Below are positions 1 to 64,000 of a stretch of DNA of 64,000 nucleotides, piece after piece; the first letter of the stretch is position 1; each line of letters starts with the position of its first letter. The notes under the pieces are model-generated. The model did no database searches, was not told the origin of the DNA, and saw nothing but the letters and a program-made list of their open reading frames with translations. Source of the DNA: Neophaeotheca triangularis (taxonomy: Eukaryota); contig BAAIJX010000036.1 of NCBI GenBank assembly GCA_054600435.1, positions 124,001-188,000 on the forward strand, given 5' to 3'. Position numbers and translations under genes: made by a program.

Positions 1-459
1 GCCCAGACATCAGCCGACTTGACGTCTTCGCAAGATAATGGGGCTGCAACGACAGCGCTTCTTCCGCCTGAACCAGCATTGCATCGGCCTAGTTCCTTCT
101 CCGCCCCATCTCGCTCGGATACAGAAAGCCTCAGAGCCCAAGACACGACGGACTCGGTCGACGATGCTCCTTTTTCAAGCGGGTCTTCGGCAGCAATATC
201 CTGCGCCGAGACCCCAAGTCCGCGCAGAAACACCCGTTCCATAAGAAGTTCAGTGGAGACTGGTCCACTACCCAGAGTCCATGCTTCATTCCCAAGACGG
301 CCTTCGAAGCAGACGCAGGGGGACATGGTAGCAAACTTGCTAAGTTCTAGGACCTCAAGAAAGACCCTTGTGTTCGTCTTGATAATCCTCTGGTGCGTGG
401 TTACCGTGATCGCCTGCTTGACCGAGATATGGCGCGAGACAATTAAATTCCGAATGTAG
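1..459 (+). CDS. Possible 3' end of a hypothetical gene with a Ser/Pro-rich region and a C-terminal transmembrane helix
   Basis: The frame is open from base 1 to TAG at 457-459 and ends in hydrophobic TLVFVLIILWCVVTVIACL. No family recognised. Confidence 0.35.
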   Translation, partial: AQTSADLTSSQDNGAATTALLPPEPALHRPSSFSAPSRSDTESLRAQDTTDSVDDAPFSSGSSAAISCAETPSPRRNTRSIRSSVETGPLPRVHASFPRRPSKQTQGDMVANLLSSRTSRKTLVFVLIILWCVVTVIACLTEIWRETIKFRM

Positions 460-1369
460 GGAGCTTACTGGAGTGGCGTCATTCATAATTGCATCTTCCC
501 AAGGCCCATCCGCATCCACTGGCTACCATGAGCAACTTGCATGCTTATCTTGCCCAAGGCCCCGCTATTTTAGACACAACTTTCAGCATCCCTGGCACCG
601 CATATTCGACCCAGCCGAGCGACCATCATTCGGCAACACAACCATCACGTTCATCACGTTCATGCCGGCTCTTGCTATCTCATCAGCCTCCATCCCTAAT
701 CGCCGGCAAGCCCCCTACCTTGGACATGGTGGCTGGAGTTTGAAGTGGCCGCTACCAAACATAATCCGAAGCAGGGATACATGCACAATACGTATCGCGC
801 TTCTTTAGCAGAGGAATAATTTGAAAGATCGTGCATAGTTTGAACACCTTAGTCGCATGATGCGCTGGTAAGCTGAGTCATGTCACGTGTTCAAGCTTGG
901 CAAATACGCCTAGCCTGCAACAAACTCGTATCCTTAGCTCGATGATGCTGCTTCCTATTAGCCGGCATGGAGAATGCACCTATCATGTGCTACTCGCGGT
1001 CTAGTCACCGTTCTCAATCCAAGCTTGCGACGCTATATCAAATCTGACGGCCGTCGCGGTGTCCGTAGCAAGCCCAAGCAACGTTGAACCGACCGAGTGA
1101 ATAAGTACGACAAGTGTCAGCTCCTTGGAAGTCGGGATCGCAAAGACCGCTCTCCGTGACTGACCGACGAAGAACACAAAACCCAGCCTCCCTCTCAGCA
1201 AAGCACTTACAACCTCTCTCCTATACCATTCTTCAAACCAAATCCTCTCCCATATCCAACACTCTTACTCCAAACAAACGTCCCCACCAACACCCACCTC
1301 ACCAACCCGACCCAAAACCCACAGCCAACCAACTCAAACCACCAACCTACCATCAAAAACCAAAAGAAA

Positions 1370-1735
1370 ATGAAGCCCTCAACCCCAACCACCCTCCTCC
1401 TCCCCTTAGCGCTAGGCCTACTCCTCCTCCCAACCCCAACAACGGCGACCCCACTCCCACGCACCCCCAACGTGAACCCCACCACCAACACCACCAACCC
1501 CTCTCCAGCCAACAACCCCCTACCCCCGGCCACCCCCGGCAGCAGGAACAAAGCCGCATGTTTCGGAGGTAAGAGCCCAGCCACGCCACCCATTCGCTCA
1601 TCCTCCTCAGTAGAGAGCGGAAAGGGTACTCGCGCGAGGAAAGGGACGGCGTGCTGACTTCTTCCGGATTTGATAGCGGCGCAAGCGGGACCGCAGTGTC
1701 CGCCCGGCAGTGGGGTTGCTTGTTGTTATGGGTAG
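1370..1735 (+). CDS. Small secreted Pro/Thr/Asn-rich protein with a 4-Cys C-terminal peptide (about 85 aa, two exons)
   Basis: Signal peptide MKPSTPTTLLLPLALGLLLLPTPTTA. Intron 1569-1676 (GTAAGA...GCTGAC...TAG). The spliced C-terminus is NKAACFGAAQAGPQCPPGSGVACCYG*. Confidence 0.65.
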
Positions 1736-2683
1736 GGAGGGAGGGAGGGGAGGACGGGGGAGTTATGGAGACGGGACAGGGGAGGGGGCGGTTGAGTTGG
1801 TTTCACGGATGGGTTGGGTGGGAGGCTTGAGCGATTGAGACCTGCGTGAGGTGGTTATGTTATGTTGGGAGGGATTCGGGGTTGCGGTTTCTTGGTGGGT
1901 TGGGTTTTGGGGGGACTGGGGACGTGGGCGTGGGGCTTTTTTGGCGGTGCGTGGTGTGAGGGTGCTGCTCTTGGTTGGACTCTTGGCTTTTTTCTTGTTG
2001 GCTGGTATCGGATTTTTTCGATTGTGGAATCCGTGCCTGTCAGCTGTGATTCGTTTCGTGCTGATTTGCTTTGATTTTCGGACGGTGGGGTTGGCGTGGA
2101 GTATTGAAGAAAGAGGAGTGATAATTCGGGGATCGGTCCTGAGAGGCACGAATGGAAAGGGGTGAACTTGTAGAGCGGGTTTGACGAAAAGAGCTTTGGG
2201 GCAAAGTACACCCACCCGTTGCTGCCTTGAGGCTAGCACCACAAAGTCAAAGGGACCGGTAGAGTGGTGGGTGGACGGCTGAGCAAGGACAGCCTTCCGT
2301 CTGGGTTTTTGCTATATGTGATGCTCACCGAGATTTGAGGTTTCACGACGCGGCGATGTCGTTTGTGGATGAGTGGAGCAAGATCAGCTATACTCTGTTA
2401 AAGTTGAAGGATCCGTCTCACTACAGCTTCATGGCGTCTGCTGCTAATGTGGTGTGTGTACGCCACTCCAACTAGAACTGCTTTGTACCACCACCTAAGG
2501 CGTTCGTAGTTACTTTCGGACAATGCAGCTTCTCGAGCCTGAAGTAGAAGCAAAGCCTTTGAACATTGGGTATATAGCTCCCCCCCTAACCCGCAAACAA
2601 GAACGAGGGAAACCATCACCTACCTCCAGCCTCTACAGTTCACCCACCCACCGACCAAACCCACCTCTTCTCCCTCTTCAAAC

Positions 2684-2950
2684 ATGAAACTCACCCTCCT
2701 CACTCTCCTCTACTTCTCCTCAACGGCCCTAGCAGCCCCCCAAGCCGACAACCCCCTCCCATGCCTCCAATGCATCGTCAAAAACCAAAAGTGCTGCCCA
2801 GCGGGTCTAGGCTACTGAGAGAATGCTGACGGGTGATGTTCGCTTCTCTGTTTTTTTGCAGCTATTGGTCCAGACAAGTGCAAGTGTGAGAAGCAATTCT
2901 ATTGCTGTGCGAGCCGGGAGACGGATGGAACGGGGAGGGAGTGTATGTGA
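2684..2950 (+). CDS. Small secreted cysteine-rich protein (about 69 aa, two exons), effector-like
   Basis: MKLTLLTLLYFSSTALAAPQADNPLPCLQCIVKNQKCCPA, then intron 2805-2861 (GTCTAG...GCTGAC...T-tract, CAG), then AIGPDKCKCEKQFYCCASRETDGTGRECM*. It is missing from the ORF track because it is short and split. Confidence 0.7.
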
Positions 2951-3875
2951 GGGACTTTGAGGAGTCGAAGGGTTTTGGCTTTCAGGTGGAGTGAATATGG
3001 ATGTCGGGGAAGGGATGAACGGAAGGGGTCGGTTTCTGCCTTGGTGGTCGGCGTTTGAACGGAGCAATTTAACCCGAGCTCATGGCGTGACCTCCACTGC
3101 GGGATAAAGTCAAACTGGGGGGCGGGCATTGGAATGGGAGAGGTGAGAAATAATATGTTCTCGATAATTTTCAAGGAACTGTTGATTTATTCTAACCAAA
3201 GGGCAGCTCGGAGTCGTTAATAAGTTAATGAGGGACCAAGGGAAAGCACCTTTCCTTTGACTTTTTCACATGTGTTTGCTGATGAGGAACAGGCAGCTCG
3301 TGATTGGCCATTCTCGACCTCGGTCAAAGGGTTTCCTGCTTCGGCTCACATGACAGCGAGAGGTCAGCAGCTACAACAATCATGAATCTTCTTCACATGT
3401 CAATCAAATACTGATTGGTACACAGAAAGACGAATAAACATGTTTAAAATCATGACGGAAATATCTGAAAGCAGTAAAAGAAGCGTAAGGTACACAGTCT
3501 GTCTCATTAATTGTTCAAAGGTACATCACTACATAGAGCTAATTGGAAGTAATGGATGTATGTATCCAATTCTTGTCCTTCCCCGGACTTTAACAAGCCA
3601 AACCGACCTCGGCTTCCGATCTTATTGCCCCAACCTTGAGTCTCCGGCCTACCCCCACAAGTAACGTTTAAGAAGTAGTTTAGATCGAGTCGTCGCCTCT
3701 TGCACGTGTGCCATCTTTGTTTCTTCTACAAGAACACCACTACACCCTCCACTCCACCACCCTCCTCCCTTGACTTGACTCTCTCTCCTCCCTCTTCATC
3801 ACCATCCCCTCCTTCACCACCCATTTGATACCCCCAAACACTCCACTACCCCATCTCCCTCGCTAGATCCCCATT

Positions 3876-5967
3876 ATGCCTCCTCGTGTTATTGTCGTTG
3901 GCGCTGGTCGTGAGTAGCCATACCCTACCCCAACCACCACCACCGCCCTCATCCCTCATTGGCTAACTCGAGACTCCAGTTTCCGGTCTGAGCGCTGCTC
4001 ACACCATCTACCTTGCCGGTGGTAATGTCGTCCTCCTCGACAAGAACAGTACGTAGACTCTGTCATCAAGCCGACATGACTACCGAAGCTGACCATCTCC
4101 CACAGACTTCATGGGAGGCAACTCCACCAAGGCCACTTCGGGTATCAACGGTGCCCTGACCCGCACACAAACCGACGAGAAGATTGCCGACAGCGTCAAG
4201 CAATTCTACGATGACACCCTCAAGTCTGCGAGAGAAAAGGCCAGGCCGGACCTCATCAAGGTCTTGACCTACAAGTCCGCCGCTGCCGTCGAGTGGCTGC
4301 AAGATGTCTTCAACCTTGATCTGACCCTCGTTTCGCGGCTGGGAGGCCACTCCTTCCCGAGAACACACCGCGGCCACGACGCAAAGTTCCCCGGCATGGC
4401 CATCACCTACGCACTCATGCAGCGATTTGAAGAGCTCGCCGAGAAGGAGCCGGAGAGGGTGTCTCTGGTCAAGAAGGCCAAGGTCACCAAGATCAACCGT
4501 GAAGGCAACAAGGTCACTGGTTGCACATACACATTCAACGGCGAGGACACAGTAGCCGAGGGTCCGGTCATTTTGGCCACTGGTGGTTACGCCGCCGACT
4601 TCTCAGAGACCTCCCTCCTCAAGAAATGGAGGCCTGACACTTTCGACCTGGCCACAACCAACGGCGCACACGCCACTGGTGACGGACACAAGATGTTGAT
4701 GGAGATTGGTGCGCAGGGAATTGACATGGAGAGTGTGCAAGTCCACCCGACTGGTCTTGTGGACCCCAAGGACCCCGGTGCGAAGACCAAGTTCTTGGCT
4801 GCTGAAGGTGAGATTACAACATACTACTATACTCATCAAGCTTAACAACAGCCTGCTAACATGACAACAGCCCTCCGTGGTGAGGGTGGTCTTCTCCTCA
4901 ACTCCAAGGGGCAGCGTTTCACCGACGAGCTCGAGCACCGCGACTATGTTTCCGGCAAGCTGTGGGAAGAAAAGAAGAAGAACCTATGGCCTATTCGCCT
5001 CGTCCTCAACAGCAAAGCATCCAATGTCCTCGACTTCCACACTCGTCATTACTCTGGCCGTGGCCTGATGAAGAAGATGAGCGGTAAGGAGCTGGTCGCG
5101 GACATTGGTTGCTCAGAGGCGGACCTCAAAAAGACCTTCTCCGACTACAACAAATACGCCAGTGGCGAGGAGAAGGATCCCCACGGCAAGAAGTACTACC
5201 ACAACGCCCCTTTCGACCTCGACGACACCTTCCACGTCGCCGTCATGGAGCCTGTACTCCACTTCACCATGGGTGGTATCGAAATCAACGACCAAGCTCA
5301 ATGCCTCAACGCTGAGGGCCAGCCCTTCGACGGTCTGTTCTGCTGTGGTGAATTGGCTGGAGGTGTTCACGGCGCCAACCGTCTTGGTGGCTCCTCCCTC
5401 CTCGGCTGCGTCGTCTACGGCCGTGTAGCAGGCGAGAGCGCCAGCAAGTTCCTCTTCCAGCGCGTGCTGAACGAGGGTACCAGCACAGCCGCCCAGCGTG
5501 CCGGCCAAATCAGCCTTCACATTGACCCCAACCAACCCGGCAAAGTCTCGATCGAATGGGCTAACGGCACCGGCGCCGCAGCAAACGACCAGACCACTCC
5601 GGCGCAGCAAGGTCAGCAATCCGCCGGCCCCGTCATGACGCAATCCGGCGACTCCAACGACCCAGCCAAGGTCAGCAAGCCCAACTCGATCGAAGCCTTC
5701 AAGGTGCCCGACGAGGAGTACTCGCTGGAAGAAGTAGCCAAGCACAACAAGAAAGAAGACCTCTGGATCGCCGTCAAGGGCGTCGTCATGAACGTCACGG
5801 ACTGGGTCGACGAACACCCCGGTGGGCCACAAGCCCTCTTCAGCCACATGGGCAAGGACGCTAGCGAGGAATTTGAAATGTTGCACGATGACGAGGTTAT
5901 CCCCAAGTACGCTGCCGGTATTGTCATTGGCAAGGTCAAGGGGCAGGAGGTTACGCTTGAGTATTAG
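3876..5967 (+). CDS. osm1: FAD-dependent soluble fumarate reductase (Osm1/Frd1 family) with a C-terminal cytochrome b5 domain
   Basis: VIVVGAGL..SGLSAA FAD-binding start, GGNSTKATSGING, HFTMGG and GGVHGANRLGGSSL motifs, and a C-terminal HPGG heme-binding b5 motif. GT-AG introns at 3910-3979, 4049-4105 and 4808-4870. Confidence 0.93.
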
Positions 5968-6483
5968 ATCAGATTGGGTTGCTGCTGTGACTGACGGCTT
6001 CTTGATTTGACTTGGGCTCATGGTGTGAGATTTATTGCAAGGCGTTTGAGACTTTTCAAGGGGAAAGCTAGGTAGCTTGGGTACTTTGTTTTTCTTGTGT
6101 TCATATACTCGGAATGAGAGAGATTTTTGAATTTAATCCCACCGCTTGACATTTCACATCGTATTGATAATCCATCATCATGCCAGATGGGAAAATTGCA
6201 ACAGACCACAGCTCCGATCACAATCGATACGGTGGGCTTTGAACGTAAGTCTCACCGCACATATGCCATTTCACATAGTACCCGACTTCCTAGGTAACCT
6301 GAAGTCCCTCGACGCAGAATCACGTTCAGATCAGGAAGAGAAGGAACAGAAAACAACGCGAAGACAAAGACATGGGCACTTTTTTTTTCCTAGTTGGTCA
6401 ACCGATACAAAGGCTCACTCAATCTTCCCATCTACTCAAGTCTTTCTCCGAAAAAAAAAAAAGTACGAAAAAGAAAGCCCCAA

Positions 6484-7131
6484 TCACTCTTGCCAATCAT
6501 AAACCAACCGAATCCTCAAAACCTCGTCCCCCTTTTTGGCCAAGACGCGCCTCACATGTCTGCGCTGGCCGTCGACTTGCGCGAAGCCCCAGATTTGCAA
6601 AGCCGTCCAGGTGCTGCTTTGGGAGTGGACTTCGGAGCGGATGAGGTCGTTGTTTTCGTTTTCGTTTGAGGAGGAGCTGCTGCTGCTCCAGCCTTCGAGG
6701 AGGTAGGCGTCTTCGGTGATTTGGGAGGGTTGGACGTAGCTGGTTTTTTTTGGGTTGGGGTTAGTTTTGGTGGTGGTGGTGGTGGATGTAGTAGTAGTAG
6801 TATGGAAGTTTAAAAATCCTCACCTCGTGGCCCCCTTGACTTTACCCCAGATCTTGTCCTCCTTTTCCCTCCACTGCCCGTCGAGCACGCGCTGCTCTTC
6901 GGATTTCAGGCCGCCCGTGGAAGTCTGTTCCAGGTCGATGCGGTCGGTTTTGCTGCTTTGGTCGGTGCTGTGGTTGATTGAGATTGTCACGTTGCTGTAG
7001 GCGGCGGCTTGGCGGACGATGAAGCCTACGCCTTGTTGTTTTAGGACGGCTTGCGTGCTGTCGGAGAGGGTGCGGTTGAGGATGTAGGTGCCGGTGAGGT
7101 TGTGGGTGGTTGCCGAGGGGGGGACGGCCAT
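6484..7131 (-). CDS. Conserved fungal lipocalin/beta-barrel-like protein (family often annotated 'LCCL domain-containing')
   Basis: NLTGTYILNRTLSD...LKQQGVGFIVR in exon 1, intron 6740-6823, and exon 2 ending WTALQIWGFAQVDGQRRHVRRVLAKKGDEVLRIRLVYDWQE*. Confidence 0.75.
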
Positions 7132-8291
7132 TTTTGGGAGTTTTGGGGCGAGGGTGGGGTTTTGTGGTTTGGTTTGGTTTGGTGCTAGAGGGTTTGCTGC
7201 GATCTGAGTGGTAATGGTTCTGGCAAATGCGTTGGAAAGTCTTTAGAGTCAAGTAGAAAGCAGCAATGCGGTGACAAGAGTAGTACCTGGGTAAGTAACG
7301 CTATACTTATACCTTAGCTGTACTTTCGGTGCAACTTATCAGGATTCCTACAATAGATAAACGGTACCTCGGCGCAACAATCAAAACACCTCAGCTGCAG
7401 GGCAGGGAAGGACAAGGCAGGGCAAGAAACCATGGTAGGTTTCACACAAGCGGCTGGATTCCCCAAGCCCGCTGTCTTGGGACGAGACGTCGGATGTGAG
7501 GTCTCGCGAGTCGCTGCCAGCTGCCCGGCTTAAGTTCAATCTTGGAAAGGTATCCATGTCGGTTTCCCCGCGCTTTGCTGCTGCTGCTGGGTTCCGTGCT
7601 GGACTGCATGCGTCTTCACATTTCCTCTCGGCGAGAACCTTGGAATAACTGCTAGTAATATTAAATGCGTTTGCTGTGCTCACTTGTCGTGTCACATGCT
7701 CTGTGCATACTAGTAGGTATACATCACCGATGCGAGAGAAGCCGAGGCTTTTCACGTCGTCCTTCTCGCGTCGGTCCCTGGAGGCTGGAGGAATATCTAC
7801 TCAACACACACTTTCATATTGACACCGACAGGCCTGGAAAGACACGTGATGGTAGAACAGTCCCCTCAAGAAGGCTTGGACTCTGATAGTACCTGGGTAC
7901 CTAATCTTCGACCTTCGCAAACAATATAGCGCCATGATGCCAGCCAGGTATTGGCGGCCGCCACCGTGTCTACGTTATTGTTTCGGATGAGGCGGAAGCA
8001 TCGGTCTACAAAATTCTGCCACACCGCTGAAACCGGCACTGAACGATAATGCTTTGGGCCCATACTTGATAGTTTCGTCCCGGCAAAAATATACAGTGGA
8101 CTGCTCTGGTCAACACGTCAAAACGAGCGCTTCTCGCCTTGCTCCCCTCAAGACTCCCTCAGCGCCGCTGCCTCAGCCTCGGTATTATCAAACGCACGTA
8201 TCCCGTCCCCCAGCTCCCAAAACTCCCCAAACGCTCACGAACAGGTATCATAGACGCTCTTCCAAAAGCGAGATGAAGCCCACACCGCCTC

Positions 8292-9465
8292 TCAAGAGAA
8301 CTTCCATCTGTTGCCACAGACTGTACATTCGCAGAAAGTCGTCATCGGCTCGTCTGCGGAGCGCGTCTGGGCTTGCGAGTACGACACCTTTTTGTTCTTG
8401 CATTTGCCGCATTGGAATCTTAACAGCAAGTGAGAAATGTCAGCGAAACTGTCCCCATGGATGGGATATGCGTCTAAACGCAACAAAGACCCCACACCCC
8501 AGCCTTGCCTTTTTGACGAAGCAAGACTGGAGCGTGAGGTCTTTTGTAGAGAGTGGAGAATTTGGTTAGTAAAGAAGAGGGCAACATACGTGTTGGAAAT
8601 GGCCTTGACTTCTTGCGCCACCATGGCGTTGCTCATGTTTTCCTTCTCCAGCTGTGCGTCCGCAGCGCGCTTCTCCGCGCTCTTGAGCTCATCGGATGAC
8701 ATGGTGACGAAGCGCTTTGGGTCGATGGATCCGTTAAAGACATCGCGCCGAAGCAGCTTGTTATCTTTCATTTTGAGATTCATAAAGAGCGAGCGCATTT
8801 TTTGCTTGTACGTCTGCGACGTCTCGGGTTGGTATTGATTGTAGGCTGCGAGCTCGAGGTCGCGGGCTACGACGAGGATTTCGTCCGGGCCTGAAAGATC
8901 GCGTTAGCTGGTCACTCTCCTGCCTTCATGGCTATCCTGGTGCAAACTCACTCTCCTCAGACATGAACGCTAGTCCATTGTACATCAACGCCAAGCACCC
9001 GTCCCTCGTCTGATTCCCCGTAAGCTCTGTACTGACTCCATCAGTCTTGGTATTGCGCTTCTCCGGATCCACAGTGTTCTTCCTGCCCTCCTTCTTCGCG
9101 GGTTCAGCCTTCACGCTCGGCGGCGCAGGACTCGCCGTCGCGCTTGGGGACCTCAACCCAGACTTTACACCGGGCGCCGGACTGCCATTCGCCGCCTTCT
9201 TCTTGCTGCTCGCCGCTTTGACACTGTTCCGCCATTTGTTCACCAGCTGTCCGGAAAGCGACGCGACCTGCTTATCCGGGTTGTTGCGCAAGCGGCCCAC
9301 GGCCACGCCTACTTGGGATTGGCGCAGCAGATCTTCAGTCGGGTTGAGCTTCTTGAGGGGTTCCAAGAGGTTCAGAATGACGCTTGGTGGGTCGCCGCCG
9401 GAGACCGCTTTTGTGATTTGTTTGACCGTGTCCTGGAGCGACTCCATGCTGGGGTTTGCCGCCAT
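8292..9465 (-). CDS. DST1: Transcription elongation factor S-II (TFIIS)
   Basis: N-terminal TFIIS domain, central domain, and Zn ribbon CGKC...QTRSADEPMTTFCECTVCGNRWKFS. Introns at 8891-8951 and 8419-8589. Confidence 0.95.
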
Positions 9466-10059
9466 GTTGTTTGATAGTGGGCTGGCAGTGCCCTTGATTT
9501 GGCTCTGAAAGGGCAGGCTACGGTCGCGCGATACTGAGGCTTGTCTGTACGTCGGGGGTAGTATTTGCGGAAGTGCCTTTTGGAGTGTGAGAGGTGCAGA
9601 TGGGGCAGGAAAGGGTGGTGAAAGTGAAGTTCACCTCTAGTCTCGAAGAGTCGCGCAACAAGTGCAGGCGTGGAGTGGAGTGGTCCGTGCATTCACTTAA
9701 CGCGACTTCACGTTTGTCTGTCCGTTGCCATCTCGTTGAGCATAGGTACAGTGGTAAGTAACAAAATGTACCAAATCTCCAGAAAGCTTTTCATGTCGAC
9801 ACTGCCGGTATGTGATGCTAACTTCAGGTGCCATGACAACTCCGGCCCCTGATTGTCCATAGCACGTCGACACCGCAGACAATCAAGTTCCGAAGCAGCA
9901 GGCACGTCACTGATGATAAATCCATCACCTTCAGTATTTCTAAGCTGCCGCATACACCACCCTCCAACAACATAAGTATCCCACGTCCGTACCAACAATC
10001 CCTTCTCTCATTCTCCTCCACTCACCCGACCCCCAACCCAATCCTCAGGCAACCCAACA

Positions 10060-10995
10060 ATGCTCGCCATAATCGGCGCCAGCGGCCAAATCGGACACGC
10101 AACCCTCTCCGCCCTCCTAACCCACAACCTCCTCCCCGCCGACCAAATCATCTGCACAACCTCCTCAACCTCGGGCCACTCCAAACTCACCTCCCTTCAA
10201 AAAACCCACCCCTTCCAAATCCGGCCCGCAACATGGGAAGACCCCTCCACCCTGGCCCCAGCCCTGCGCGACTGCTCATCCCTCTTCCTCGTCTCCTCGC
10301 CCACAATTTCCAAAGACTTCCACGAAGCGCCGCCGGGCGAGGGCCGCGAGAGAGATCATTACGCCGTCCTGGAAGCGGCGAAAGCGGCGGGCGTGAGGCA
10401 TGTGTATTACACGTCGCTTGCGTTTGCGAAGCCCAGCAAGAGCCGGGTCATGAAAGCGCATGAGCGGACCGAGGAGTACTTGCGGAGCCAATGGCCGGGA
10501 CAGTTTACCGTTCTTCGTGAAGGGCTGTATAACGAGAGCTGGCCGTTGTATTTTGGACATTATGATATCCCCGGGGATAATGGGAGGGAGGAGGTTGTTG
10601 TTGCTGGGGATGGCAAGGTCAGTTGGACGAGTATACCCGATTTGGGGCTTGCGAATGCGCTCGTGCTGAGTGATGCCGTCGAGCGCTGGGCGGGGCGGAC
10701 TTTTTATCTTTCTCAGCGGCGGGCGTGGACGTTGGAGGAGGTTGCGGGCATGGTCGGGAGGGCGAGGGGAAAGGCGGTGGGGTTGAGGGTTGTTGATAGG
10801 GACGAGCATGAGAGGTTTTATACCGAGGAGAGAGGGATGCCGGAGCCCATGGTTAAGTGGTGGAGTAAGAGTTATGACGCGTTGAGGGATGGGGAATGTG
10901 AGATTGATGATTCGACTTTGGAGGAGTTGTTGGCGAGGAAGGGCATGAAGCCGACGTCTATGGAGCAGACGGTGCAGGAGATGTTGGAGCAGTAG
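10060..10995 (+). CDS. NmrA-like NAD(P)-binding Rossmann-fold protein (atypical SDR)
   Basis: AIIGASGQIG dinucleotide-binding motif, AAKAAGVRHVYYTSL, and HERTEEYL...TVLREGLYNESW. Intronless, 311 aa. Confidence 0.85.
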   Translation: MLAIIGASGQIGHATLSALLTHNLLPADQIICTTSSTSGHSKLTSLQKTHPFQIRPATWEDPSTLAPALRDCSSLFLVSSPTISKDFHEAPPGEGRERDHYAVLEAAKAAGVRHVYYTSLAFAKPSKSRVMKAHERTEEYLRSQWPGQFTVLREGLYNESWPLYFGHYDIPGDNGREEVVVAGDGKVSWTSIPDLGLANALVLSDAVERWAGRTFYLSQRRAWTLEEVAGMVGRARGKAVGLRVVDRDEHERFYTEERGMPEPMVKWWSKSYDALRDGECEIDDSTLEELLARKGMKPTSMEQTVQEMLEQ

Positions 10996-11147
10996 CTGCG
11001 GTAGCCGTTTCGGCAACTTGTGGAGTTCACTGCATTCACCGTATCATGTTTAGCGGTGTAAATGCCTTCATACATCAAAGCGGTCGAGGTCAACCCCCCT
11101 CCCTCGTAAGAACCAAGCCTTTCTCGACATGCTTGGTTCAAGCCTCC

Positions 11148-12668
11148 CTAGGCGATCTCAATGACCTCGCCCTCTCCTATCCTCCCCTTGCCACGCCCAC
11201 CCACCACCTCCGAATTTAACAACGCCCCCACCTCCGCACTCTCCTCCAAAACCCCCCTGGCTCTCTCAACTTCCACCCCCAAATCCTCTCCCACCAACCT
11301 CGCCGCCATCTCCGGCACCAAAACTGCCTGCACATACCCGGAAACTCCGCCACCGACACCACTACTTGCCATGGCCGCATCCCTCCTCGACTGTGCCCTC
11401 AGCTCATCGTTGAAAGTCCGCAACAAATGCTGCGCAATGGCCTGCTCGCCGCGAGGGCCATAGTACCCAGCACTCGTGCCCTTTTGCGGTTTCCCGCTGG
11501 AATCCTCCTGCAAGCCCTTGACCGTCTGTTTGCGGCCCTTTTGCTTGGCCGCATACTCATCTCGGAGAGTGGAAGAAACCTCGCCGCTGAGTAATTGCAG
11601 CAGGAAATTATGATGGCGCCCTAAACGCAAGTCTAAGCCGTTCCAGTCGATTTCCTCCGGGTAGGCTCGTTCCCGCCACACTTCCTTTGCAGTCTGCTGT
11701 TTGTGGTGCGTGCAGAATAGTTGCTGGCGTTTGAAACTCAGCGCTTTGCCGGCGGCGTATTGGTCTTCGAAGTCCTCGCGGAGGGAAGTGGGGACTGCAT
11801 CGCCGCAGATTGCGCAGTTCTCGGTCGGGACGTAATGGGGTGGTGCGTCGAGTTCGACTATTTCGATTTCGGGGCTGGGCGGAGGGAGACTGAGGGAGGA
11901 ATCGGAGTCGGAGTCGGATAGAAGGTCGTGGAAGCCTTCGTCGTCGGTTTGCGGGGCTGGGAGTTTTTGCTCGCCGAAGCCTGCAGGGCGTCGGAAGGCT
12001 GTGATGGGTGCATTGTTTTCTTTGCCTGCTTTGGTGGGAGGGGCTCTGAATTTTGGTATTTGTTCGGTGCGCTTGTCTTGTATGGGGGGTTTCTTAAACC
12101 CTTTTGTGCCTTTACTCTGCTCGTCTCTAGATTGTGGTCGCTGCTTCCTCCCATAGACTACATTCCGTGACTTGGGTTTTGGCTGTGCGTGTATGTTGCT
12201 GTATCCGCTTCCGAGCTTGGATATCTTACCACTCCCCTGCGACAGTTGCGAGCTGAAGATCATTCCGTCGTCGCTTTCGTTCTCGTCTACCGCGTCGAAG
12301 CTCCTCTTGCTACTACTACCGCTACTAGGACTAGGCGCCGGAGGCTTGCTGAACTTGGTATGCAAGCTGCCGGTGTGGAAGTCAGTCACTCTACCGGTTG
12401 GCGGAGCGCTAAAGCCACCACTCTGAGGAGCTGGCATAGCTGGAGGCGATGCACCACCACCATCATCAGAAGAGTCTTTTGGATCGGCATATATGTTCTC
12501 CTCGTCCTCTAGCTTCTTCTGTTGTTGTTTGCGTTCGGACAAAGAGCTACGCGTGCTGTGGGAAGCCGGTGGGGTTAATATTTGGTCTTCATGGTCGTCT
12601 GCCGTGGCATGTGGTTTGCCGTTGACGGTCTTTAAGAGCCTAGTGTTGGTTTTGCTCAGCCCAGGCAT
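11148..12668 (-). CDS. RTC4-like domain protein (restriction of telomere capping 4 family)
   Basis: Disordered N-terminus, CAICG...QQLFCTHHK, AGYYGPRG and GYVQAVLVPEMAARLVGEDL motifs. The start is probably MPGLSK at 12668. Confidence 0.8.
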   Translation of the reverse strand: MPGLSKTNTRLLKTVNGKPHATADDHEDQILTPPASHSTRSSLSERKQQQKKLEDEENIYADPKDSSDDGGGASPPAMPAPQSGGFSAPPTGRVTDFHTGSLHTKFSKPPAPSPSSGSSSKRSFDAVDENESDDGMIFSSQLSQGSGKISKLGSGYSNIHAQPKPKSRNVVYGRKQRPQSRDEQSKGTKGFKKPPIQDKRTEQIPKFRAPPTKAGKENNAPITAFRRPAGFGEQKLPAPQTDDEGFHDLLSDSDSDSSLSLPPPSPEIEIVELDAPPHYVPTENCAICGDAVPTSLREDFEDQYAAGKALSFKRQQLFCTHHKQQTAKEVWRERAYPEEIDWNGLDLRLGRHHNFLLQLLSGEVSSTLRDEYAAKQKGRKQTVKGLQEDSSGKPQKGTSAGYYGPRGEQAIAQHLLRTFNDELRAQSRRDAAMASSGVGGGVSGYVQAVLVPEMAARLVGEDLGVEVERARGVLEESAEVGALLNSEVVGGRGKGRIGEGEVIEIA

Positions 12669-12966
12669 GTCGTACAGCTTTGGTTTGTTGTAGTAGCAAT
12701 CCAATCTTGCAGCCAATGCCTGCCGTCTAAATCTGAGACTCGAGATGATGTCGACAGGCGCGTCGTGAATCGTGAAACGCGATGTCACGGGGCCAATGTG
12801 GGCGGGCTTTGGAAGTGCAAAAGCCCCACCACCACCTAAACCTCAATCTTCCTGACGACAAGCAGATAAAATCCCTCGTTGCCTGCCAGAGTGCCTTCGA
12901 AACATATACATGCAAAACCGCTTCCGACCAAGTCGCAGGGTGGACCGCACCGAAAGAGCAAACAAT

Positions 12967-13832
12967 ATGGCCAGCGAGGAAACCCCCAACAATGCCAATG
13001 CAGACGCCCTCGTCCAGTCCCCCGACCCTCTCCACCCTGCAAACCACATTTGCGAACTATGCAGAAAGTTCTACGCCCTGGGCTGGGTGACAGGGACAGG
13101 TGGAGGTGTGAGCATCAAGCACGGCGCCCACATTTACATAGCCCCGTCGGGCGTGCAGAAGGAGCTCATGCAGCCCGACAACATGTTTGTCATGGACTAT
13201 GAAAGCCAGCAGTACCTCCGGCAGCCAATGGTAGGTATTTTCCCGCATTGCGAGACCAGTGACTTCGTTGCCACCGCCAGGTAGAATGTCGTCGTAGAAG
13301 ACGAAGAAAAAGAACATCAGTCAGTCAGCCCGGCTGACGCCTCAAGGTAACGTAGACACTCAAACCCTCGGCCTGCACCCCCCTCTTCATGGCAGCTTTC
13401 ACAGTACGCGGCGCCGGCTGTTGCATCCACACGCACTCGCAATGGGCCGTCTTAGTCACCCTGCTTTGCGCACAATCCGCGGACCCCAACGTCTTCCGCC
13501 TGAATCAAATTGAGCAAATCAAAGGCATCTCGCGGACGGGTACCGGCAGCACGACGATCGCGGAAGGCGGGCGCAAGTTGGGGAACTTGGGCTTTTTCGA
13601 TACCATGGAGGTGCCGATTATTGACAACACCGCGCACGAGGAGGATTTGAAAGAGTCTTTGGAGCAAGCTATGCGGGAGTGGCCGGAAGCTTGCGCGGTG
13701 CTGGTTAGGAGGCATGGTATTTATGTTTGGGGTAAGGATGTTGCGCAGGCTAAGACGCAGTGTGAGAGTTTGGATTATTTGTTTCAGCTTGCTGTTGAGA
13801 TGAAGAAACTGGGGCTTGATTGGGTGTCGTAA
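12967..13832 (+). CDS. MDE1: Methylthioribulose-1-phosphate dehydratase (methionine salvage; class II aldolase fold)
   Basis: [52 protein letters not shown] and [10 protein letters not shown]. Intron 13231-13355. Confidence 0.93.
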
Positions 13833-14711
13833 CAGGTTCGGAGGCCGAGAGCTGACGAGAGGTTCGCAGTCTTGTCTTGAGAAGTGGAAAATGAAGACGT
13901 ACGAGTGGACATGATTTAGTGCTGGATTTAGTGCTGATACAGTAGAACAAGGCGCCTCACATCAGTCGACACATCTCTCCCAGTACACACCCGGCAAAAA
14001 TGACTACAGCCGCTGACTTGGCTACTCCATGTACTCCCGCCTGGGAGAGGCTACTCTCCGTTACAAGTCCAGAACAACCCCGCCAGCTCAGCCCCAAGCG
14101 ATGCAGCTTTCCACCGTCCGCGCTAGCAAATGGACGTTTTTCGATCTCGGTGTTTACGGTGTCCCTTCACACAAGAAACCCCTGAGCACTTTGAGTAGAT
14201 CTCGACGGGAAGCGGGTAAGCCGTCACCCGGATGTGGAAATATTTGCGCTCTCGGCTGCTATACACTGCCAATGTTGGTGAAGGTGCGTGGGAGACCGTG
14301 GTGGAAGTAAGTGCTGGATCGTTTTCTGACATTATCGAGATCTTGAGATGATCCGGATTTGCTCCCGGCAGATTAGCGTACTCCGCGTTGCTTGCCCACT
14401 CACTGCCAGTCAAGAGTGAGAGTGGGACGCTCCCGGTTTATCAATACTACGCTGTTGCCGTTTCCCGAGAGGCAACAGTTGAATGATAGATGCTCCACTG
14501 GGCAACAGCTATGTTGCCCTTCCTTGGTGGGCAAGGTCACAGCTAGGTCCGACCAAAGCACTACATTACAGCAATACGATACATTGGAATCGTGTTTCGC
14601 CTGGCAAGGCACTTTGTGCATTCCACTAACGAGATTTCGGGGCGGATTCGAGTCGGCACCAGAACAAATGCCTTTAAACTGGCTACCCACACGTCCCAGC
14701 AGAGCGCTAGA

Positions 14712-17690
14712 TTAGATGCCTCGCCTCCTCCCTCCAGGCCTGATAATCCCCTTTCCTCCAACCACAGCCCCGGCCTTCTTCTTCGCCCCAATACTCCCAG
14801 CTGGATTCGCCTTTCGCTTGGCAGCCGCTTCCTCTTCCTTCGCCAACCTTTCCTTTTCCGCATCCCGATCCTTGGCCATCTGCGTCTCCAGCTCCATCTT
14901 CCGACTAAATTCCACCTCGGTGACCTTCTTGTCCCTGGCGCTCCATCCCTTCTGCTTGACACTGTAGAACACGCCACCCAGATCCGCCAGCCAGTGCGCA
15001 TCGACCGCCGTCACTGTGGACATGTACTCCTTGCTCGTTAGCGTGAGTTCATGGTAAACGACATAATCTGGAGGGTCGCCGCTGTTGAAGAGCGCGGAAG
15101 TCGGATGAAGCTGCACCGTCACGCTGGTGCGCAGGTTGATGTACTCGCCAAGTCCGCGTCGCTTGGCAGCTTGGTGGTAGTAGCCGGAGCAAATGCACTC
15201 GCGTACGACGTCGAGGTCGTAGCCGCAGCTGACTATAGGCAGCTTGAGGAAGTTCATGATGTCGGCGACTTGGTTGCGGATCTCTTGCGCGCGACGAAGG
15301 CCTTTTGGGTGAAGGAAGTGCGCGGTGCACCAACCGTCACGGCAGCCATTGGCAACCCATTGCTGATAAACTGTCAGGAGGGTGAGGTGGTCGGAGTCGT
15401 GGACGAAGAACTTTTCGCGCGCGGCGTCGGCTTCTTCGAGGCGTTCCTTCGGGCGATACCAGACGGACGGGACGGAGAGCATAGCTACTATCGTGAGCAT
15501 CTCTTCCGAGCAGGAATAGGTCGTCGCGGAGGTGATGGCGAGCTTGGCGAGCGAGGGGTCCATGGGAAAGGATGTCATGGTTTTGCCTAATTGCGTAAGG
15601 TCGCCCAGGTTATCTAGGGCGCCGAGAGCCCAGAGTTCGAAGAGGGAGGTGGATATGATTTCCTGTGGCGGCGGATCCATAAAGTCGAAATCCAGGAGAT
15701 CTTTGATGTTAAGGGATTTGAGAAGTAGTACGGTGTTGGCGAGGTTCGTACGTTGGATTTCCGGGATGGTGGCAATGTAGAGCTCATCGCGGAAGGCACG
15801 TTCGGTGAAGAGGTGGAAAGCCTTTCCTGGTCCAGTGCGACCTGCACGACCAGCGCGCTGAGATGCGTTGGCTTGACTGACTGGCGTGATTTGCAGGGTA
15901 TCCATGCCCATCTTTGGATTGTAGACTTTGAGTTTGCTGAACCCAGAATCGACAACATACATAATACCATCGACGGTCAAGGAAGTTTCTGCAACATTTG
16001 TAGCGACAATGACTTTACGGACGCCCTTGGGCGCCGGGTTGAAGACCTTGGCCTGTAAATCTGCCGGTAGCTGAGAATAAATTGGCAGGACGAGAATCTT
16101 CGGAGGATCGTTTAGTTGAGCCAGCCGTTCGACAATCAATTCGCAGGTGACTTCGATGTCTTGCTGACCAGTCATGAAGACCATAATATCGCCTTTTGGC
16201 TGGCTGACGTGGATAGACAACACTTGCTTTACAGCAGAATCGACGTAATCTTCGCATGGAGAGCGAGAATATTGGATGTCGACCGGGAAAGTTCGACCTG
16301 GAATGAAGAATTCGGGTGCACCTCCGTAAAAGCGAGAGAAGCGCTCGGCATTCATGGTAGCAGAAGTGACGATAAGCTTGAGGTCTCTACGTCGAGCAAG
16401 CACTTTTTTGATCAACCCCATCAAGACGTCGGTGTTCATTGCGCGCTCGTGGGCCTCGTCCATGATAATACAGCTGTATTGGTCCAAGTCGGGGTTTGTG
16501 AGAGATTCCCGCAACAGCACACCGTCAGTCATGTACTTGATTGCAGTATCCTTTGATGTGACATCTTCGAAGCGAATGGCATAGCCAACGGTGCTGCCCA
16601 GCTCGCACTCCATCTCCTCAGAGACCCGCTTTGCGACTGACATTGCCGCTACTCGTCTGGGTTGCGTGCAACCAATCAGGCCCTTCTTTGCGTAGCCATC
16701 CTCGTACAAGAATTGTGTGAGTTGCGTGGTTTTACCGGATCCTGTCTGGCCAACAACAACCGTGACCTGGTTGTCGCGAATGACCTGCAGAACTTCCTCT
16801 CGCACAGCGAAAGCAGGTAGATACTCTCTCTGCTCCCTCAAGGACTTGGATTTCGCAAAGTCACTCTGGCCTTCTTGCTTCTTCATATGCTCCTGAAACT
16901 TTGAGCCGTGATTCTTATCGCCGCCAACGCTGTCAGGCAGAGCAGAGTCGGTATCGTCGGTATCCTTGACGCCCATGATGTTGCCTAGCGCAGTGCCAGC
17001 AGTGTTGGTTGCCTCCTTGGCCTGCTTCTGACGTTCTTTCTGTTGCATCCTCTCTTTGACCACCCTACTACCCTTTCGACTAAATACGGCCATATCACTT
17101 TGTGGGTCTCTTACAGCGCTGATGGGATCTAGTTGCTTTGTAAAGATCGTCCTCCCGTCAAGAAACGGTGGCCTGAGATCGTGGACTAGCAAATGCACTC
17201 TCGTATCGTCGTTGTCGTCCTCGAACCCACTATACTGATCTCTCGTTTGCGCGACCGAACTCGCCAACATGCGATTCGCTTCCCATGCGTCGTTGTCCTT
17301 TTGTCGCTGCAGGTGCTTGGGATTGACTTTCTGCCTCACTGCCATTTTCTTCTCCAGCATCTGCGACTCCCTCTGTTGATCTGCCCATGATACTTCATCC
17401 GCGCCACCAAAAGGGTTGTGACTTTCGTCTCCGAAAGCTCCTCCGTCTTCGCCTGCAGTGTACCATTCACGGTCAAGGGCGGCGCTCTCTTCCTCAGATA
17501 CGCCAGGCTCGGGGCCTTCAAGTTTGCTTTGTGGCGCGGGCGTGCTCCCAGCGTATCCTCGCGGCGTGGTATCACGTCCGTTTTGATCATCGTGGTAGCG
17601 ACGCGGTTTAGCAAAATATGCTGGTCGCTGGTCGTCATCGTCCTCGGCCTCGTTCACTCGGCGTCGCTTTGCAGTATGTTCGGAAGACAT
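14712..17690 (-). CDS. PRP16: Pre-mRNA splicing DEAH-box helicase Prp16 (DHX38)
   Basis: [16 protein letters not shown] and QRAGRAGR motifs, plus the Prp16-type N-terminal segment [14 protein letters not shown]...[14 protein letters not shown]. Intronless, 992 aa. Confidence 0.95.
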
Positions 17691-17944
17691 GGCGAAGTGT
17701 GTTTTTACTGAACGTCGCGAAGGAGTATGTCGTGTACAAGAACCTGCACTCGCTCAATCCCAAGCCTGGGACGGTACCCAGGTAGGAAGCTGGAATCAAG
17801 AAAGTCGAATGAAGCTCTGAAAGTCGCGCCGGAGATTGACGGCTTTAAACAGGCTTGGCAATGTGACCGACTTCACGTTGCCGTCTTGAGCTAAGGTGTG
17901 TCTATCTCTAGCTGCACCATCTTCACCTGTTGATGTACAATGTA

Positions 17945-20215
17945 ATGGCCGCGTCTTCGGCTACCAAGGCCATCAATACCCAGGAGATCACCGATAAAGC
18001 TCGACGAGACTTGCTGCAGTTGCTTGAGGCAGTATGTAAGGCTATCGATCGTGGGCATCGTTCGAAGCCATGCTGATCAGATCCAGGTACGAGGCAAGAA
18101 GAACCTGGTCATCGAAAAGTCGCTGGCTGGTACTATAGGCCTTTTTGTCAAGTTCAGCACGCTTCAAGAATATGGAGTCGATAAGGTCTTCTTTCTTGAA
18201 AACCACAATGTGGATTCCACGCAACGAAACGTTGTGTTTCTGGTCCGAGGGGAGAGCTCTAAGAAGGTCCGGACGGTAGCTGGTGAGTAGACGAATTCAT
18301 GTTTTCTCGAGTTCTGGATCAGGAGACACCTATCCCGTGGCAGTTTGCAGGACTGTAAACTTGCCTGTTGCACAACCGCCAGTCAATCCACGGCGGCTCA
18401 GGGCCACGCCACTGTACCTGAGCCCGCTGAGCTCCCCTTCATCGTAATGATAGCTGGCTTGGGATGATGCTTTGTCGCGCGCATTTGCTAACTGAAACAG
18501 AGCAGATAAAACTTGTCCGCACAGAAAGCAGAATCGACCATGACTTCACAATCATCTGGGTCCCAAGAAGAACGCTGGTCAGCAATGCAATTCTCGAAGA
18601 GCATGGCGTGCTTGGAGAAGCCAATATCACCGAACTACCTCTCAACTTCATCCCGTTGGAACCGGATATCTTGTCACTAGAGCTGGATGATGCTTTTGGC
18701 GATATTTCTCTTCGAAAAGATCCGACCTCAGTTTTCGCCTCGGCAAAAGCACTTATGCTGTTGCAGAAGCAATACGGGCTCTTTCCTAAAATCCTCGGCA
18801 AAGGCGACAATGCGAAACGTCTGGCAGACATGTTACAGCACATGCGCAATGAAGAAGATGTCAATGCCTCTGCGGACGCCAGCAATACCTATTTGACTTC
18901 ATTTGGCCTCACGCCTAGCTCGCTAGTGGAGAATTTGGTCATTGTAGATCGGGAGGTTGATTTCTTGACCCCGCTATCTACTCAGCTCACGTATGAAGGC
19001 CTTCTCGACGAAAACTTTGGCATCGCCAATAATCAGGTGGAGGTCGACAACTCTGTACTTGGCGGCGCGGCTGCCCAGGGTCAGCAACAACAGAGCGGTG
19101 CTGCGCCTGCTTCCGCCGGCACTACCAAGCGCAAGATCCAAGTTGACAGTAGCGACAAGCTCTATCCCACTTTGAGAGACGCCAACTTCGCTACCATCGG
19201 ACCCACATTGAACAACACTGCACGTCGCCTTCAATCGGACCAGCAGAACATTCACAAGCAAGACCAGTCCATCACAGACCTCAAGAGCTTCGTGCAAAAG
19301 CTCCCATCATACCAGGCCGAGCAAGCAAGTTTGAAAGTCCACACATCTCTTGCTGAAGAAGTCCTCAAGATCACCAAGTCTGAAGCATTTGGCCGTATGC
19401 TCGAAGTACAGCAAAACCTTCTCCTCGGCAGCGATCCGAGCACCATACACGAGAATATTGAAGAATTGATCCTGCGTGATGCACCAATCAACACTGTACT
19501 TCGACTCCTGTGCTTGGAAAGCGTGTTAAGCAACGGCATCCGCAGCCGCGATCTGGAAGCTTTCAAGCGCCATATCCTGCACGCTTATGGGTTTCAACAT
19601 CTCCTGACCCTCTCTAACCTTGAGACAATGGGACTCTTGACGCAGCGCGAGAGTCACAGAGGCTATCTCAACCCCATTGCCGGCACGGTTGGTCAAACTT
19701 CTACGGATTGGAATGCCGTGCGCAAGGGCCTCAAGCTCTGGGTGGAAGAAGTGCAGGAGACAGATCCCGACGACATCGCATATGTCTTCTCCGGCTATGC
19801 ACCTTTGAGTGTGAGGTTGGTGCAAGCGGTGCTTCAGAAGAGCCACTTGCTATCTCTCACTGCCACGAGCGGGAAGACTGCACCCAACACTTCTGGGTCC
19901 GGAGAAGGGTTCAAGGGATTTGAAGATATGCTCTCACGGATTCGTGGTGCCACCGTGGACGTCACGCAGAAGGGGCATGACGCGGAAGTAAGCAATGCGA
20001 GGAAGACGTTGAGGAATAGCAAAGAGGGTCCCAAGACAACGATCGTCTTCTTCTTGGGCGGTGTGACTTACGCTGAGATTGCGGCTTTGAGGTTCTTGAG
20101 CGGCCAGTTGGAGGAGAGTAGTGGGAGGAAGATTGTCGTTGCTACCACTGGAATTATCAAGGGTGACAAGGTTGTTGGTGCTGCTTTGGAGAAGGGAAGT
20201 TTTGGAGAAGAATAG
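17945..20215 (+). CDS. VPS33: Sec1/Munc18-family vacuolar sorting protein Vps33
   Basis: RRDLLQLLEAVRGKKNLV, WVPRRTLVS, DFLTPLSTQLTYEGLLDE, YVFSGYAPLSVRLVQ and FFLGGVTYAEIAALRF. Introns at 18032-18086 and 18283-18500. Confidence 0.93.
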
Positions 20216-20547
20216 CTCATCAACCGTCAGTATCATTGACCCTCCAAGCGAATCTCAAACGAGCCCTTTCGGCTGGTTCTCGAGTTATATGAATTTTATC
20301 AACACTGTACGGCGCTTTCGGCCCCCAAATGGTAAGGCATTTCGGCAAATGCTTGGCCGTAGCTTCTTTCCAGGTACCGACCGACGTCGCTACCAACTCC
20401 AACTTGCTAATCTCAATACAGCAGGTCGATTGTGATAACATGAGGAGCGCGCAAGCTAGGGTCAATATTATTCTCAGGTAGTATATTCCCTTTGCATTAG
20501 TTTTCTTCCGTCTCTTCCACTTTCCTCGTCATCTCAATCCGGCCGCC

Positions 20548-22305
20548 ATGGAGAAAACGCTCCCCACGACAGCGCCAACAGCGCGAGCGACGCCAGCAGC
20601 TTCAAACCGGCGGCGCGCTCTCGCCTTCTCCTTTTTGTCGTTTGCATTCGCACTCTATGTATTTGCCCCGTCAATCGCACCGTGGCTCGAATCCTCCGGC
20701 TATGTTGGTCCCAAGCACTCGGTATCGCAAGCGCCGCAATGCTCGCAGCCGCCGGCGCGTCCGTCATGGAGCTCGAGCTCTCAAAGCATGGAAGAGGCAT
20801 ACGAGCACCTCTCCAGCTCAGCCTTCCGTAACACTTCAATCTCCAGGCTGTCGAATGCAGTCAGGATCCCGACTCAGAGCTATGACGACTTGGGCGCCAT
20901 TGGTGAAGACAAGAGATGGGACGTCATGTACGAGTTCGCAGAATACCTTGAGACGGCCTTTCCCGCCGTACACGAGCACTTCAAGGTAGAGAAGGTCAAT
21001 ACGCATGGTCTGGTTTACACCTGGCAAGGGAGCGACTCTTCTCTTCGGCCAAACCTGCTCATGGCCCATCAGGATGTAGTCCCCGTCCCAAGTTCAACAG
21101 TAGATGCTTGGACCCATCCACCATTTGACGGTGTATACGACGGCAAGTTCATTTGGGGCCGGGGAGCAAGCGATTGCAAAAACCAGCTGATCGCCATCTT
21201 GTCTACAATGACCGCTCTTCTGGAAGGGGGTTTTGAGCCTAGGCGTACGATTTTGCTCAGCTTTGGCTTCGATGAGGAGATCAGCGGTCGTCAAGGCGCG
21301 GGACACCTGGCGCCGTTCCTGCTGAAACGCTACGGTAAAGACGGCATAGCAGCCATAGTAGACGAGGGTGCAACCTTTGAGGATGCCTGGGGGACCACAT
21401 TCGCCAAACCCGGGGTGGCGGAGAAGGGGTACACCGACGTCTCAATCATCGTGCGAATGCCAGGCGGTCACAGCAGTATCCCTAGCGACCATACTAGCAT
21501 CGGAGTCACAAGTGAGATCATAACCGCCATCGAGAGTCAATCATACTCTACCTTCCTCGACAACCAAAACCCCTACCTGGGCCAACTCCATTGCGGCGCT
21601 GAACACTCCCCCAACTTCCCCACCAAACTCAAAGCCCTCCTCAAAGCCCGCTCTCTCAACCCCGGCGGTAGCAGTAGCAGCATTTGCGCACGCAAACCCG
21701 ACCTCCTAGCCCTAGCAGCCGCAGAACAAGGCCCAGCAACGAAATACCTGATGCAAACCTCGCAAGCCGTGGACGTCATCACCGGCGGAGTCAAAGTCAA
21801 CGCCCTCCCCGAGCGAACAGAAGTCATCGTCAACCACCGCATCAACATTGGCGAAACACCGCAAACAGTCTGGGACCGACTTAGCAATGTGGTCGAGCCT
21901 ATAGCCAAGAAACATAACCTCTCTCTACACGCGTTCCCCGAGAAGGCCAAGGAGTCTCCTCAATCCGTACTCCTCACAGCCACTTCACCACCTCTCGACG
22001 TGGCCCCCGTCACCCCGACGGGCGAAGGATCGGTGTACTCCCTCTTATCCCGCGTAACGCGATCGCTATACGGCGAGGCCATTGTCGTGGCGCCGGGCAT
22101 CATGACCGGCAACACGGATACCCGGTACTACTGGGACCTGACGAGGAATATTTTCCGTTTCGGCCCCGGTTGGGATCCCGAAGGCGACGAGGGTTTGGGG
22201 AATATCCATACAGTGGACGAGAGGGTGAGTGTAATCGGGCATGTTAATGGGGTCAAGTGGTTTTGGGGGTGGGTTTTGAGTATGGATCAGGCTGAGGAGG
22301 CTTAG
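20548..22305 (+). CDS. CPS1: Gly-X carboxypeptidase S (peptidase M20), type II membrane-anchored
   Basis: N-terminal TM segment, LLMAHQDVVP, WGRGASDCK, GFDEE, GGHSS, TGNTDTRYY and IHTVDE motifs. Confidence 0.9.
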   Translation: MEKTLPTTAPTARATPAASNRRRALAFSFLSFAFALYVFAPSIAPWLESSGYVGPKHSVSQAPQCSQPPARPSWSSSSQSMEEAYEHLSSSAFRNTSISRLSNAVRIPTQSYDDLGAIGEDKRWDVMYEFAEYLETAFPAVHEHFKVEKVNTHGLVYTWQGSDSSLRPNLLMAHQDVVPVPSSTVDAWTHPPFDGVYDGKFIWGRGASDCKNQLIAILSTMTALLEGGFEPRRTILLSFGFDEEISGRQGAGHLAPFLLKRYGKDGIAAIVDEGATFEDAWGTTFAKPGVAEKGYTDVSIIVRMPGGHSSIPSDHTSIGVTSEIITAIESQSYSTFLDNQNPYLGQLHCGAEHSPNFPTKLKALLKARSLNPGGSSSSICARKPDLLALAAAEQGPATKYLMQTSQAVDVITGGVKVNALPERTEVIVNHRINIGETPQTVWDRLSNVVEPIAKKHNLSLHAFPEKAKESPQSVLLTATSPPLDVAPVTPTGEGSVYSLLSRVTRSLYGEAIVVAPGIMTGNTDTRYYWDLTRNIFRFGPGWDPEGDEGLGNIHTVDERVSVIGHVNGVKWFWGWVLSMDQAEEA

Positions 22306-22896
22306 GGTTTTGGATGGTTGCGTCGGCTTGGCCGCTGGACGGGGTGCTTTCTGTAGGGGTTTTCGAAGTGTTGACAATCATTTGTTTGGGGATGATTTGT
22401 AGTTGCGGGACGTGTTTGGGGGATCGATGGCCTGATAGATTGATGGTCTGGTAAACTGATGGCCTGGTAGATGTTGGGCACTTTGACTCGATATATTGAT
22501 TGAAGCGTCTATGAAAGACAAGGTGGGAGCACAGTTGTGGTTTGTCGATGCTATCTGTCTAAGCCTCAACATTTCGGACGACAGAGCTCCTACATGATTG
22601 TAAGGTTCGACAGCGGCCTGTGAGAGCAGTAGTAAAAGTTCCGAGACGAAGGGAGGGTTAGACTTTGGGGTGGCTTGGCTGCGAGAGTGGTCCGAAAGGG
22701 AGATGTGTACCTCTCTATGTAGGAGGTACCTCGGGCTATAGCTACAGTACAGTACATACATAGTCCTCGCTCTATCCACGCTTTCGGCAAATCATGGTAG
22801 ACTTGGAGCCTTGGGAAGTTTAGTACTACATACCTTACCTCCTAATACTAACTGCCGCAAGGTAGAGAAAAGGGAACAAGAGCCGATGTGGACCCG

Positions 22897-24093
22897 AGAT
22901 AAGGAAGGATCTACATAGTAGGTACCTACTTACATACCTCGTAGACGTCTCGAGGGAAGAAGTAGGGACCTTGTCATCCTTATCAACCATTTATCTATGA
23001 AAGTAACAATAAAGCCGGCAAGTATAGCGGGAGGGACAGGGTGTCAGGGTGTGTACAGTAGTGTGGTTGACTTGTTATTTTTGTTGTGTCACCCGGAAGC
23101 AACTAAGGCGAGCTTGTGATTGGTCCTTTGCCGGCCTTATCTCTTGACTTGTCGCTCCCTCACCCTTTGGGATGCGAGCAAAAGGCAGTTTGTGGTTTCA
23201 TTTAGGTAATTTTACGTACTGCCACTGTGTTTGCCCAAAAGGCTGCCCATCGTATTCCATGGCCCATGGGCTGTGTTTGCTTGGCCCTCGGCCAATGATG
23301 GAAGTTGTGTAGTAATAATGATTGATATTGATAATAATAGTTAATCATAATATAATAGCCGGGCTGTTGCTGCTGAGAGTCAGTACCTTAGTCACTAGTA
23401 GGTAGGTAGGTAGGTAGAAGAGCAGTAGGTAGGTACTACTACTACTACCACCACTACCGCTACCACTACTGTCCCATCATCACCCATACTACTGCTAGCA
23501 ATCTGGCTGGCCAAGGATCTTCTAACTTTCCACCCATACCTACTTGTACCTATATCCTCGACACGCGCGCGACTCTTTTGTTCGTGTGCATCTCTACATT
23601 AGGTTATTACCTTAATGTTCATCGTCATCTTCCTTTCCCTTTGACTCTTACCTTACCTTACCTCACATATTCATCTGCCTCTGTGGAACACCGACTCTCT
23701 TTGTCTTGGAAGCTGGCGATTGTGTCGAGGCTCGTTTCAAGAGTCAATTCAATGACACCGACCGCTCAAGACTATCTCATACTCATCTCAGCCCTCTGCG
23801 GCTTGTCGGATCACGCATAGAATATCTTTACTACTAGTCCCTCTTAGCCTTGCTCTTTACTACATCCCCCCCGCCCGCAGGGTTATCTCTTGATAACGAG
23901 TCGCAACCCAAGTACACGCACCCCGCCCCTGGACTGGAGATACTGATAGCTACAAGCAATTGGCTATCATTACTGAATCACGAATCCACTCCCTCATACC
24001 TATCTTAGGCGGCACCGTCTCACGCCCTGCACTACTCCGGAGAGATAGGCCTTTAGAGTGTCACCTCCGCTGCATCGAGACTCGGCTTGATAA
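22897..24093 (+). promoter_or_regulatory. Cluster of HGATAR (GATA factor/AreA-type) sites upstream of the tamA-like gene
   Basis: Sites near 22897, 22980, 22991, 23137, 23883, 23891, 23944, 23964, 24000, 24043 and 24088 on both strands. Confidence 0.5.
23397..23470. repeat. Compound microsatellite (GTAG)n/(ACT)n/(ACC)n
   Basis: gtaggtaggtaggtaggtag...gtaggtaggtactactactactaccaccactacc. Confidence 0.85.
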
Positions 24094-24108
24094 CGCTCTA
24101 CCACCGCA

Positions 24109-26211
24109 ATGGCTACTGCTATGACCGTACCGCCACTGGCACCTAGACCTTCACCAAGACCTATCGCCGCCTGGGAACCTCCTAAGCACGTGATGCAGCA
24201 CAGCAAAGAAACCCGACCGGCCTTGAAGCAACTCCAAAGCACCACGCCTGGAGCTACCGCCAGAGGTCGTCGGGAGAGACCGTGCGATGGTTGCCGAAAG
24301 CGGAAAAGCAAGTGTGTCCTCCAGGACTCTGGCCGTTGCGTACTCTGCGAATTCCACAAGCAAGACTGCACTTTTGTTGAGAACGCTCAGCCCAGGAAAC
24401 GGAAGCTCGACGACAACTCGAAACCGGGCAGTCCACCAAAGCGAAGTCCAGCCGTCAGCCAATCTTCGGCGCCGAATACGATTCCGACATCTCAGCCAGG
24501 CCCGCAGCAGGCTCCACCGGAACAACCTGCGATTCCTCTCGCCCCCGCTAAAGTCTTATCCGTGGTCGACGAGAGCTTGAGCTTGCAGCGCCATCGACAT
24601 TGCAGATATCTCGGTCAGACAACTGCTTTGGACGCCAATCTACTCGGACTTGGCGACTTGAACGACAAGAACGAAACTGCGAGCCAAGTTGGAACGTTAC
24701 GGCAGGTCAACGATCTGGAGTACTTCAGCACCCATGACGACGCCGATGTGCCCATTCCGGACGATGAGGCGAGAGCCCTAGCAGACATTGAGCAAACCGT
24801 CGGTCCCTACGGTCCTGCTCTCATCGAAATCTACTTTCAAAACGTTCATCCAAGCTTTCCAGTCATCCAGAAGCGTGCTTTTCTCGATCGGCATAACCAT
24901 GGCGATAAGCAATTCAACCCACCTTTACTGGCCGCCATGTACCTCCTTGCTCTTACCTGGTGGTCGCACGATCCCGAGCTAGCACCACAGCCAAAGCCGG
25001 ACATGGGCAGGCTTGAGTACATTGCCATTTCCAGCTTGACTGTTGCAATGCAACGACCAAAAATGTCTGCGGTACAAGCAGGCTTGCTACTTCTTCAACG
25101 AGCCAAGTCAAGCACATGGACTCTTACCGTTCAACTAGTCGCTCTAGGTCAAGACATCGGCCTCCACCTCGACTGTTCAGCTTGGTCTATCCCGCTCTGG
25201 GAGCGACGCCTCCGCAAACGCCTCGCTTGGGCGCTCTTTATGCAGGACAAATGGAGCGCTCTCATGTACGGTCGACCCAGCCACATCAACGCCGCCGATT
25301 GGGACGTCCCCATGCCTACACTTGAAGACTACGACGATAGCTTCTCGTCTCACCCCGGAACCGCCGAGGACGAAGACGAGCGTGCAGCTAAAGGCCGCTC
25401 CATCTTCAACCAGATGATCATACTGACCAACATCATGGCCGAAGTCAGCGAAGTCTTTTACAGCCAAACCGCCAAAGCCGAATTCGCCCGAGCCGGCCGC
25501 TTCGCTACACAGCTTGTTCTCAGCCGCGCAAAAGGCGTGCAAATAAAGCTCAAAGACTGGTTCGCCAGCTTGCCGCCAGAATGCAAAATGGACGCTTACG
25601 GTACCGGCCAGCTGTCTTCAACCGGTTACCTGCATCTGGGCTATTTCGCCACGGAGATCAGCATCCACAGACGCATAGTGCAGAGTCTCGACCCCGCTAC
25701 TAACGACCCATACATGTTGTACATTTGCCGGTCAGCTGCGAAGACAAGGCTGATAAGTGCCATGGACTTTGTCAACCGGCTGAAACCTGAGCATCTCGAT
25801 GCCTTTTGGTACTTTCCCTCAGCCACCAACTTCGCCCTAATCGGCACTTTCGGCGCTCTCCTCCAAGCGACCTCGCCTGGGATGGAAGAGGCGGCGTTTT
25901 ATGGTGCCAGGTTGGCTGAGTTCCAGTGGACGCTAGGGGTGAGCGCGGAAAAGGCGGTCTGGATCGAAAAGGCAGCGTGTCTCTTGCAAGCCAACACAGA
26001 GATGTTGAAGAATCTGCCGGAGAAGCCTGTCACTACTGGGTCCCCGCCGAGGCCGATCGCCGCTGCTCCCGCTGCAAGTGGCGGGTGGAAGAATATGAGG
26101 CCAGAGGATGGATTGGGGGACAGCGATTACGATGATGATGAGGAGGACGAGGATGATTCTATGGATTTGGATGGTGAGGATTGGGATGCTGCTGGATCGA
26201 GACAATTTTAG
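24109..26211 (+). CDS. tamA: Zn(II)2Cys6 transcription factor, TamA/Dal81-like nitrogen co-activator
   Basis: RERPCDGCRKRKSKC...CVLCEFHKQDCTF cluster, Fungal_trans domain, and Dal81/TamA-type segments RLRKRLAWALFMQDKW, TGYLHLGYFATEISIHRRI and RSAAKTRLISAMDFVNRLKPEHL. Confidence 0.85.
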   Translation: MATAMTVPPLAPRPSPRPIAAWEPPKHVMQHSKETRPALKQLQSTTPGATARGRRERPCDGCRKRKSKCVLQDSGRCVLCEFHKQDCTFVENAQPRKRKLDDNSKPGSPPKRSPAVSQSSAPNTIPTSQPGPQQAPPEQPAIPLAPAKVLSVVDESLSLQRHRHCRYLGQTTALDANLLGLGDLNDKNETASQVGTLRQVNDLEYFSTHDDADVPIPDDEARALADIEQTVGPYGPALIEIYFQNVHPSFPVIQKRAFLDRHNHGDKQFNPPLLAAMYLLALTWWSHDPELAPQPKPDMGRLEYIAISSLTVAMQRPKMSAVQAGLLLLQRAKSSTWTLTVQLVALGQDIGLHLDCSAWSIPLWERRLRKRLAWALFMQDKWSALMYGRPSHINAADWDVPMPTLEDYDDSFSSHPGTAEDEDERAAKGRSIFNQMIILTNIMAEVSEVFYSQTAKAEFARAGRFATQLVLSRAKGVQIKLKDWFASLPPECKMDAYGTGQLSSTGYLHLGYFATEISIHRRIVQSLDPATNDPYMLYICRSAAKTRLISAMDFVNRLKPEHLDAFWYFPSATNFALIGTFGALLQATSPGMEEAAFYGARLAEFQWTLGVSAEKAVWIEKAACLLQANTEMLKNLPEKPVTTGSPPRPIAAAPAASGGWKNMRPEDGLGDSDYDDDEEDEDDSMDLDGEDWDAAGSRQF

Positions 26212-26617
26212 ATGATAGATTTTTTCACGTCCTGACGAATTTAATGCCCCCCTTGTTGAAGTCTTATGCCATTGCTACCGGCTCTAAGCCGCCTTCATTT
26301 CCCCTGACTTTCACGTGCTGGCCAAAGTTGTGACGCAAAACCCCCACCGTCAGGTTGCGTGAATGTGGAGCCCCACCGACGTCAATCGTCAGCAGAAGTC
26401 CCACGTCCAGGCATCTGCAAGGTCCAGACTTGCACGCGGTGAAGGAAAGCAAGGCAATTAGGCACCAACAAACAAGAAAGCGTTACTCTTAAAAGAGGCC
26501 AAAACACCCAAATCTTCCCAACCTCAGCCAACTCTTCTATCCAACAAGCACAAAAGCCACCACACCTACCAATCCAACCTCACTCACCCACCCGTACTCA
26601 CTCAAACACCCACCACC

Positions 26618-27640
26618 ATGTCATCCAACGACTACTACAACTCTCAACCCGGCTACGGCGGCGGCTCCGACTCCTACGGCAGCAGCAACCAAGCCTCCGG
26701 CTACGGCGGCGGCGGCGGCGGCGGCTACTCCAACACGCAAAGCTACGGCCACCAATCCGACCACCAACGCCCGCAAGGCCCCTACTCGCAAGGCCAACAG
26801 TACGGCAGCGGCCACGGCGCCTCGACGGGCACAAGCTACGGCGGCGGCTACCCGTCGGCCGACGACGACGACGACCTCTCGAGCGCGGCCTCGCACGCGC
26901 AAGCCGACGCCGGCGACTCCGGCGACAGCTCCATCTTCTCCTCGGTGCTGGGCATGTTCGGCAAGGACAAGAAGGCGCAGTTGCAGCGCGAGGACGTCGA
27001 CGAGGAGGACGCGGTCAAGCAGCACGAAGCTTACTATGGTTCCGGGGGCGGCGACGGGGGGAAAGCCACGGGTGGGGGTATCGGGGCCGCGGCTGCGACG
27101 CATGCGATGAAGATGTTCAATCAGGGCGAGGGGGACGCCAAGGCTGGTGGGGGGCAGAGCAAGTTTATTGGCCTGGCTATGGGCGAGGCTGCGAAGCTTT
27201 TTGAGCAGCAGAATGCTAAAGGCAATGTTGAGAGTGGCACGAGTAAGAATACCGTTGTGCAGAAGGCGGCCGAGTATGCTTTCAAGTACTGGATGAAGAG
27301 TCAGATGGGTAGTGCTGGTGGGGCGATGGGGGGTTTGATGGGTATGATGGGTGGGGGTTCGAGTGGCGGTGGCAGTGGTGGCAGTGGCAGTGGTGGTATC
27401 GGTGGGCTGATGAACATGGTTTCTGGTGGGGGCAGCAACAATAGCGGTGGGAACAATAACAACAGCGGTGGCAGCAATGAGAGTAGTGGTGGCTTTGGTG
27501 GGCTGATGAATATGGTCTCCGGTGGGGGCGGTAACAACAATGCCGGAAACAACAACAACAATAACAACGGCGGCAACAATGAGAACAGTGGTGGCATCGG
27601 CGGACTGATGAACATGGCCAGCAAGTTCACTGGGAAGTAG
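26618..27640 (+). CDS. Gly/Ser/Asn-rich conserved fungal protein (resembles the 'beta-flanking protein' family)
   Basis: Core EEDAVKQHEAYYG...IGAAAATHAMKMF...FIGLAMGEAAKLFEQQ...GGLMNMASKF between low-complexity termini. Confidence 0.8.
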   Translation: MSSNDYYNSQPGYGGGSDSYGSSNQASGYGGGGGGGYSNTQSYGHQSDHQRPQGPYSQGQQYGSGHGASTGTSYGGGYPSADDDDDLSSAASHAQADAGDSGDSSIFSSVLGMFGKDKKAQLQREDVDEEDAVKQHEAYYGSGGGDGGKATGGGIGAAAATHAMKMFNQGEGDAKAGGGQSKFIGLAMGEAAKLFEQQNAKGNVESGTSKNTVVQKAAEYAFKYWMKSQMGSAGGAMGGLMGMMGGGSSGGGSGGSGSGGIGGLMNMVSGGGSNNSGGNNNNSGGSNESSGGFGGLMNMVSGGGGNNNAGNNNNNNNGGNNENSGGIGGLMNMASKFTGK

Positions 27641-28676
27641 GTGTTGGCTGGCGTAAGAAGAAGGATGGCTACGATTGACGATTGACGATGCATATCTATG
27701 GAGTTTCCCTTGAGATGAGTGCGTGCTCGGGAAGTGAAGCATACTTGCTAAGGTATCTAGCTATAGTACGAGACTCGATTGTGCTGCGGGGCCAACTTCC
27801 AATCTCTCGAGATTTTTGGCTTGTTTCTATTCTTTCCGTATCCATAGCGACAGGACCAGCTTGACTGAGGCTTGTCTCGATAATAGCTTGAACATGGGAA
27901 GAACGAAGCACACATCATGCGTGCCTCGCATAGGACGCTGCGTAAGCTATTTGCATGTGGTGCTGCTTGGCTGTCGTCCATTGCCCTTAGTAGCAAATCG
28001 AACGACGAGACGAGAAATGAAGCGAAGCCGCTCATACTCATACGTGAAAGCCGTGTCACGTCCGCCTGTTGTCCCCTTTGCCCAGTCTACATCTCACCCC
28101 TCGTCCACACTACCAGCACAGCACGGTGGCAAAGCCTCACCACAAACACCTCACAGCTCCGCCGGCGAACCACCGCACAAGCAGCAAACGAGCCTGCCAA
28201 ACGAAGAAGCGTGCGTATGTATCACCCCACTTGGAGGAACTCACAATCTGCTCTCAGACAGCGCCGACGGCTCAACCCCCGGCATCGTTGCTTCCAAGCC
28301 CTTCAAGATCCCTCGTCGGACCTGGTGGAAACGGCCATCACACTTCCTGCAGCGCCCTGTCGTCGCGCACCACTCCAAGCCCCCACTCGACGCTCTCATC
28401 GATAGCCGCACGTCCGAAGCTCGCGAGGGTCGCGCTGCTATTAGGGAGGATAGATACGGACGGGGGCGTTGGCATGCGGCTCGCGACTGGCTGAAGAGTG
28501 GTTTCCAAACCCAGATAGGTCACGTGAGCAGCACGTGTGTCGTCAGAAAGAGGGCTCGCACGACATGTATCGCCGGCACACTTATTGCGTCGTGACAATG
28601 CTCGTTCATACGGCCTTTAACGCTACCATGGTACTTTGAAAGCACGGTGTCCATCCATAGAAGCAATCTCGCTCCG

Positions 28677-29282
28677 CTACTCGCAAGTAGACAGCATCTT
28701 CCTAATCACACCCACAAGCGTGCCGTTCTCCATGGCAGCAGCGACTCGCTCCTTGTCCCCCAATTGCTTGTTGACCGCCTCATCCGTACTATGGGTGCCC
28801 TTCTTGATGCGCACATCCACTCTAAACCTCGGAGGCAGCGCCTGCTCCAAGCGCACGCGTACACCCAGCCCAATCACCGTCGCAAGCGAACAATGCGTGA
28901 TGGTAGGCGTGATTAAGACTTGCACAGTGCTTATGCGCGAGTTGGGGGTGGAAGGGGGCAAGATGTGGATATCGGGCAGGTTGACGACGGCCAGCGAGCC
29001 CAGGGAAAGCGGGTGTTCGGGGTCGGAGATGGTGGAGATGAGGTCGTAGACTTCTTGCTCGTCAATCTCTTCCCTGCGATCGTCTTCTTCGTCGTCGCTC
29101 AGTGTGCTGGCAGAAGAGGCTTCGGGCGACGAGAGCTCCTCGAAGCCATAGTTGGGGTACGCTGGCGCCAAGGTGTCGAAGATTCCTGCTTTCTTCGCCG
29201 CTGGCTCTGCCTCGCGGCGTCGCGACGGCAGGTCGGAGGCGTTGAGGATGGTGGGGTTCGCATTGTCTGGTGTGGCCTCCAT
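28677..29282 (-). CDS. CIA2: Cytosolic iron-sulfur assembly component (MIP18/FAM96B family)
   Basis: DNANP, YDLISTISDPEHPLSL, TPTITHCSLATVIGL and VNKQLGDKERVAAA. Confidence 0.93.
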   Translation of the reverse strand: MEATPDNANPTILNASDLPSRRREAEPAAKKAGIFDTLAPAYPNYGFEELSSPEASSASTLSDDEEDDRREEIDEQEVYDLISTISDPEHPLSLGSLAVVNLPDIHILPPSTPNSRISTVQVLITPTITHCSLATVIGLGVRVRLEQALPPRFRVDVRIKKGTHSTDEAVNKQLGDKERVAAAMENGTLVGVIRKMLSTCE

Positions 29283-30882
29283 GATGCGTTTGGTTCAATA
29301 GCTAGAGTGTGAGGGTGGCAAAGGCTGATGTCTCAGTTGCGGGGCGGGTGAAGGCGGTGGTGGTGTTGGTGGTGGTTGTAGATTATTGTTGTCGATGGTC
29401 GGTCGCCTGACGAGGAGGCTCTCACGGGAATTTCTGAGGGGTTCCACTGCCACGGGTCGGTAGGATGAATACCTTATTACCTCATTGGACAAAGCTGGAT
29501 GCAAGCTCAATACGCCATTATTGACCCGGCGTGACCCAACCCAGTACGAGAGGTCGCGCGGGGCGGAGGCGTTACTGCCATTGATTATTATATTGTAACA
29601 TTACTCTTAACCTGCCTTAACCCCCACAAGTTCTGGCGGGGTCCAAAAGGCCTGGCCTCGAAGGCGAGAGCAAAGCTGGAAGTGTATAATTAACTAGGTA
29701 CTGTTAGGTATACGGTGTGTACATGTGGATTAATAAAGAAGGCGGGTGTTGTTTCAGCCGCGGTCCGTGAAATGATTAATCAATTCAAGCATAACTAAAA
29801 GTTTTGCATGGCTTCTAGGTTCCTTTTTAATCAATGTACAATGATCACAACGAGCACGTGAATGAACAAGTCAATAAGGGCCCCCCTTTTCCATGTGACA
29901 GAGCATTCACAAAAAATGCCTACAGTACTACCTACCTTTAGGTACCTTTTACTTCGAAGGTCTCCCTGCTGTATCAAGGTAGTAGTACCTAGTATTAAGA
30001 ATAATAAGAGGTCTTGCTCTCTCCTGTCGTCCGATCGGAGACAGCCGTGAACGTGCGTGTCAATTCATGAGGTAGTCAAGGTAGTTAACTAGTTACTACT
30101 ACTACTAGTCGTGTCACTCACTACTCGTAAGTTGTGTGCCCTCGCCGCTCCACCGTCTAGGACATCGGTAACAATTACTACTACCGTGCAATAATAATAT
30201 ACTAGCAGTCTACAGTCTACCTACAATAATAATAATAATGTTACTGTTGTTGGTCCTAATAGTGGTGCCCGGCAGAACTGAGAGTGTCACTGCTTCTGAT
30301 CGACGCGATCCCCACCAGCGAGCTGTGCCAATCACCCCAGTTATAACTAGTAGTACTACCTTAGTACTAAGTACATGTCTACTACTACACAACGGCTTTG
30401 GCTTTGGCTTTGGCTTTACCTTTGACCTGCTTTGGCCTGCTTTGGCTTGCGCTGGCTTGCTTTCTTCCAACCAAACTCCCTCGCCTCCCTCCGCCCGCCC
30501 GTCGCTTCAACTTTCCTCCACCGCAGCCTACAGCACAGCCTAACGTTATATCTATAAGGTGGTAGTAGTAGTAGCAACTCGCAAGGTAGCCAGCCCTACA
30601 AGTACCGCTCCAACCAAGGCATGACACTCGACTCGCGCCGCCGATAGCCACTCCAAACCGGGCCTATCGCAGCCTCCAGGGCTACCACCCAGCATTCTGC
30701 CCTGTCTCTCTAGTCCGCGGAACTCCCCGAAGAGCAAATGTGGCCAGCGATACAGCTCATAAAATCACTCCAACTATCATCATCTGGAACGACGTTTGTT
30801 GCCCGGGACCTCGCTCAAAACCCTCCTCTTTTCGTCCCTTCCTCCGCCAAGGGCTAGCTCATTATCGTTATTGTCAGACGTC

Positions 30883-33654
30883 ATGGATCCTACCACGGCG
30901 CCGGCCCCGGCTGCCCACGCCAAGCAAATGCAGTACGTCTTTGTGGATGAGTACAACCGACACAAACGACTCAAGGTGATGCGCGCCTGCGACGGATGTC
31001 GGAAGCGCAAAATACGCTGTGACGGCGCCTTGCAGAATGGACCGTGGCCTTGCGGTGCCTGTGTGCGCCTGAAGTTGAAATGCGTGCCCCCTACCTTGGA
31101 CCAGGACGAAGATCCGCAAGCAGTCAATGCCCCGCAGGACGGGCAGTTTACCTTTCAAAATACCTTCAGTACGGTGCCTCCTGGCCAAAACACGAGAACC
31201 ACGAGGCCCCAAGTCGAAACTCAGCCGATGAACCATACGTGGTCCATCTCATCAAGCCAACATGGATCGGACGGTGCAATGCTGCCGCAGCATCAGCAGT
31301 CCGACGTTGGAAATTACCATCAGCAAGCTTATACCCAAGCCGGTGCCCCCAGCAACATGGATAGCTATCTCGGCTCTGCAGTCAGTCCGGCCACGTTTGA
31401 GCAGTCTCAACGACCGCACACGTTTGCGCGAAGCGATACACAAGTCTCTAGCTCTTCTAGTGGAGATGCACAGGAGGTCGACGCTACAGTGCAGAGCCTC
31501 AGCGAAGTCATGGGTGACCTTAAGATTGGCCACACCGCTGTTGCTCCGTACATAGCTAACCACAGGAAGAACTCCGTTCCTACCCCGGTAGTAGCCGAGG
31601 CCGAAATCGCCTTGCCACCTTCGGTCTACACCGATTCAACAATCAGGATACCGCCGGAGATGATGCCCTCGGAAGAAAAGGCTCTGGAGTACTTTCATTA
31701 CTTCTTCGAGTTTGTACACCCTTACATGCCAGTCCTCAGCCGGGCGGATTTTTTCCATCAATGGCAGTTCAACCGGAGCAATATACCACCGTTGCTCCTC
31801 GAAGCAGTGTTCGCATGTACTTCCCGTTACGTCGACGATTCATACACCACGCGGAGATGGCTTGCTCTTGCTGCAAAGCACGAAGAGAGCTTCAAAGACG
31901 TGCCTCGGATCAGCACCATCCAGGCCATGATTTTACTCATCAAAGCTAGAGAATTCGCACCTGTGCAAGGCTATTTCTACCGATCCTGGATGGCTGTCAA
32001 GTACATGGTGACAATGGCTTTTGATCTTGGGTTGAACGAGCATCACGATGAGCATACCGGAGACCAAGGGCACTGTGCTCTTACTCAAGCCGACTGCATG
32101 GCCCGCATAAAGGTCTGGCAAAACCTCTTCGCCCTCGAAATTTTGGTGGGCGCACCGCAAGGGAGGAATGACTTTGCAATCGAGCTTGAAACGGTCGATT
32201 TCAGAATTCCCTCGCCTTCTCCTAGCTTCGACCAATTTGACTACAAGGCCGGAAGGAAATATGCGTACTTTATTCAGGCTGTAAGGAACATCGGGAAGAC
32301 GAACAATCTCTGGCACAAAATGCGTCGCAAACAGCATGACTGGGCCCTGGACCCAAGATTTGTACAGCACAACGATGATCTCCAGGTTTGGCTACGCGAG
32401 CTGCCCCCTGACTTGCAGCTCCACTTTCCCGAAGATGAGAGCGCGCCTTATCTTGGTGGTGACCACTTTGTTGCGTTCCTGCACGAATACCATCATCTGG
32501 TGGTCATCATGCATCACCGACCGCAGCTGCAGGCTTTGTTGGAAAGAAAGGATCCGGCATTCAAACATCACCTTCAAATGTGCACCGAGTTTGCATCACT
32601 CATGTGCCGCGTTCAGGAGGCGTTGGTACGAGATTTTGGTTTGCATGGCTTACTTTTCATGCAGAGGGGAATCAACTTCACCATCTACTGTGTGCTGACT
32701 TGCACCATGCTGCATCTGGTGAGTGACAGCTTTGAAACTCGGAGTTGCATTTTTGCTAACCCCCTCCAGGCGGCCATCACCTCGCCCGACCCTTCAATGA
32801 ACGGCCGAGCGCGCATGTACTTCAGCCGTCATATGCGCATTCTAGAACACTGCCTTGTTCTGGCAAGTCCAGAAATGCAGGTGCAGATCGAGGCATTGCG
32901 GGAGGCGTTCAGTGTCGATACCAGCAAGCCATTCCAACTTAAGCCAACTCTTGGCCTGCGGAGCCCGGCACTGGAGAAAAACGCAACACCACCAAGCGCA
33001 GGAATGCAGCCTAACCCCAGTATCTCAGCACCGCTCCAGACTCAACCTCAATGGGCTCATCTGCAGCAGGGAGCAACCTCCTCAAGGACTCTTAGCCCCG
33101 CTTCAGAGTACACCCAAGCGTATGAGAACATGCCAAGTCAAGCGCCTCTGCAACATGACAACTCCACATTCAGCGTGCCGCCAAATACCACTTACCCAAC
33201 GCAGAACATCCAACAAATCTCCTCCTCGCAGCCTTACCCTATGCAGCCAGCTCTGAGCCCCGAGCAACAACAGCAGCAAACCCCCGTCTGGGACCCGTCG
33301 AGCATCTTCAACTCCTGGAACACAGCTTTCGGCGGCACCTCTCAACTTCCGCAAACTCAAACGGGCCTTCAAGACGGCCAAATGCCCCCCAATCCAGCTC
33401 CCGTGATCCCGCAAACCCAGTCCCCTCCTAGTGCAGCCCGTATGCCAGGAACACAACACCAATCCATACCCGCAAGCGGCTCGTCGAGAGCCGTAATGCC
33501 GAATGCGAACCCCATGCCGCTCGTGACGCCGGTTATGTGGCAGGATGCTTTTACTAATGCGTATGTGTCTGGTCATGGGCAGAAGAGATTTAGAGAAGAG
33601 GATTTGGGTGTTGGCTTTCCGGGGGACTCTTATGGGTCTAAGAGGAGGGGATGA
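30883..33654 (+). CDS. Zn(II)2Cys6 transcription factor with Fungal_trans domain
   Basis: FVDEYNRHKRLKVMRACDGCRKRKIRC...CGACVRLKLKC, YFFEFVHPYMPVL and a Q/P-rich C-terminus. Intron 32719-32769. ATG at 30883. Confidence 0.9.
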   Translation: MDPTTAPAPAAHAKQMQYVFVDEYNRHKRLKVMRACDGCRKRKIRCDGALQNGPWPCGACVRLKLKCVPPTLDQDEDPQAVNAPQDGQFTFQNTFSTVPPGQNTRTTRPQVETQPMNHTWSISSSQHGSDGAMLPQHQQSDVGNYHQQAYTQAGAPSNMDSYLGSAVSPATFEQSQRPHTFARSDTQVSSSSSGDAQEVDATVQSLSEVMGDLKIGHTAVAPYIANHRKNSVPTPVVAEAEIALPPSVYTDSTIRIPPEMMPSEEKALEYFHYFFEFVHPYMPVLSRADFFHQWQFNRSNIPPLLLEAVFACTSRYVDDSYTTRRWLALAAKHEESFKDVPRISTIQAMILLIKAREFAPVQGYFYRSWMAVKYMVTMAFDLGLNEHHDEHTGDQGHCALTQADCMARIKVWQNLFALEILVGAPQGRNDFAIELETVDFRIPSPSPSFDQFDYKAGRKYAYFIQAVRNIGKTNNLWHKMRRKQHDWALDPRFVQHNDDLQVWLRELPPDLQLHFPEDESAPYLGGDHFVAFLHEYHHLVVIMHHRPQLQALLERKDPAFKHHLQMCTEFASLMCRVQEALVRDFGLHGLLFMQRGINFTIYCVLTCTMLHLVSDSFETRSCIFANPLQAAITSPDPSMNGRARMYFSRHMRILEHCLVLASPEMQVQIEALREAFSVDTSKPFQLKPTLGLRSPALEKNATPPSAGMQPNPSISAPLQTQPQWAHLQQGATSSRTLSPASEYTQAYENMPSQAPLQHDNSTFSVPPNTTYPTQNIQQISSSQPYPMQPALSPEQQQQQTPVWDPSSIFNSWNTAFGGTSQLPQTQTGLQDGQMPPNPAPVIPQTQSPPSAARMPGTQHQSIPASGSSRAVMPNANPMPLVTPVMWQDAFTNAYVSGHGQKRFREEDLGVGFPGDSYGSKRRG

Positions 33655-34867
33655 AAGCGTTGAGATGAAATGATGATGACGCAATTCAGTGCTTTTGGGG
33701 GGTGGTTCTACGTGAACCGAACGAGTATGAGCGGCTCTCAGTTGATCTGGACACTGTGCTTCGTCATCGACGCGGTCGCTCAAAAGCTTTGGGATGCCAT
33801 CCTCCACTGCGGCAGGCTTCCAAAGCCGTCGAACTTCGGCAAAGCGATCCATGATACTCTACGCAAACCATTACGGAAATGCTGCAAGTGTGTGGGCATT
33901 CAGCCTTCCGGGTCTAGACAAGAACTTTGGAAAACAGGAGTGTCCTCCGAGCAGCACAATCCTCCTCGAGGCAGCCCCCTAGAACAAATGGACGTCCACT
34001 CTCTTTTGACTCGACGAAATTCAGCTTGGTTGCTCTGTGCTTACCCGAGCAACAACTGGTTGTCGGCTTCCAACGAAATGCGTGATCTTGGCTGGGCAAC
34101 CCCTCCAAAAACTACAAGAATACACGGCGTTTGAAGATTGACATGATGCAGCAATCACCTGCCATATCAGACAGCCGAGATCGGCGTCACCAGGTACGCC
34201 AAGGCGCCACACTACCCGCCGAGGGGAAGCTTACAGAGCTTGTCGGACTCATGCCCTCTGAATACCAAGCTTGTCTCAACAACAACGACTAGATTCTTCG
34301 CTTTGATAGCAGGACGTGTCGTATGGAGTGCTGGACTGTGTGCCTAGCTTAACAGCGGACGATTTGGCCCTGCTACCGGGCCCAGACTGGATGATACTGT
34401 TCAAGCCGGATACGGCAACTTCTGACGCTTTTCCGGATCATTTCCGTTTTTCTGATCGACCAGCACACTTCCACATTCAGCTATCTGTATGCATTGGAGG
34501 AGTGGACCAAGTGGGGTTTTTCGAGGGCACGCGGGGTGGCGGCAATAGCACCCCGCAGAAACTCCATGGTTATGAGGGTGTATGTGGAGAGGACGATGCT
34601 CAAGACGGCAACTCTGACCTAGGATCTCTGTATGCAGTCGCATGATACGGTGAATGTCTTACGAAGACGGAGATTCTCGCGGTAGGAATTCTCCAAGGGT
34701 ATAAAGCGTTACGTCAATCTCTTCCTTCTACTATTCCTTTCCCCCAGTCTCTTATCGAATTCACTCGTGAACTTTCCTGCCATTTAACTTGATCACCCCC
34801 GAGCAGCGAAAGTCTTCACCCAACCCTACCCACCTCACTTTACTCCAAACCCATCCAATCCACCAGC

Positions 34868-37071
34868 ATGCGCTTCCTCCACCACATCCGCCCCAAGCCC
34901 GGAAACAACACCACCGGCCCCGGCGACTCCGACTCTAACTCCTCCCACCGCGTCAACGACAAAGACCCTGTCTCAGCCCTCCACCACGAAACCGACTCAA
35001 CGCACAATGGCCAGCCAACCAAATTCAAAGTCTCTAAAGCCGGGGACGGCGACGTGGCAATGGGACTTTTCGACTCGCCAGACGAATTGCAAGCGCCTGT
35101 TTCCGAGGAAGAGGAGGCGAAGGTGGTGCGCAAGATTGATTATATGATCTTGCCATATTTGGCTGTTTGCTACGCGTTTTTCTACAGTGAGTACCTGAGT
35201 TTTGGGTAGAGGGGTCGAGCGTTTTTCTTTACTATTTCTTTTCCTTCTTCTTTGGGTGGTGGTGGAAGTTTGCTGACGGCTGGTGTTTGCAGTTGATAAG
35301 ACTACGCTTTCGTATGCGGCAATTTTTGGTATTAGGGAGGATTTGGAACTCGTGGGCACTCAATACAGCTGGTGAGAGACACTTCACAAACACCCTGTTC
35401 CCTTTCTCTCTCGCAACAAGCTCTCCTCGGCATACTTTGTCGATTTTGCGCTGTTTCTTCAGACTCCACTCAAGCCGCATACCTCACAACAACCCAGACT
35501 CGATATCCTTGGACGGACATTGCTCACACCATGGCAGGCTCTCGAGCATCTTCTACTTCGGCTTTCTCGCATGGGCGTTTCCAACAAACTATTTGTTACA
35601 GCGCCTTCCCGTAGGCAGATACCTAGGCTTCAACATCTTCCTCTGGGGCGCCTTCCTCATGATCCAAGCCGCCGCGACTAATTTCGCCGGACTGGCCGCC
35701 ATGAGAGCTCTCGGCGGGGCTGCTGAAGCGTGCTCCGACCCGGCTTTCATGTTGATCACTAGCATGTGGTACACCAGACGTCAACAGCCCATTCGCATGG
35801 GGCTTTGGTACACGGCTAATGGTCTTGGCATCGCTCTCGGCGGGCTTTTGGGTTTTGGTATCGGGCATTTGAAGGGGGCTTTGCCTTCGTGGTGCGTACG
35901 GACATGGCGTTGTCGAAAAGTAGCCGGAAAAATATCGTTTTGTTGCTGACAACACTCCAGGAAATACGAGTTCCTGGTCATCGGAGCGCTCTGTTCGGCC
36001 TGGGGAGTTGTCATGTACATATTCTTGCCTGACAGGTAAGATTTCCCGCGTAGTAAGTGGCTTAGTCCATGACTGACAAGTTCACAGCCCCGTCACAGCC
36101 AAAGGCCTCAACAACAGAGAGAAGCGTATTGCCATTGAGAGGCTCCGTGAGAATCAGACTGGCATTGAGAATAAGCACTTTAAACTCTACCAGGCTAAGG
36201 AGGCTTTTCTGGATATCAAGCTTTACCTCTTCTTCCTCCTGGGAGTGGTCGGGAATATCCCTAATGGATAAGTCAACACCGCAACACCCCTTACATGTAT
36301 GCAATCATACTGATCAACCTCTACCGGTATTAGTAACTTCGGAACCATTATCATCAAAGGCTTCGGATTCTCAACCCTGGTAACAACGCTAATGCAAATC
36401 CCTTACGGCGTGCTCATTATCCTGTCGATCCTGTCCTGCGTGTACCTCAACGACTACTACTCGAGGAAAGAGGCGCAGACGAGGTGCTACTTCATCCTGC
36501 TCTACCTCGTCCCCAATATCATCGGCTCGTTCCTGCTCCGCTTCCTAGCCTACGACAACAAGGGGGGCCGACTGGGGGCCTATTACCTTACAGGCCCATA
36601 CAACGCAGCTTTCGTCATGATCCTGTCCATGACTACGGCTAATACGGCAGGGCATACCAAAAAGGTCATCACGAATGGTGAGTTTTCCCAGCCCTAACGC
36701 CCCTCACCTACTAATACCTACGCAGCCTGCTTATTCCTCGGTTATGCCGCGGGTAATATTGCGGGGCCCTTCTTCTACAAAGAATCCAGTGCGCCCGAGT
36801 ATCCTCTAGGAATTTGGAGCATGATTGTGAGCCATTTAATCGAAGTGGTCGTAATTCTCATCCTGCGGTTCCATCTGGCCCGGGAGAACAAGAGGCGAGA
36901 CCGTGTGCAGAGTATGCAAGAAGGGGGTCTCGAAGGCCGTGATCTAGACGCTACTGCTTTTAGCGATATGACGGTAAGTTTCGGATTGTGCAATTCTGGT
37001 GTGATGATGGGCTGGTCGCTGACTTTTGGCTGCAGGATCGGGAGAATTTGAATTTTAGGTACATCTATTAG
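34868..37071 (+). CDS. MFS allantoate/dipeptide permease (Dal5/ACS family), eight exons
   Basis: VVRKIDYMILPYLAVCY, DKTTLSYAAIFG, SMWYTRRQQPIR, ANTAGHTKK and ENKRRD...DRENLNFRYIY*. Introns at 35187-35292, 35372-35537, 35892-35960, 36036-36087, 36268-36324 (AT-AC), 36678-36725 and 36974-37035. Confidence 0.92.
36268..36324 (+). other. Non-canonical AT-AC spliceosomal intron (57 nt)
   Basis: AATGG|ATAAGT...ACTGAT...CTCTAC|CGGTATT. Removal restores GNIPNGGISNFGTIIIKGFGF, while retention gives an immediate TAA. Confidence 0.85.
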
Positions 37072-38775
37072 AGGGATGGAGGTGGTCTATGAGAGGATGA
37101 AACCTTGAGACGCTGCAAATCTTGACCAGAGAAGAATTCTCGGGTCCTTTCTTTGTTGCGCTTCAGGGGTCATCACGTCATGGGAGGCAGCGCGCCGATC
37201 AAGCGCAGCTGCAGCGACCAAGGGACTAAAAGCCTGCAGAGCAACGCTTCGCCCGGGAGCGTGGCTGTGGATGCCGGAGCGACGCTCATTCATGGCCCTG
37301 GCTCTTTACGAGGCAGAGTTGTCTCGACTTCGAGTCGGAGTCAAGCTGCTACTCCTTTGCTCACCTGAATGTGCTCAGCAATCATCGGGAGTGGGGCGAA
37401 TGTCACGCGAAGCCTTTCATGCTAGCGTCTCGAGAATCATCACGAACAATTGCCATGTGCTAGACAAGTACCGCTTGCCATGTGCAGTCAGCTTGGCTCT
37501 TCTACTTATAGGTCACCTTTGGACGTTCGTTCCGTTTGTGGGCGAATATGGAACCACCGAGCTGAAAACAATGTGCTCACTCTCGCTTGCGCCGTCAACT
37601 CTGACGTGCACGACCTAGCGCACACCCCCTGCAGCCGCCGAGAGCATGCCAAAACCACCACTCGCTCCCCAAGCCTAGCGTCCCTGGCTTGTCGACTCGT
37701 CCAAACGGCCTTACTCTCGACCCCCCAAGCGTACCGCCCGACTCCCTCTTTTCAGCTACCCCAAGCCCAACCCCCCCGCGCCCGCGTGCCTCGAAGTAGT
37801 TGGCATTGTTCCTGGATCAGTTCCTTAGCACGGTTTCTGACAGGGTTTTAAATACCAAGATCAGAGCCGACGGTTTCTTTCACGCAGGACTCCACGAGAG
37901 CTTCACGAGCTCCCGCATCCAGGAACATTCAGACGATGCATTTCCAACGCTAAACAGAACGAGGGTCGCAGCGCTCCTTGCACCAACGACAACATTTGCC
38001 GGCCCCGCGTGGAAGAGACCAGCGCCGTTCAGTGTATGCTCATGTGAAAGGCGAAGGGGGCCACGGCCACAGCGGCGATGTCGAAGCTGCGAGTTAAGCT
38101 CGCTCCTTGTTCATGAGCTGGTAGAGGGCGCGTTTGAGAAACTTTTGCAGACTTATTCGTGGGCCACTCGAGAGCGTGCAAGCCTCTGGTTGTCTTTCTG
38201 GGGTTCGCCTGCCCGGTGCTAGAAACCTCTCCGCTAACCTCCGAAGCCGCGTGTTGAAGCGGGTGTCCGAAGCGCTTGAAAGGGCGTGCCTGACTACCTG
38301 AGATGGGCTCGATGAATTGCTGGGAGGTATCCAGAAAGCGTCGGTTCTGGGTGGTATGATACTTTTCTGGCGGTGAGCAGTGTTCAGGTAACGGTAGAAG
38401 CTGAGATGGCTATTGCTCCTTTCATGGGTTCTCGTATATCTTGCCTTCGTTGTCTGAATGCTTCATTACTTGCCTCGTCTGTGATATTGAAATGTCTGTG
38501 CTTCAAATTCATCTTGCAATCAGACCAGGAAAGAGCGATGCTGCAGAGCGATGCACATGGTCAACGTACACCACTGTTTCTTGATACAGATGAAGTGAAG
38601 TTGTGTATTCTGAGCTCCATGCCTTGGATAGACAACAAAAGTTACAGGCTCTCCTTGCCTAGCCATTTCTTCGGATACCCGGTATTAACTCCGTGGAGAT
38701 ACCTCCTTTCCCCAAAGCACACCAACGCCTCGCATGCATGCAGCAACAAAACAGCAGCCTTCTTATACAGCATCC

Positions 38776-39984
38776 CTACCGCCCCTCCTCCAACTCGTTC
38801 AAGTGCCTCTTGAACCGCTCCGCCTTCGCCTTGAGTAATCTCACCGAATCCAAGAAAAGCTCATCGCTGTCGAACTGCCCGCTGCTCTCGACGCCGAAGA
38901 TGAAGTGATCCCTTATCCTGCCCAGCTTTACCCTTTCCGCAAGGTCGGGATACCTGAGTACCTCCCTGCTGACCGTGTCCTTCATGGGATCAAGTACAAC
39001 AGCCTTGTCTTGACCTGTTTCTTGATCCTTCTCCAACCCTATCACACCCTTGGGGAAGCAGCGCTTGAACTTGTGCGCCATGGGACCCAGGATCGGCTGC
39101 GTGATCTTGATATCCGGCAGTAGACGGTAGGAAGCCGTCGCGACTGGTGAAAATTTTGCGTGGTCCTTCCCGATTCCCTTGATGCAGTGGCATTCGAGCT
39201 GGATGTGTTGGCCCGGCCGCATCTTCGCTACTAGAATACCTCGATCGCCTGTCATGCTCGCCTCTTTCCGCACAGGTCTGATGGCAGTCTCGGGTGTGCC
39301 AAAGTAGTTGCCTTGCTGTCCCCGGGGCTCGAATTGTAGGCTTTCGGCATAGACGGAGCTGTTGACGTAGCGCTCGGCGGGATCGGTGCTGCCGTCGCGG
39401 GCTAGCTGTTTGCCGTCACGGCCGTCTTGATCCATGGTGGCCCAGCGGCAGGTGATGTCCAGGGTTAGGACAATGGTATTATAGTCTGTGGGCTTGCGCG
39501 CATCGTCGCCGCCTTCGGTGTCTGCGTCGTACAAGGCGAGGGCAGCGTAGTCGTCTTTGGGAGGGGGCTTCTTGAACCAGCGCATCCATCTCAAGCCTTC
39601 CTTGCCGCCAGTGAGGGGTATGAGGCCGAGACGGTGGCAGAGCACTTCGTCCTGGATGATGGAGGTGTTGTCTGATATGTAGATGTCTTCAATCGCGAGC
39701 GTGGGTATTTCTGCCAGTAGAATTCGTCGGAAAGCGTTCGCGATCGAGGCATCGAGGCCGATGAGGGAGAAGGAGGCGTCGAGAGGGTCGTTCTTGTGGA
39801 AGTTGATAGTGAGGTTGTTCTTGAAGCGTTCGAGGTTCCAGCTATCGTCTTGCGCCGGTCCATAGTGGCCTGGGATATCGTTGCTGGCGACGTCGGTGAC
39901 GATCTCCGGGTGGACGTTGACAACTCGTCGAGCCTCGAGCTGCTCTTGGGTGAGCGGCGCCCATGCTGCCGTGCGGCCTGGCAT
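38776..39984 (-). CDS. RPC40: RNA polymerase I/III shared subunit AC40
   Basis: DASIANAFRRILLAEIPTLAIE, NTSIIQDEVLCHRLGLIP, KMRPGQ and GIGKDHAKFSPVATASYRLLP. Confidence 0.95.
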   Translation of the reverse strand: MPGRTAAWAPLTQEQLEARRVVNVHPEIVTDVASNDIPGHYGPAQDDSWNLERFKNNLTINFHKNDPLDASFSLIGLDASIANAFRRILLAEIPTLAIEDIYISDNTSIIQDEVLCHRLGLIPLTGGKEGLRWMRWFKKPPPKDDYAALALYDADTEGGDDARKPTDYNTIVLTLDITCRWATMDQDGRDGKQLARDGSTDPAERYVNSSVYAESLQFEPRGQQGNYFGTPETAIRPVRKEASMTGDRGILVAKMRPGQHIQLECHCIKGIGKDHAKFSPVATASYRLLPDIKITQPILGPMAHKFKRCFPKGVIGLEKDQETGQDKAVVLDPMKDTVSREVLRYPDLAERVKLGRIRDHFIFGVESSGQFDSDELFLDSVRLLKAKAERFKRHLNELEEGR

Positions 39985-40296
39985 ATTTATGTTGTTTCGA
40001 AGTAATTGTTGCGTATATCTTTCAAAACTGCAACATGCCTTCCCTTTCAGGCCGAGCAGACCTTCAAAAGTTCCAGGGCTAAGCTTTCAATGTGGGGAAA
40101 GGTAACTTTTTCTGCCAATAGCAACAGCGCTAAACCTGATGAGAGGCAGCCCATGCGGCTCACGGCTAATTCCTCGACGACATCACCGTTTCGCCCGCGT
40201 CCATGTCCACCTCGATCTGAATCTCATACCACGCCCCCGGTCATCACCACTCTCCACCCTCCTCTCCATATCAATCACCTGCCAAATCCCATCGCC

Positions 40297-41780
40297 ATGG
40301 CAGCTCCTTTCACTCGCCTGGCCTTCAATGGCGCGAAGCGTCAATGTTTGCGCCCCCAGCGCTCCTCCCTCGCCACCCCTCTCCGGACTCAGACACGCTG
40401 CCTCTCGAGCACCCCCGCCCGCCGCTACGCTGATGTCGAGCCCAATCCGAACGCCACGAGGCTGATTCCTGTCGACCCCAACTTCGGACACCCGGTCAAC
40501 CCAGACAAGATGGGCATGAACCAGGCGAACGACAAGGCCGACTCTCCCGAAGACCGCAAGATTAGACACTACACTGTCAACTTCGGCCCTCAGCACCCGG
40601 CAGCTCACGGTGTGTTGCGGTTGATTTTGGAGCTGAACGGCGAGGAGATTATTCGCGCGGACCCGCACGTTGGGCTGCTGCACCGTGGTACGGAGAAGTT
40701 GATCGAGTACAAGACATACCTTCAAGCCCTTCCGTACTTTGACCGTCTGGACTATGTCAGCATGATGACAAATGAGCAGTGCTTCTCGCTGGCAGTGGAG
40801 AAGCTTTTGAACATTGAGGTACCGGAGAGGGCAAAGTGGATCAGGACACTGTTTGGTGAAATCACTAGGATCTTGAACCATCTGATGTCGGTTTTGTCGC
40901 ACGCAATGGACGTGGGAGCTCTCACACCTTTCCTTTGGGGTTTCGAGGAGCGTGAGAAGCTCATGGTACATCTTTCCGGCACCTTCTACAGCGCATAGCA
41001 TTGGACTAACAGCCTATCTAGGAATTCTACGAACGTGTATCCGGCGCCCGTATGCACGCCGCTTATGTCCGCCCCGGTGGCGTTGCCCAGGACTTGCCCC
41101 AAGGTCTCTTGGACGACATCTACCAATGGGCAACCCAGTTCGCCGACCGCGTTGACGAGACCGAGGAGCTTCTCACGGACAACCGTATCTGGATCGGCCG
41201 TACCAAAGGCGTAGGTGTTGTCCCCGCCGCCGATGCGCTTAACTACTCCTTCACCGGCCCCATGCTCCGCGGCTCTGGTGTCCCATGGGACGTCCGCAAG
41301 AGCCAGCCCTACGATGCCTACGACCAGGTTGAGTTCGACGTTCCTGTGGGCGTCAACGGCGACTGCTACGACCGCTACCTCTGCCGTATGGAAGAATTCA
41401 GGCAAAGTCTGCGCATCATCCACCAGTGCTTGAACAAGATGCCCGCCGGCCCCATCAAGGTCGAAGACTACAAGATCGCTCCCCCGCCGAGAGCTGCCAT
41501 GAAGGAGAACATGGAGGCCCTTATCCACCACTTCTTGCTCTACAGCAAGGGGTACACCGTCCCTCCCGGTGAGACTTACAGCGCCATTGAGGCGCCCAAG
41601 GGCGAGATGGGTGTCTTCGTCGTCAGCGACGGCAGCGAGAGGCCGTACCGCTGCAAGATTCGCGCCCCTGGTTTCGCGCATCTCGGCGGTTTCGACCAGG
41701 TCAGCAGAGGTCATCTTTTGGCTGACGCTGTCGCCATCATTGGTACGATGGACTTGGTGTTTGGTGAGGTTGACCGGTAA
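40297..41780 (+). CDS. NDUFS2: NADH:ubiquinone oxidoreductase 49 kDa subunit (NDUFS2/NuoD), mitochondrial
   Basis: Arg-rich presequence, [23 protein letters not shown] and a C-terminal DLVFGEVDR*. Intron 40966-41021. Confidence 0.96.
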
Positions 41781-42717
41781 ACCAAGAGTAGCAGCAGGGT
41801 AGGGGTTCAAGGGAGTGTAGCATCTGTATATACCTGGCGTTTTGTGGCGCTTTAGTTTCGAGGTTGCAGTTGCAAAGGGGTGATGGGCAGACTGTACAGC
41901 TTGTCTAAGTAGAGTCGCATCATAGCATGAGTATTCCTATTTTGTAGTAGAACGACTTCTTGTGTTTTGGTATTGCTCAATGCTCAAAGTGGTGGTCGGT
42001 GCCGTACTAAAGGCTCGACAGTGACGATCAATACTAGAAAAACAATAAAAATGTCGGAACTAAGTATGCATTATTACGGCGTTCCTAGCTTCGCATCTAT
42101 CCTATTCAAGGTAAGTTGAGAGAAGGGGAACAAAGGTGATTAGAGCGTGAAAGAAGCGTAATTAGAGCGTGATTACAGCGAGAATGGAGCGAGAATGGAA
42201 AGTGAATGACAGCGAAAAACAGCCCACAGCTAGCGCGCTCTGTCCACAGGCCAATCAGCCAAATTCTCGAGATAAGCCAACATCAGGTGATCGGGTCGGG
42301 GCCGTAAATACTCCCACTTCAACCACGTCAGATACAAAAGTAAAACAGTACAAAGCAATATGGATGCTCGTTCTGGCGCGGTCGGGACTACCTCCGAAAT
42401 TGGTTCTCAAGTCCCGATGGGACGATTCTTCCCAAAGAGATCAATCATCCAATCAAAGTCGATAAATCCATACAGCTAGTCAGCTACAACACCAATACCA
42501 CGGTAAGCCAACCCCAGCGACACGGTAAGCTCTTGCGAGGACATTCTAGATTCTCATTCCACTTAAGTAGTTCCAACTCTACTCCAAATGCTTGCCGCAT
42601 CTCGATCACAAATCGATGCAGCGATAGATCCGGAAGCCAGAATCACACAGCCAAACTCTGCCGCTCCGAACAATTCCATTCGTCTTGATCTTCACACCCA
42701 GCGAAGTTAAAAGCAAA

Positions 42718-43164
42718 ATGACCGAACCTGCGACTGGCTTCGAACCGTGTGAATGCGGCAGCACTGTCTCATCGCTTATGCGGAGTTTCTGGCTTCCAGA
42801 ATTTTTCCGACGCTACGCTTGCAAATGCGAGACTAATGTGGCTGGGAAGTTCATCAGAGCCGTGATAGACCAAGAAAATAAGGACGGAGGACTCTGCAGT
42901 AGAGGACTCCGGTTGCTACCGCCTCAGCCGGCCGTTCCGGTACCACGGTACGCTGCCAATAGCCGCCAGTCCGGCCTGCCCAGTGAGCCCATCGTGGATC
43001 AGGATTGTATTTGTAGTCGCTGCGTAGCCACGAGGCGGCGGTACGAAATAGCATTGCAGGAATGGCGGCTTGAGGAGGCGCGGAGGATTCATGACCAGCT
43101 TACTGCGCAGAGGCAAAGGCGGAATCGGAGGGATAGTGCGTGTTTGGGGCCATGGCTTGGGTGA
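42718..43164 (+). CDS. Hypothetical orphan protein with spaced Cys pairs
   Basis: AAAATG start, 148 aa, with CECG, CKC and CICSRC motifs. No family recognised. Confidence 0.4.
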   Translation: MTEPATGFEPCECGSTVSSLMRSFWLPEFFRRYACKCETNVAGKFIRAVIDQENKDGGLCSRGLRLLPPQPAVPVPRYAANSRQSGLPSEPIVDQDCICSRCVATRRRYEIALQEWRLEEARRIHDQLTAQRQRRNRRDSACLGPWLG

Positions 43165-43447
43165 TTGTGACAGAGCTGAGATTTGGATTTGGAACCGTGA
43201 GCATTTCTTGTTGGCGGTATGATGGCTCGGGTTTCGGTCAGCAGAGTCTTGGGATTACTTATTTGGCTGCACTGGGGAGGTTGTTTATTGATTAACTTGC
43301 TGCGTACCAATTCTTCAAAACGATCTCGAACCCGTATTGGTGGTGAGGAGTGGTATTTTACCACCTCATCAGTGTTCTGTCTTTTTTTTTCAAGACAATG
43401 TGTATCAGGGTTCTAAACGATCGTCTTGCCTGCAGACCTCGACAGTG

Positions 43448-44125
43448 ATGGAGCAGGATTACATGATCGAGATGCCTTACCCACCTGATCCTGACTGGGG
43501 CCACTCGAAATTACGCAAGTCACGCTGGCAACGCAAGAGGCCTCGCAAGATGGTGCCGTGGCCACCTTACAGCTGCATACCTCCTGGTTACTCGATAGAC
43601 GGTTGTCGCAGCTTCCAGGAGCTTCTCGAGAAGCGGCAGAACAGTCCGCTCAATATCACCCGACCGGTCTTCTGGTGGAGAATCAAGCACGAGATCTTGA
43701 GAGTGTTAGCTAGATATGAGGAGCAAAGGGAGTCGAAGTCGATGAAGGCGAAGGGGAAATTGGCACTGAGGAAAGAGAAGGATAAGAGGGCATGGTTTCA
43801 ATTTCGGAGAGTTTACCAAGGCGATAGCAAGGTCGACACGAAAGAATCGGCATCCGAGAGCGTCATGCGGGACCGAAACCATACAAACTGGCTGGAAGCA
43901 AGTTTTAAGAGCGACGAGCAACTTGACATGGACGCCTACAGGGCCGAGATGGAGGCGGAGATTGTCGCGCTGAAGCAGGAAAAGCGTGATTGTCTCGAGG
44001 AGAACGAACAAGCTCGAAGGGTGATTGCTCGTCAAAGAAGACAGATAGAAGATCTGAGGAGCGAGCGAGCGGATAGTATGGACTATGATAGCATCTTTCG
44101 GGCGTGGACGGACGGCGATGATTAG
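43448..44125 (+). CDS. Hypothetical orphan protein with a basic N-terminus and C-terminal coiled coil
   Basis: 225-aa ORF ending in heptad-like YRAEMEAEIVALKQEKRDCLEENEQARRVIARQRRQIEDLRSE. Confidence 0.55.
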   Translation: MEQDYMIEMPYPPDPDWGHSKLRKSRWQRKRPRKMVPWPPYSCIPPGYSIDGCRSFQELLEKRQNSPLNITRPVFWWRIKHEILRVLARYEEQRESKSMKAKGKLALRKEKDKRAWFQFRRVYQGDSKVDTKESASESVMRDRNHTNWLEASFKSDEQLDMDAYRAEMEAEIVALKQEKRDCLEENEQARRVIARQRRQIEDLRSERADSMDYDSIFRAWTDGDD

Positions 44126-44468
44126 AACCCCTTGAGGATGGTGAATGTCGTATGGCTGTGAGGAGATTGCCGGTGGTATACTGATCGACCGGATGGGTTA
44201 CGTTCGTAAGGATCTCTGACTCCTGTATGCATTATGAATGCCTCCGTTTCGATGGAGTAAGTGAAGAAGTCTGAGGAAGTGGAGTTGAACATGGGCGCGA
44301 GTCAGTACGTCGGCGATCTGCCGCCAGCCGCGCTCAACAACGTGGGGTTTGGTGGCATTGGTGGTGCCATTGTTGCTGCTGCCGTTTATTTTCCAGAAGC
44401 GAAAGAAACACCGCCTTTTTCTTGTATCTGCTTCACCTCTTCCATATACCCTCGCCTCAGCCACCTGA

Positions 44469-45829
<1,361 letters not shown>

Positions 45830-46299
45830 GCTCCGCTTGGCACTAGCGTAGACGATGTATGCGACACGATGAATTCGCCACGACCACGGAGGAGGCAGGG
45901 CGCTCTTCGAGTGTCGATGCATTGCTTCACCAGCATAATGAGAGGTTTTCCGCTTTCTACAACTATCATCCACCAATTGATAGGTTTCGACGCTCTTTGA
46001 GCTTCGCAAGATGTACATTCTGGGACAGCTTTGATTCATTCGGGCCAACAGCTTGACTTGGCCTTCCCAGGAGCCCGACTACGCTAGTAGCAGTGGCGGT
46101 ACGTCGACAGTGGCATGGTAGATTTATGCGGTCTTGCCTCGTTGGCGGACTTCCGTAAGTTTTTAGGAGTACATATCTCCTAGCGGTCTAGACTCTGGAC
46201 TAGCTGAAAAGCCTCTCCTATACACGGTGCGAATCATCCCCATGAAATCACCATCCTTAGTACTCGACATTCCCCTCCCATCGAGCCCGAAAACACTGA

Positions 46300-46600
46300 A
46301 TACAATCCTCAGACTGATCATATCCAACAATATCATTGAAACCCCGATCATCGAAAGCCTGGCCATTGAAGCGGTGATTCCAAAGCCCCAAAAGGCGCTC
46401 CGCCAACTTCGACCCCGCCATTTGGACAAGATGGCGCCTGTGTGGGCGGTCGAGCTGCTGCATTTCGGCGCTATAGCGTGACTGTTGTCGTTACAGAGCC
46501 AGACCTCATTGCGGTAGGAACAGGAGACCCGCACGCACTTCTTCGCTTTGACGCCGCAGTCGCCTTTGTGAGCGGAGGTATCTCGCCTGATTCTGCAAGT
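46300..46600 (-). pseudogene. Frameshifted remnant of a secreted Cys-rich fungal protein gene
   Basis: YLRS, KGDCGVKAKKCVRVSCSYRNEVWLCNDNSHAIAPKC and GQAFDDRGFNDIVGYDQSEDC are separated by frame changes. There are upstream stops and no intact signal peptide. Confidence 0.6.
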
Positions 46601-47358
46601 TGGAGCGTTGGCCAGTAGCTACTTCTCAATTATTTGATGGTGTCCCTGGCAGTCATTTAGACATTGGAGGGGACGGCGCATGCAACCCCAGGTTCGAGCA
46701 GTCGCCATCACGCTGCTCAAAGGGTTCATTGCCGTAGAGTAGATGGTATCGTATTACCCCCGGGGCTAGACTTTGGCTCGAGCGATAGGAAATTCAGGCA
46801 GGCTGTCTTGACTCGCACAGCAATTGAAGTATCTCAATCAGTATGCTGCCATCGGTATGGCTCTTGTGGGCTATGTCCCTGGTAGATTTTGTGGCTGCGA
46901 CTTTCGCGTCGCTTTTGACTCCAATCTCAGTCATTCGCCAATCGCGCCCTCTGGAGACCCATGGCGGTGAATCGCAAGCAGCTACATTATACCAGGGACG
47001 AATAAAGCTTGAGGTGAGGTTTGTGTTCAATGGCGGTGCACGGACCCCGATGCGCTTATCGATTAAGCTTGCTGTCGCTCCGGACTTTACCCGGCGCTAG
47101 CATTCGCGAAAAGTTACCAGCAAGCTTCCGTTTCCCAAAAGTTCACCTCTCCACCTACCACCTCTTCCACGCGTCTTTCTCTTCTTCTACACTCTCTCCA
47201 TACCGCTGGAGAGCTCACTAACCGAAGCAGATACCAAACACAACTCATCAGTGGTGAGTATCTCAACCATGGAGGGCTCACAAAGGAGGCTAACCGACAT
47301 GGAGAAGGACCAGAGAAGGCGCGAACGTGAATCTGCGCCACGTACACCTGCAGACGGA

Positions 47359-50343
47359 ATGGAGTACGACGACTTCGGCAACCTCATTGGAGGCAGCGAT
47401 GGAGACGCGCTTGGGGTTGGAGAGCGCAACACGCACGACGCCGGCTCTATCCACGACGACGCGAGCGACGACGAGGGAGATGGAGCACCGGGAGTCACCA
47501 ACCAGATGGAGCTGATGCACGTGGATGAGGAAGCTGCCTCCAATGCCGTCGTTCTGCACGAAGACAAGCAGTACTACCCAACCGCCTCCCAAGTCTACGG
47601 GCCAGACGTCGAGACTCTCGTGCAAGAGGAGGACACACAGACGCTTGCGCAGCCAATTGTCGCGCCAGTGGAGAAGGAGACATTCACTGTCGAGGAGGAG
47701 AGCTTGCCCAATGTCACCTTCGATCGCAAATTTATGGCAGACCTCATGAGCTTCCCGGATCAAGTTCGCAACGTTGCGCTGTGCGGGCACCTTCACCATG
47801 GCAAGACTAGCCTGATGGACACGTTTGTCGAACAGACACACGACGTGAAATCATTCCTCGACGGCAAGACCGGCAAGGCAAGAGAGGAGCAAATGAGATA
47901 CACCGATACCCACATTCTGGAGCGTCAAAGGAAGATCTCTGTCAAGTCCTCGCCAATGAGCCTAGTTATGCCTGACATTCGCGGCAAGAGCAAGCTTCTA
48001 AACATCATTGACACCCCGGGGCACGTTGATTTCTCCGACGAGATCGCGGCAAGCTTGCGCTTGGTGGATGGCGTGGTGCTGGTTGTGGATGTGATCGAAG
48101 GCGTGCAGAAGCAGACTGAGATGATCATCAAGCACTGCGTTCTCAATGACCTTCCAATGGTGCTGGTCTTGAACAAGATCGACAGACTCATCATCGAACT
48201 CCACGTTGAGCCATCGGACGCATACATGAACATCAACAACACCATTGAGTCGGTCAATGAGTGCATCGAGAACGTGCTGCCAGGGCAAAAGCCGAAGACT
48301 CACTTCAACCCGGGACGCAACAACGTGATCTTTGCGTCCGCCAGCATGGGCTGGAGCTTCACCCTGCACTCGTTTGCCCAAGCATACAAGGATTGGTGGG
48401 CCTCGGACCATGACTTCGACGTCGAGCAGTTCGCCTTGAGGATGTGGGGTGACATCTATCACGACAAGAAGACTGGCAAGCTGAACCGCATTACCAACAC
48501 GAAGGATTTTAAGGGAGACCGAAGTTTCGTCCACTTCGTTCTAAAGCCCATCTACAAGCTTCACGCACACACTATTGCCAAGGCTCCCAAGGATCTCAAG
48601 GTCACGCTGGAGAAGATGAACATCTATCTCACTCGCACTCAACTCAAGCTGAACGCAAAGGAGCTCCTGCGTGTCGTTTGTCAGAAGTACTTTGGTCATG
48701 CAACCGGCTTCGTTGAATCGGCGTTCAAACATCTACCTACTCCAGCTGAGGGTGCAAAGCAAAAGGTCGCAAACTACTACACTGGTCCCAAGGATACCGC
48801 CACAGCCAAATCCATGCTTGAATGCAACGCCGATGGCCCTCTCGTTGTGCAAGTCACCAAGCTCTTCCCCACGACCGATGCTGAAGCGTTCAATTGCTTC
48901 GGTCGTGTGCTCAGCGGTACGGTGAAGCCGAACCAGCCCGTCCACATCCTAGGCGAGGAGTACACCAGCGACGACCCCGAGGACATGGTTGCGACTACTC
49001 TCGCTGGCGTCAGCATCGCAGAGTCTCGCTATAATGTTCCCGTCGGCGCGATCCCCGCTGGCAATCTCTGTCTGCTCCACGGCATCGACAACTCCATCAT
49101 CAAATCGGCGGCGATCCTCTCCCCAGAGCTGCCTGATAATGATGAGGGTTTCGTTTTCACGCCAATCACGCATTTCTACGAGCCTGTCCTCAAGATCGCG
49201 ATCGAGCCTGTCAACCCCAGCGAGTTGCCCAAAATGCTCGAGGGTCTTCGTAGCATCAACAAGACATACCCGATGCTCGAGTCTCGCGTGGAAGAGAGCG
49301 GTGAGCACATCATGCTTGGCTCTGGCGAGCTATATCTGGACTGCGTCATGCACGACCTGCGCCGTCTGTATGGCCGCATGGACATCAAAGTCTCGGACCC
49401 AGTGACCCGCTTCGCTGAGACCGTCGATGCGGACTCGCGCATGAAGTGCTACTCAATCACACCAAACAAAAAAAACAGAATCACTCTCGTGGCTGGGCCA
49501 ATGGACGATGCAATTGCAGAGGACATCGAGACCGGCAAAGTCAACATCAAGGACCCTGTGCGTGTAGTAGGCAAGTTTTTCGAAGAGAAGCATGATTTCG
49601 ATCTACTCGCTTCCCGCAATATCTGGGCTTTCGGTCCGACCGACAAGAGCCCCAACATCCTCCAGAACGATACCCTTCCCAGTCAAATCGATGCGAAGAC
49701 GGCGCGCGCTGTCAAAGACTCGATGACCAGCGGTTTCAAGTGGGGTGTTCGTGAGGGTCCATTGTGCGAGGAGCCCATCCGCAACACTCTATTCAAGATC
49801 ACAGACCTCGAGCTCGACCAATCGCCCATTCACCGTGGCGCTGGCCAAATCATCCCGACAGCCCGTCGCGCAGTCTACAGCTCTTTCCTCATGGCGGAGC
49901 CGCGCTTGATGGAGCCTGTCTACAGCGCCAACGTGCTCTGTCACCAGGACGTCAAGGGCAAAGTCTACGAGTCCCTCAGCAGGCGTCGTGGACACGTTCT
50001 TGCCGACACCGCGGTCAAGGGAAGTCCTCTCCAGCGAGTCACCGGTCTCATCCCTGTCATCGACAGCTTCGGCTTTGAGGTCGATCTCAAGGTTACCTGC
50101 AAGGGCACCGCCTCTCTCTCGCTCGTCTTCGACCGCTGGAGCCAAGTCCCAGGCGACCCTCTCGACAAAACCGCTATCACTCGTCCCCTGGAGCCGGCCA
50201 ACGTCGCAGGCATGGCCAGAGACTTCGTCATGAAGACTCGCAAGCGCAAGGGTCTGAGCGACGACTTGCGCGTCACGCAGTTCCTCGAGCGCGACCTGGT
50301 CAAGGAATTGAGGGAAGGCGGTTTGCTCGAGGAAGACGAGTGA
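47359..50343 (+). CDS. SNU114: U5 snRNP EF-2-like GTPase Snu114 (EFTUD2)
   Basis: YDDFGNLIG acidic N-terminus, AVVLHEDKQYYPTA...VETLVQEED, GHLHHGKT, DTPGH, NKID and GPLCEEPIRN. The start is assigned to MEYDDF, with in-frame upstream ATGs at 47269 and 47299. Confidence 0.94.
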   Translation: MEYDDFGNLIGGSDGDALGVGERNTHDAGSIHDDASDDEGDGAPGVTNQMELMHVDEEAASNAVVLHEDKQYYPTASQVYGPDVETLVQEEDTQTLAQPIVAPVEKETFTVEEESLPNVTFDRKFMADLMSFPDQVRNVALCGHLHHGKTSLMDTFVEQTHDVKSFLDGKTGKAREEQMRYTDTHILERQRKISVKSSPMSLVMPDIRGKSKLLNIIDTPGHVDFSDEIAASLRLVDGVVLVVDVIEGVQKQTEMIIKHCVLNDLPMVLVLNKIDRLIIELHVEPSDAYMNINNTIESVNECIENVLPGQKPKTHFNPGRNNVIFASASMGWSFTLHSFAQAYKDWWASDHDFDVEQFALRMWGDIYHDKKTGKLNRITNTKDFKGDRSFVHFVLKPIYKLHAHTIAKAPKDLKVTLEKMNIYLTRTQLKLNAKELLRVVCQKYFGHATGFVESAFKHLPTPAEGAKQKVANYYTGPKDTATAKSMLECNADGPLVVQVTKLFPTTDAEAFNCFGRVLSGTVKPNQPVHILGEEYTSDDPEDMVATTLAGVSIAESRYNVPVGAIPAGNLCLLHGIDNSIIKSAAILSPELPDNDEGFVFTPITHFYEPVLKIAIEPVNPSELPKMLEGLRSINKTYPMLESRVEESGEHIMLGSGELYLDCVMHDLRRLYGRMDIKVSDPVTRFAETVDADSRMKCYSITPNKKNRITLVAGPMDDAIAEDIETGKVNIKDPVRVVGKFFEEKHDFDLLASRNIWAFGPTDKSPNILQNDTLPSQIDAKTARAVKDSMTSGFKWGVREGPLCEEPIRNTLFKITDLELDQSPIHRGAGQIIPTARRAVYSSFLMAEPRLMEPVYSANVLCHQDVKGKVYESLSRRRGHVLADTAVKGSPLQRVTGLIPVIDSFGFEVDLKVTCKGTASLSLVFDRWSQVPGDPLDKTAITRPLEPANVAGMARDFVMKTRKRKGLSDDLRVTQFLERDLVKELREGGLLEEDE

Positions 50344-51400
50344 TTCATCAACACAACCCATCACGATCAAATCACGGCGTAGCATTGTATTTGCATTGCA
50401 TGAAGTTAGCGCTGGGCATCCTACGGAGTACCTGGCGCGGCAAACGGCGGCGAGGAGTGTTTCAAGATACCACGGGGATGCGGAAAGCATCATGCTTACG
50501 AAAGCGTATACGGGAGTACCATAAGTCTATTATCGGCTGGTGCGGAGCATTGGGCGTCTTTGCCGGGCTTCGTCTAGTTCTCATGTGTGTAGCGTGTACA
50601 GACTGTACTTTATTTGCAACTCTGTTTCCTCAAGTCTTCGTCTACCAGCCCTATCATACGGTTTTGGCTGAAAGTCTCGCGGTAGAATTCGCAAATACAT
50701 TCCAGCGCACGCCTGCATGAGCTGGGGCCACGTGAATGCAATATATTGCGTAGACTACAGCGTTAACAACATGTGCTTTGAGATTTTCAAGACCTATGCT
50801 CATAGTTTGACTAATGTATATTCCTTTCAATGACTGCTGACTCTCCAAGCCCGACCCAGTACAATGCACCCAACGCTAACTTTTCACCCTGAAGCTCCTC
50901 CGCTACCGACGTAGCCTCGAGTCGCGCGTCTGTAGATCATGGCCTTGGGTCGCTGCTCAATGAACAAAGCTATACTATTCGGGCCTTGTCTGCCGGTCGT
51001 ATACCCAGCGATTCGTCCTCGTATCCTCTTTCTATCAAGCAGTCAAAGGGTTTAAACTCCTGATGGGTGGGTGGCGAGGATGGCGAGCGCACTATCGACA
51101 CTAAGGAGAACGCACGCGTAGAGTTTCAAATAGCCTAATTAGAAGGAAGCGACTGGCGACTAGGCCATTGGATTCATCCCGCATGGGCTCAAGGGGCCAT
51201 GGCGGTGAAAGGACGGCGATTTTGTTGCGAGTACTGGCAGGTTCGTCAAGACAGCTCTGGGATTTGCTGGTGGTTGATGCTCCGTCGCTCAGAGTTGGAT
51301 AGAAAGTCAGCGCTCCCCTCGAGGAGTACTTTGTACGGTTCTTCCCTCGGTATTGTCATGCCGAGTCACAGGAGGGCAGGCCGGCAAGTGGTGAGTTTTC

Positions 51401-51744
51401 TCAGACTGATCGCATTACTCTCGCTACATCATCGCGCGCGCCGTTGAGATCGTGGTCGGTGCCGTCTTGATGAGCCATTTTGACGGTGGCGTGGAGCGCG
51501 AGTAGGTCTTTTGCTCTCTTCAGATCGGTATCATTGTCGTCCTTTGACGGGAGGATGGTGTTCGAGGCTGCATCGCCACTAGAGCGGGCAGATACGAGAG
51601 CAAGAGCGGCAGAGGAGTCCTGCAAGCTGTTAATCTCCTATATATCTTGAGGGTAGTCTCATTGAACGACAGACTTACACAGACTTGGAGCGAAGTCAGA
51701 TCTGACAGGACGTCTGCGACTTTCATGTTTCCAGTAGCGGACAT
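51401..51744 (-). CDS. Small conserved hypothetical fungal protein (about 94 aa, two exons)
   Basis: MKVADVLSDLTSLQVC, then intron 51620-51678 (GTAAGT...CAG), then DSSAALALV...DLKRAKDLLALH...ARDDVARV. Confidence 0.75.
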
Positions 51745-52232
51745 TGCATTAGATGGCTGCCCTCGATTGCTGCTGTCTGACGAGATTGGAGCTCGTTGAT
51801 AAGTTGAAAATTGTCCAAGGAATTTGAGGAAAGGCGCGAATAAAAGTACAAAGGTAGGTACTGGGTAGGGAGCAAGACGGTCGATCTCAGGTCGAGGTGA
51901 AGTCCTCGACCATGCCCGACGTTGCCAACATTGATCTGATAGGGCTGCGATGTGAAACGACGCTAGCGGGTGGCTGCAGCTTTACCTAGGCAGGTAAAGC
52001 TGCACTCACGACGTCGTGCCTTCCTCAATCGTACCTTCCTGCTATTATAGCAACGTCGGAGTTTGGCCCGGGTTTATGCCGACGCGCGTAAATACAATTC
52101 CAAAGTTCCCCGCTGCTTTCTCACCTTCTCTCTCCTCACGCGACAACAACACTTGCGATCGCGCGCAACCTCTACTCACATCACTACGCACCGCACACAT
52201 TCTACCCTACCTACCCTACTATCACCGCGAAG

Positions 52233-53416
52233 ATGCCTCCACGTCCGCCCGCACCTAAGCTCTCGTCACAGATCATTACCGATGTCGACAAACAAGCGGT
52301 TCGCGACACAGCCTGGCCCGCCATCTTCAACAAGAAAGTGGACACATCGAAGATCAACATGGGCGTTATCAAGGCCTGGATTGAGGACAAGCTTGCACAG
52401 CTAGGCAACGACGATGATGTTATGAGCTCACTCGTCGTGAATTTGCTTGAGGCAAACAAATTTGTATGCTACGAATACCTGCCGCGCTTTCGGAGTTTGA
52501 AGGCTTACACAAAGACTTTTCTGCAGCCTAAAATTAAGGAAATCCAAGTCCAGATCGGCAACTTCCTGGGCAAGGATGCCCCAGCCTTTAGCAAAGAGCT
52601 GTGGGGATTGTGCTTGGAGGCGCAGGACGCGCCGAACGGGGTCCCTCCGGCCCTTGTCGCTGCGAAGAAGGACGAGCTGCGCAAGCAGAAAGTAAGCTTT
52701 GATCCCTGGCATACTCTATATACATTCAACATTTACTGACATATACACTTCAGGAAGCAGAGGCGAAGGCGAGGGAGGAAGAGGTGCGCCGCCGTGAGGC
52801 AGAGCGCAACCGCGACCGTGAGCGGGAGGAGGCTCTGTCGCGTGAGCGCGATGCCCGCGGCGGCCGCTTCGGAGGTGGGCGCAACGATCGCTATGATCGT
52901 CGCGGAGGTCGCCCAATGGGCCGTCGTGACCAGTCTTTATCCTCATCCTCTCCCCCACCAAGAAGACGACACGGTGACCAACAATCCTACAGCAACAACT
53001 CGGGCCGTGGCGAAAGCTACGTGCCTCGCGGTGGCCGCGACCGCCCATTCCGCCGCGACAACGACCGTCGCTCGCGCTCGCCGGCTCCTCGTCATCGTCG
53101 CAATTCAAGTTCGTCTATCTCTTCTTCAACAGACGGGAGACATTACTCACACTATCAAGCATACGACCGCCGCGACGACCGCCGCGACAACCGCCGCGGT
53201 GCCGACAACTACCGCCCGCGCTCCCCCCTTGCCCGCCGCCGCCGTTCGACCACTCCCCCTTCCCGCAGGTCTCGCTCTCCGGAGCCTCAGCGTCGCCGCC
53301 GCCAGTCTCCGCCCCGCTCCGCCACCCCCGTCGCCGTCACCGACAAGGACGACGACAAGAAGGAGGGCGAGACTGCTGTGAAGGGGGAGGAGGAGGTGAA
53401 GGAGAAGGAGGAGTAG
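52233..53416 (+). CDS. PWI-domain, Arg/Ser-rich splicing-related protein (SRm160/SRRM1-like)
   Basis: FNKKVDTSKINMGVIKAWIEDKLAQLGNDDDV, FSKELWGLCLEAQ...GVP and an RS/RD-rich tail. Introns at 52464-52526 and 52691-52753. Confidence 0.88.
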
Positions 53417-53949
53417 TTTGTCTCCCTGTGTTTCTGCTGTGTACTGTGTGGAGCCTGTGCTCCTGGCCCACAAGAGCGTGGAGTTCGGTGCTTGCCGTGG
53501 GATGTGAATTCGAAACGAGCTACGAATTGTACAACAGTGTACCAGTAGGTAGCCATTAAACTGCCAGAACTATGACCATCCTTTAAGTGTCTATCGCTAT
53601 CACTGTTCTCAGCCCTGATCATGCCCACACGTCCAACCAACGCTGGGCCTTTGCACAAGGTGACAGTACATGCAAATGCCGCTCGTAGCAACAAGGTAGC
53701 TAACAAATACGCAGCATTCAGGCCAGGAGCAGGGGCGCTGGGTCTAGGAGTAACATATAACTTTTGATGCACTCGCCTCGTACATTTCTCCCTTCTCAAT
53801 CTTTCTATCAAATCACGTATGGCACAACAAAGACAACTACAGCCCCCAATAGCGCTTTTTCGGGCAGCGCGGCAAATAAGTATTGCGTGATTAGCGAGCC
53901 AGGGGGAACGAAACTAACATATAACAGCTTTCAAAGGGCTGCCAGGCGG

Positions 53950-54285
53950 TCTCATCCCTGCGCATCATTTTTCGATATCGATCCCCTGGCAGGATTAACT
54001 CGCGAAATCTCATTCGCAACCATGGCTATGATGGAGATACCCATAGCCTCCGCCGCCACTTTCAAACCGTATGGCATTCAGTCAATGCGCTAACCTCATG
54101 CCGGGGACGAGGGAGACAATTCTCCAAGACCTTCTCAGCCTTCTGGTCCAGGCATTCTGTGCGCATCCATGTCCCTATATCGATCCCCTGGCAAGAAACC
54201 TTGCGGGAATTTGATAGCGACGCCGGCTACGATGAAAAGATCTATAACCTTTTCTGCCCTTTTCCAACACGGTGTCAGCTAGTCA
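53950..54285. repeat. Degenerate direct duplication with a 202-bp offset
   Basis: ATATCGATCCCCTGGCA occurs at 53975 and 54177, and the flanks align over about 130 bp. Confidence 0.7.
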
Positions 54286-55390
54286 CCAAGCGAGCATCAA
54301 GCCAGAAGGGATAAGAGTAACTAAAGACAGCATTTCAAGAACTGCTTGGCATTATGGAGTAGACGAGCCATGGTCTCGATACCGGCTTCCTGGCACTATC
54401 AACACGCAGAACCTCAAAGCGCCACGGGGGCGAAGAAAACGGTACCCACAGCCTTTACCGCCGTTTCCAAACAGCGCGCAGATTGAAACATTTCGCGCTC
54501 TGAGCCCGGGGTTATGAAGGAGGCAGACCGGGTTTCTAGGGGCTCCGTGCAGTTTCAACGCAGTTCCACTTGCGTGCCTTAATAGCTGCTTCCCAGCCTG
54601 ACTTACCTAAGAGATCTCAATCCCAGTGGAGGTTACGATGAAGCTGGCTACAGCTTTCACTGCCAGTGTTAAGGGGCATGTTCATCGATTGATCCACAGT
54701 CCTCGGGCCAGGGGCAACGAGCTTAGCGTAGCGTAGCTTGAAAGGTCTAGAGGACTCGCTGGTGGAAGCTCGTTTGTTTCTCCATTGGAGTGCGTACTCA
54801 GCACACTTGACTCATTGCACGTTGGAGGCTGTGACAAGGGCGACGATACCCCTGAGTCCACTTCTACAGTTATCTTGGTCGCTGATTGATGTGCAGGCTG
54901 GCGGCCCGGAGCAAGACCAGTGTGCAGTAAGTAGTCACTGGCAGCTACGCAGATCCAGGATTGGAAGTGACAAGATACTGGTATGTTTACCACGGTCTTC
55001 CGCACGTAATCGCCGCGGAACATCTGCGTACTCTTGCGGATCTGTTCTTATATCCTCCTTGCCTAATACTTCAAAACAATCATGCATTGTCTCGAAGATT
55101 AGACGTTCGATATGGGACAAGACATGATGTTGCAGTTGCAGCCCAGTGGTTCCGCTCCCCAAACCCCCCGCGCGGAAGCTGCGGTCCAAACTCCGAAGTC
55201 GGAATCGTCGAACCGATGCGGACATCAACCTGAGCTACCATCCCCAACCTAACGTTACCCAAGACCTTAGGGAAACGACACGGCTCCATGTCAGCCAGCA
55301 TCCCTACACCTACTTACTGTTCACGCTGGTAATGCGGCTTCTCACAACCGGCGCAGAGCTACAGCAGCTCCTCGCCGGCGCTTCAACAAC

Positions 55391-56569
55391 ATGCTTACCC
55401 TCCGACGCACATCTCAGATAGGCCTACGGGCGAGCCTGCCTGGCATATTCAGCACAACCTCCTCCCCCGCCACACGCATAAGAGTCTCAGCACCGCACCT
55501 CCACCAAACCCGACACTACAGCCGAAAGCGGTCCCACGAGCCTCAAGGCGGCACCACAACACCCTTACCCAAAGGCGGCCCCAAAACCCCCTCCAGCAGT
55601 CCCTTCTACTTCGAGAGCGCATGGTCGGGCTGGCCCAAGCGGCTCCCGCGCCCCTTCCCACCGCCCTTTTTCTCGCCGCCCTCGGGCTCCTTCTCCGACC
55701 CGCTCTCCACCCACGACCGCGTGCGCGGCGACAAAGTCAACGGCGAGCTCATCCGCGGTCGCAGCGTGGGCGACGACGCCGTCATCAGCGAGGACAACTT
55801 CATCGGCGCCAACGACGGCGTGGGACAGTGGGCGCAGAAGGAAAGGGGCTGCGCGCCGCTCTGGAGTCGTCTGATTCTGCACTTTTGGTTACTGGCCGCC
55901 GAGCGGGATGGGTATGGGATGCAGGGCAATGGTCCGGAGCCCGTGAGGTATTTGGACGAGGCTTACACTGAGACCAAGGGGGTTTTGACCGAGCCGAATC
56001 ATTGGGAGGGCACGACGACTTGCAGCACGGCGCTGTTGCATTTCGAGGGCGAGACGCCGGTGTTGTTTGTGACGCAGCTGGGGGATAGTAGGGTTTTGGT
56101 TATTAGGCCCAAGGAGGAGAAGGTGGTATTTTCTACCGAGGAGCAGTGGCACTTCTTTGACTGCCCGAGGCAATTGGGGACGAATTCTATCGATACGCCG
56201 TATGAGAATGCCGTCATGACGCGGTTGGAGATACAGGAGGATGATGTGGTGTTGGCCATGTCTGATGGGGTGACGGACAATCTCTGGGAACATGAGATTT
56301 GCACGTCGGTGGTGGAGACGCTGCAGAAGTGGCGGGCGAAACAGCAAGATGTGGAGAAGGGGGAGGAGCAGGACGAGAACATGGATGCACAAGCGATGAA
56401 GTTCGTGGCGAGGGAATTGGTTGACAGTGCGAGGAAGATTGCGGAGGACATGTTTGCCGAGAGTCCGTTTATGGAGAGGGCTGTTGAGGAGGGCTTGCCG
56501 TATGAGGGTGGTAAGCTGGATGATATTTCTGTTGTTGCTGGACTTTGCAGGAGAAGGACGAAAGGGTGA
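55391..56569 (+). CDS. PP2C-family phosphatase (Ptc7/Azr1-like), probably mitochondrial
   Basis: Arg-rich presequence, VGDDA, GANDGVGQW, GTTT, QLGDS, EQWHFFDCPRQLG, SDGVTDNL and GGKLDDISVV. Confidence 0.9.
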   Translation: MLTLRRTSQIGLRASLPGIFSTTSSPATRIRVSAPHLHQTRHYSRKRSHEPQGGTTTPLPKGGPKTPSSSPFYFESAWSGWPKRLPRPFPPPFFSPPSGSFSDPLSTHDRVRGDKVNGELIRGRSVGDDAVISEDNFIGANDGVGQWAQKERGCAPLWSRLILHFWLLAAERDGYGMQGNGPEPVRYLDEAYTETKGVLTEPNHWEGTTTCSTALLHFEGETPVLFVTQLGDSRVLVIRPKEEKVVFSTEEQWHFFDCPRQLGTNSIDTPYENAVMTRLEIQEDDVVLAMSDGVTDNLWEHEICTSVVETLQKWRAKQQDVEKGEEQDENMDAQAMKFVARELVDSARKIAEDMFAESPFMERAVEEGLPYEGGKLDDISVVAGLCRRRTKG

Positions 56570-58927
56570 GTGGCGTTCGCCATGTCGGGCCAAATCTACA
56601 ACCTCGCGTCCGAAGCTGCTACACAGGATATCAAAGATTGGGGTTTCTAGGTCTACAGCTTCGAAGTTCTGGAAAGACGACCGAACCTACGAGTCCTCAT
56701 ATCGACCGTCGACCGCGCTCACCGACACCGCTCATACTGAGAATCATGAGACAAAAGGAGCCAGGAGGACGCATCGATCTGGCGATTACAAAGGGGAACA
56801 TACTACCCCATCTCCATAACCTCGGAGAAAATTGGCTGCAGACCCTGCCAGTACCGCTGACGCCCTTGAGCTAGAGGAGATGACTTGGGATTCGATTCAG
56901 TTTGAGAAGAAGGGCATCGTCGAAATGAGGCGTAAAACGGCACGGTGGCGGCGCGAGATTGTCACACGTGATCACGTACCCTAGCATGTCCATCTAGATA
57001 CCCTAACAAACATGTGCCGCCTGCCGGAAGTACAGCAAAGATGGCGCGGCTCCTCTCCGCTCGGCCATCTCCCTCGTAACCTTGTCATAATAAGGTCGGT
57101 GATGCTTCCGTGGCAGTTTTCGGAAAAGCTTGCGAATCGTCTCGTCAATGATTTTGAGCCTGGGGCAATCGGGCGGTTAGAGCCTAGGGCATCAGGTAGG
57201 GGTAACCTACTGTAGCTAGGGCAACGGTTTCAACTTCTTCTAACCCCGCAATTTTCTTTGCCAGGTATATTACGGTCAGTAGAGTTGGGTAGTAGTCGGT
57301 CACGCTCGAACATATCCATATAATAATGGATTCATGTACCTTGCCAAGCTTGTACCAAGGTGTCGCGCAGGACGTCTCGTGATCACGCACGGCTAGACGC
57401 TAGTTGTCGAGCCGAGACGTTGGAGGTACTGTAGGTAGTGTATACTACTGTCAGATACCTGGTACCTTGCCTCTTATTATTATTACTGAACTTACTGTGT
57501 AGAGTCAAGGAATCCGGGCGCGGTCTGGCTGTCTTGGTCACTACCTGGTACTTACTACTTTTACCTACTTGCAAAAGGTACTAGTAAGGTATGGACACTA
57601 CTACTGTCCGTGCCCTTCGGTTCGATCGACACAACCCAAGCTTTCCCCGGACTTTTCATGCTCGCTTCAGACGCAATTGATATTATTATTGTTACCTTGC
57701 CTGCAGGTGATTGTTATGCCATGACACGTGATCTGAGTTCCCCGCTTACTCTCGGCTTGCGAGCGGAACGGCGGGCGGCTTTGGCTGTCCCGCTGTTGAC
57801 TTTCTGATGGAGATCCGGGAGGTGGAGGGTCCACCTACCTGCTGGAGTTGGAACTTGGACGTCACCTCGCACGTTAAAAGTCCATTACTACTGTTACTAT
57901 TAATTGTTGTTGACGTGTTTCTTATTTACTGTGAACATTACTGTCTGGGTTTTGCGGTACAAGGATAGCTTGCAGTCTCGCTTGGCGCCGCCGTCGGTAT
58001 AGCAGAAGCGGAAGGGTGACCGGGAGTAAATAAAGTACAGTACGGTGACTTACTAGTAAGTAGGGATTTATGATGTAGGCGGGATCCGAAAGTCTGGGGT
58101 GGTCCAGTCCATGGCACTTGCACCGCCGCCATTCCCCGGAAGCAGCATCCCATTAGTCAAGAAAGGGTTACTATTACCCCCAGACAAATGGCTGGCGCTG
58201 TCCACGTGCCATGGCAAGGGCAAGTGTTCCAGTCGTTATTTCCTAGCTGTCATGTACGACGGCTTGTCTCTTGCAAGAGCTTGCAAAAGTGGCCATGTCA
58301 CCATGTGCCCTCCTCGACCAGTCACGCCAGTTGCTTTGACTAATTGTGGCGCCTCGACTGGAGGGCTGCCTAACTTATAAGGTATGCTAAGGTATGTTGC
58401 TGCTAAGGTAATCAGCCATAAAACCGCCCGCCATGATAATACCGTCAAGGTTCTATTACTGTTACTTACATACATACTACTGTCGTGTGTAATAGTAAAT
58501 AACCTGGAAGGAAGAGATGCGGAGACGTAAGAAACTATGACCAATCTCTTCCCAGGGGGAGGGGTCTTGTCGTTGCTGTCTTATGTTATATCATTCTATC
58601 AAGTGCCACCACCTGCCCGACCTACTCTGCCCTCTTCTTCACTCTCGTGAATGAATCGAATCCCTGTGAAGACTTTTCAATCCCCCCCACCAACCAACAC
58701 CTGACCTGATACCTTATCCATCCTACCCTACTCTACCCCTCCCCTCGAGTGAATAGGAAGGAACAAAGAAAGCCTAAAACTTTGGCCAAGAGCTTTCTTT
58801 GTGTCTGCCACCACCTGACTTCTGCTCTCTACCCACTACTTACCACCACCTACCTACCTACCTACCTACCCATACCACTGACACCGCATTGCCATCTTTT
58901 CGCCACACCCTCCAGCCGTCAGAAGCA

Positions 58928-60397
58928 ATGCACATCAACGAGCTGCCGCATGAAATTTTTTCGCAAATCCTTCGGGAGACGGCCAACCTGAACCAGAGTG
59001 AGAATGAGAGCTTCGCATATGGTCTGGCCGACGTACCTCAGCCTTTCACCAGATCAAAACTCACTCGCTACGTGAGAGGACCACTGAGCGCGGAATCGCT
59101 GCGGTGGGATGCGACGTCAGCGCTGAGGCAGGTGGGCTCCAAATGGCACGAATGGTCTCTGGATTACTGCCTCGAGCATGTTTACGAGCGGAGGTGGCGA
59201 GGCGCAGAACGCTGGGCTGAGCTGTCGACAAAGCGGCGAACTTACAACCTCTACGAGCTCATCGAAAATCCTTCCGGATTGGCAGTCTACCGCGACCCCT
59301 ACGGATCTCTCAAGAGCACTGACAACCTCTTCCACTCCATTCCCTCCACCGCCAGCAGAGTTCGAAGGCTGTGGTTCAACGGCTTTTACACCGCTGAAAC
59401 CGACCGCATCATTCTTAGCATCACAGCCAGCTGCGACCACCTGACTTCGGTTAGTCTCCCTTGGACGGTACTGCGGCGTGGCACTGTAGATGATTGGGTG
59501 GATCTCCTCAACGTCAACACCGGAAACGGAAGCCCGCTGGAAAGCCTCGAACTGCAAGCTGTTTGCCTCCCTCAAGCGCAAGCGCAGGCTCTTGAGGAGG
59601 ACGACTCCGACGATGCGCTAGCAGACCCGCGTGTCGACTTCAGCGCGCTTCGGAGACTCAAAATCTTCGGCAATACTTTGCACAAACCCGTCACCGACCA
59701 CGACTTGGCCGCAATTGCCCGCACAGCCACCAACCTCGAAATCCTCGACATCACGAACCTCTCAACCATCAGTGTAGCGGGAATGCTCGCTCTAGTCAAA
59801 GCCTCACACGACACTCTCCGCGTACTCGAGCACTCCCCTCGCTCAGACGACGGCTTCTACCACCCCCACCCCGGCCGCCTCGCAACAGGCGAACACATCT
59901 GCGAACTTTTAACCTCGCTCCCGCTCCTAACCGACCTCTCCATCTCCGTCCCCTCGGCCTGCGCCTCTCTCTTCTCCAACCCGGACGTAAAATGGACGGG
60001 CGAATGCCAAGTGCGCGCCACAGACCTCTGCGGCATAAGCACTCACTCAACGACCAAATCCGCCGCCTCCACCCACGCCGCCGTCACCGAACTCGACGCG
60101 CTCTTTGCTTCAGCACGCTCCTTAATAGCCGCCCGCAACCGTATGCACCACCACCTCTCCATTGAGCTCTTCTTCGCCGGCTGCATTTTCGAGCCCGCCA
60201 AAAAGCTTGTCCACGGCGATTTTGCTCTCGCGCAAATCTCCTCGGGCGGGCAGTGGCCGCTGCACAGGGAGACTAGCACCAAAGGCCCCTACGGAACCAC
60301 GGGCGTTTACGGCAAAGAGGATGAGGGCAATTGGGATGCCATCCGTGAGGAAGAGTTCTTGCACGCCGTCGAGAGGGGCTGGCTGCGCTTGGAGTGA
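58928..60397 (+). CDS. F-box-like / leucine-rich-repeat (RNI-like) protein
   Basis: MHINELPHEIFSQILR F-box-like start and LRR-like segments (LRRLKIFG, LEILDITNL, LTDLSISVP). Confidence 0.75.
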   Translation: MHINELPHEIFSQILRETANLNQSENESFAYGLADVPQPFTRSKLTRYVRGPLSAESLRWDATSALRQVGSKWHEWSLDYCLEHVYERRWRGAERWAELSTKRRTYNLYELIENPSGLAVYRDPYGSLKSTDNLFHSIPSTASRVRRLWFNGFYTAETDRIILSITASCDHLTSVSLPWTVLRRGTVDDWVDLLNVNTGNGSPLESLELQAVCLPQAQAQALEEDDSDDALADPRVDFSALRRLKIFGNTLHKPVTDHDLAAIARTATNLEILDITNLSTISVAGMLALVKASHDTLRVLEHSPRSDDGFYHPHPGRLATGEHICELLTSLPLLTDLSISVPSACASLFSNPDVKWTGECQVRATDLCGISTHSTTKSAASTHAAVTELDALFASARSLIAARNRMHHHLSIELFFAGCIFEPAKKLVHGDFALAQISSGGQWPLHRETSTKGPYGTTGVYGKEDEGNWDAIREEEFLHAVERGWLRLE

Positions 60398-61452
60398 AAT
60401 TCCCACCAAACTACTGCTACTAATAATATCTTTACGGCCGCGGCGACAAAAAATGTTACTCACGACTTGCGCGAAAATTTGAGCATCGCGCCATCTCCAC
60501 TCTTGTTGCCCTGAGTTGGGGCGGGCAATTCTGTTACGCGCGCGAAGAAAACGACCACACATTTGAGCGTTTTTGGTCCTTTGTCGCATGGGGGTTTTCT
60601 GTTTTCTTACGCTTGCGGACAAAGATACCCGGCCAGCTTTGTACTTTTCCACTTGACTACTATGAGCTTTTGCTTGGGATTTCCCTGCATTTTCTTCACA
60701 AGCACGGCGCTTCATGACGGGCATTATTTGGGACGGGGGGGACACGGCCAACGAGGGAAAAATCAAAAGTTGAAATCAAAAAGTTTTTCTTTTTTTTTGT
60801 TGCTTGCCTTTGTTCATTCATTCTTGATTCTGACGCTGCTGTGGCGAGTACAAGTAGTTAAGCTGATTAGCTGGCATAATCGAGCTTTTGATGGAAAATA
60901 TGAAATCCTTACCCTTTTTTTTCTTTTTCTCGACGCCCTGATTCTTGCCTGAAAAGGCCTTGGTTCGGATTGATTTTTACTTTTTTCTTCGTCGGTCATT
61001 TTCGTTACGGTTGCTTCGTAGAGGGTGGTTTGAGTATCCTTGTATGCTCTAGGGTGGATGGAGAAGGTATGCAGTATGTATCACCTGGATATGTATCTTC
61101 AATCACGACACTCGGTTGGCAATGCCGTTTATCCAAGGAATAGGCTCGGCTCGGCAGACATTCGTAACGCAGGTCGTTCTGCATTCGATGGGGCGATTTG
61201 GAAAATCGTGTCTCTTCTGCCGAAATCGCTCGAAATTATTGACATTTATTAAAAGCACAATTGCACAGTTTGACGCATAGGAGGCATGGATGTTTGCAAA
61301 GCACGTCTAGTCTCCCTCGCCACTAACGCCGGAATCGGAAGGCCTATCAACGTGTACATATCCTCATGCCTTTGCAAGCGAGTGGCCACACAGCCTTTTC
61401 AAAAAGGCAAGATCCCCACCATCAATCACCTCGAAACAATCCACCGTCCCCT

Positions 61453-64000
61453 CTACCTGCCCTTCTTGCTCTTCTTCCTGCCCCCACCAGCCTCAGCCTC
61501 CTTTTGCGCCTCAGCCAAAGCCTCCCCAGCCTTACGCTTCCCCTTCTCGCCCTCCGCCCCTTTACGACTCTTCACCGCAACATTCGTGCCCACGACCCCG
61601 CCGGCCCCTCTCCTCTTCTCCGCCTCCCGGATACTCCTCTCGGCAGCCTCCCAACCCTGCCCGTCCGCATCACCATCGGCAGCAGCAGCCTCGCCATACC
61701 TCTCCAGCGGCAGTGCCGACACCATCTCCCGCATCCGCGCCTTCTCCTCGGAATCAAACGCCTTCCCGGCGTCGGCCAGCTCCGCTTCCAGCGTCTGCGT
61801 TAGCGGCGCGTACGAGTCCCTCTTCCCGGCACCAGCACTATCCGCACCGGCACCGGCATCGGCATCGGCATCGGCATCAGGGTGCGAAGCGTCCACGGCG
61901 ACGTCCTGATCGGGCATCTCCGCGACAATGGCACCCTCTTGCAACTGCCTAAAGTGCGCGCACAGTTTCCGCATCACTTTGACAAACATGGCGAGCAGTT
62001 GGCTAGAACCCAGACCGAGCTCCTTCTCCACGTCCTCGAGGACTTTGCGCTGCAAGCCCATGGCGCAGAGGAGCGCTTGCTGCACGCCGGAGAGCTTGAC
62101 GCCGTTGGCGTTGCGGATGCGGCCGGTGAAGTAGAGCGAGGCAAGGGTCGGGATGAGGTCGAGGATGACGTGGTAGTCGAGCATGTTGTTTGCGTAACTG
62201 TCGAGGCGCTTGAGGTCAAAAGGGGTGAGGTGTTCGTCTAGCTCGGGTTTGGTCAGGGGTTTAGGGGACTCCGAGGTGGGGAGTAGGGCGATTCCCGCGG
62301 CGGCAGATTCGTCGAGTGCGAGCGCTTGTACGCTTGGGAAGGCGCGGAATTGGTAGGAGAGCAGGGAGAGGAAGCGGCGGTGGAAGTCTTTGGCGTAGGC
62401 ACCGAGCCAGCTGGGGTCTTGGCGGCCTGAGCTGAGGGTCCGCAGCATGATGCATGTGTGCTCGCCCGTGAGTTCGTTGGCCGTCTGGCGGAGGTATACG
62501 GGGACGAAGCCGCCGCGTTTCCAGAATTTGTGTAGCGGGGCCGTCAGGCCGTAGGAGACGCCGAGGTAGTCGAGCGAGGCGGGTCTGCGTTCCGACAGGC
62601 GTGCGAAGAGGGGTGGCATGGCTTTTGGCTCGCGTACTCGGACGTTGTCGCTGAGGAGGGAAGACTGTTCCAGCTCGGCGTCGGTCACTCGGACCATGCC
62701 TTCCTCGTGCACGTCGCTCGTGCCGTTTTCGCTCTCGTCGAGGTTGATATGCTTGCCCTCGTAGAATTCAGTGAGAAGCTGCAGTGCGCGCGAACCGTAC
62801 CCCATGCTGCCGTAGTCGGGGTTTGTAGCGATGCGCACCACACGGGCGCCAGAAAGGCCGGCAAACTCCGAGTCCTGGAATTGCTGGCTTACCAACCAAG
62901 GGATGAGATCGCCTCCCGCGCGTTGTCCTCTTGACAGGCTATTGAGGACGCTTTCCTTGCTGATCTGACCTTCAAGTGCAATCTGTACCACGCACAAAAT
63001 CTCGGGCAGGCGGTCTGCGTTTTCCTGCACGGGTGGAACCAGCACAAAAAGCTGATGCGCTGGTGCGTCGGACATGAGCTGAAGGTCGTTGGGGGAGTTT
63101 TTGTAGTGGCTGGCGACGTATAGGCCCATCATATTTTGGAGGAACTTTTCGGAGAGAGGGTGGAATGAGAAGAGGGTATCGCGGTTGACTTGTAGGAGCT
63201 GGCATTGCGAAGGGTGCGGTGTGCCGATCTTGCCGGAAGAGCGAGGTATTGTGGCGTCTAGGCAGAGGAGGCGGTTCATCCACTTTTCCACCGGGTCGCC
63301 CTGTGCGTAACGAATGGGTTCAGAGAGTGTGATTTCGCGCAGTGACCGGGATGAAACGCCAGAAGAAGCACCGTCGAGCGCTTTGGACCCGTTTGCACGG
63401 TCGACTGTCTTTTCATCATTGAATTTTGGCAGGCCTCTGGATTGCTCCCGAAGCTGCTGTATCAGTTTCAAGGACAGCGACCGACCAGTACCCTCATAGC
63501 CATTGATTGTGGAAGCCATGAAGACCAAATAAGGTCCCATCAGTTTTCGTACCAATGGCAACGGTATCGCGGCCGCCTCATCGATGACGAGTAGCTCAGC
63601 TTGGCCGAGAGTGTACGCATCTTGGGGCTGGATGTACTGAATAGTCTGACGGTGCTGCTTGTGAACATTGACTCGGACGATAGCCTTGTTGAAGTCAGGA
63701 TTAGTGGATTGGATGATGGTGTAGTCGAGGTGGTCTTGGTAGCCCAGCGCATCAAAACCCTTGAAGACGAACTCGAATAGCGTCTTCAAGTTCTCTGGCG
63801 ATGGTGATGTGATGAAAATATTGCTGTACCCGTGGGCTATCGCAGCAGCCATCGCCACACCAAGTGCGGCAGATTTTCCTCGTCCACGAGCAGCGGTCAG
63901 AGCGACTGTGCTCGCCAAAGTCTTCTCTGAGATTGCTTCGACAAACGTGAGAAGTGCCTTTGCTTGGTCCACAGTCTTTGCAAGCGTTACGAGGGAGCCA
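61453..64000 (-). CDS. KRE33: RNA cytidine acetyltransferase Kre33/NAT10 (5' part lies outside the window)
   Basis: TAARGRGKSAALG, IDEAAAIP, STINGYEGTGR, SHYKNSPNDL and RVVRIAT...GYGSRAL. The frame is open to the window edge. Confidence 0.96.
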   Translation of the reverse strand, partial: GSLVTLAKTVDQAKALLTFVEAISEKTLASTVALTAARGRGKSAALGVAMAAAIAHGYSNIFITSPSPENLKTLFEFVFKGFDALGYQDHLDYTIIQSTNPDFNKAIVRVNVHKQHRQTIQYIQPQDAYTLGQAELLVIDEAAAIPLPLVRKLMGPYLVFMASTINGYEGTGRSLSLKLIQQLREQSRGLPKFNDEKTVDRANGSKALDGASSGVSSRSLREITLSEPIRYAQGDPVEKWMNRLLCLDATIPRSSGKIGTPHPSQCQLLQVNRDTLFSFHPLSEKFLQNMMGLYVASHYKNSPNDLQLMSDAPAHQLFVLVPPVQENADRLPEILCVVQIALEGQISKESVLNSLSRGQRAGGDLIPWLVSQQFQDSEFAGLSGARVVRIATNPDYGSMGYGSRALQLLTEFYEGKHINLDESENGTSDVHEEGMVRVTDAELEQSSLLSDNVRVREPKAMPPLFARLSERRPASLDYLGVSYGLTAPLHKFWKRGGFVPVYLRQTANELTGEHTCIMLRTLSSGRQDPSWLGAYAKDFHRRFLSLLSYQFRAFPSVQALALDESAAAGIALLPTSESPKPLTKPELDEHLTPFDLKRLDSYANNMLDYHVILDLIPTLASLYFTGRIRNANGVKLSGVQQALLCAMGLQRKVLEDVEKELGLGSSQLLAMFVKVMRKLCAHFRQLQEGAIVAEMPDQDVAVDASHPDADADADAGAGADSAGAGKRDSYAPLTQTLEAELADAGKAFDSEEKARMREMVSALPLERYGEAAAADGDADGQGWEAAERSIREAEKRRGAGGVVGTNVAVKSRKGAEGEKGKRKAGEALAEAQKEAEAGGGRKKSKKGR

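Follow-up and report, generated by a model that had tools for sequence, protein, structure and literature searches.

A predicted U2-type AT-AC intron in a Dal5-like permease gene of Neophaeotheca triangularis and its possible origin by a two-nucleotide slide

A Dal5-like (allantoate-permease family) MFS transporter gene occupies positions 34868-37071 on the + strand of the window (the whole 64-kb stretch of DNA analysed here). Its reading frame of 547 codons plus stop, distributed over eight exons, is unbroken only if a 57-nt segment with AT...AC ends, at 36268-36324, is removed. At the level of the sequence this observation is confirmed, as the permease gene cannot be read through otherwise. 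We infer both the excision of this segment and the spliceosome used: it is probably a genuine spliceosomal intron, removed by the major (U2-type) spliceosome, whose most likely origin would be a 2-nt slide.

The start of the gene model was set at the first ATG in the open frame (34868), a choice that is uncertain. Six of the introns have GT-AG ends, namely intron 1 (35187-35292, 106 nt), intron 2 (35372-35537, 166 nt), intron 3 (35892-35960, 69 nt), intron 4 (36036-36087, 52 nt), intron 6 (36678-36725, 48 nt) and intron 7 (36974-37035, 62 nt), all of them on the + strand. The last two are confirmed by a public model of 189 aa. The remaining one, intron 5, is the AT-AC intron. In an alignment, the seven junctions of the model were collinear with the consensus of 29 homologues, and exon 3 gave a match to MFS_1 of Pfam (E 1e-13). 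Proteins labelled MFS allantoate transporter in their source records shared 73 to 89% identity with it by exon. With a similarity that extends along the whole length, the product falls, by sequence, within the Dal5/allantoate-permease family.

Exon 5 (36088-36267) ends in AAT GG, the two last bases belonging to the first Gly codon, and its end encodes an N-I-P-N-G motif conserved among homologues. Intron 5, of phase 2, begins after CCT AAT GG with AT (36268-36269) and ends in CTCTAC at 36324; its terminal AC (36323-36324) is preceded by the pyrimidine-rich CAACCTCT, and exon 6 (36325-36677) opens with C GGT ATT AGT AAC TTC. These boundaries are not slidable, as G36267 differs from C36324 and A36268 from C36325. 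Retention of the intron would expose an in-frame TAA (36269-36271), and the protein would stop after 336 residues. Its removal gives the spliced product GNIPNGGISNFGTIIIKGFGF, collinear with the homologues, in which the junction falls between PNG and GISNFG. A search with exon 6 gave 120 homologues, of which 104 had the exact peptide PNGGISNFG, among them every one of the 60 that reach at least 470 aa; three of the 120 were one residue off, and the 13 without even a loose form of the motif were N-terminally truncated or read through an intron.

In order to define the possible junctions, we enumerated the in-frame, stop-free pairs of the types GT-AG, GC-AG, AT-AC, AT-AG and GT-AC, taking donors from 36150-36299 and acceptors as far as 36499. 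This yielded 82 pairs, a single one of which, AT36268-AC36324, was collinear; no GT-AG or GC-AG pair among those enumerated gave a collinear permease. The initial annotation had described a frame that runs into a stop at GG/ATAAGT and resumes 57 nt further on, a Dal5-family segment restored upon removal, and two nearby GT donors (36245 and 36248) that lead to a stop when joined to the next AG. The sequence agrees with this description: the AT-AC pair is the only route to a collinear permease, and the two GT donors were workable only with far acceptors, at the cost of about 75 conserved residues. A nested, stwintron-type solution was rejected, 57 nt being too short for two introns and the sole AG inside the intron being that of ATAAGT; the next AG downstream is at 36331-36332.

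The AT at 36268 might nevertheless be joined to another 3' end, or exon 5 might be skipped. Such products would use the AC at 36317-36318 (51 nt, with Ser-Thr inserted), the AG at 36331-36332 (66 nt, with Gly-Ile-Ser deleted), or the donor at 36036 together with this same AG, in which case about 62 residues would be lost, comprising the whole of exon 5 as well as the opening codons of exon 6. All three are in frame and stop-free (exon-5 skipping was worked out by hand), and weak sites often yield product mixtures; however, none is collinear with the invariant PNGGISNFG. The AC ending at 36318 lies 5 nt after the branch A, whereas this distance is at least 11 nt in the permease introns with located branch sites; AT-AG is a mismatched terminal pair (PMC1557818), and skipping of exon 5 would eliminate a conserved stretch that we take to be a membrane helix. 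The chance that one of these products is the true one therefore seems slim.

The splicing signals of the AT-AC intron resemble those of its neighbours. Its 5' splice site, ATAAGT (36268-36273), is GTAAGT with A at +1: the U2-type consensus is kept from +2 to +6, five of the six bases are identical to the donor of intron 7 (36974), and GTAAGT or GTGAGT is the donor form in the gene's other introns. A CTGAT motif of the fungal CTRAY type is located at 36310-36314, and its branch A (36313) is followed by 11 nt up to the 3' end. The same spacing is common to four of the six other introns: 35892-35960, 36036-36087, 36678-36725 and 35372-35537, the branch site of the latter (CTCAC) having been read by eye since the script pattern missed it. 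As for U12-type signals, one of six bases at the 5' site matches the +3 to +8 motif ATCCTT, and the branch motif TCCTTAAC was not found 10-20 nt from the 3' end, its best match (5 of 8) lying 47 nt from that end. A U12-type AT-AC intron was discarded, as the 5' site is ATAAGTCA and not ATATCCTT and no branch motif lies in range; introns of that type share with the permease intron the terminal dinucleotides only. The ends, the 5' site, the branch site and the restored collinear frame are thus consistent with a U2-type ('type II') AT-AC intron.

In Ascomycota, minor introns are reportedly absent, as are most or all of the minor snRNAs (PMC10639083), and it is from this literature that removal by the major spliceosome would follow. 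An Rfam search of the 64-kb window gave no matches at gathering scores, a result that says nothing on the whole genome. On these points the initial annotation stands up well. It had judged the signals U2-like and devoid of the U12 consensus, as the motif comparison also indicates, and its statement that Pezizomycotina lack the minor spliceosome is in line with that made for Ascomycota in PMC10639083. The branch site that it placed about 10 nt upstream of the acceptor is present as CTGAT, the exact spacing being 11 nt after the branch A.

We propose that U1 and U6 would recognise ATAAGT just as they do GTAAGT, and that A36313 of the branch motif would attack the 5' site; during the second step, pairing of the +1 A with the terminal C would replace the usual G-G contact, and ligation of GG to C GGT would generate Asn-Gly-Gly-Ile. 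That A...C termini can replace G...G had been put forward in the initial annotation, and the rescue of G1>A by a last-base G>C change is indeed on record for yeast and human introns (PMC1557818). In yeast, 5' mutants carrying G1>A were suppressed by last-base G>C (Parker & Siliciano 1993, cited in PMC1557818 and PMC6726248), and in efficiency AT-AC ranks second only to GT-AG among the terminal pairs (PMC6726248). The permease intron shows the same compensating first-last pair, A...C, as the yeast suppressor mutants. The latter are, however, laboratory double mutants with fixed positions, while the permease intron lies in a natural gene, and each of its boundaries is displaced by 2 nt with respect to the relatives' canonical sites.

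In the public record, an NCBI 'hypothetical protein' of 189 aa that bears the name of Neophaeotheca triangularis (P0121) equals residues 359-547 of our model and starts at the first Met of exon 6 (model residue 359). An annotated N-terminal half of the permease at 100% identity was not found among proteins of at least 206 aa. The expectation that GT-AG predictors would mis-model this gene was therefore borne out, the public record holding its last 189 residues only. We attribute this truncation to the use of predictors restricted to GT-AG or GC-AG introns, as they cannot bridge an AT-AC intron; homology-guided models allowing AT-AC ends would recover the full transporter.

The initial annotation had also proposed that orthologous introns be aligned to see whether AT-AC or GT-AG is the conserved form. 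When this was done with 76 informative metagenomic relative loci, AT-AC ends were found in none of them, and neither was any intron at the exact 36268-36324 position. A GT-AG intron was present in 11 relatives (L001, L013-L015, L018-L022, L054 and L074), but 2 nt downstream at both ends, and in two others (L002 and L003) 4 nt downstream; 50 relatives had no intron at the site. Despite these differing intron positions, the encoded protein stays N-G-G-I across the relatives. The CG at 36325-36326 is exonic in our model, its C closing the Gly codon GGC and its G opening the Gly codon GGT; in the relatives' GT-AG intron, the AG acceptor stands at this place of the alignment. At the donor, the window sequence has 2 nt fewer than theirs. 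Related genes with an intron a few nucleotides off and no indel in the protein are one of the features expected of intron sliding. As the relatives' GT-AG intron lies 2 nt downstream and the CG of the window is aligned with their AG, a 2-nt slide appears more likely as the origin of the AT-AC intron than an in-place double point mutation.

The latter was the origin favoured in the initial annotation, which viewed the intron as a compensated double variant spliced by the major spliceosome. The AT-AC ends and the U2-type signals of that interpretation hold; its in-place origin, from an ancestral GT-AG intron at the exact position by G1>A and last G>C with no slide, fares less well. Two point changes would suffice for it, and yeast genetics show that the double mutant splices (PMC1557818). 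Intron positions are, moreover, very variable along the Asn-Ile-Pro-Asn-Gly-Gly-Ile stretch, with eight positions in 16 nt, which makes a lost GT-AG intron at the exact spot conceivable. Nevertheless, not one informative locus has an intron there, compared with the 11 that carry one 2 nt downstream, and the alignment of the CG with the relatives' AG would be left aside. Furthermore, an in-place origin would have to pass through one or the other single mutant, both of them poorly spliced, whereas a single event is enough for the slide. We consider an in-place origin unlikely.

In the case of the slide, the ancestor would have been an ordinary GT-AG intron of the relatives' form, GGN G/GT...AG/GN ATC. 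The loss of 2 bases at the donor, converting GGA G/GTAAGT into GGATAAGT, would have created ATAAGT 2 bases upstream, and the new 3' end would have been supplied by an AC that already preceded the old AG, as it does in the ACAG of L013, L015 and L054, leaving the mRNA unchanged. A later A>C would have turned the old AG into CG, a synonymous change (GGA to GGC) that removed the competing acceptor. This order of mutational events is a presumed one. That one deletion of 2 bp at the donor was enough to shift the intron 2 nt upstream and to change it from GT-AG to AT-AC with the mRNA unchanged, because AC already stood just before the old AG, is a possibility that we put forward tentatively, short of calling it probable. 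Among the 11 GT-AG relatives, AC precedes AG in the above three only and GGA is found in one only. The proposed ancestor is hypothetical, since GGA as the first Gly codon and ACAG as the 3' end were not found together in any one relative.

Beyond the ends, the AT-AC intron gave no convincing alignment with the relatives' introns. In the phylogenetic tree, the nearest loci (L006, L004, L005 and L025) lack an intron at the site, and the SH-aLRT values around the window sequence (84-90) are weak. For these two reasons the AT-AC intron and the sister clade's GT-AG intron are plausibly, but not provenly, homologous. The best non-self proteins were 83% (exon 6) and 89% (exon 3) identical, and the best metagenome locus 83-85%; a sister sequence sharing the AT-AC ends was not found among these best proteins (83-89% by exon) and the metagenome loci.

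If these differences were simply an assembly or sequencing error, the true genome would read GG...GTAAGT and ...ACAG and hold an ordinary GT-AG intron; restoring 2 bases and changing another would indeed recreate the relatives' architecture. Yet two independent errors would be needed, one of them losing 2 bases and the other, 57 nt away, substituting a base, and each would have to fall on a splice site. Elsewhere in the window, the frames of other genes run without interruption for 1012, 1080, 963 and 848 codons, and therefore assembly indel errors are rare in it. In addition, P0121 agrees with the window over its 189 residues, a span outside which the intron lies. An error of this kind is hardly credible.

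A further explanation is that of a young pseudogene, in which a deletion at the donor and a substitution at the acceptor killed the intron, so that the intron stays in the transcript or is mis-spliced and a truncated protein of 336 residues, if any, is made. Relative to the 11 GT-AG relatives, both canonical splice sites are destroyed. The dN between the window and its nearest relatives was 0.15-0.17 with synonymous sites saturated (pS of about 0.8), a saturation that limits any per-branch dN/dS to the crude statement that dN is far below dS. By three-taxon arithmetic done by hand, the terminal branch of the window had a dN of about 0.096, somewhat above the value of about 0.057 for L006 and L004; this longer branch may reflect either a relaxation of constraint or nothing more than an older divergence. 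Dal5-family genes are numerous in these fungi, and one of many may be dispensable. On the other hand, the low dN in the face of saturated synonymous sites points to a lineage under purifying selection, no further stop or frameshift is present in 1644 coding bases, and the other 12 splice dinucleotides are all intact. The two apparent lesions of the canonical sites are precisely the ones from which an in-frame AT-AC pair results. Such a pair, accompanied by a U2-type 5' site and the usual branch spacing, is to be expected under selection and would be a coincidence under decay. AC before AG and GGA are scarce among the 11 relatives, and the old AG was lost by an A>C change that is synonymous in the new reading. 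On balance, we regard a pseudogene as improbable.

U2-type ('type II') AT-AC introns are known, for instance in human SCN4A and SCN5A (Sheth et al. 2006, PMC1557818), they make up thousandths of a percent of the introns in animals (PMC1557818), and they have been hypothesised in xylanase genes of filamentous fungi (PMC1557818; Wu & Krainer 1997, cited there). The permease intron is like them in its AT-AC ends, its ATAAGT-like U2-type 5' site and its lack of a U12 branch motif. It differs in belonging to a permease gene of a Dothideomycete, in its 57 nt and CTRAY branch site, in its absence from the sampled relatives, and in that both its excision and its reliance on the major spliceosome are predictions from sequence. 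AT-AC junctions have been found by RNA-seq in Fusarium graminearum (PMC3577648) and in Trichoderma longibrachiatum, where they accounted for 69 of 14305 junctions (PMC4324775). These fungi belong to the same subphylum, Pezizomycotina, share the terminal dinucleotides and are reported to lack the minor spliceosome; their junctions are supported by reads whereas that of the permease is predicted, and the comparison is one of terminal dinucleotides, not of 5' site type. U2-type AT-AC introns in filamentous fungi have already been reported, and our case reveals no new splicing machinery. What is new is the absence of AT-AC ends in 76 informative relatives together with GT-AG introns at +2 and +4 nt. 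A related situation was described for a DHA1 antiporter gene of Pezizomycotina, in which alternative splicing of a stwintron provided the route for a 1-nt intron shift (Fekete et al. 2017, PMC5587772). Both cases concern discordant introns a few nucleotides apart in a conserved MFS transporter peptide of Pezizomycotina, with the protein unchanged. In contrast to DHA1, the shift in the permease is of 2 nt, no nested intron is possible, and the proposed route goes via AT-AC ends.

Intron sliding is considered a rare event, and how it comes about is a matter of debate. If the junction is true, this locus, together with the relatives at +2 and +4 nt, would offer a concrete, testable slide through AT-AC ends. 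Should the single deletion at the donor have been its cause, the slide would exemplify a one-step route via non-canonical ends that involves neither a stwintron nor a frameshifted intermediate. The Asn-Ile-Pro-Asn-Gly-Gly-Ile stretch, with its eight intron positions in 16 nt, would then represent a natural series for splice-site migration.

The Dal5-like (allantoate-permease family) gene of Neophaeotheca triangularis (34868-37071, plus strand) assembles as 8 exons and 547 codons. Six of its introns are GT-AG, with lengths of 48-166 nt and the donors GTGAGT, GTGAGA, GTGCGT, GTAAGA, GTGAGT and GTAAGT. The fifth intervening sequence (36268-36324, plus strand, 57 nt, ATAAGT...CTGAT...CTCTAC) lies between an exon 5 ending in ...CCT AAT GG and an exon 6 starting with C GGT ATT AGT AAC TTC; when it is retained the frame reads GGA TAA, with a stop at 36269-36271. 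Its coordinates and description in the initial annotation agreed with the sequence, and the AT-AC boundaries cannot be slid, since the flanking bases are unlike at each end. Where the permease protein begins is uncertain (34793-35010): its start was placed at the first ATG in the open frame (34868), a further ATG at 35008 falls in another frame, and the first ~60 residues show low conservation among homologues.

Exon 6 was used as a query for longer proteins. The 120 matches listed came mostly from Dothideomycetes (Recurvomyces, Septoria, Cercospora, Zymoseptoria, Friedmanniomyces), and MFS allantoate transporter was a common name among them. The motif PNGGISNFG was exact in 104 of these 120 homologues, including all 60 of at least 470 aa; it had one residue changed in three, and the 13 lacking even a loose version had a downstream start or an intron read through at the site. 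We also enumerated all in-frame, stop-free pairs of GT-AG, GC-AG, AT-AC, AT-AG and GT-AC boundaries, taking donors within 36150-36299 and acceptors no further than 36499. Only one of the 82 pairs, AT36268-AC36324, was collinear with the homologues. Each canonical pair removes dozens of conserved residues; AT36268-AC36318 adds Ser-Thr and uses an AC just 5 nt past the branch A, and AT36268-AG36333 loses Gly-Ile-Ser. A nested, stwintron-like canonical solution is ruled out because the single AG inside the 57 nt is that of ATAAGT.

The 5' site ATAAGT is identical to GTAAGT at +2 to +6, and the branch motif CTGAT (36310-36314) fits CTRAY, as in the other introns of the gene; its branch A is followed by 11 nt, a spacing shared by four of the gene's six other introns. 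The U12 5' motif is absent (1/6 match to ATCCTT at +3 to +8), as is the U12 branch motif (best TCCTTAAC match 5/8, 47 nt from the 3' end). An Rfam search confined to the 64-kb window gave no matches. Judged from sequence and comparison, the best reading is that 36268-36324 is probably a U2-type AT-AC intron whose removal is required to make the permease. That it has a regulatory role is pure conjecture.

The permease is otherwise free of stops and frameshifts over 1644 coding bases, and its remaining splice dinucleotides are all canonical (12/12). Between the window and its nearest loci, dN (Nei-Gojobori, residues 215-547) was 0.15-0.17 with a saturated proportion of synonymous differences of ~0.8, which implies constraint on the lineage over most of its past. 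From these distances, a manual three-taxon calculation put dN at ~0.096 on the window's own branch vs ~0.057 for the metagenome loci L006 and L004; the difference is not decisive and could stem from a deeper split or from some relaxation.

An assembly artefact is very unlikely, as it would need a 2-base loss and a substitution, each on a splice site of one intron. The long intact frames of other genes in the window argue that indel errors are rare; uninterrupted frames are present in a DEAH-box helicase with HA2 and OB domains (14712-17750, minus strand, 1012 codons), a Snu114/EFTUD2-type U5 snRNP GTPase (47101-50340, plus, 1080 codons), a Zn2Cys6 fungal transcription factor immediately 5' of the permease (30763-33651, plus, 963 codons) and a NAT10-like RNA cytidine acetyltransferase running past the window end (61453-63999, minus, 848 codons). 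The plus strand also carries a fungal-specific transcription factor domain gene farther upstream than the Zn2Cys6 gene (24094-26208), a Sec1 family protein (18431-20212), an M20 peptidase (20482-22302), a thiolase (44813-45826) and a fumarate-reductase-like FAD-binding/cytochrome b5 fusion (4846-5964). Either transcription factor gene could encode a regulator of the permease; the GTPase and the helicase are likely splicing-related, and their presence here is probably a coincidence.

N. triangularis belongs to the Dothideomycetes, order Neophaeothecales, and a search among shorter proteins identified a public 189-aa protein from it (P0121, NCBI name 'hypothetical protein MBLNU230_g4711t1 [Neophaeotheca triangularis]'). 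P0121 equals residues 359-547 of our 547-codon model letter for letter (window 36399-37071); it begins with the earliest Met in exon 6 and shares introns 6 and 7 with our model. Among proteins of at least 206 aa, neither a 100%-identical protein covering exon 3 nor an annotated N-terminal half of the permease was found. Together, these results indicate that the public model covers only a C-terminal part of the permease, bearing out the earlier prediction that gene predictors would mis-model this gene, which appears to be under-annotated.

An alignment of exon 6 with 29 homologues, used to scan metagenome contigs, yielded 80 related loci, in which the intron state was scored around the Asn-Gly-Gly-Ile codons; 76 were informative. 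Three contigs end before the site (L027, L059, L079), and L072 is degenerate (2086-3601, with an in-frame stop, …QTGV*NK…, and the Pro-Asn-Gly-Gly codons missing), probably a decayed copy. In fifty loci, some of whose contigs may be assembled transcripts, no intron interrupts the interval that begins five codons upstream and includes the Ile codon. The commonest intron, a GT-AG one that interrupts the second Gly codon in phase 1 (GGN G|GT...AG|GN ATC), occurs in 11 loci (L001, L013, L014, L015, L018-L022, L054, L074). Other GT-AG introns lie after that codon (L002 and L003, a near-identical pair), immediately 3' of Asn (four: L024, L038, L040, L075), within the Asn codon (two: L066, L068), before it (three: L041, L042, L069) or 14-15 nt upstream of the Ile codon (four: L026, L055, L062, L063). 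The initial annotation had proposed checking whether relatives keep AT-AC or carry GT-AG; neither AT-AC ends nor an intron at the window's exact position were found in any of the 76 informative loci. Counting the window, eight different intron positions are packed into 16 nt around the Asn-Ile-Pro-Asn-Gly-Gly-Ile codons (window 36256-36330), with distances to the Ile codon of 0, 2, 4, 6, 7, 9, 14 and 15 nt, 4 being the window's alone; all these introns are GT-AG except the window's. The stretch appears to be a hot spot at which introns are gained, lost or slide.

In a DNA alignment of the window with relatives, ...CTCTAC CG GT ATT faces, free of gaps, ...CCACAG GA ATC (L013) and ...TTCCAG GC ATC (L001), so that the window's CG (36325-36326) aligns with the relatives' acceptor AG. 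At the donor, AAT GGN G|GTNNGT in relatives corresponds to AAT GG|ATAAGT in the window, which has two bases fewer. Relative to the common GT-AG intron, each end of the window's intron is thus shifted 2 nt upstream, with no change to the protein. The most economical history would be that GGA G|GTAAGT lost two bases to give GGATAAGT, and that an AC already present before the AG became the new 3' end, the mRNA staying identical; a later A>C change in the old AG would have been synonymous (GGA to GGC) and removed the competing acceptor. CACAG is present at the 3' end in L013, L015 and L054, and GGA in L001. The initial annotation had instead envisaged two point changes in place, a less likely history that finds no support among the relatives and would require a poorly spliced intermediate. 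Of the two, the 2-nt slide better explains the origin of the intron.

A quick maximum-likelihood tree was built from 65 of 78 rows with at least 60% coverage, rows below 66% identity being left out; L074 fell under the coverage cut, and L027, labelled 'none', is wrongly so, its contig ending before the site. The window grouped with L006, L025, L004 and L005 (no intron) and with L002 and L003 (+4 nt), and next to this group came the clade whose GT-AG intron lies at +2 nt, with supports of only 84-90 SH-aLRT. The canonical GT-AG intron of L002 and L003 (L002:2947-2999, L003:1212-1264; GGC GGA|GTGCGG...CCTCAG|ATC) is displaced downstream by 2 nt from the common position and by 4 nt from that of the window, apparently a second slide, in the group closest to the window.

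In the literature, U2-type AT-AC ('type II') introns were shown in human SCN4A and SCN5A and hypothesised in filamentous-fungal xylanase genes, and both in human and in yeast G1>A is rescued by a last-base G>C (PMC1557818). Among terminal pairs in yeast, AT-AC ranks second to GT-AG in efficiency, and validation succeeded for one AT-AC 'protointron' (PMC6726248); in annotations, AT-AC is rarer in fungi than in animals or plants (PMC7072748). Intron sliding is considered rare (PMC10639083), and a stwintron has been described as the route of a 1-nt shift in a different Pezizomycotina MFS gene (PMC5587772). In a search of openly accessible papers made mostly by title and abstract opening, we found no description of a slide through AT-AC ends in fungi. 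In summary, the permease intron is a further member of a kind already known, and the value of this locus, which is moderate, lies mainly in its sliding series and in the annotation failure that it illustrates.
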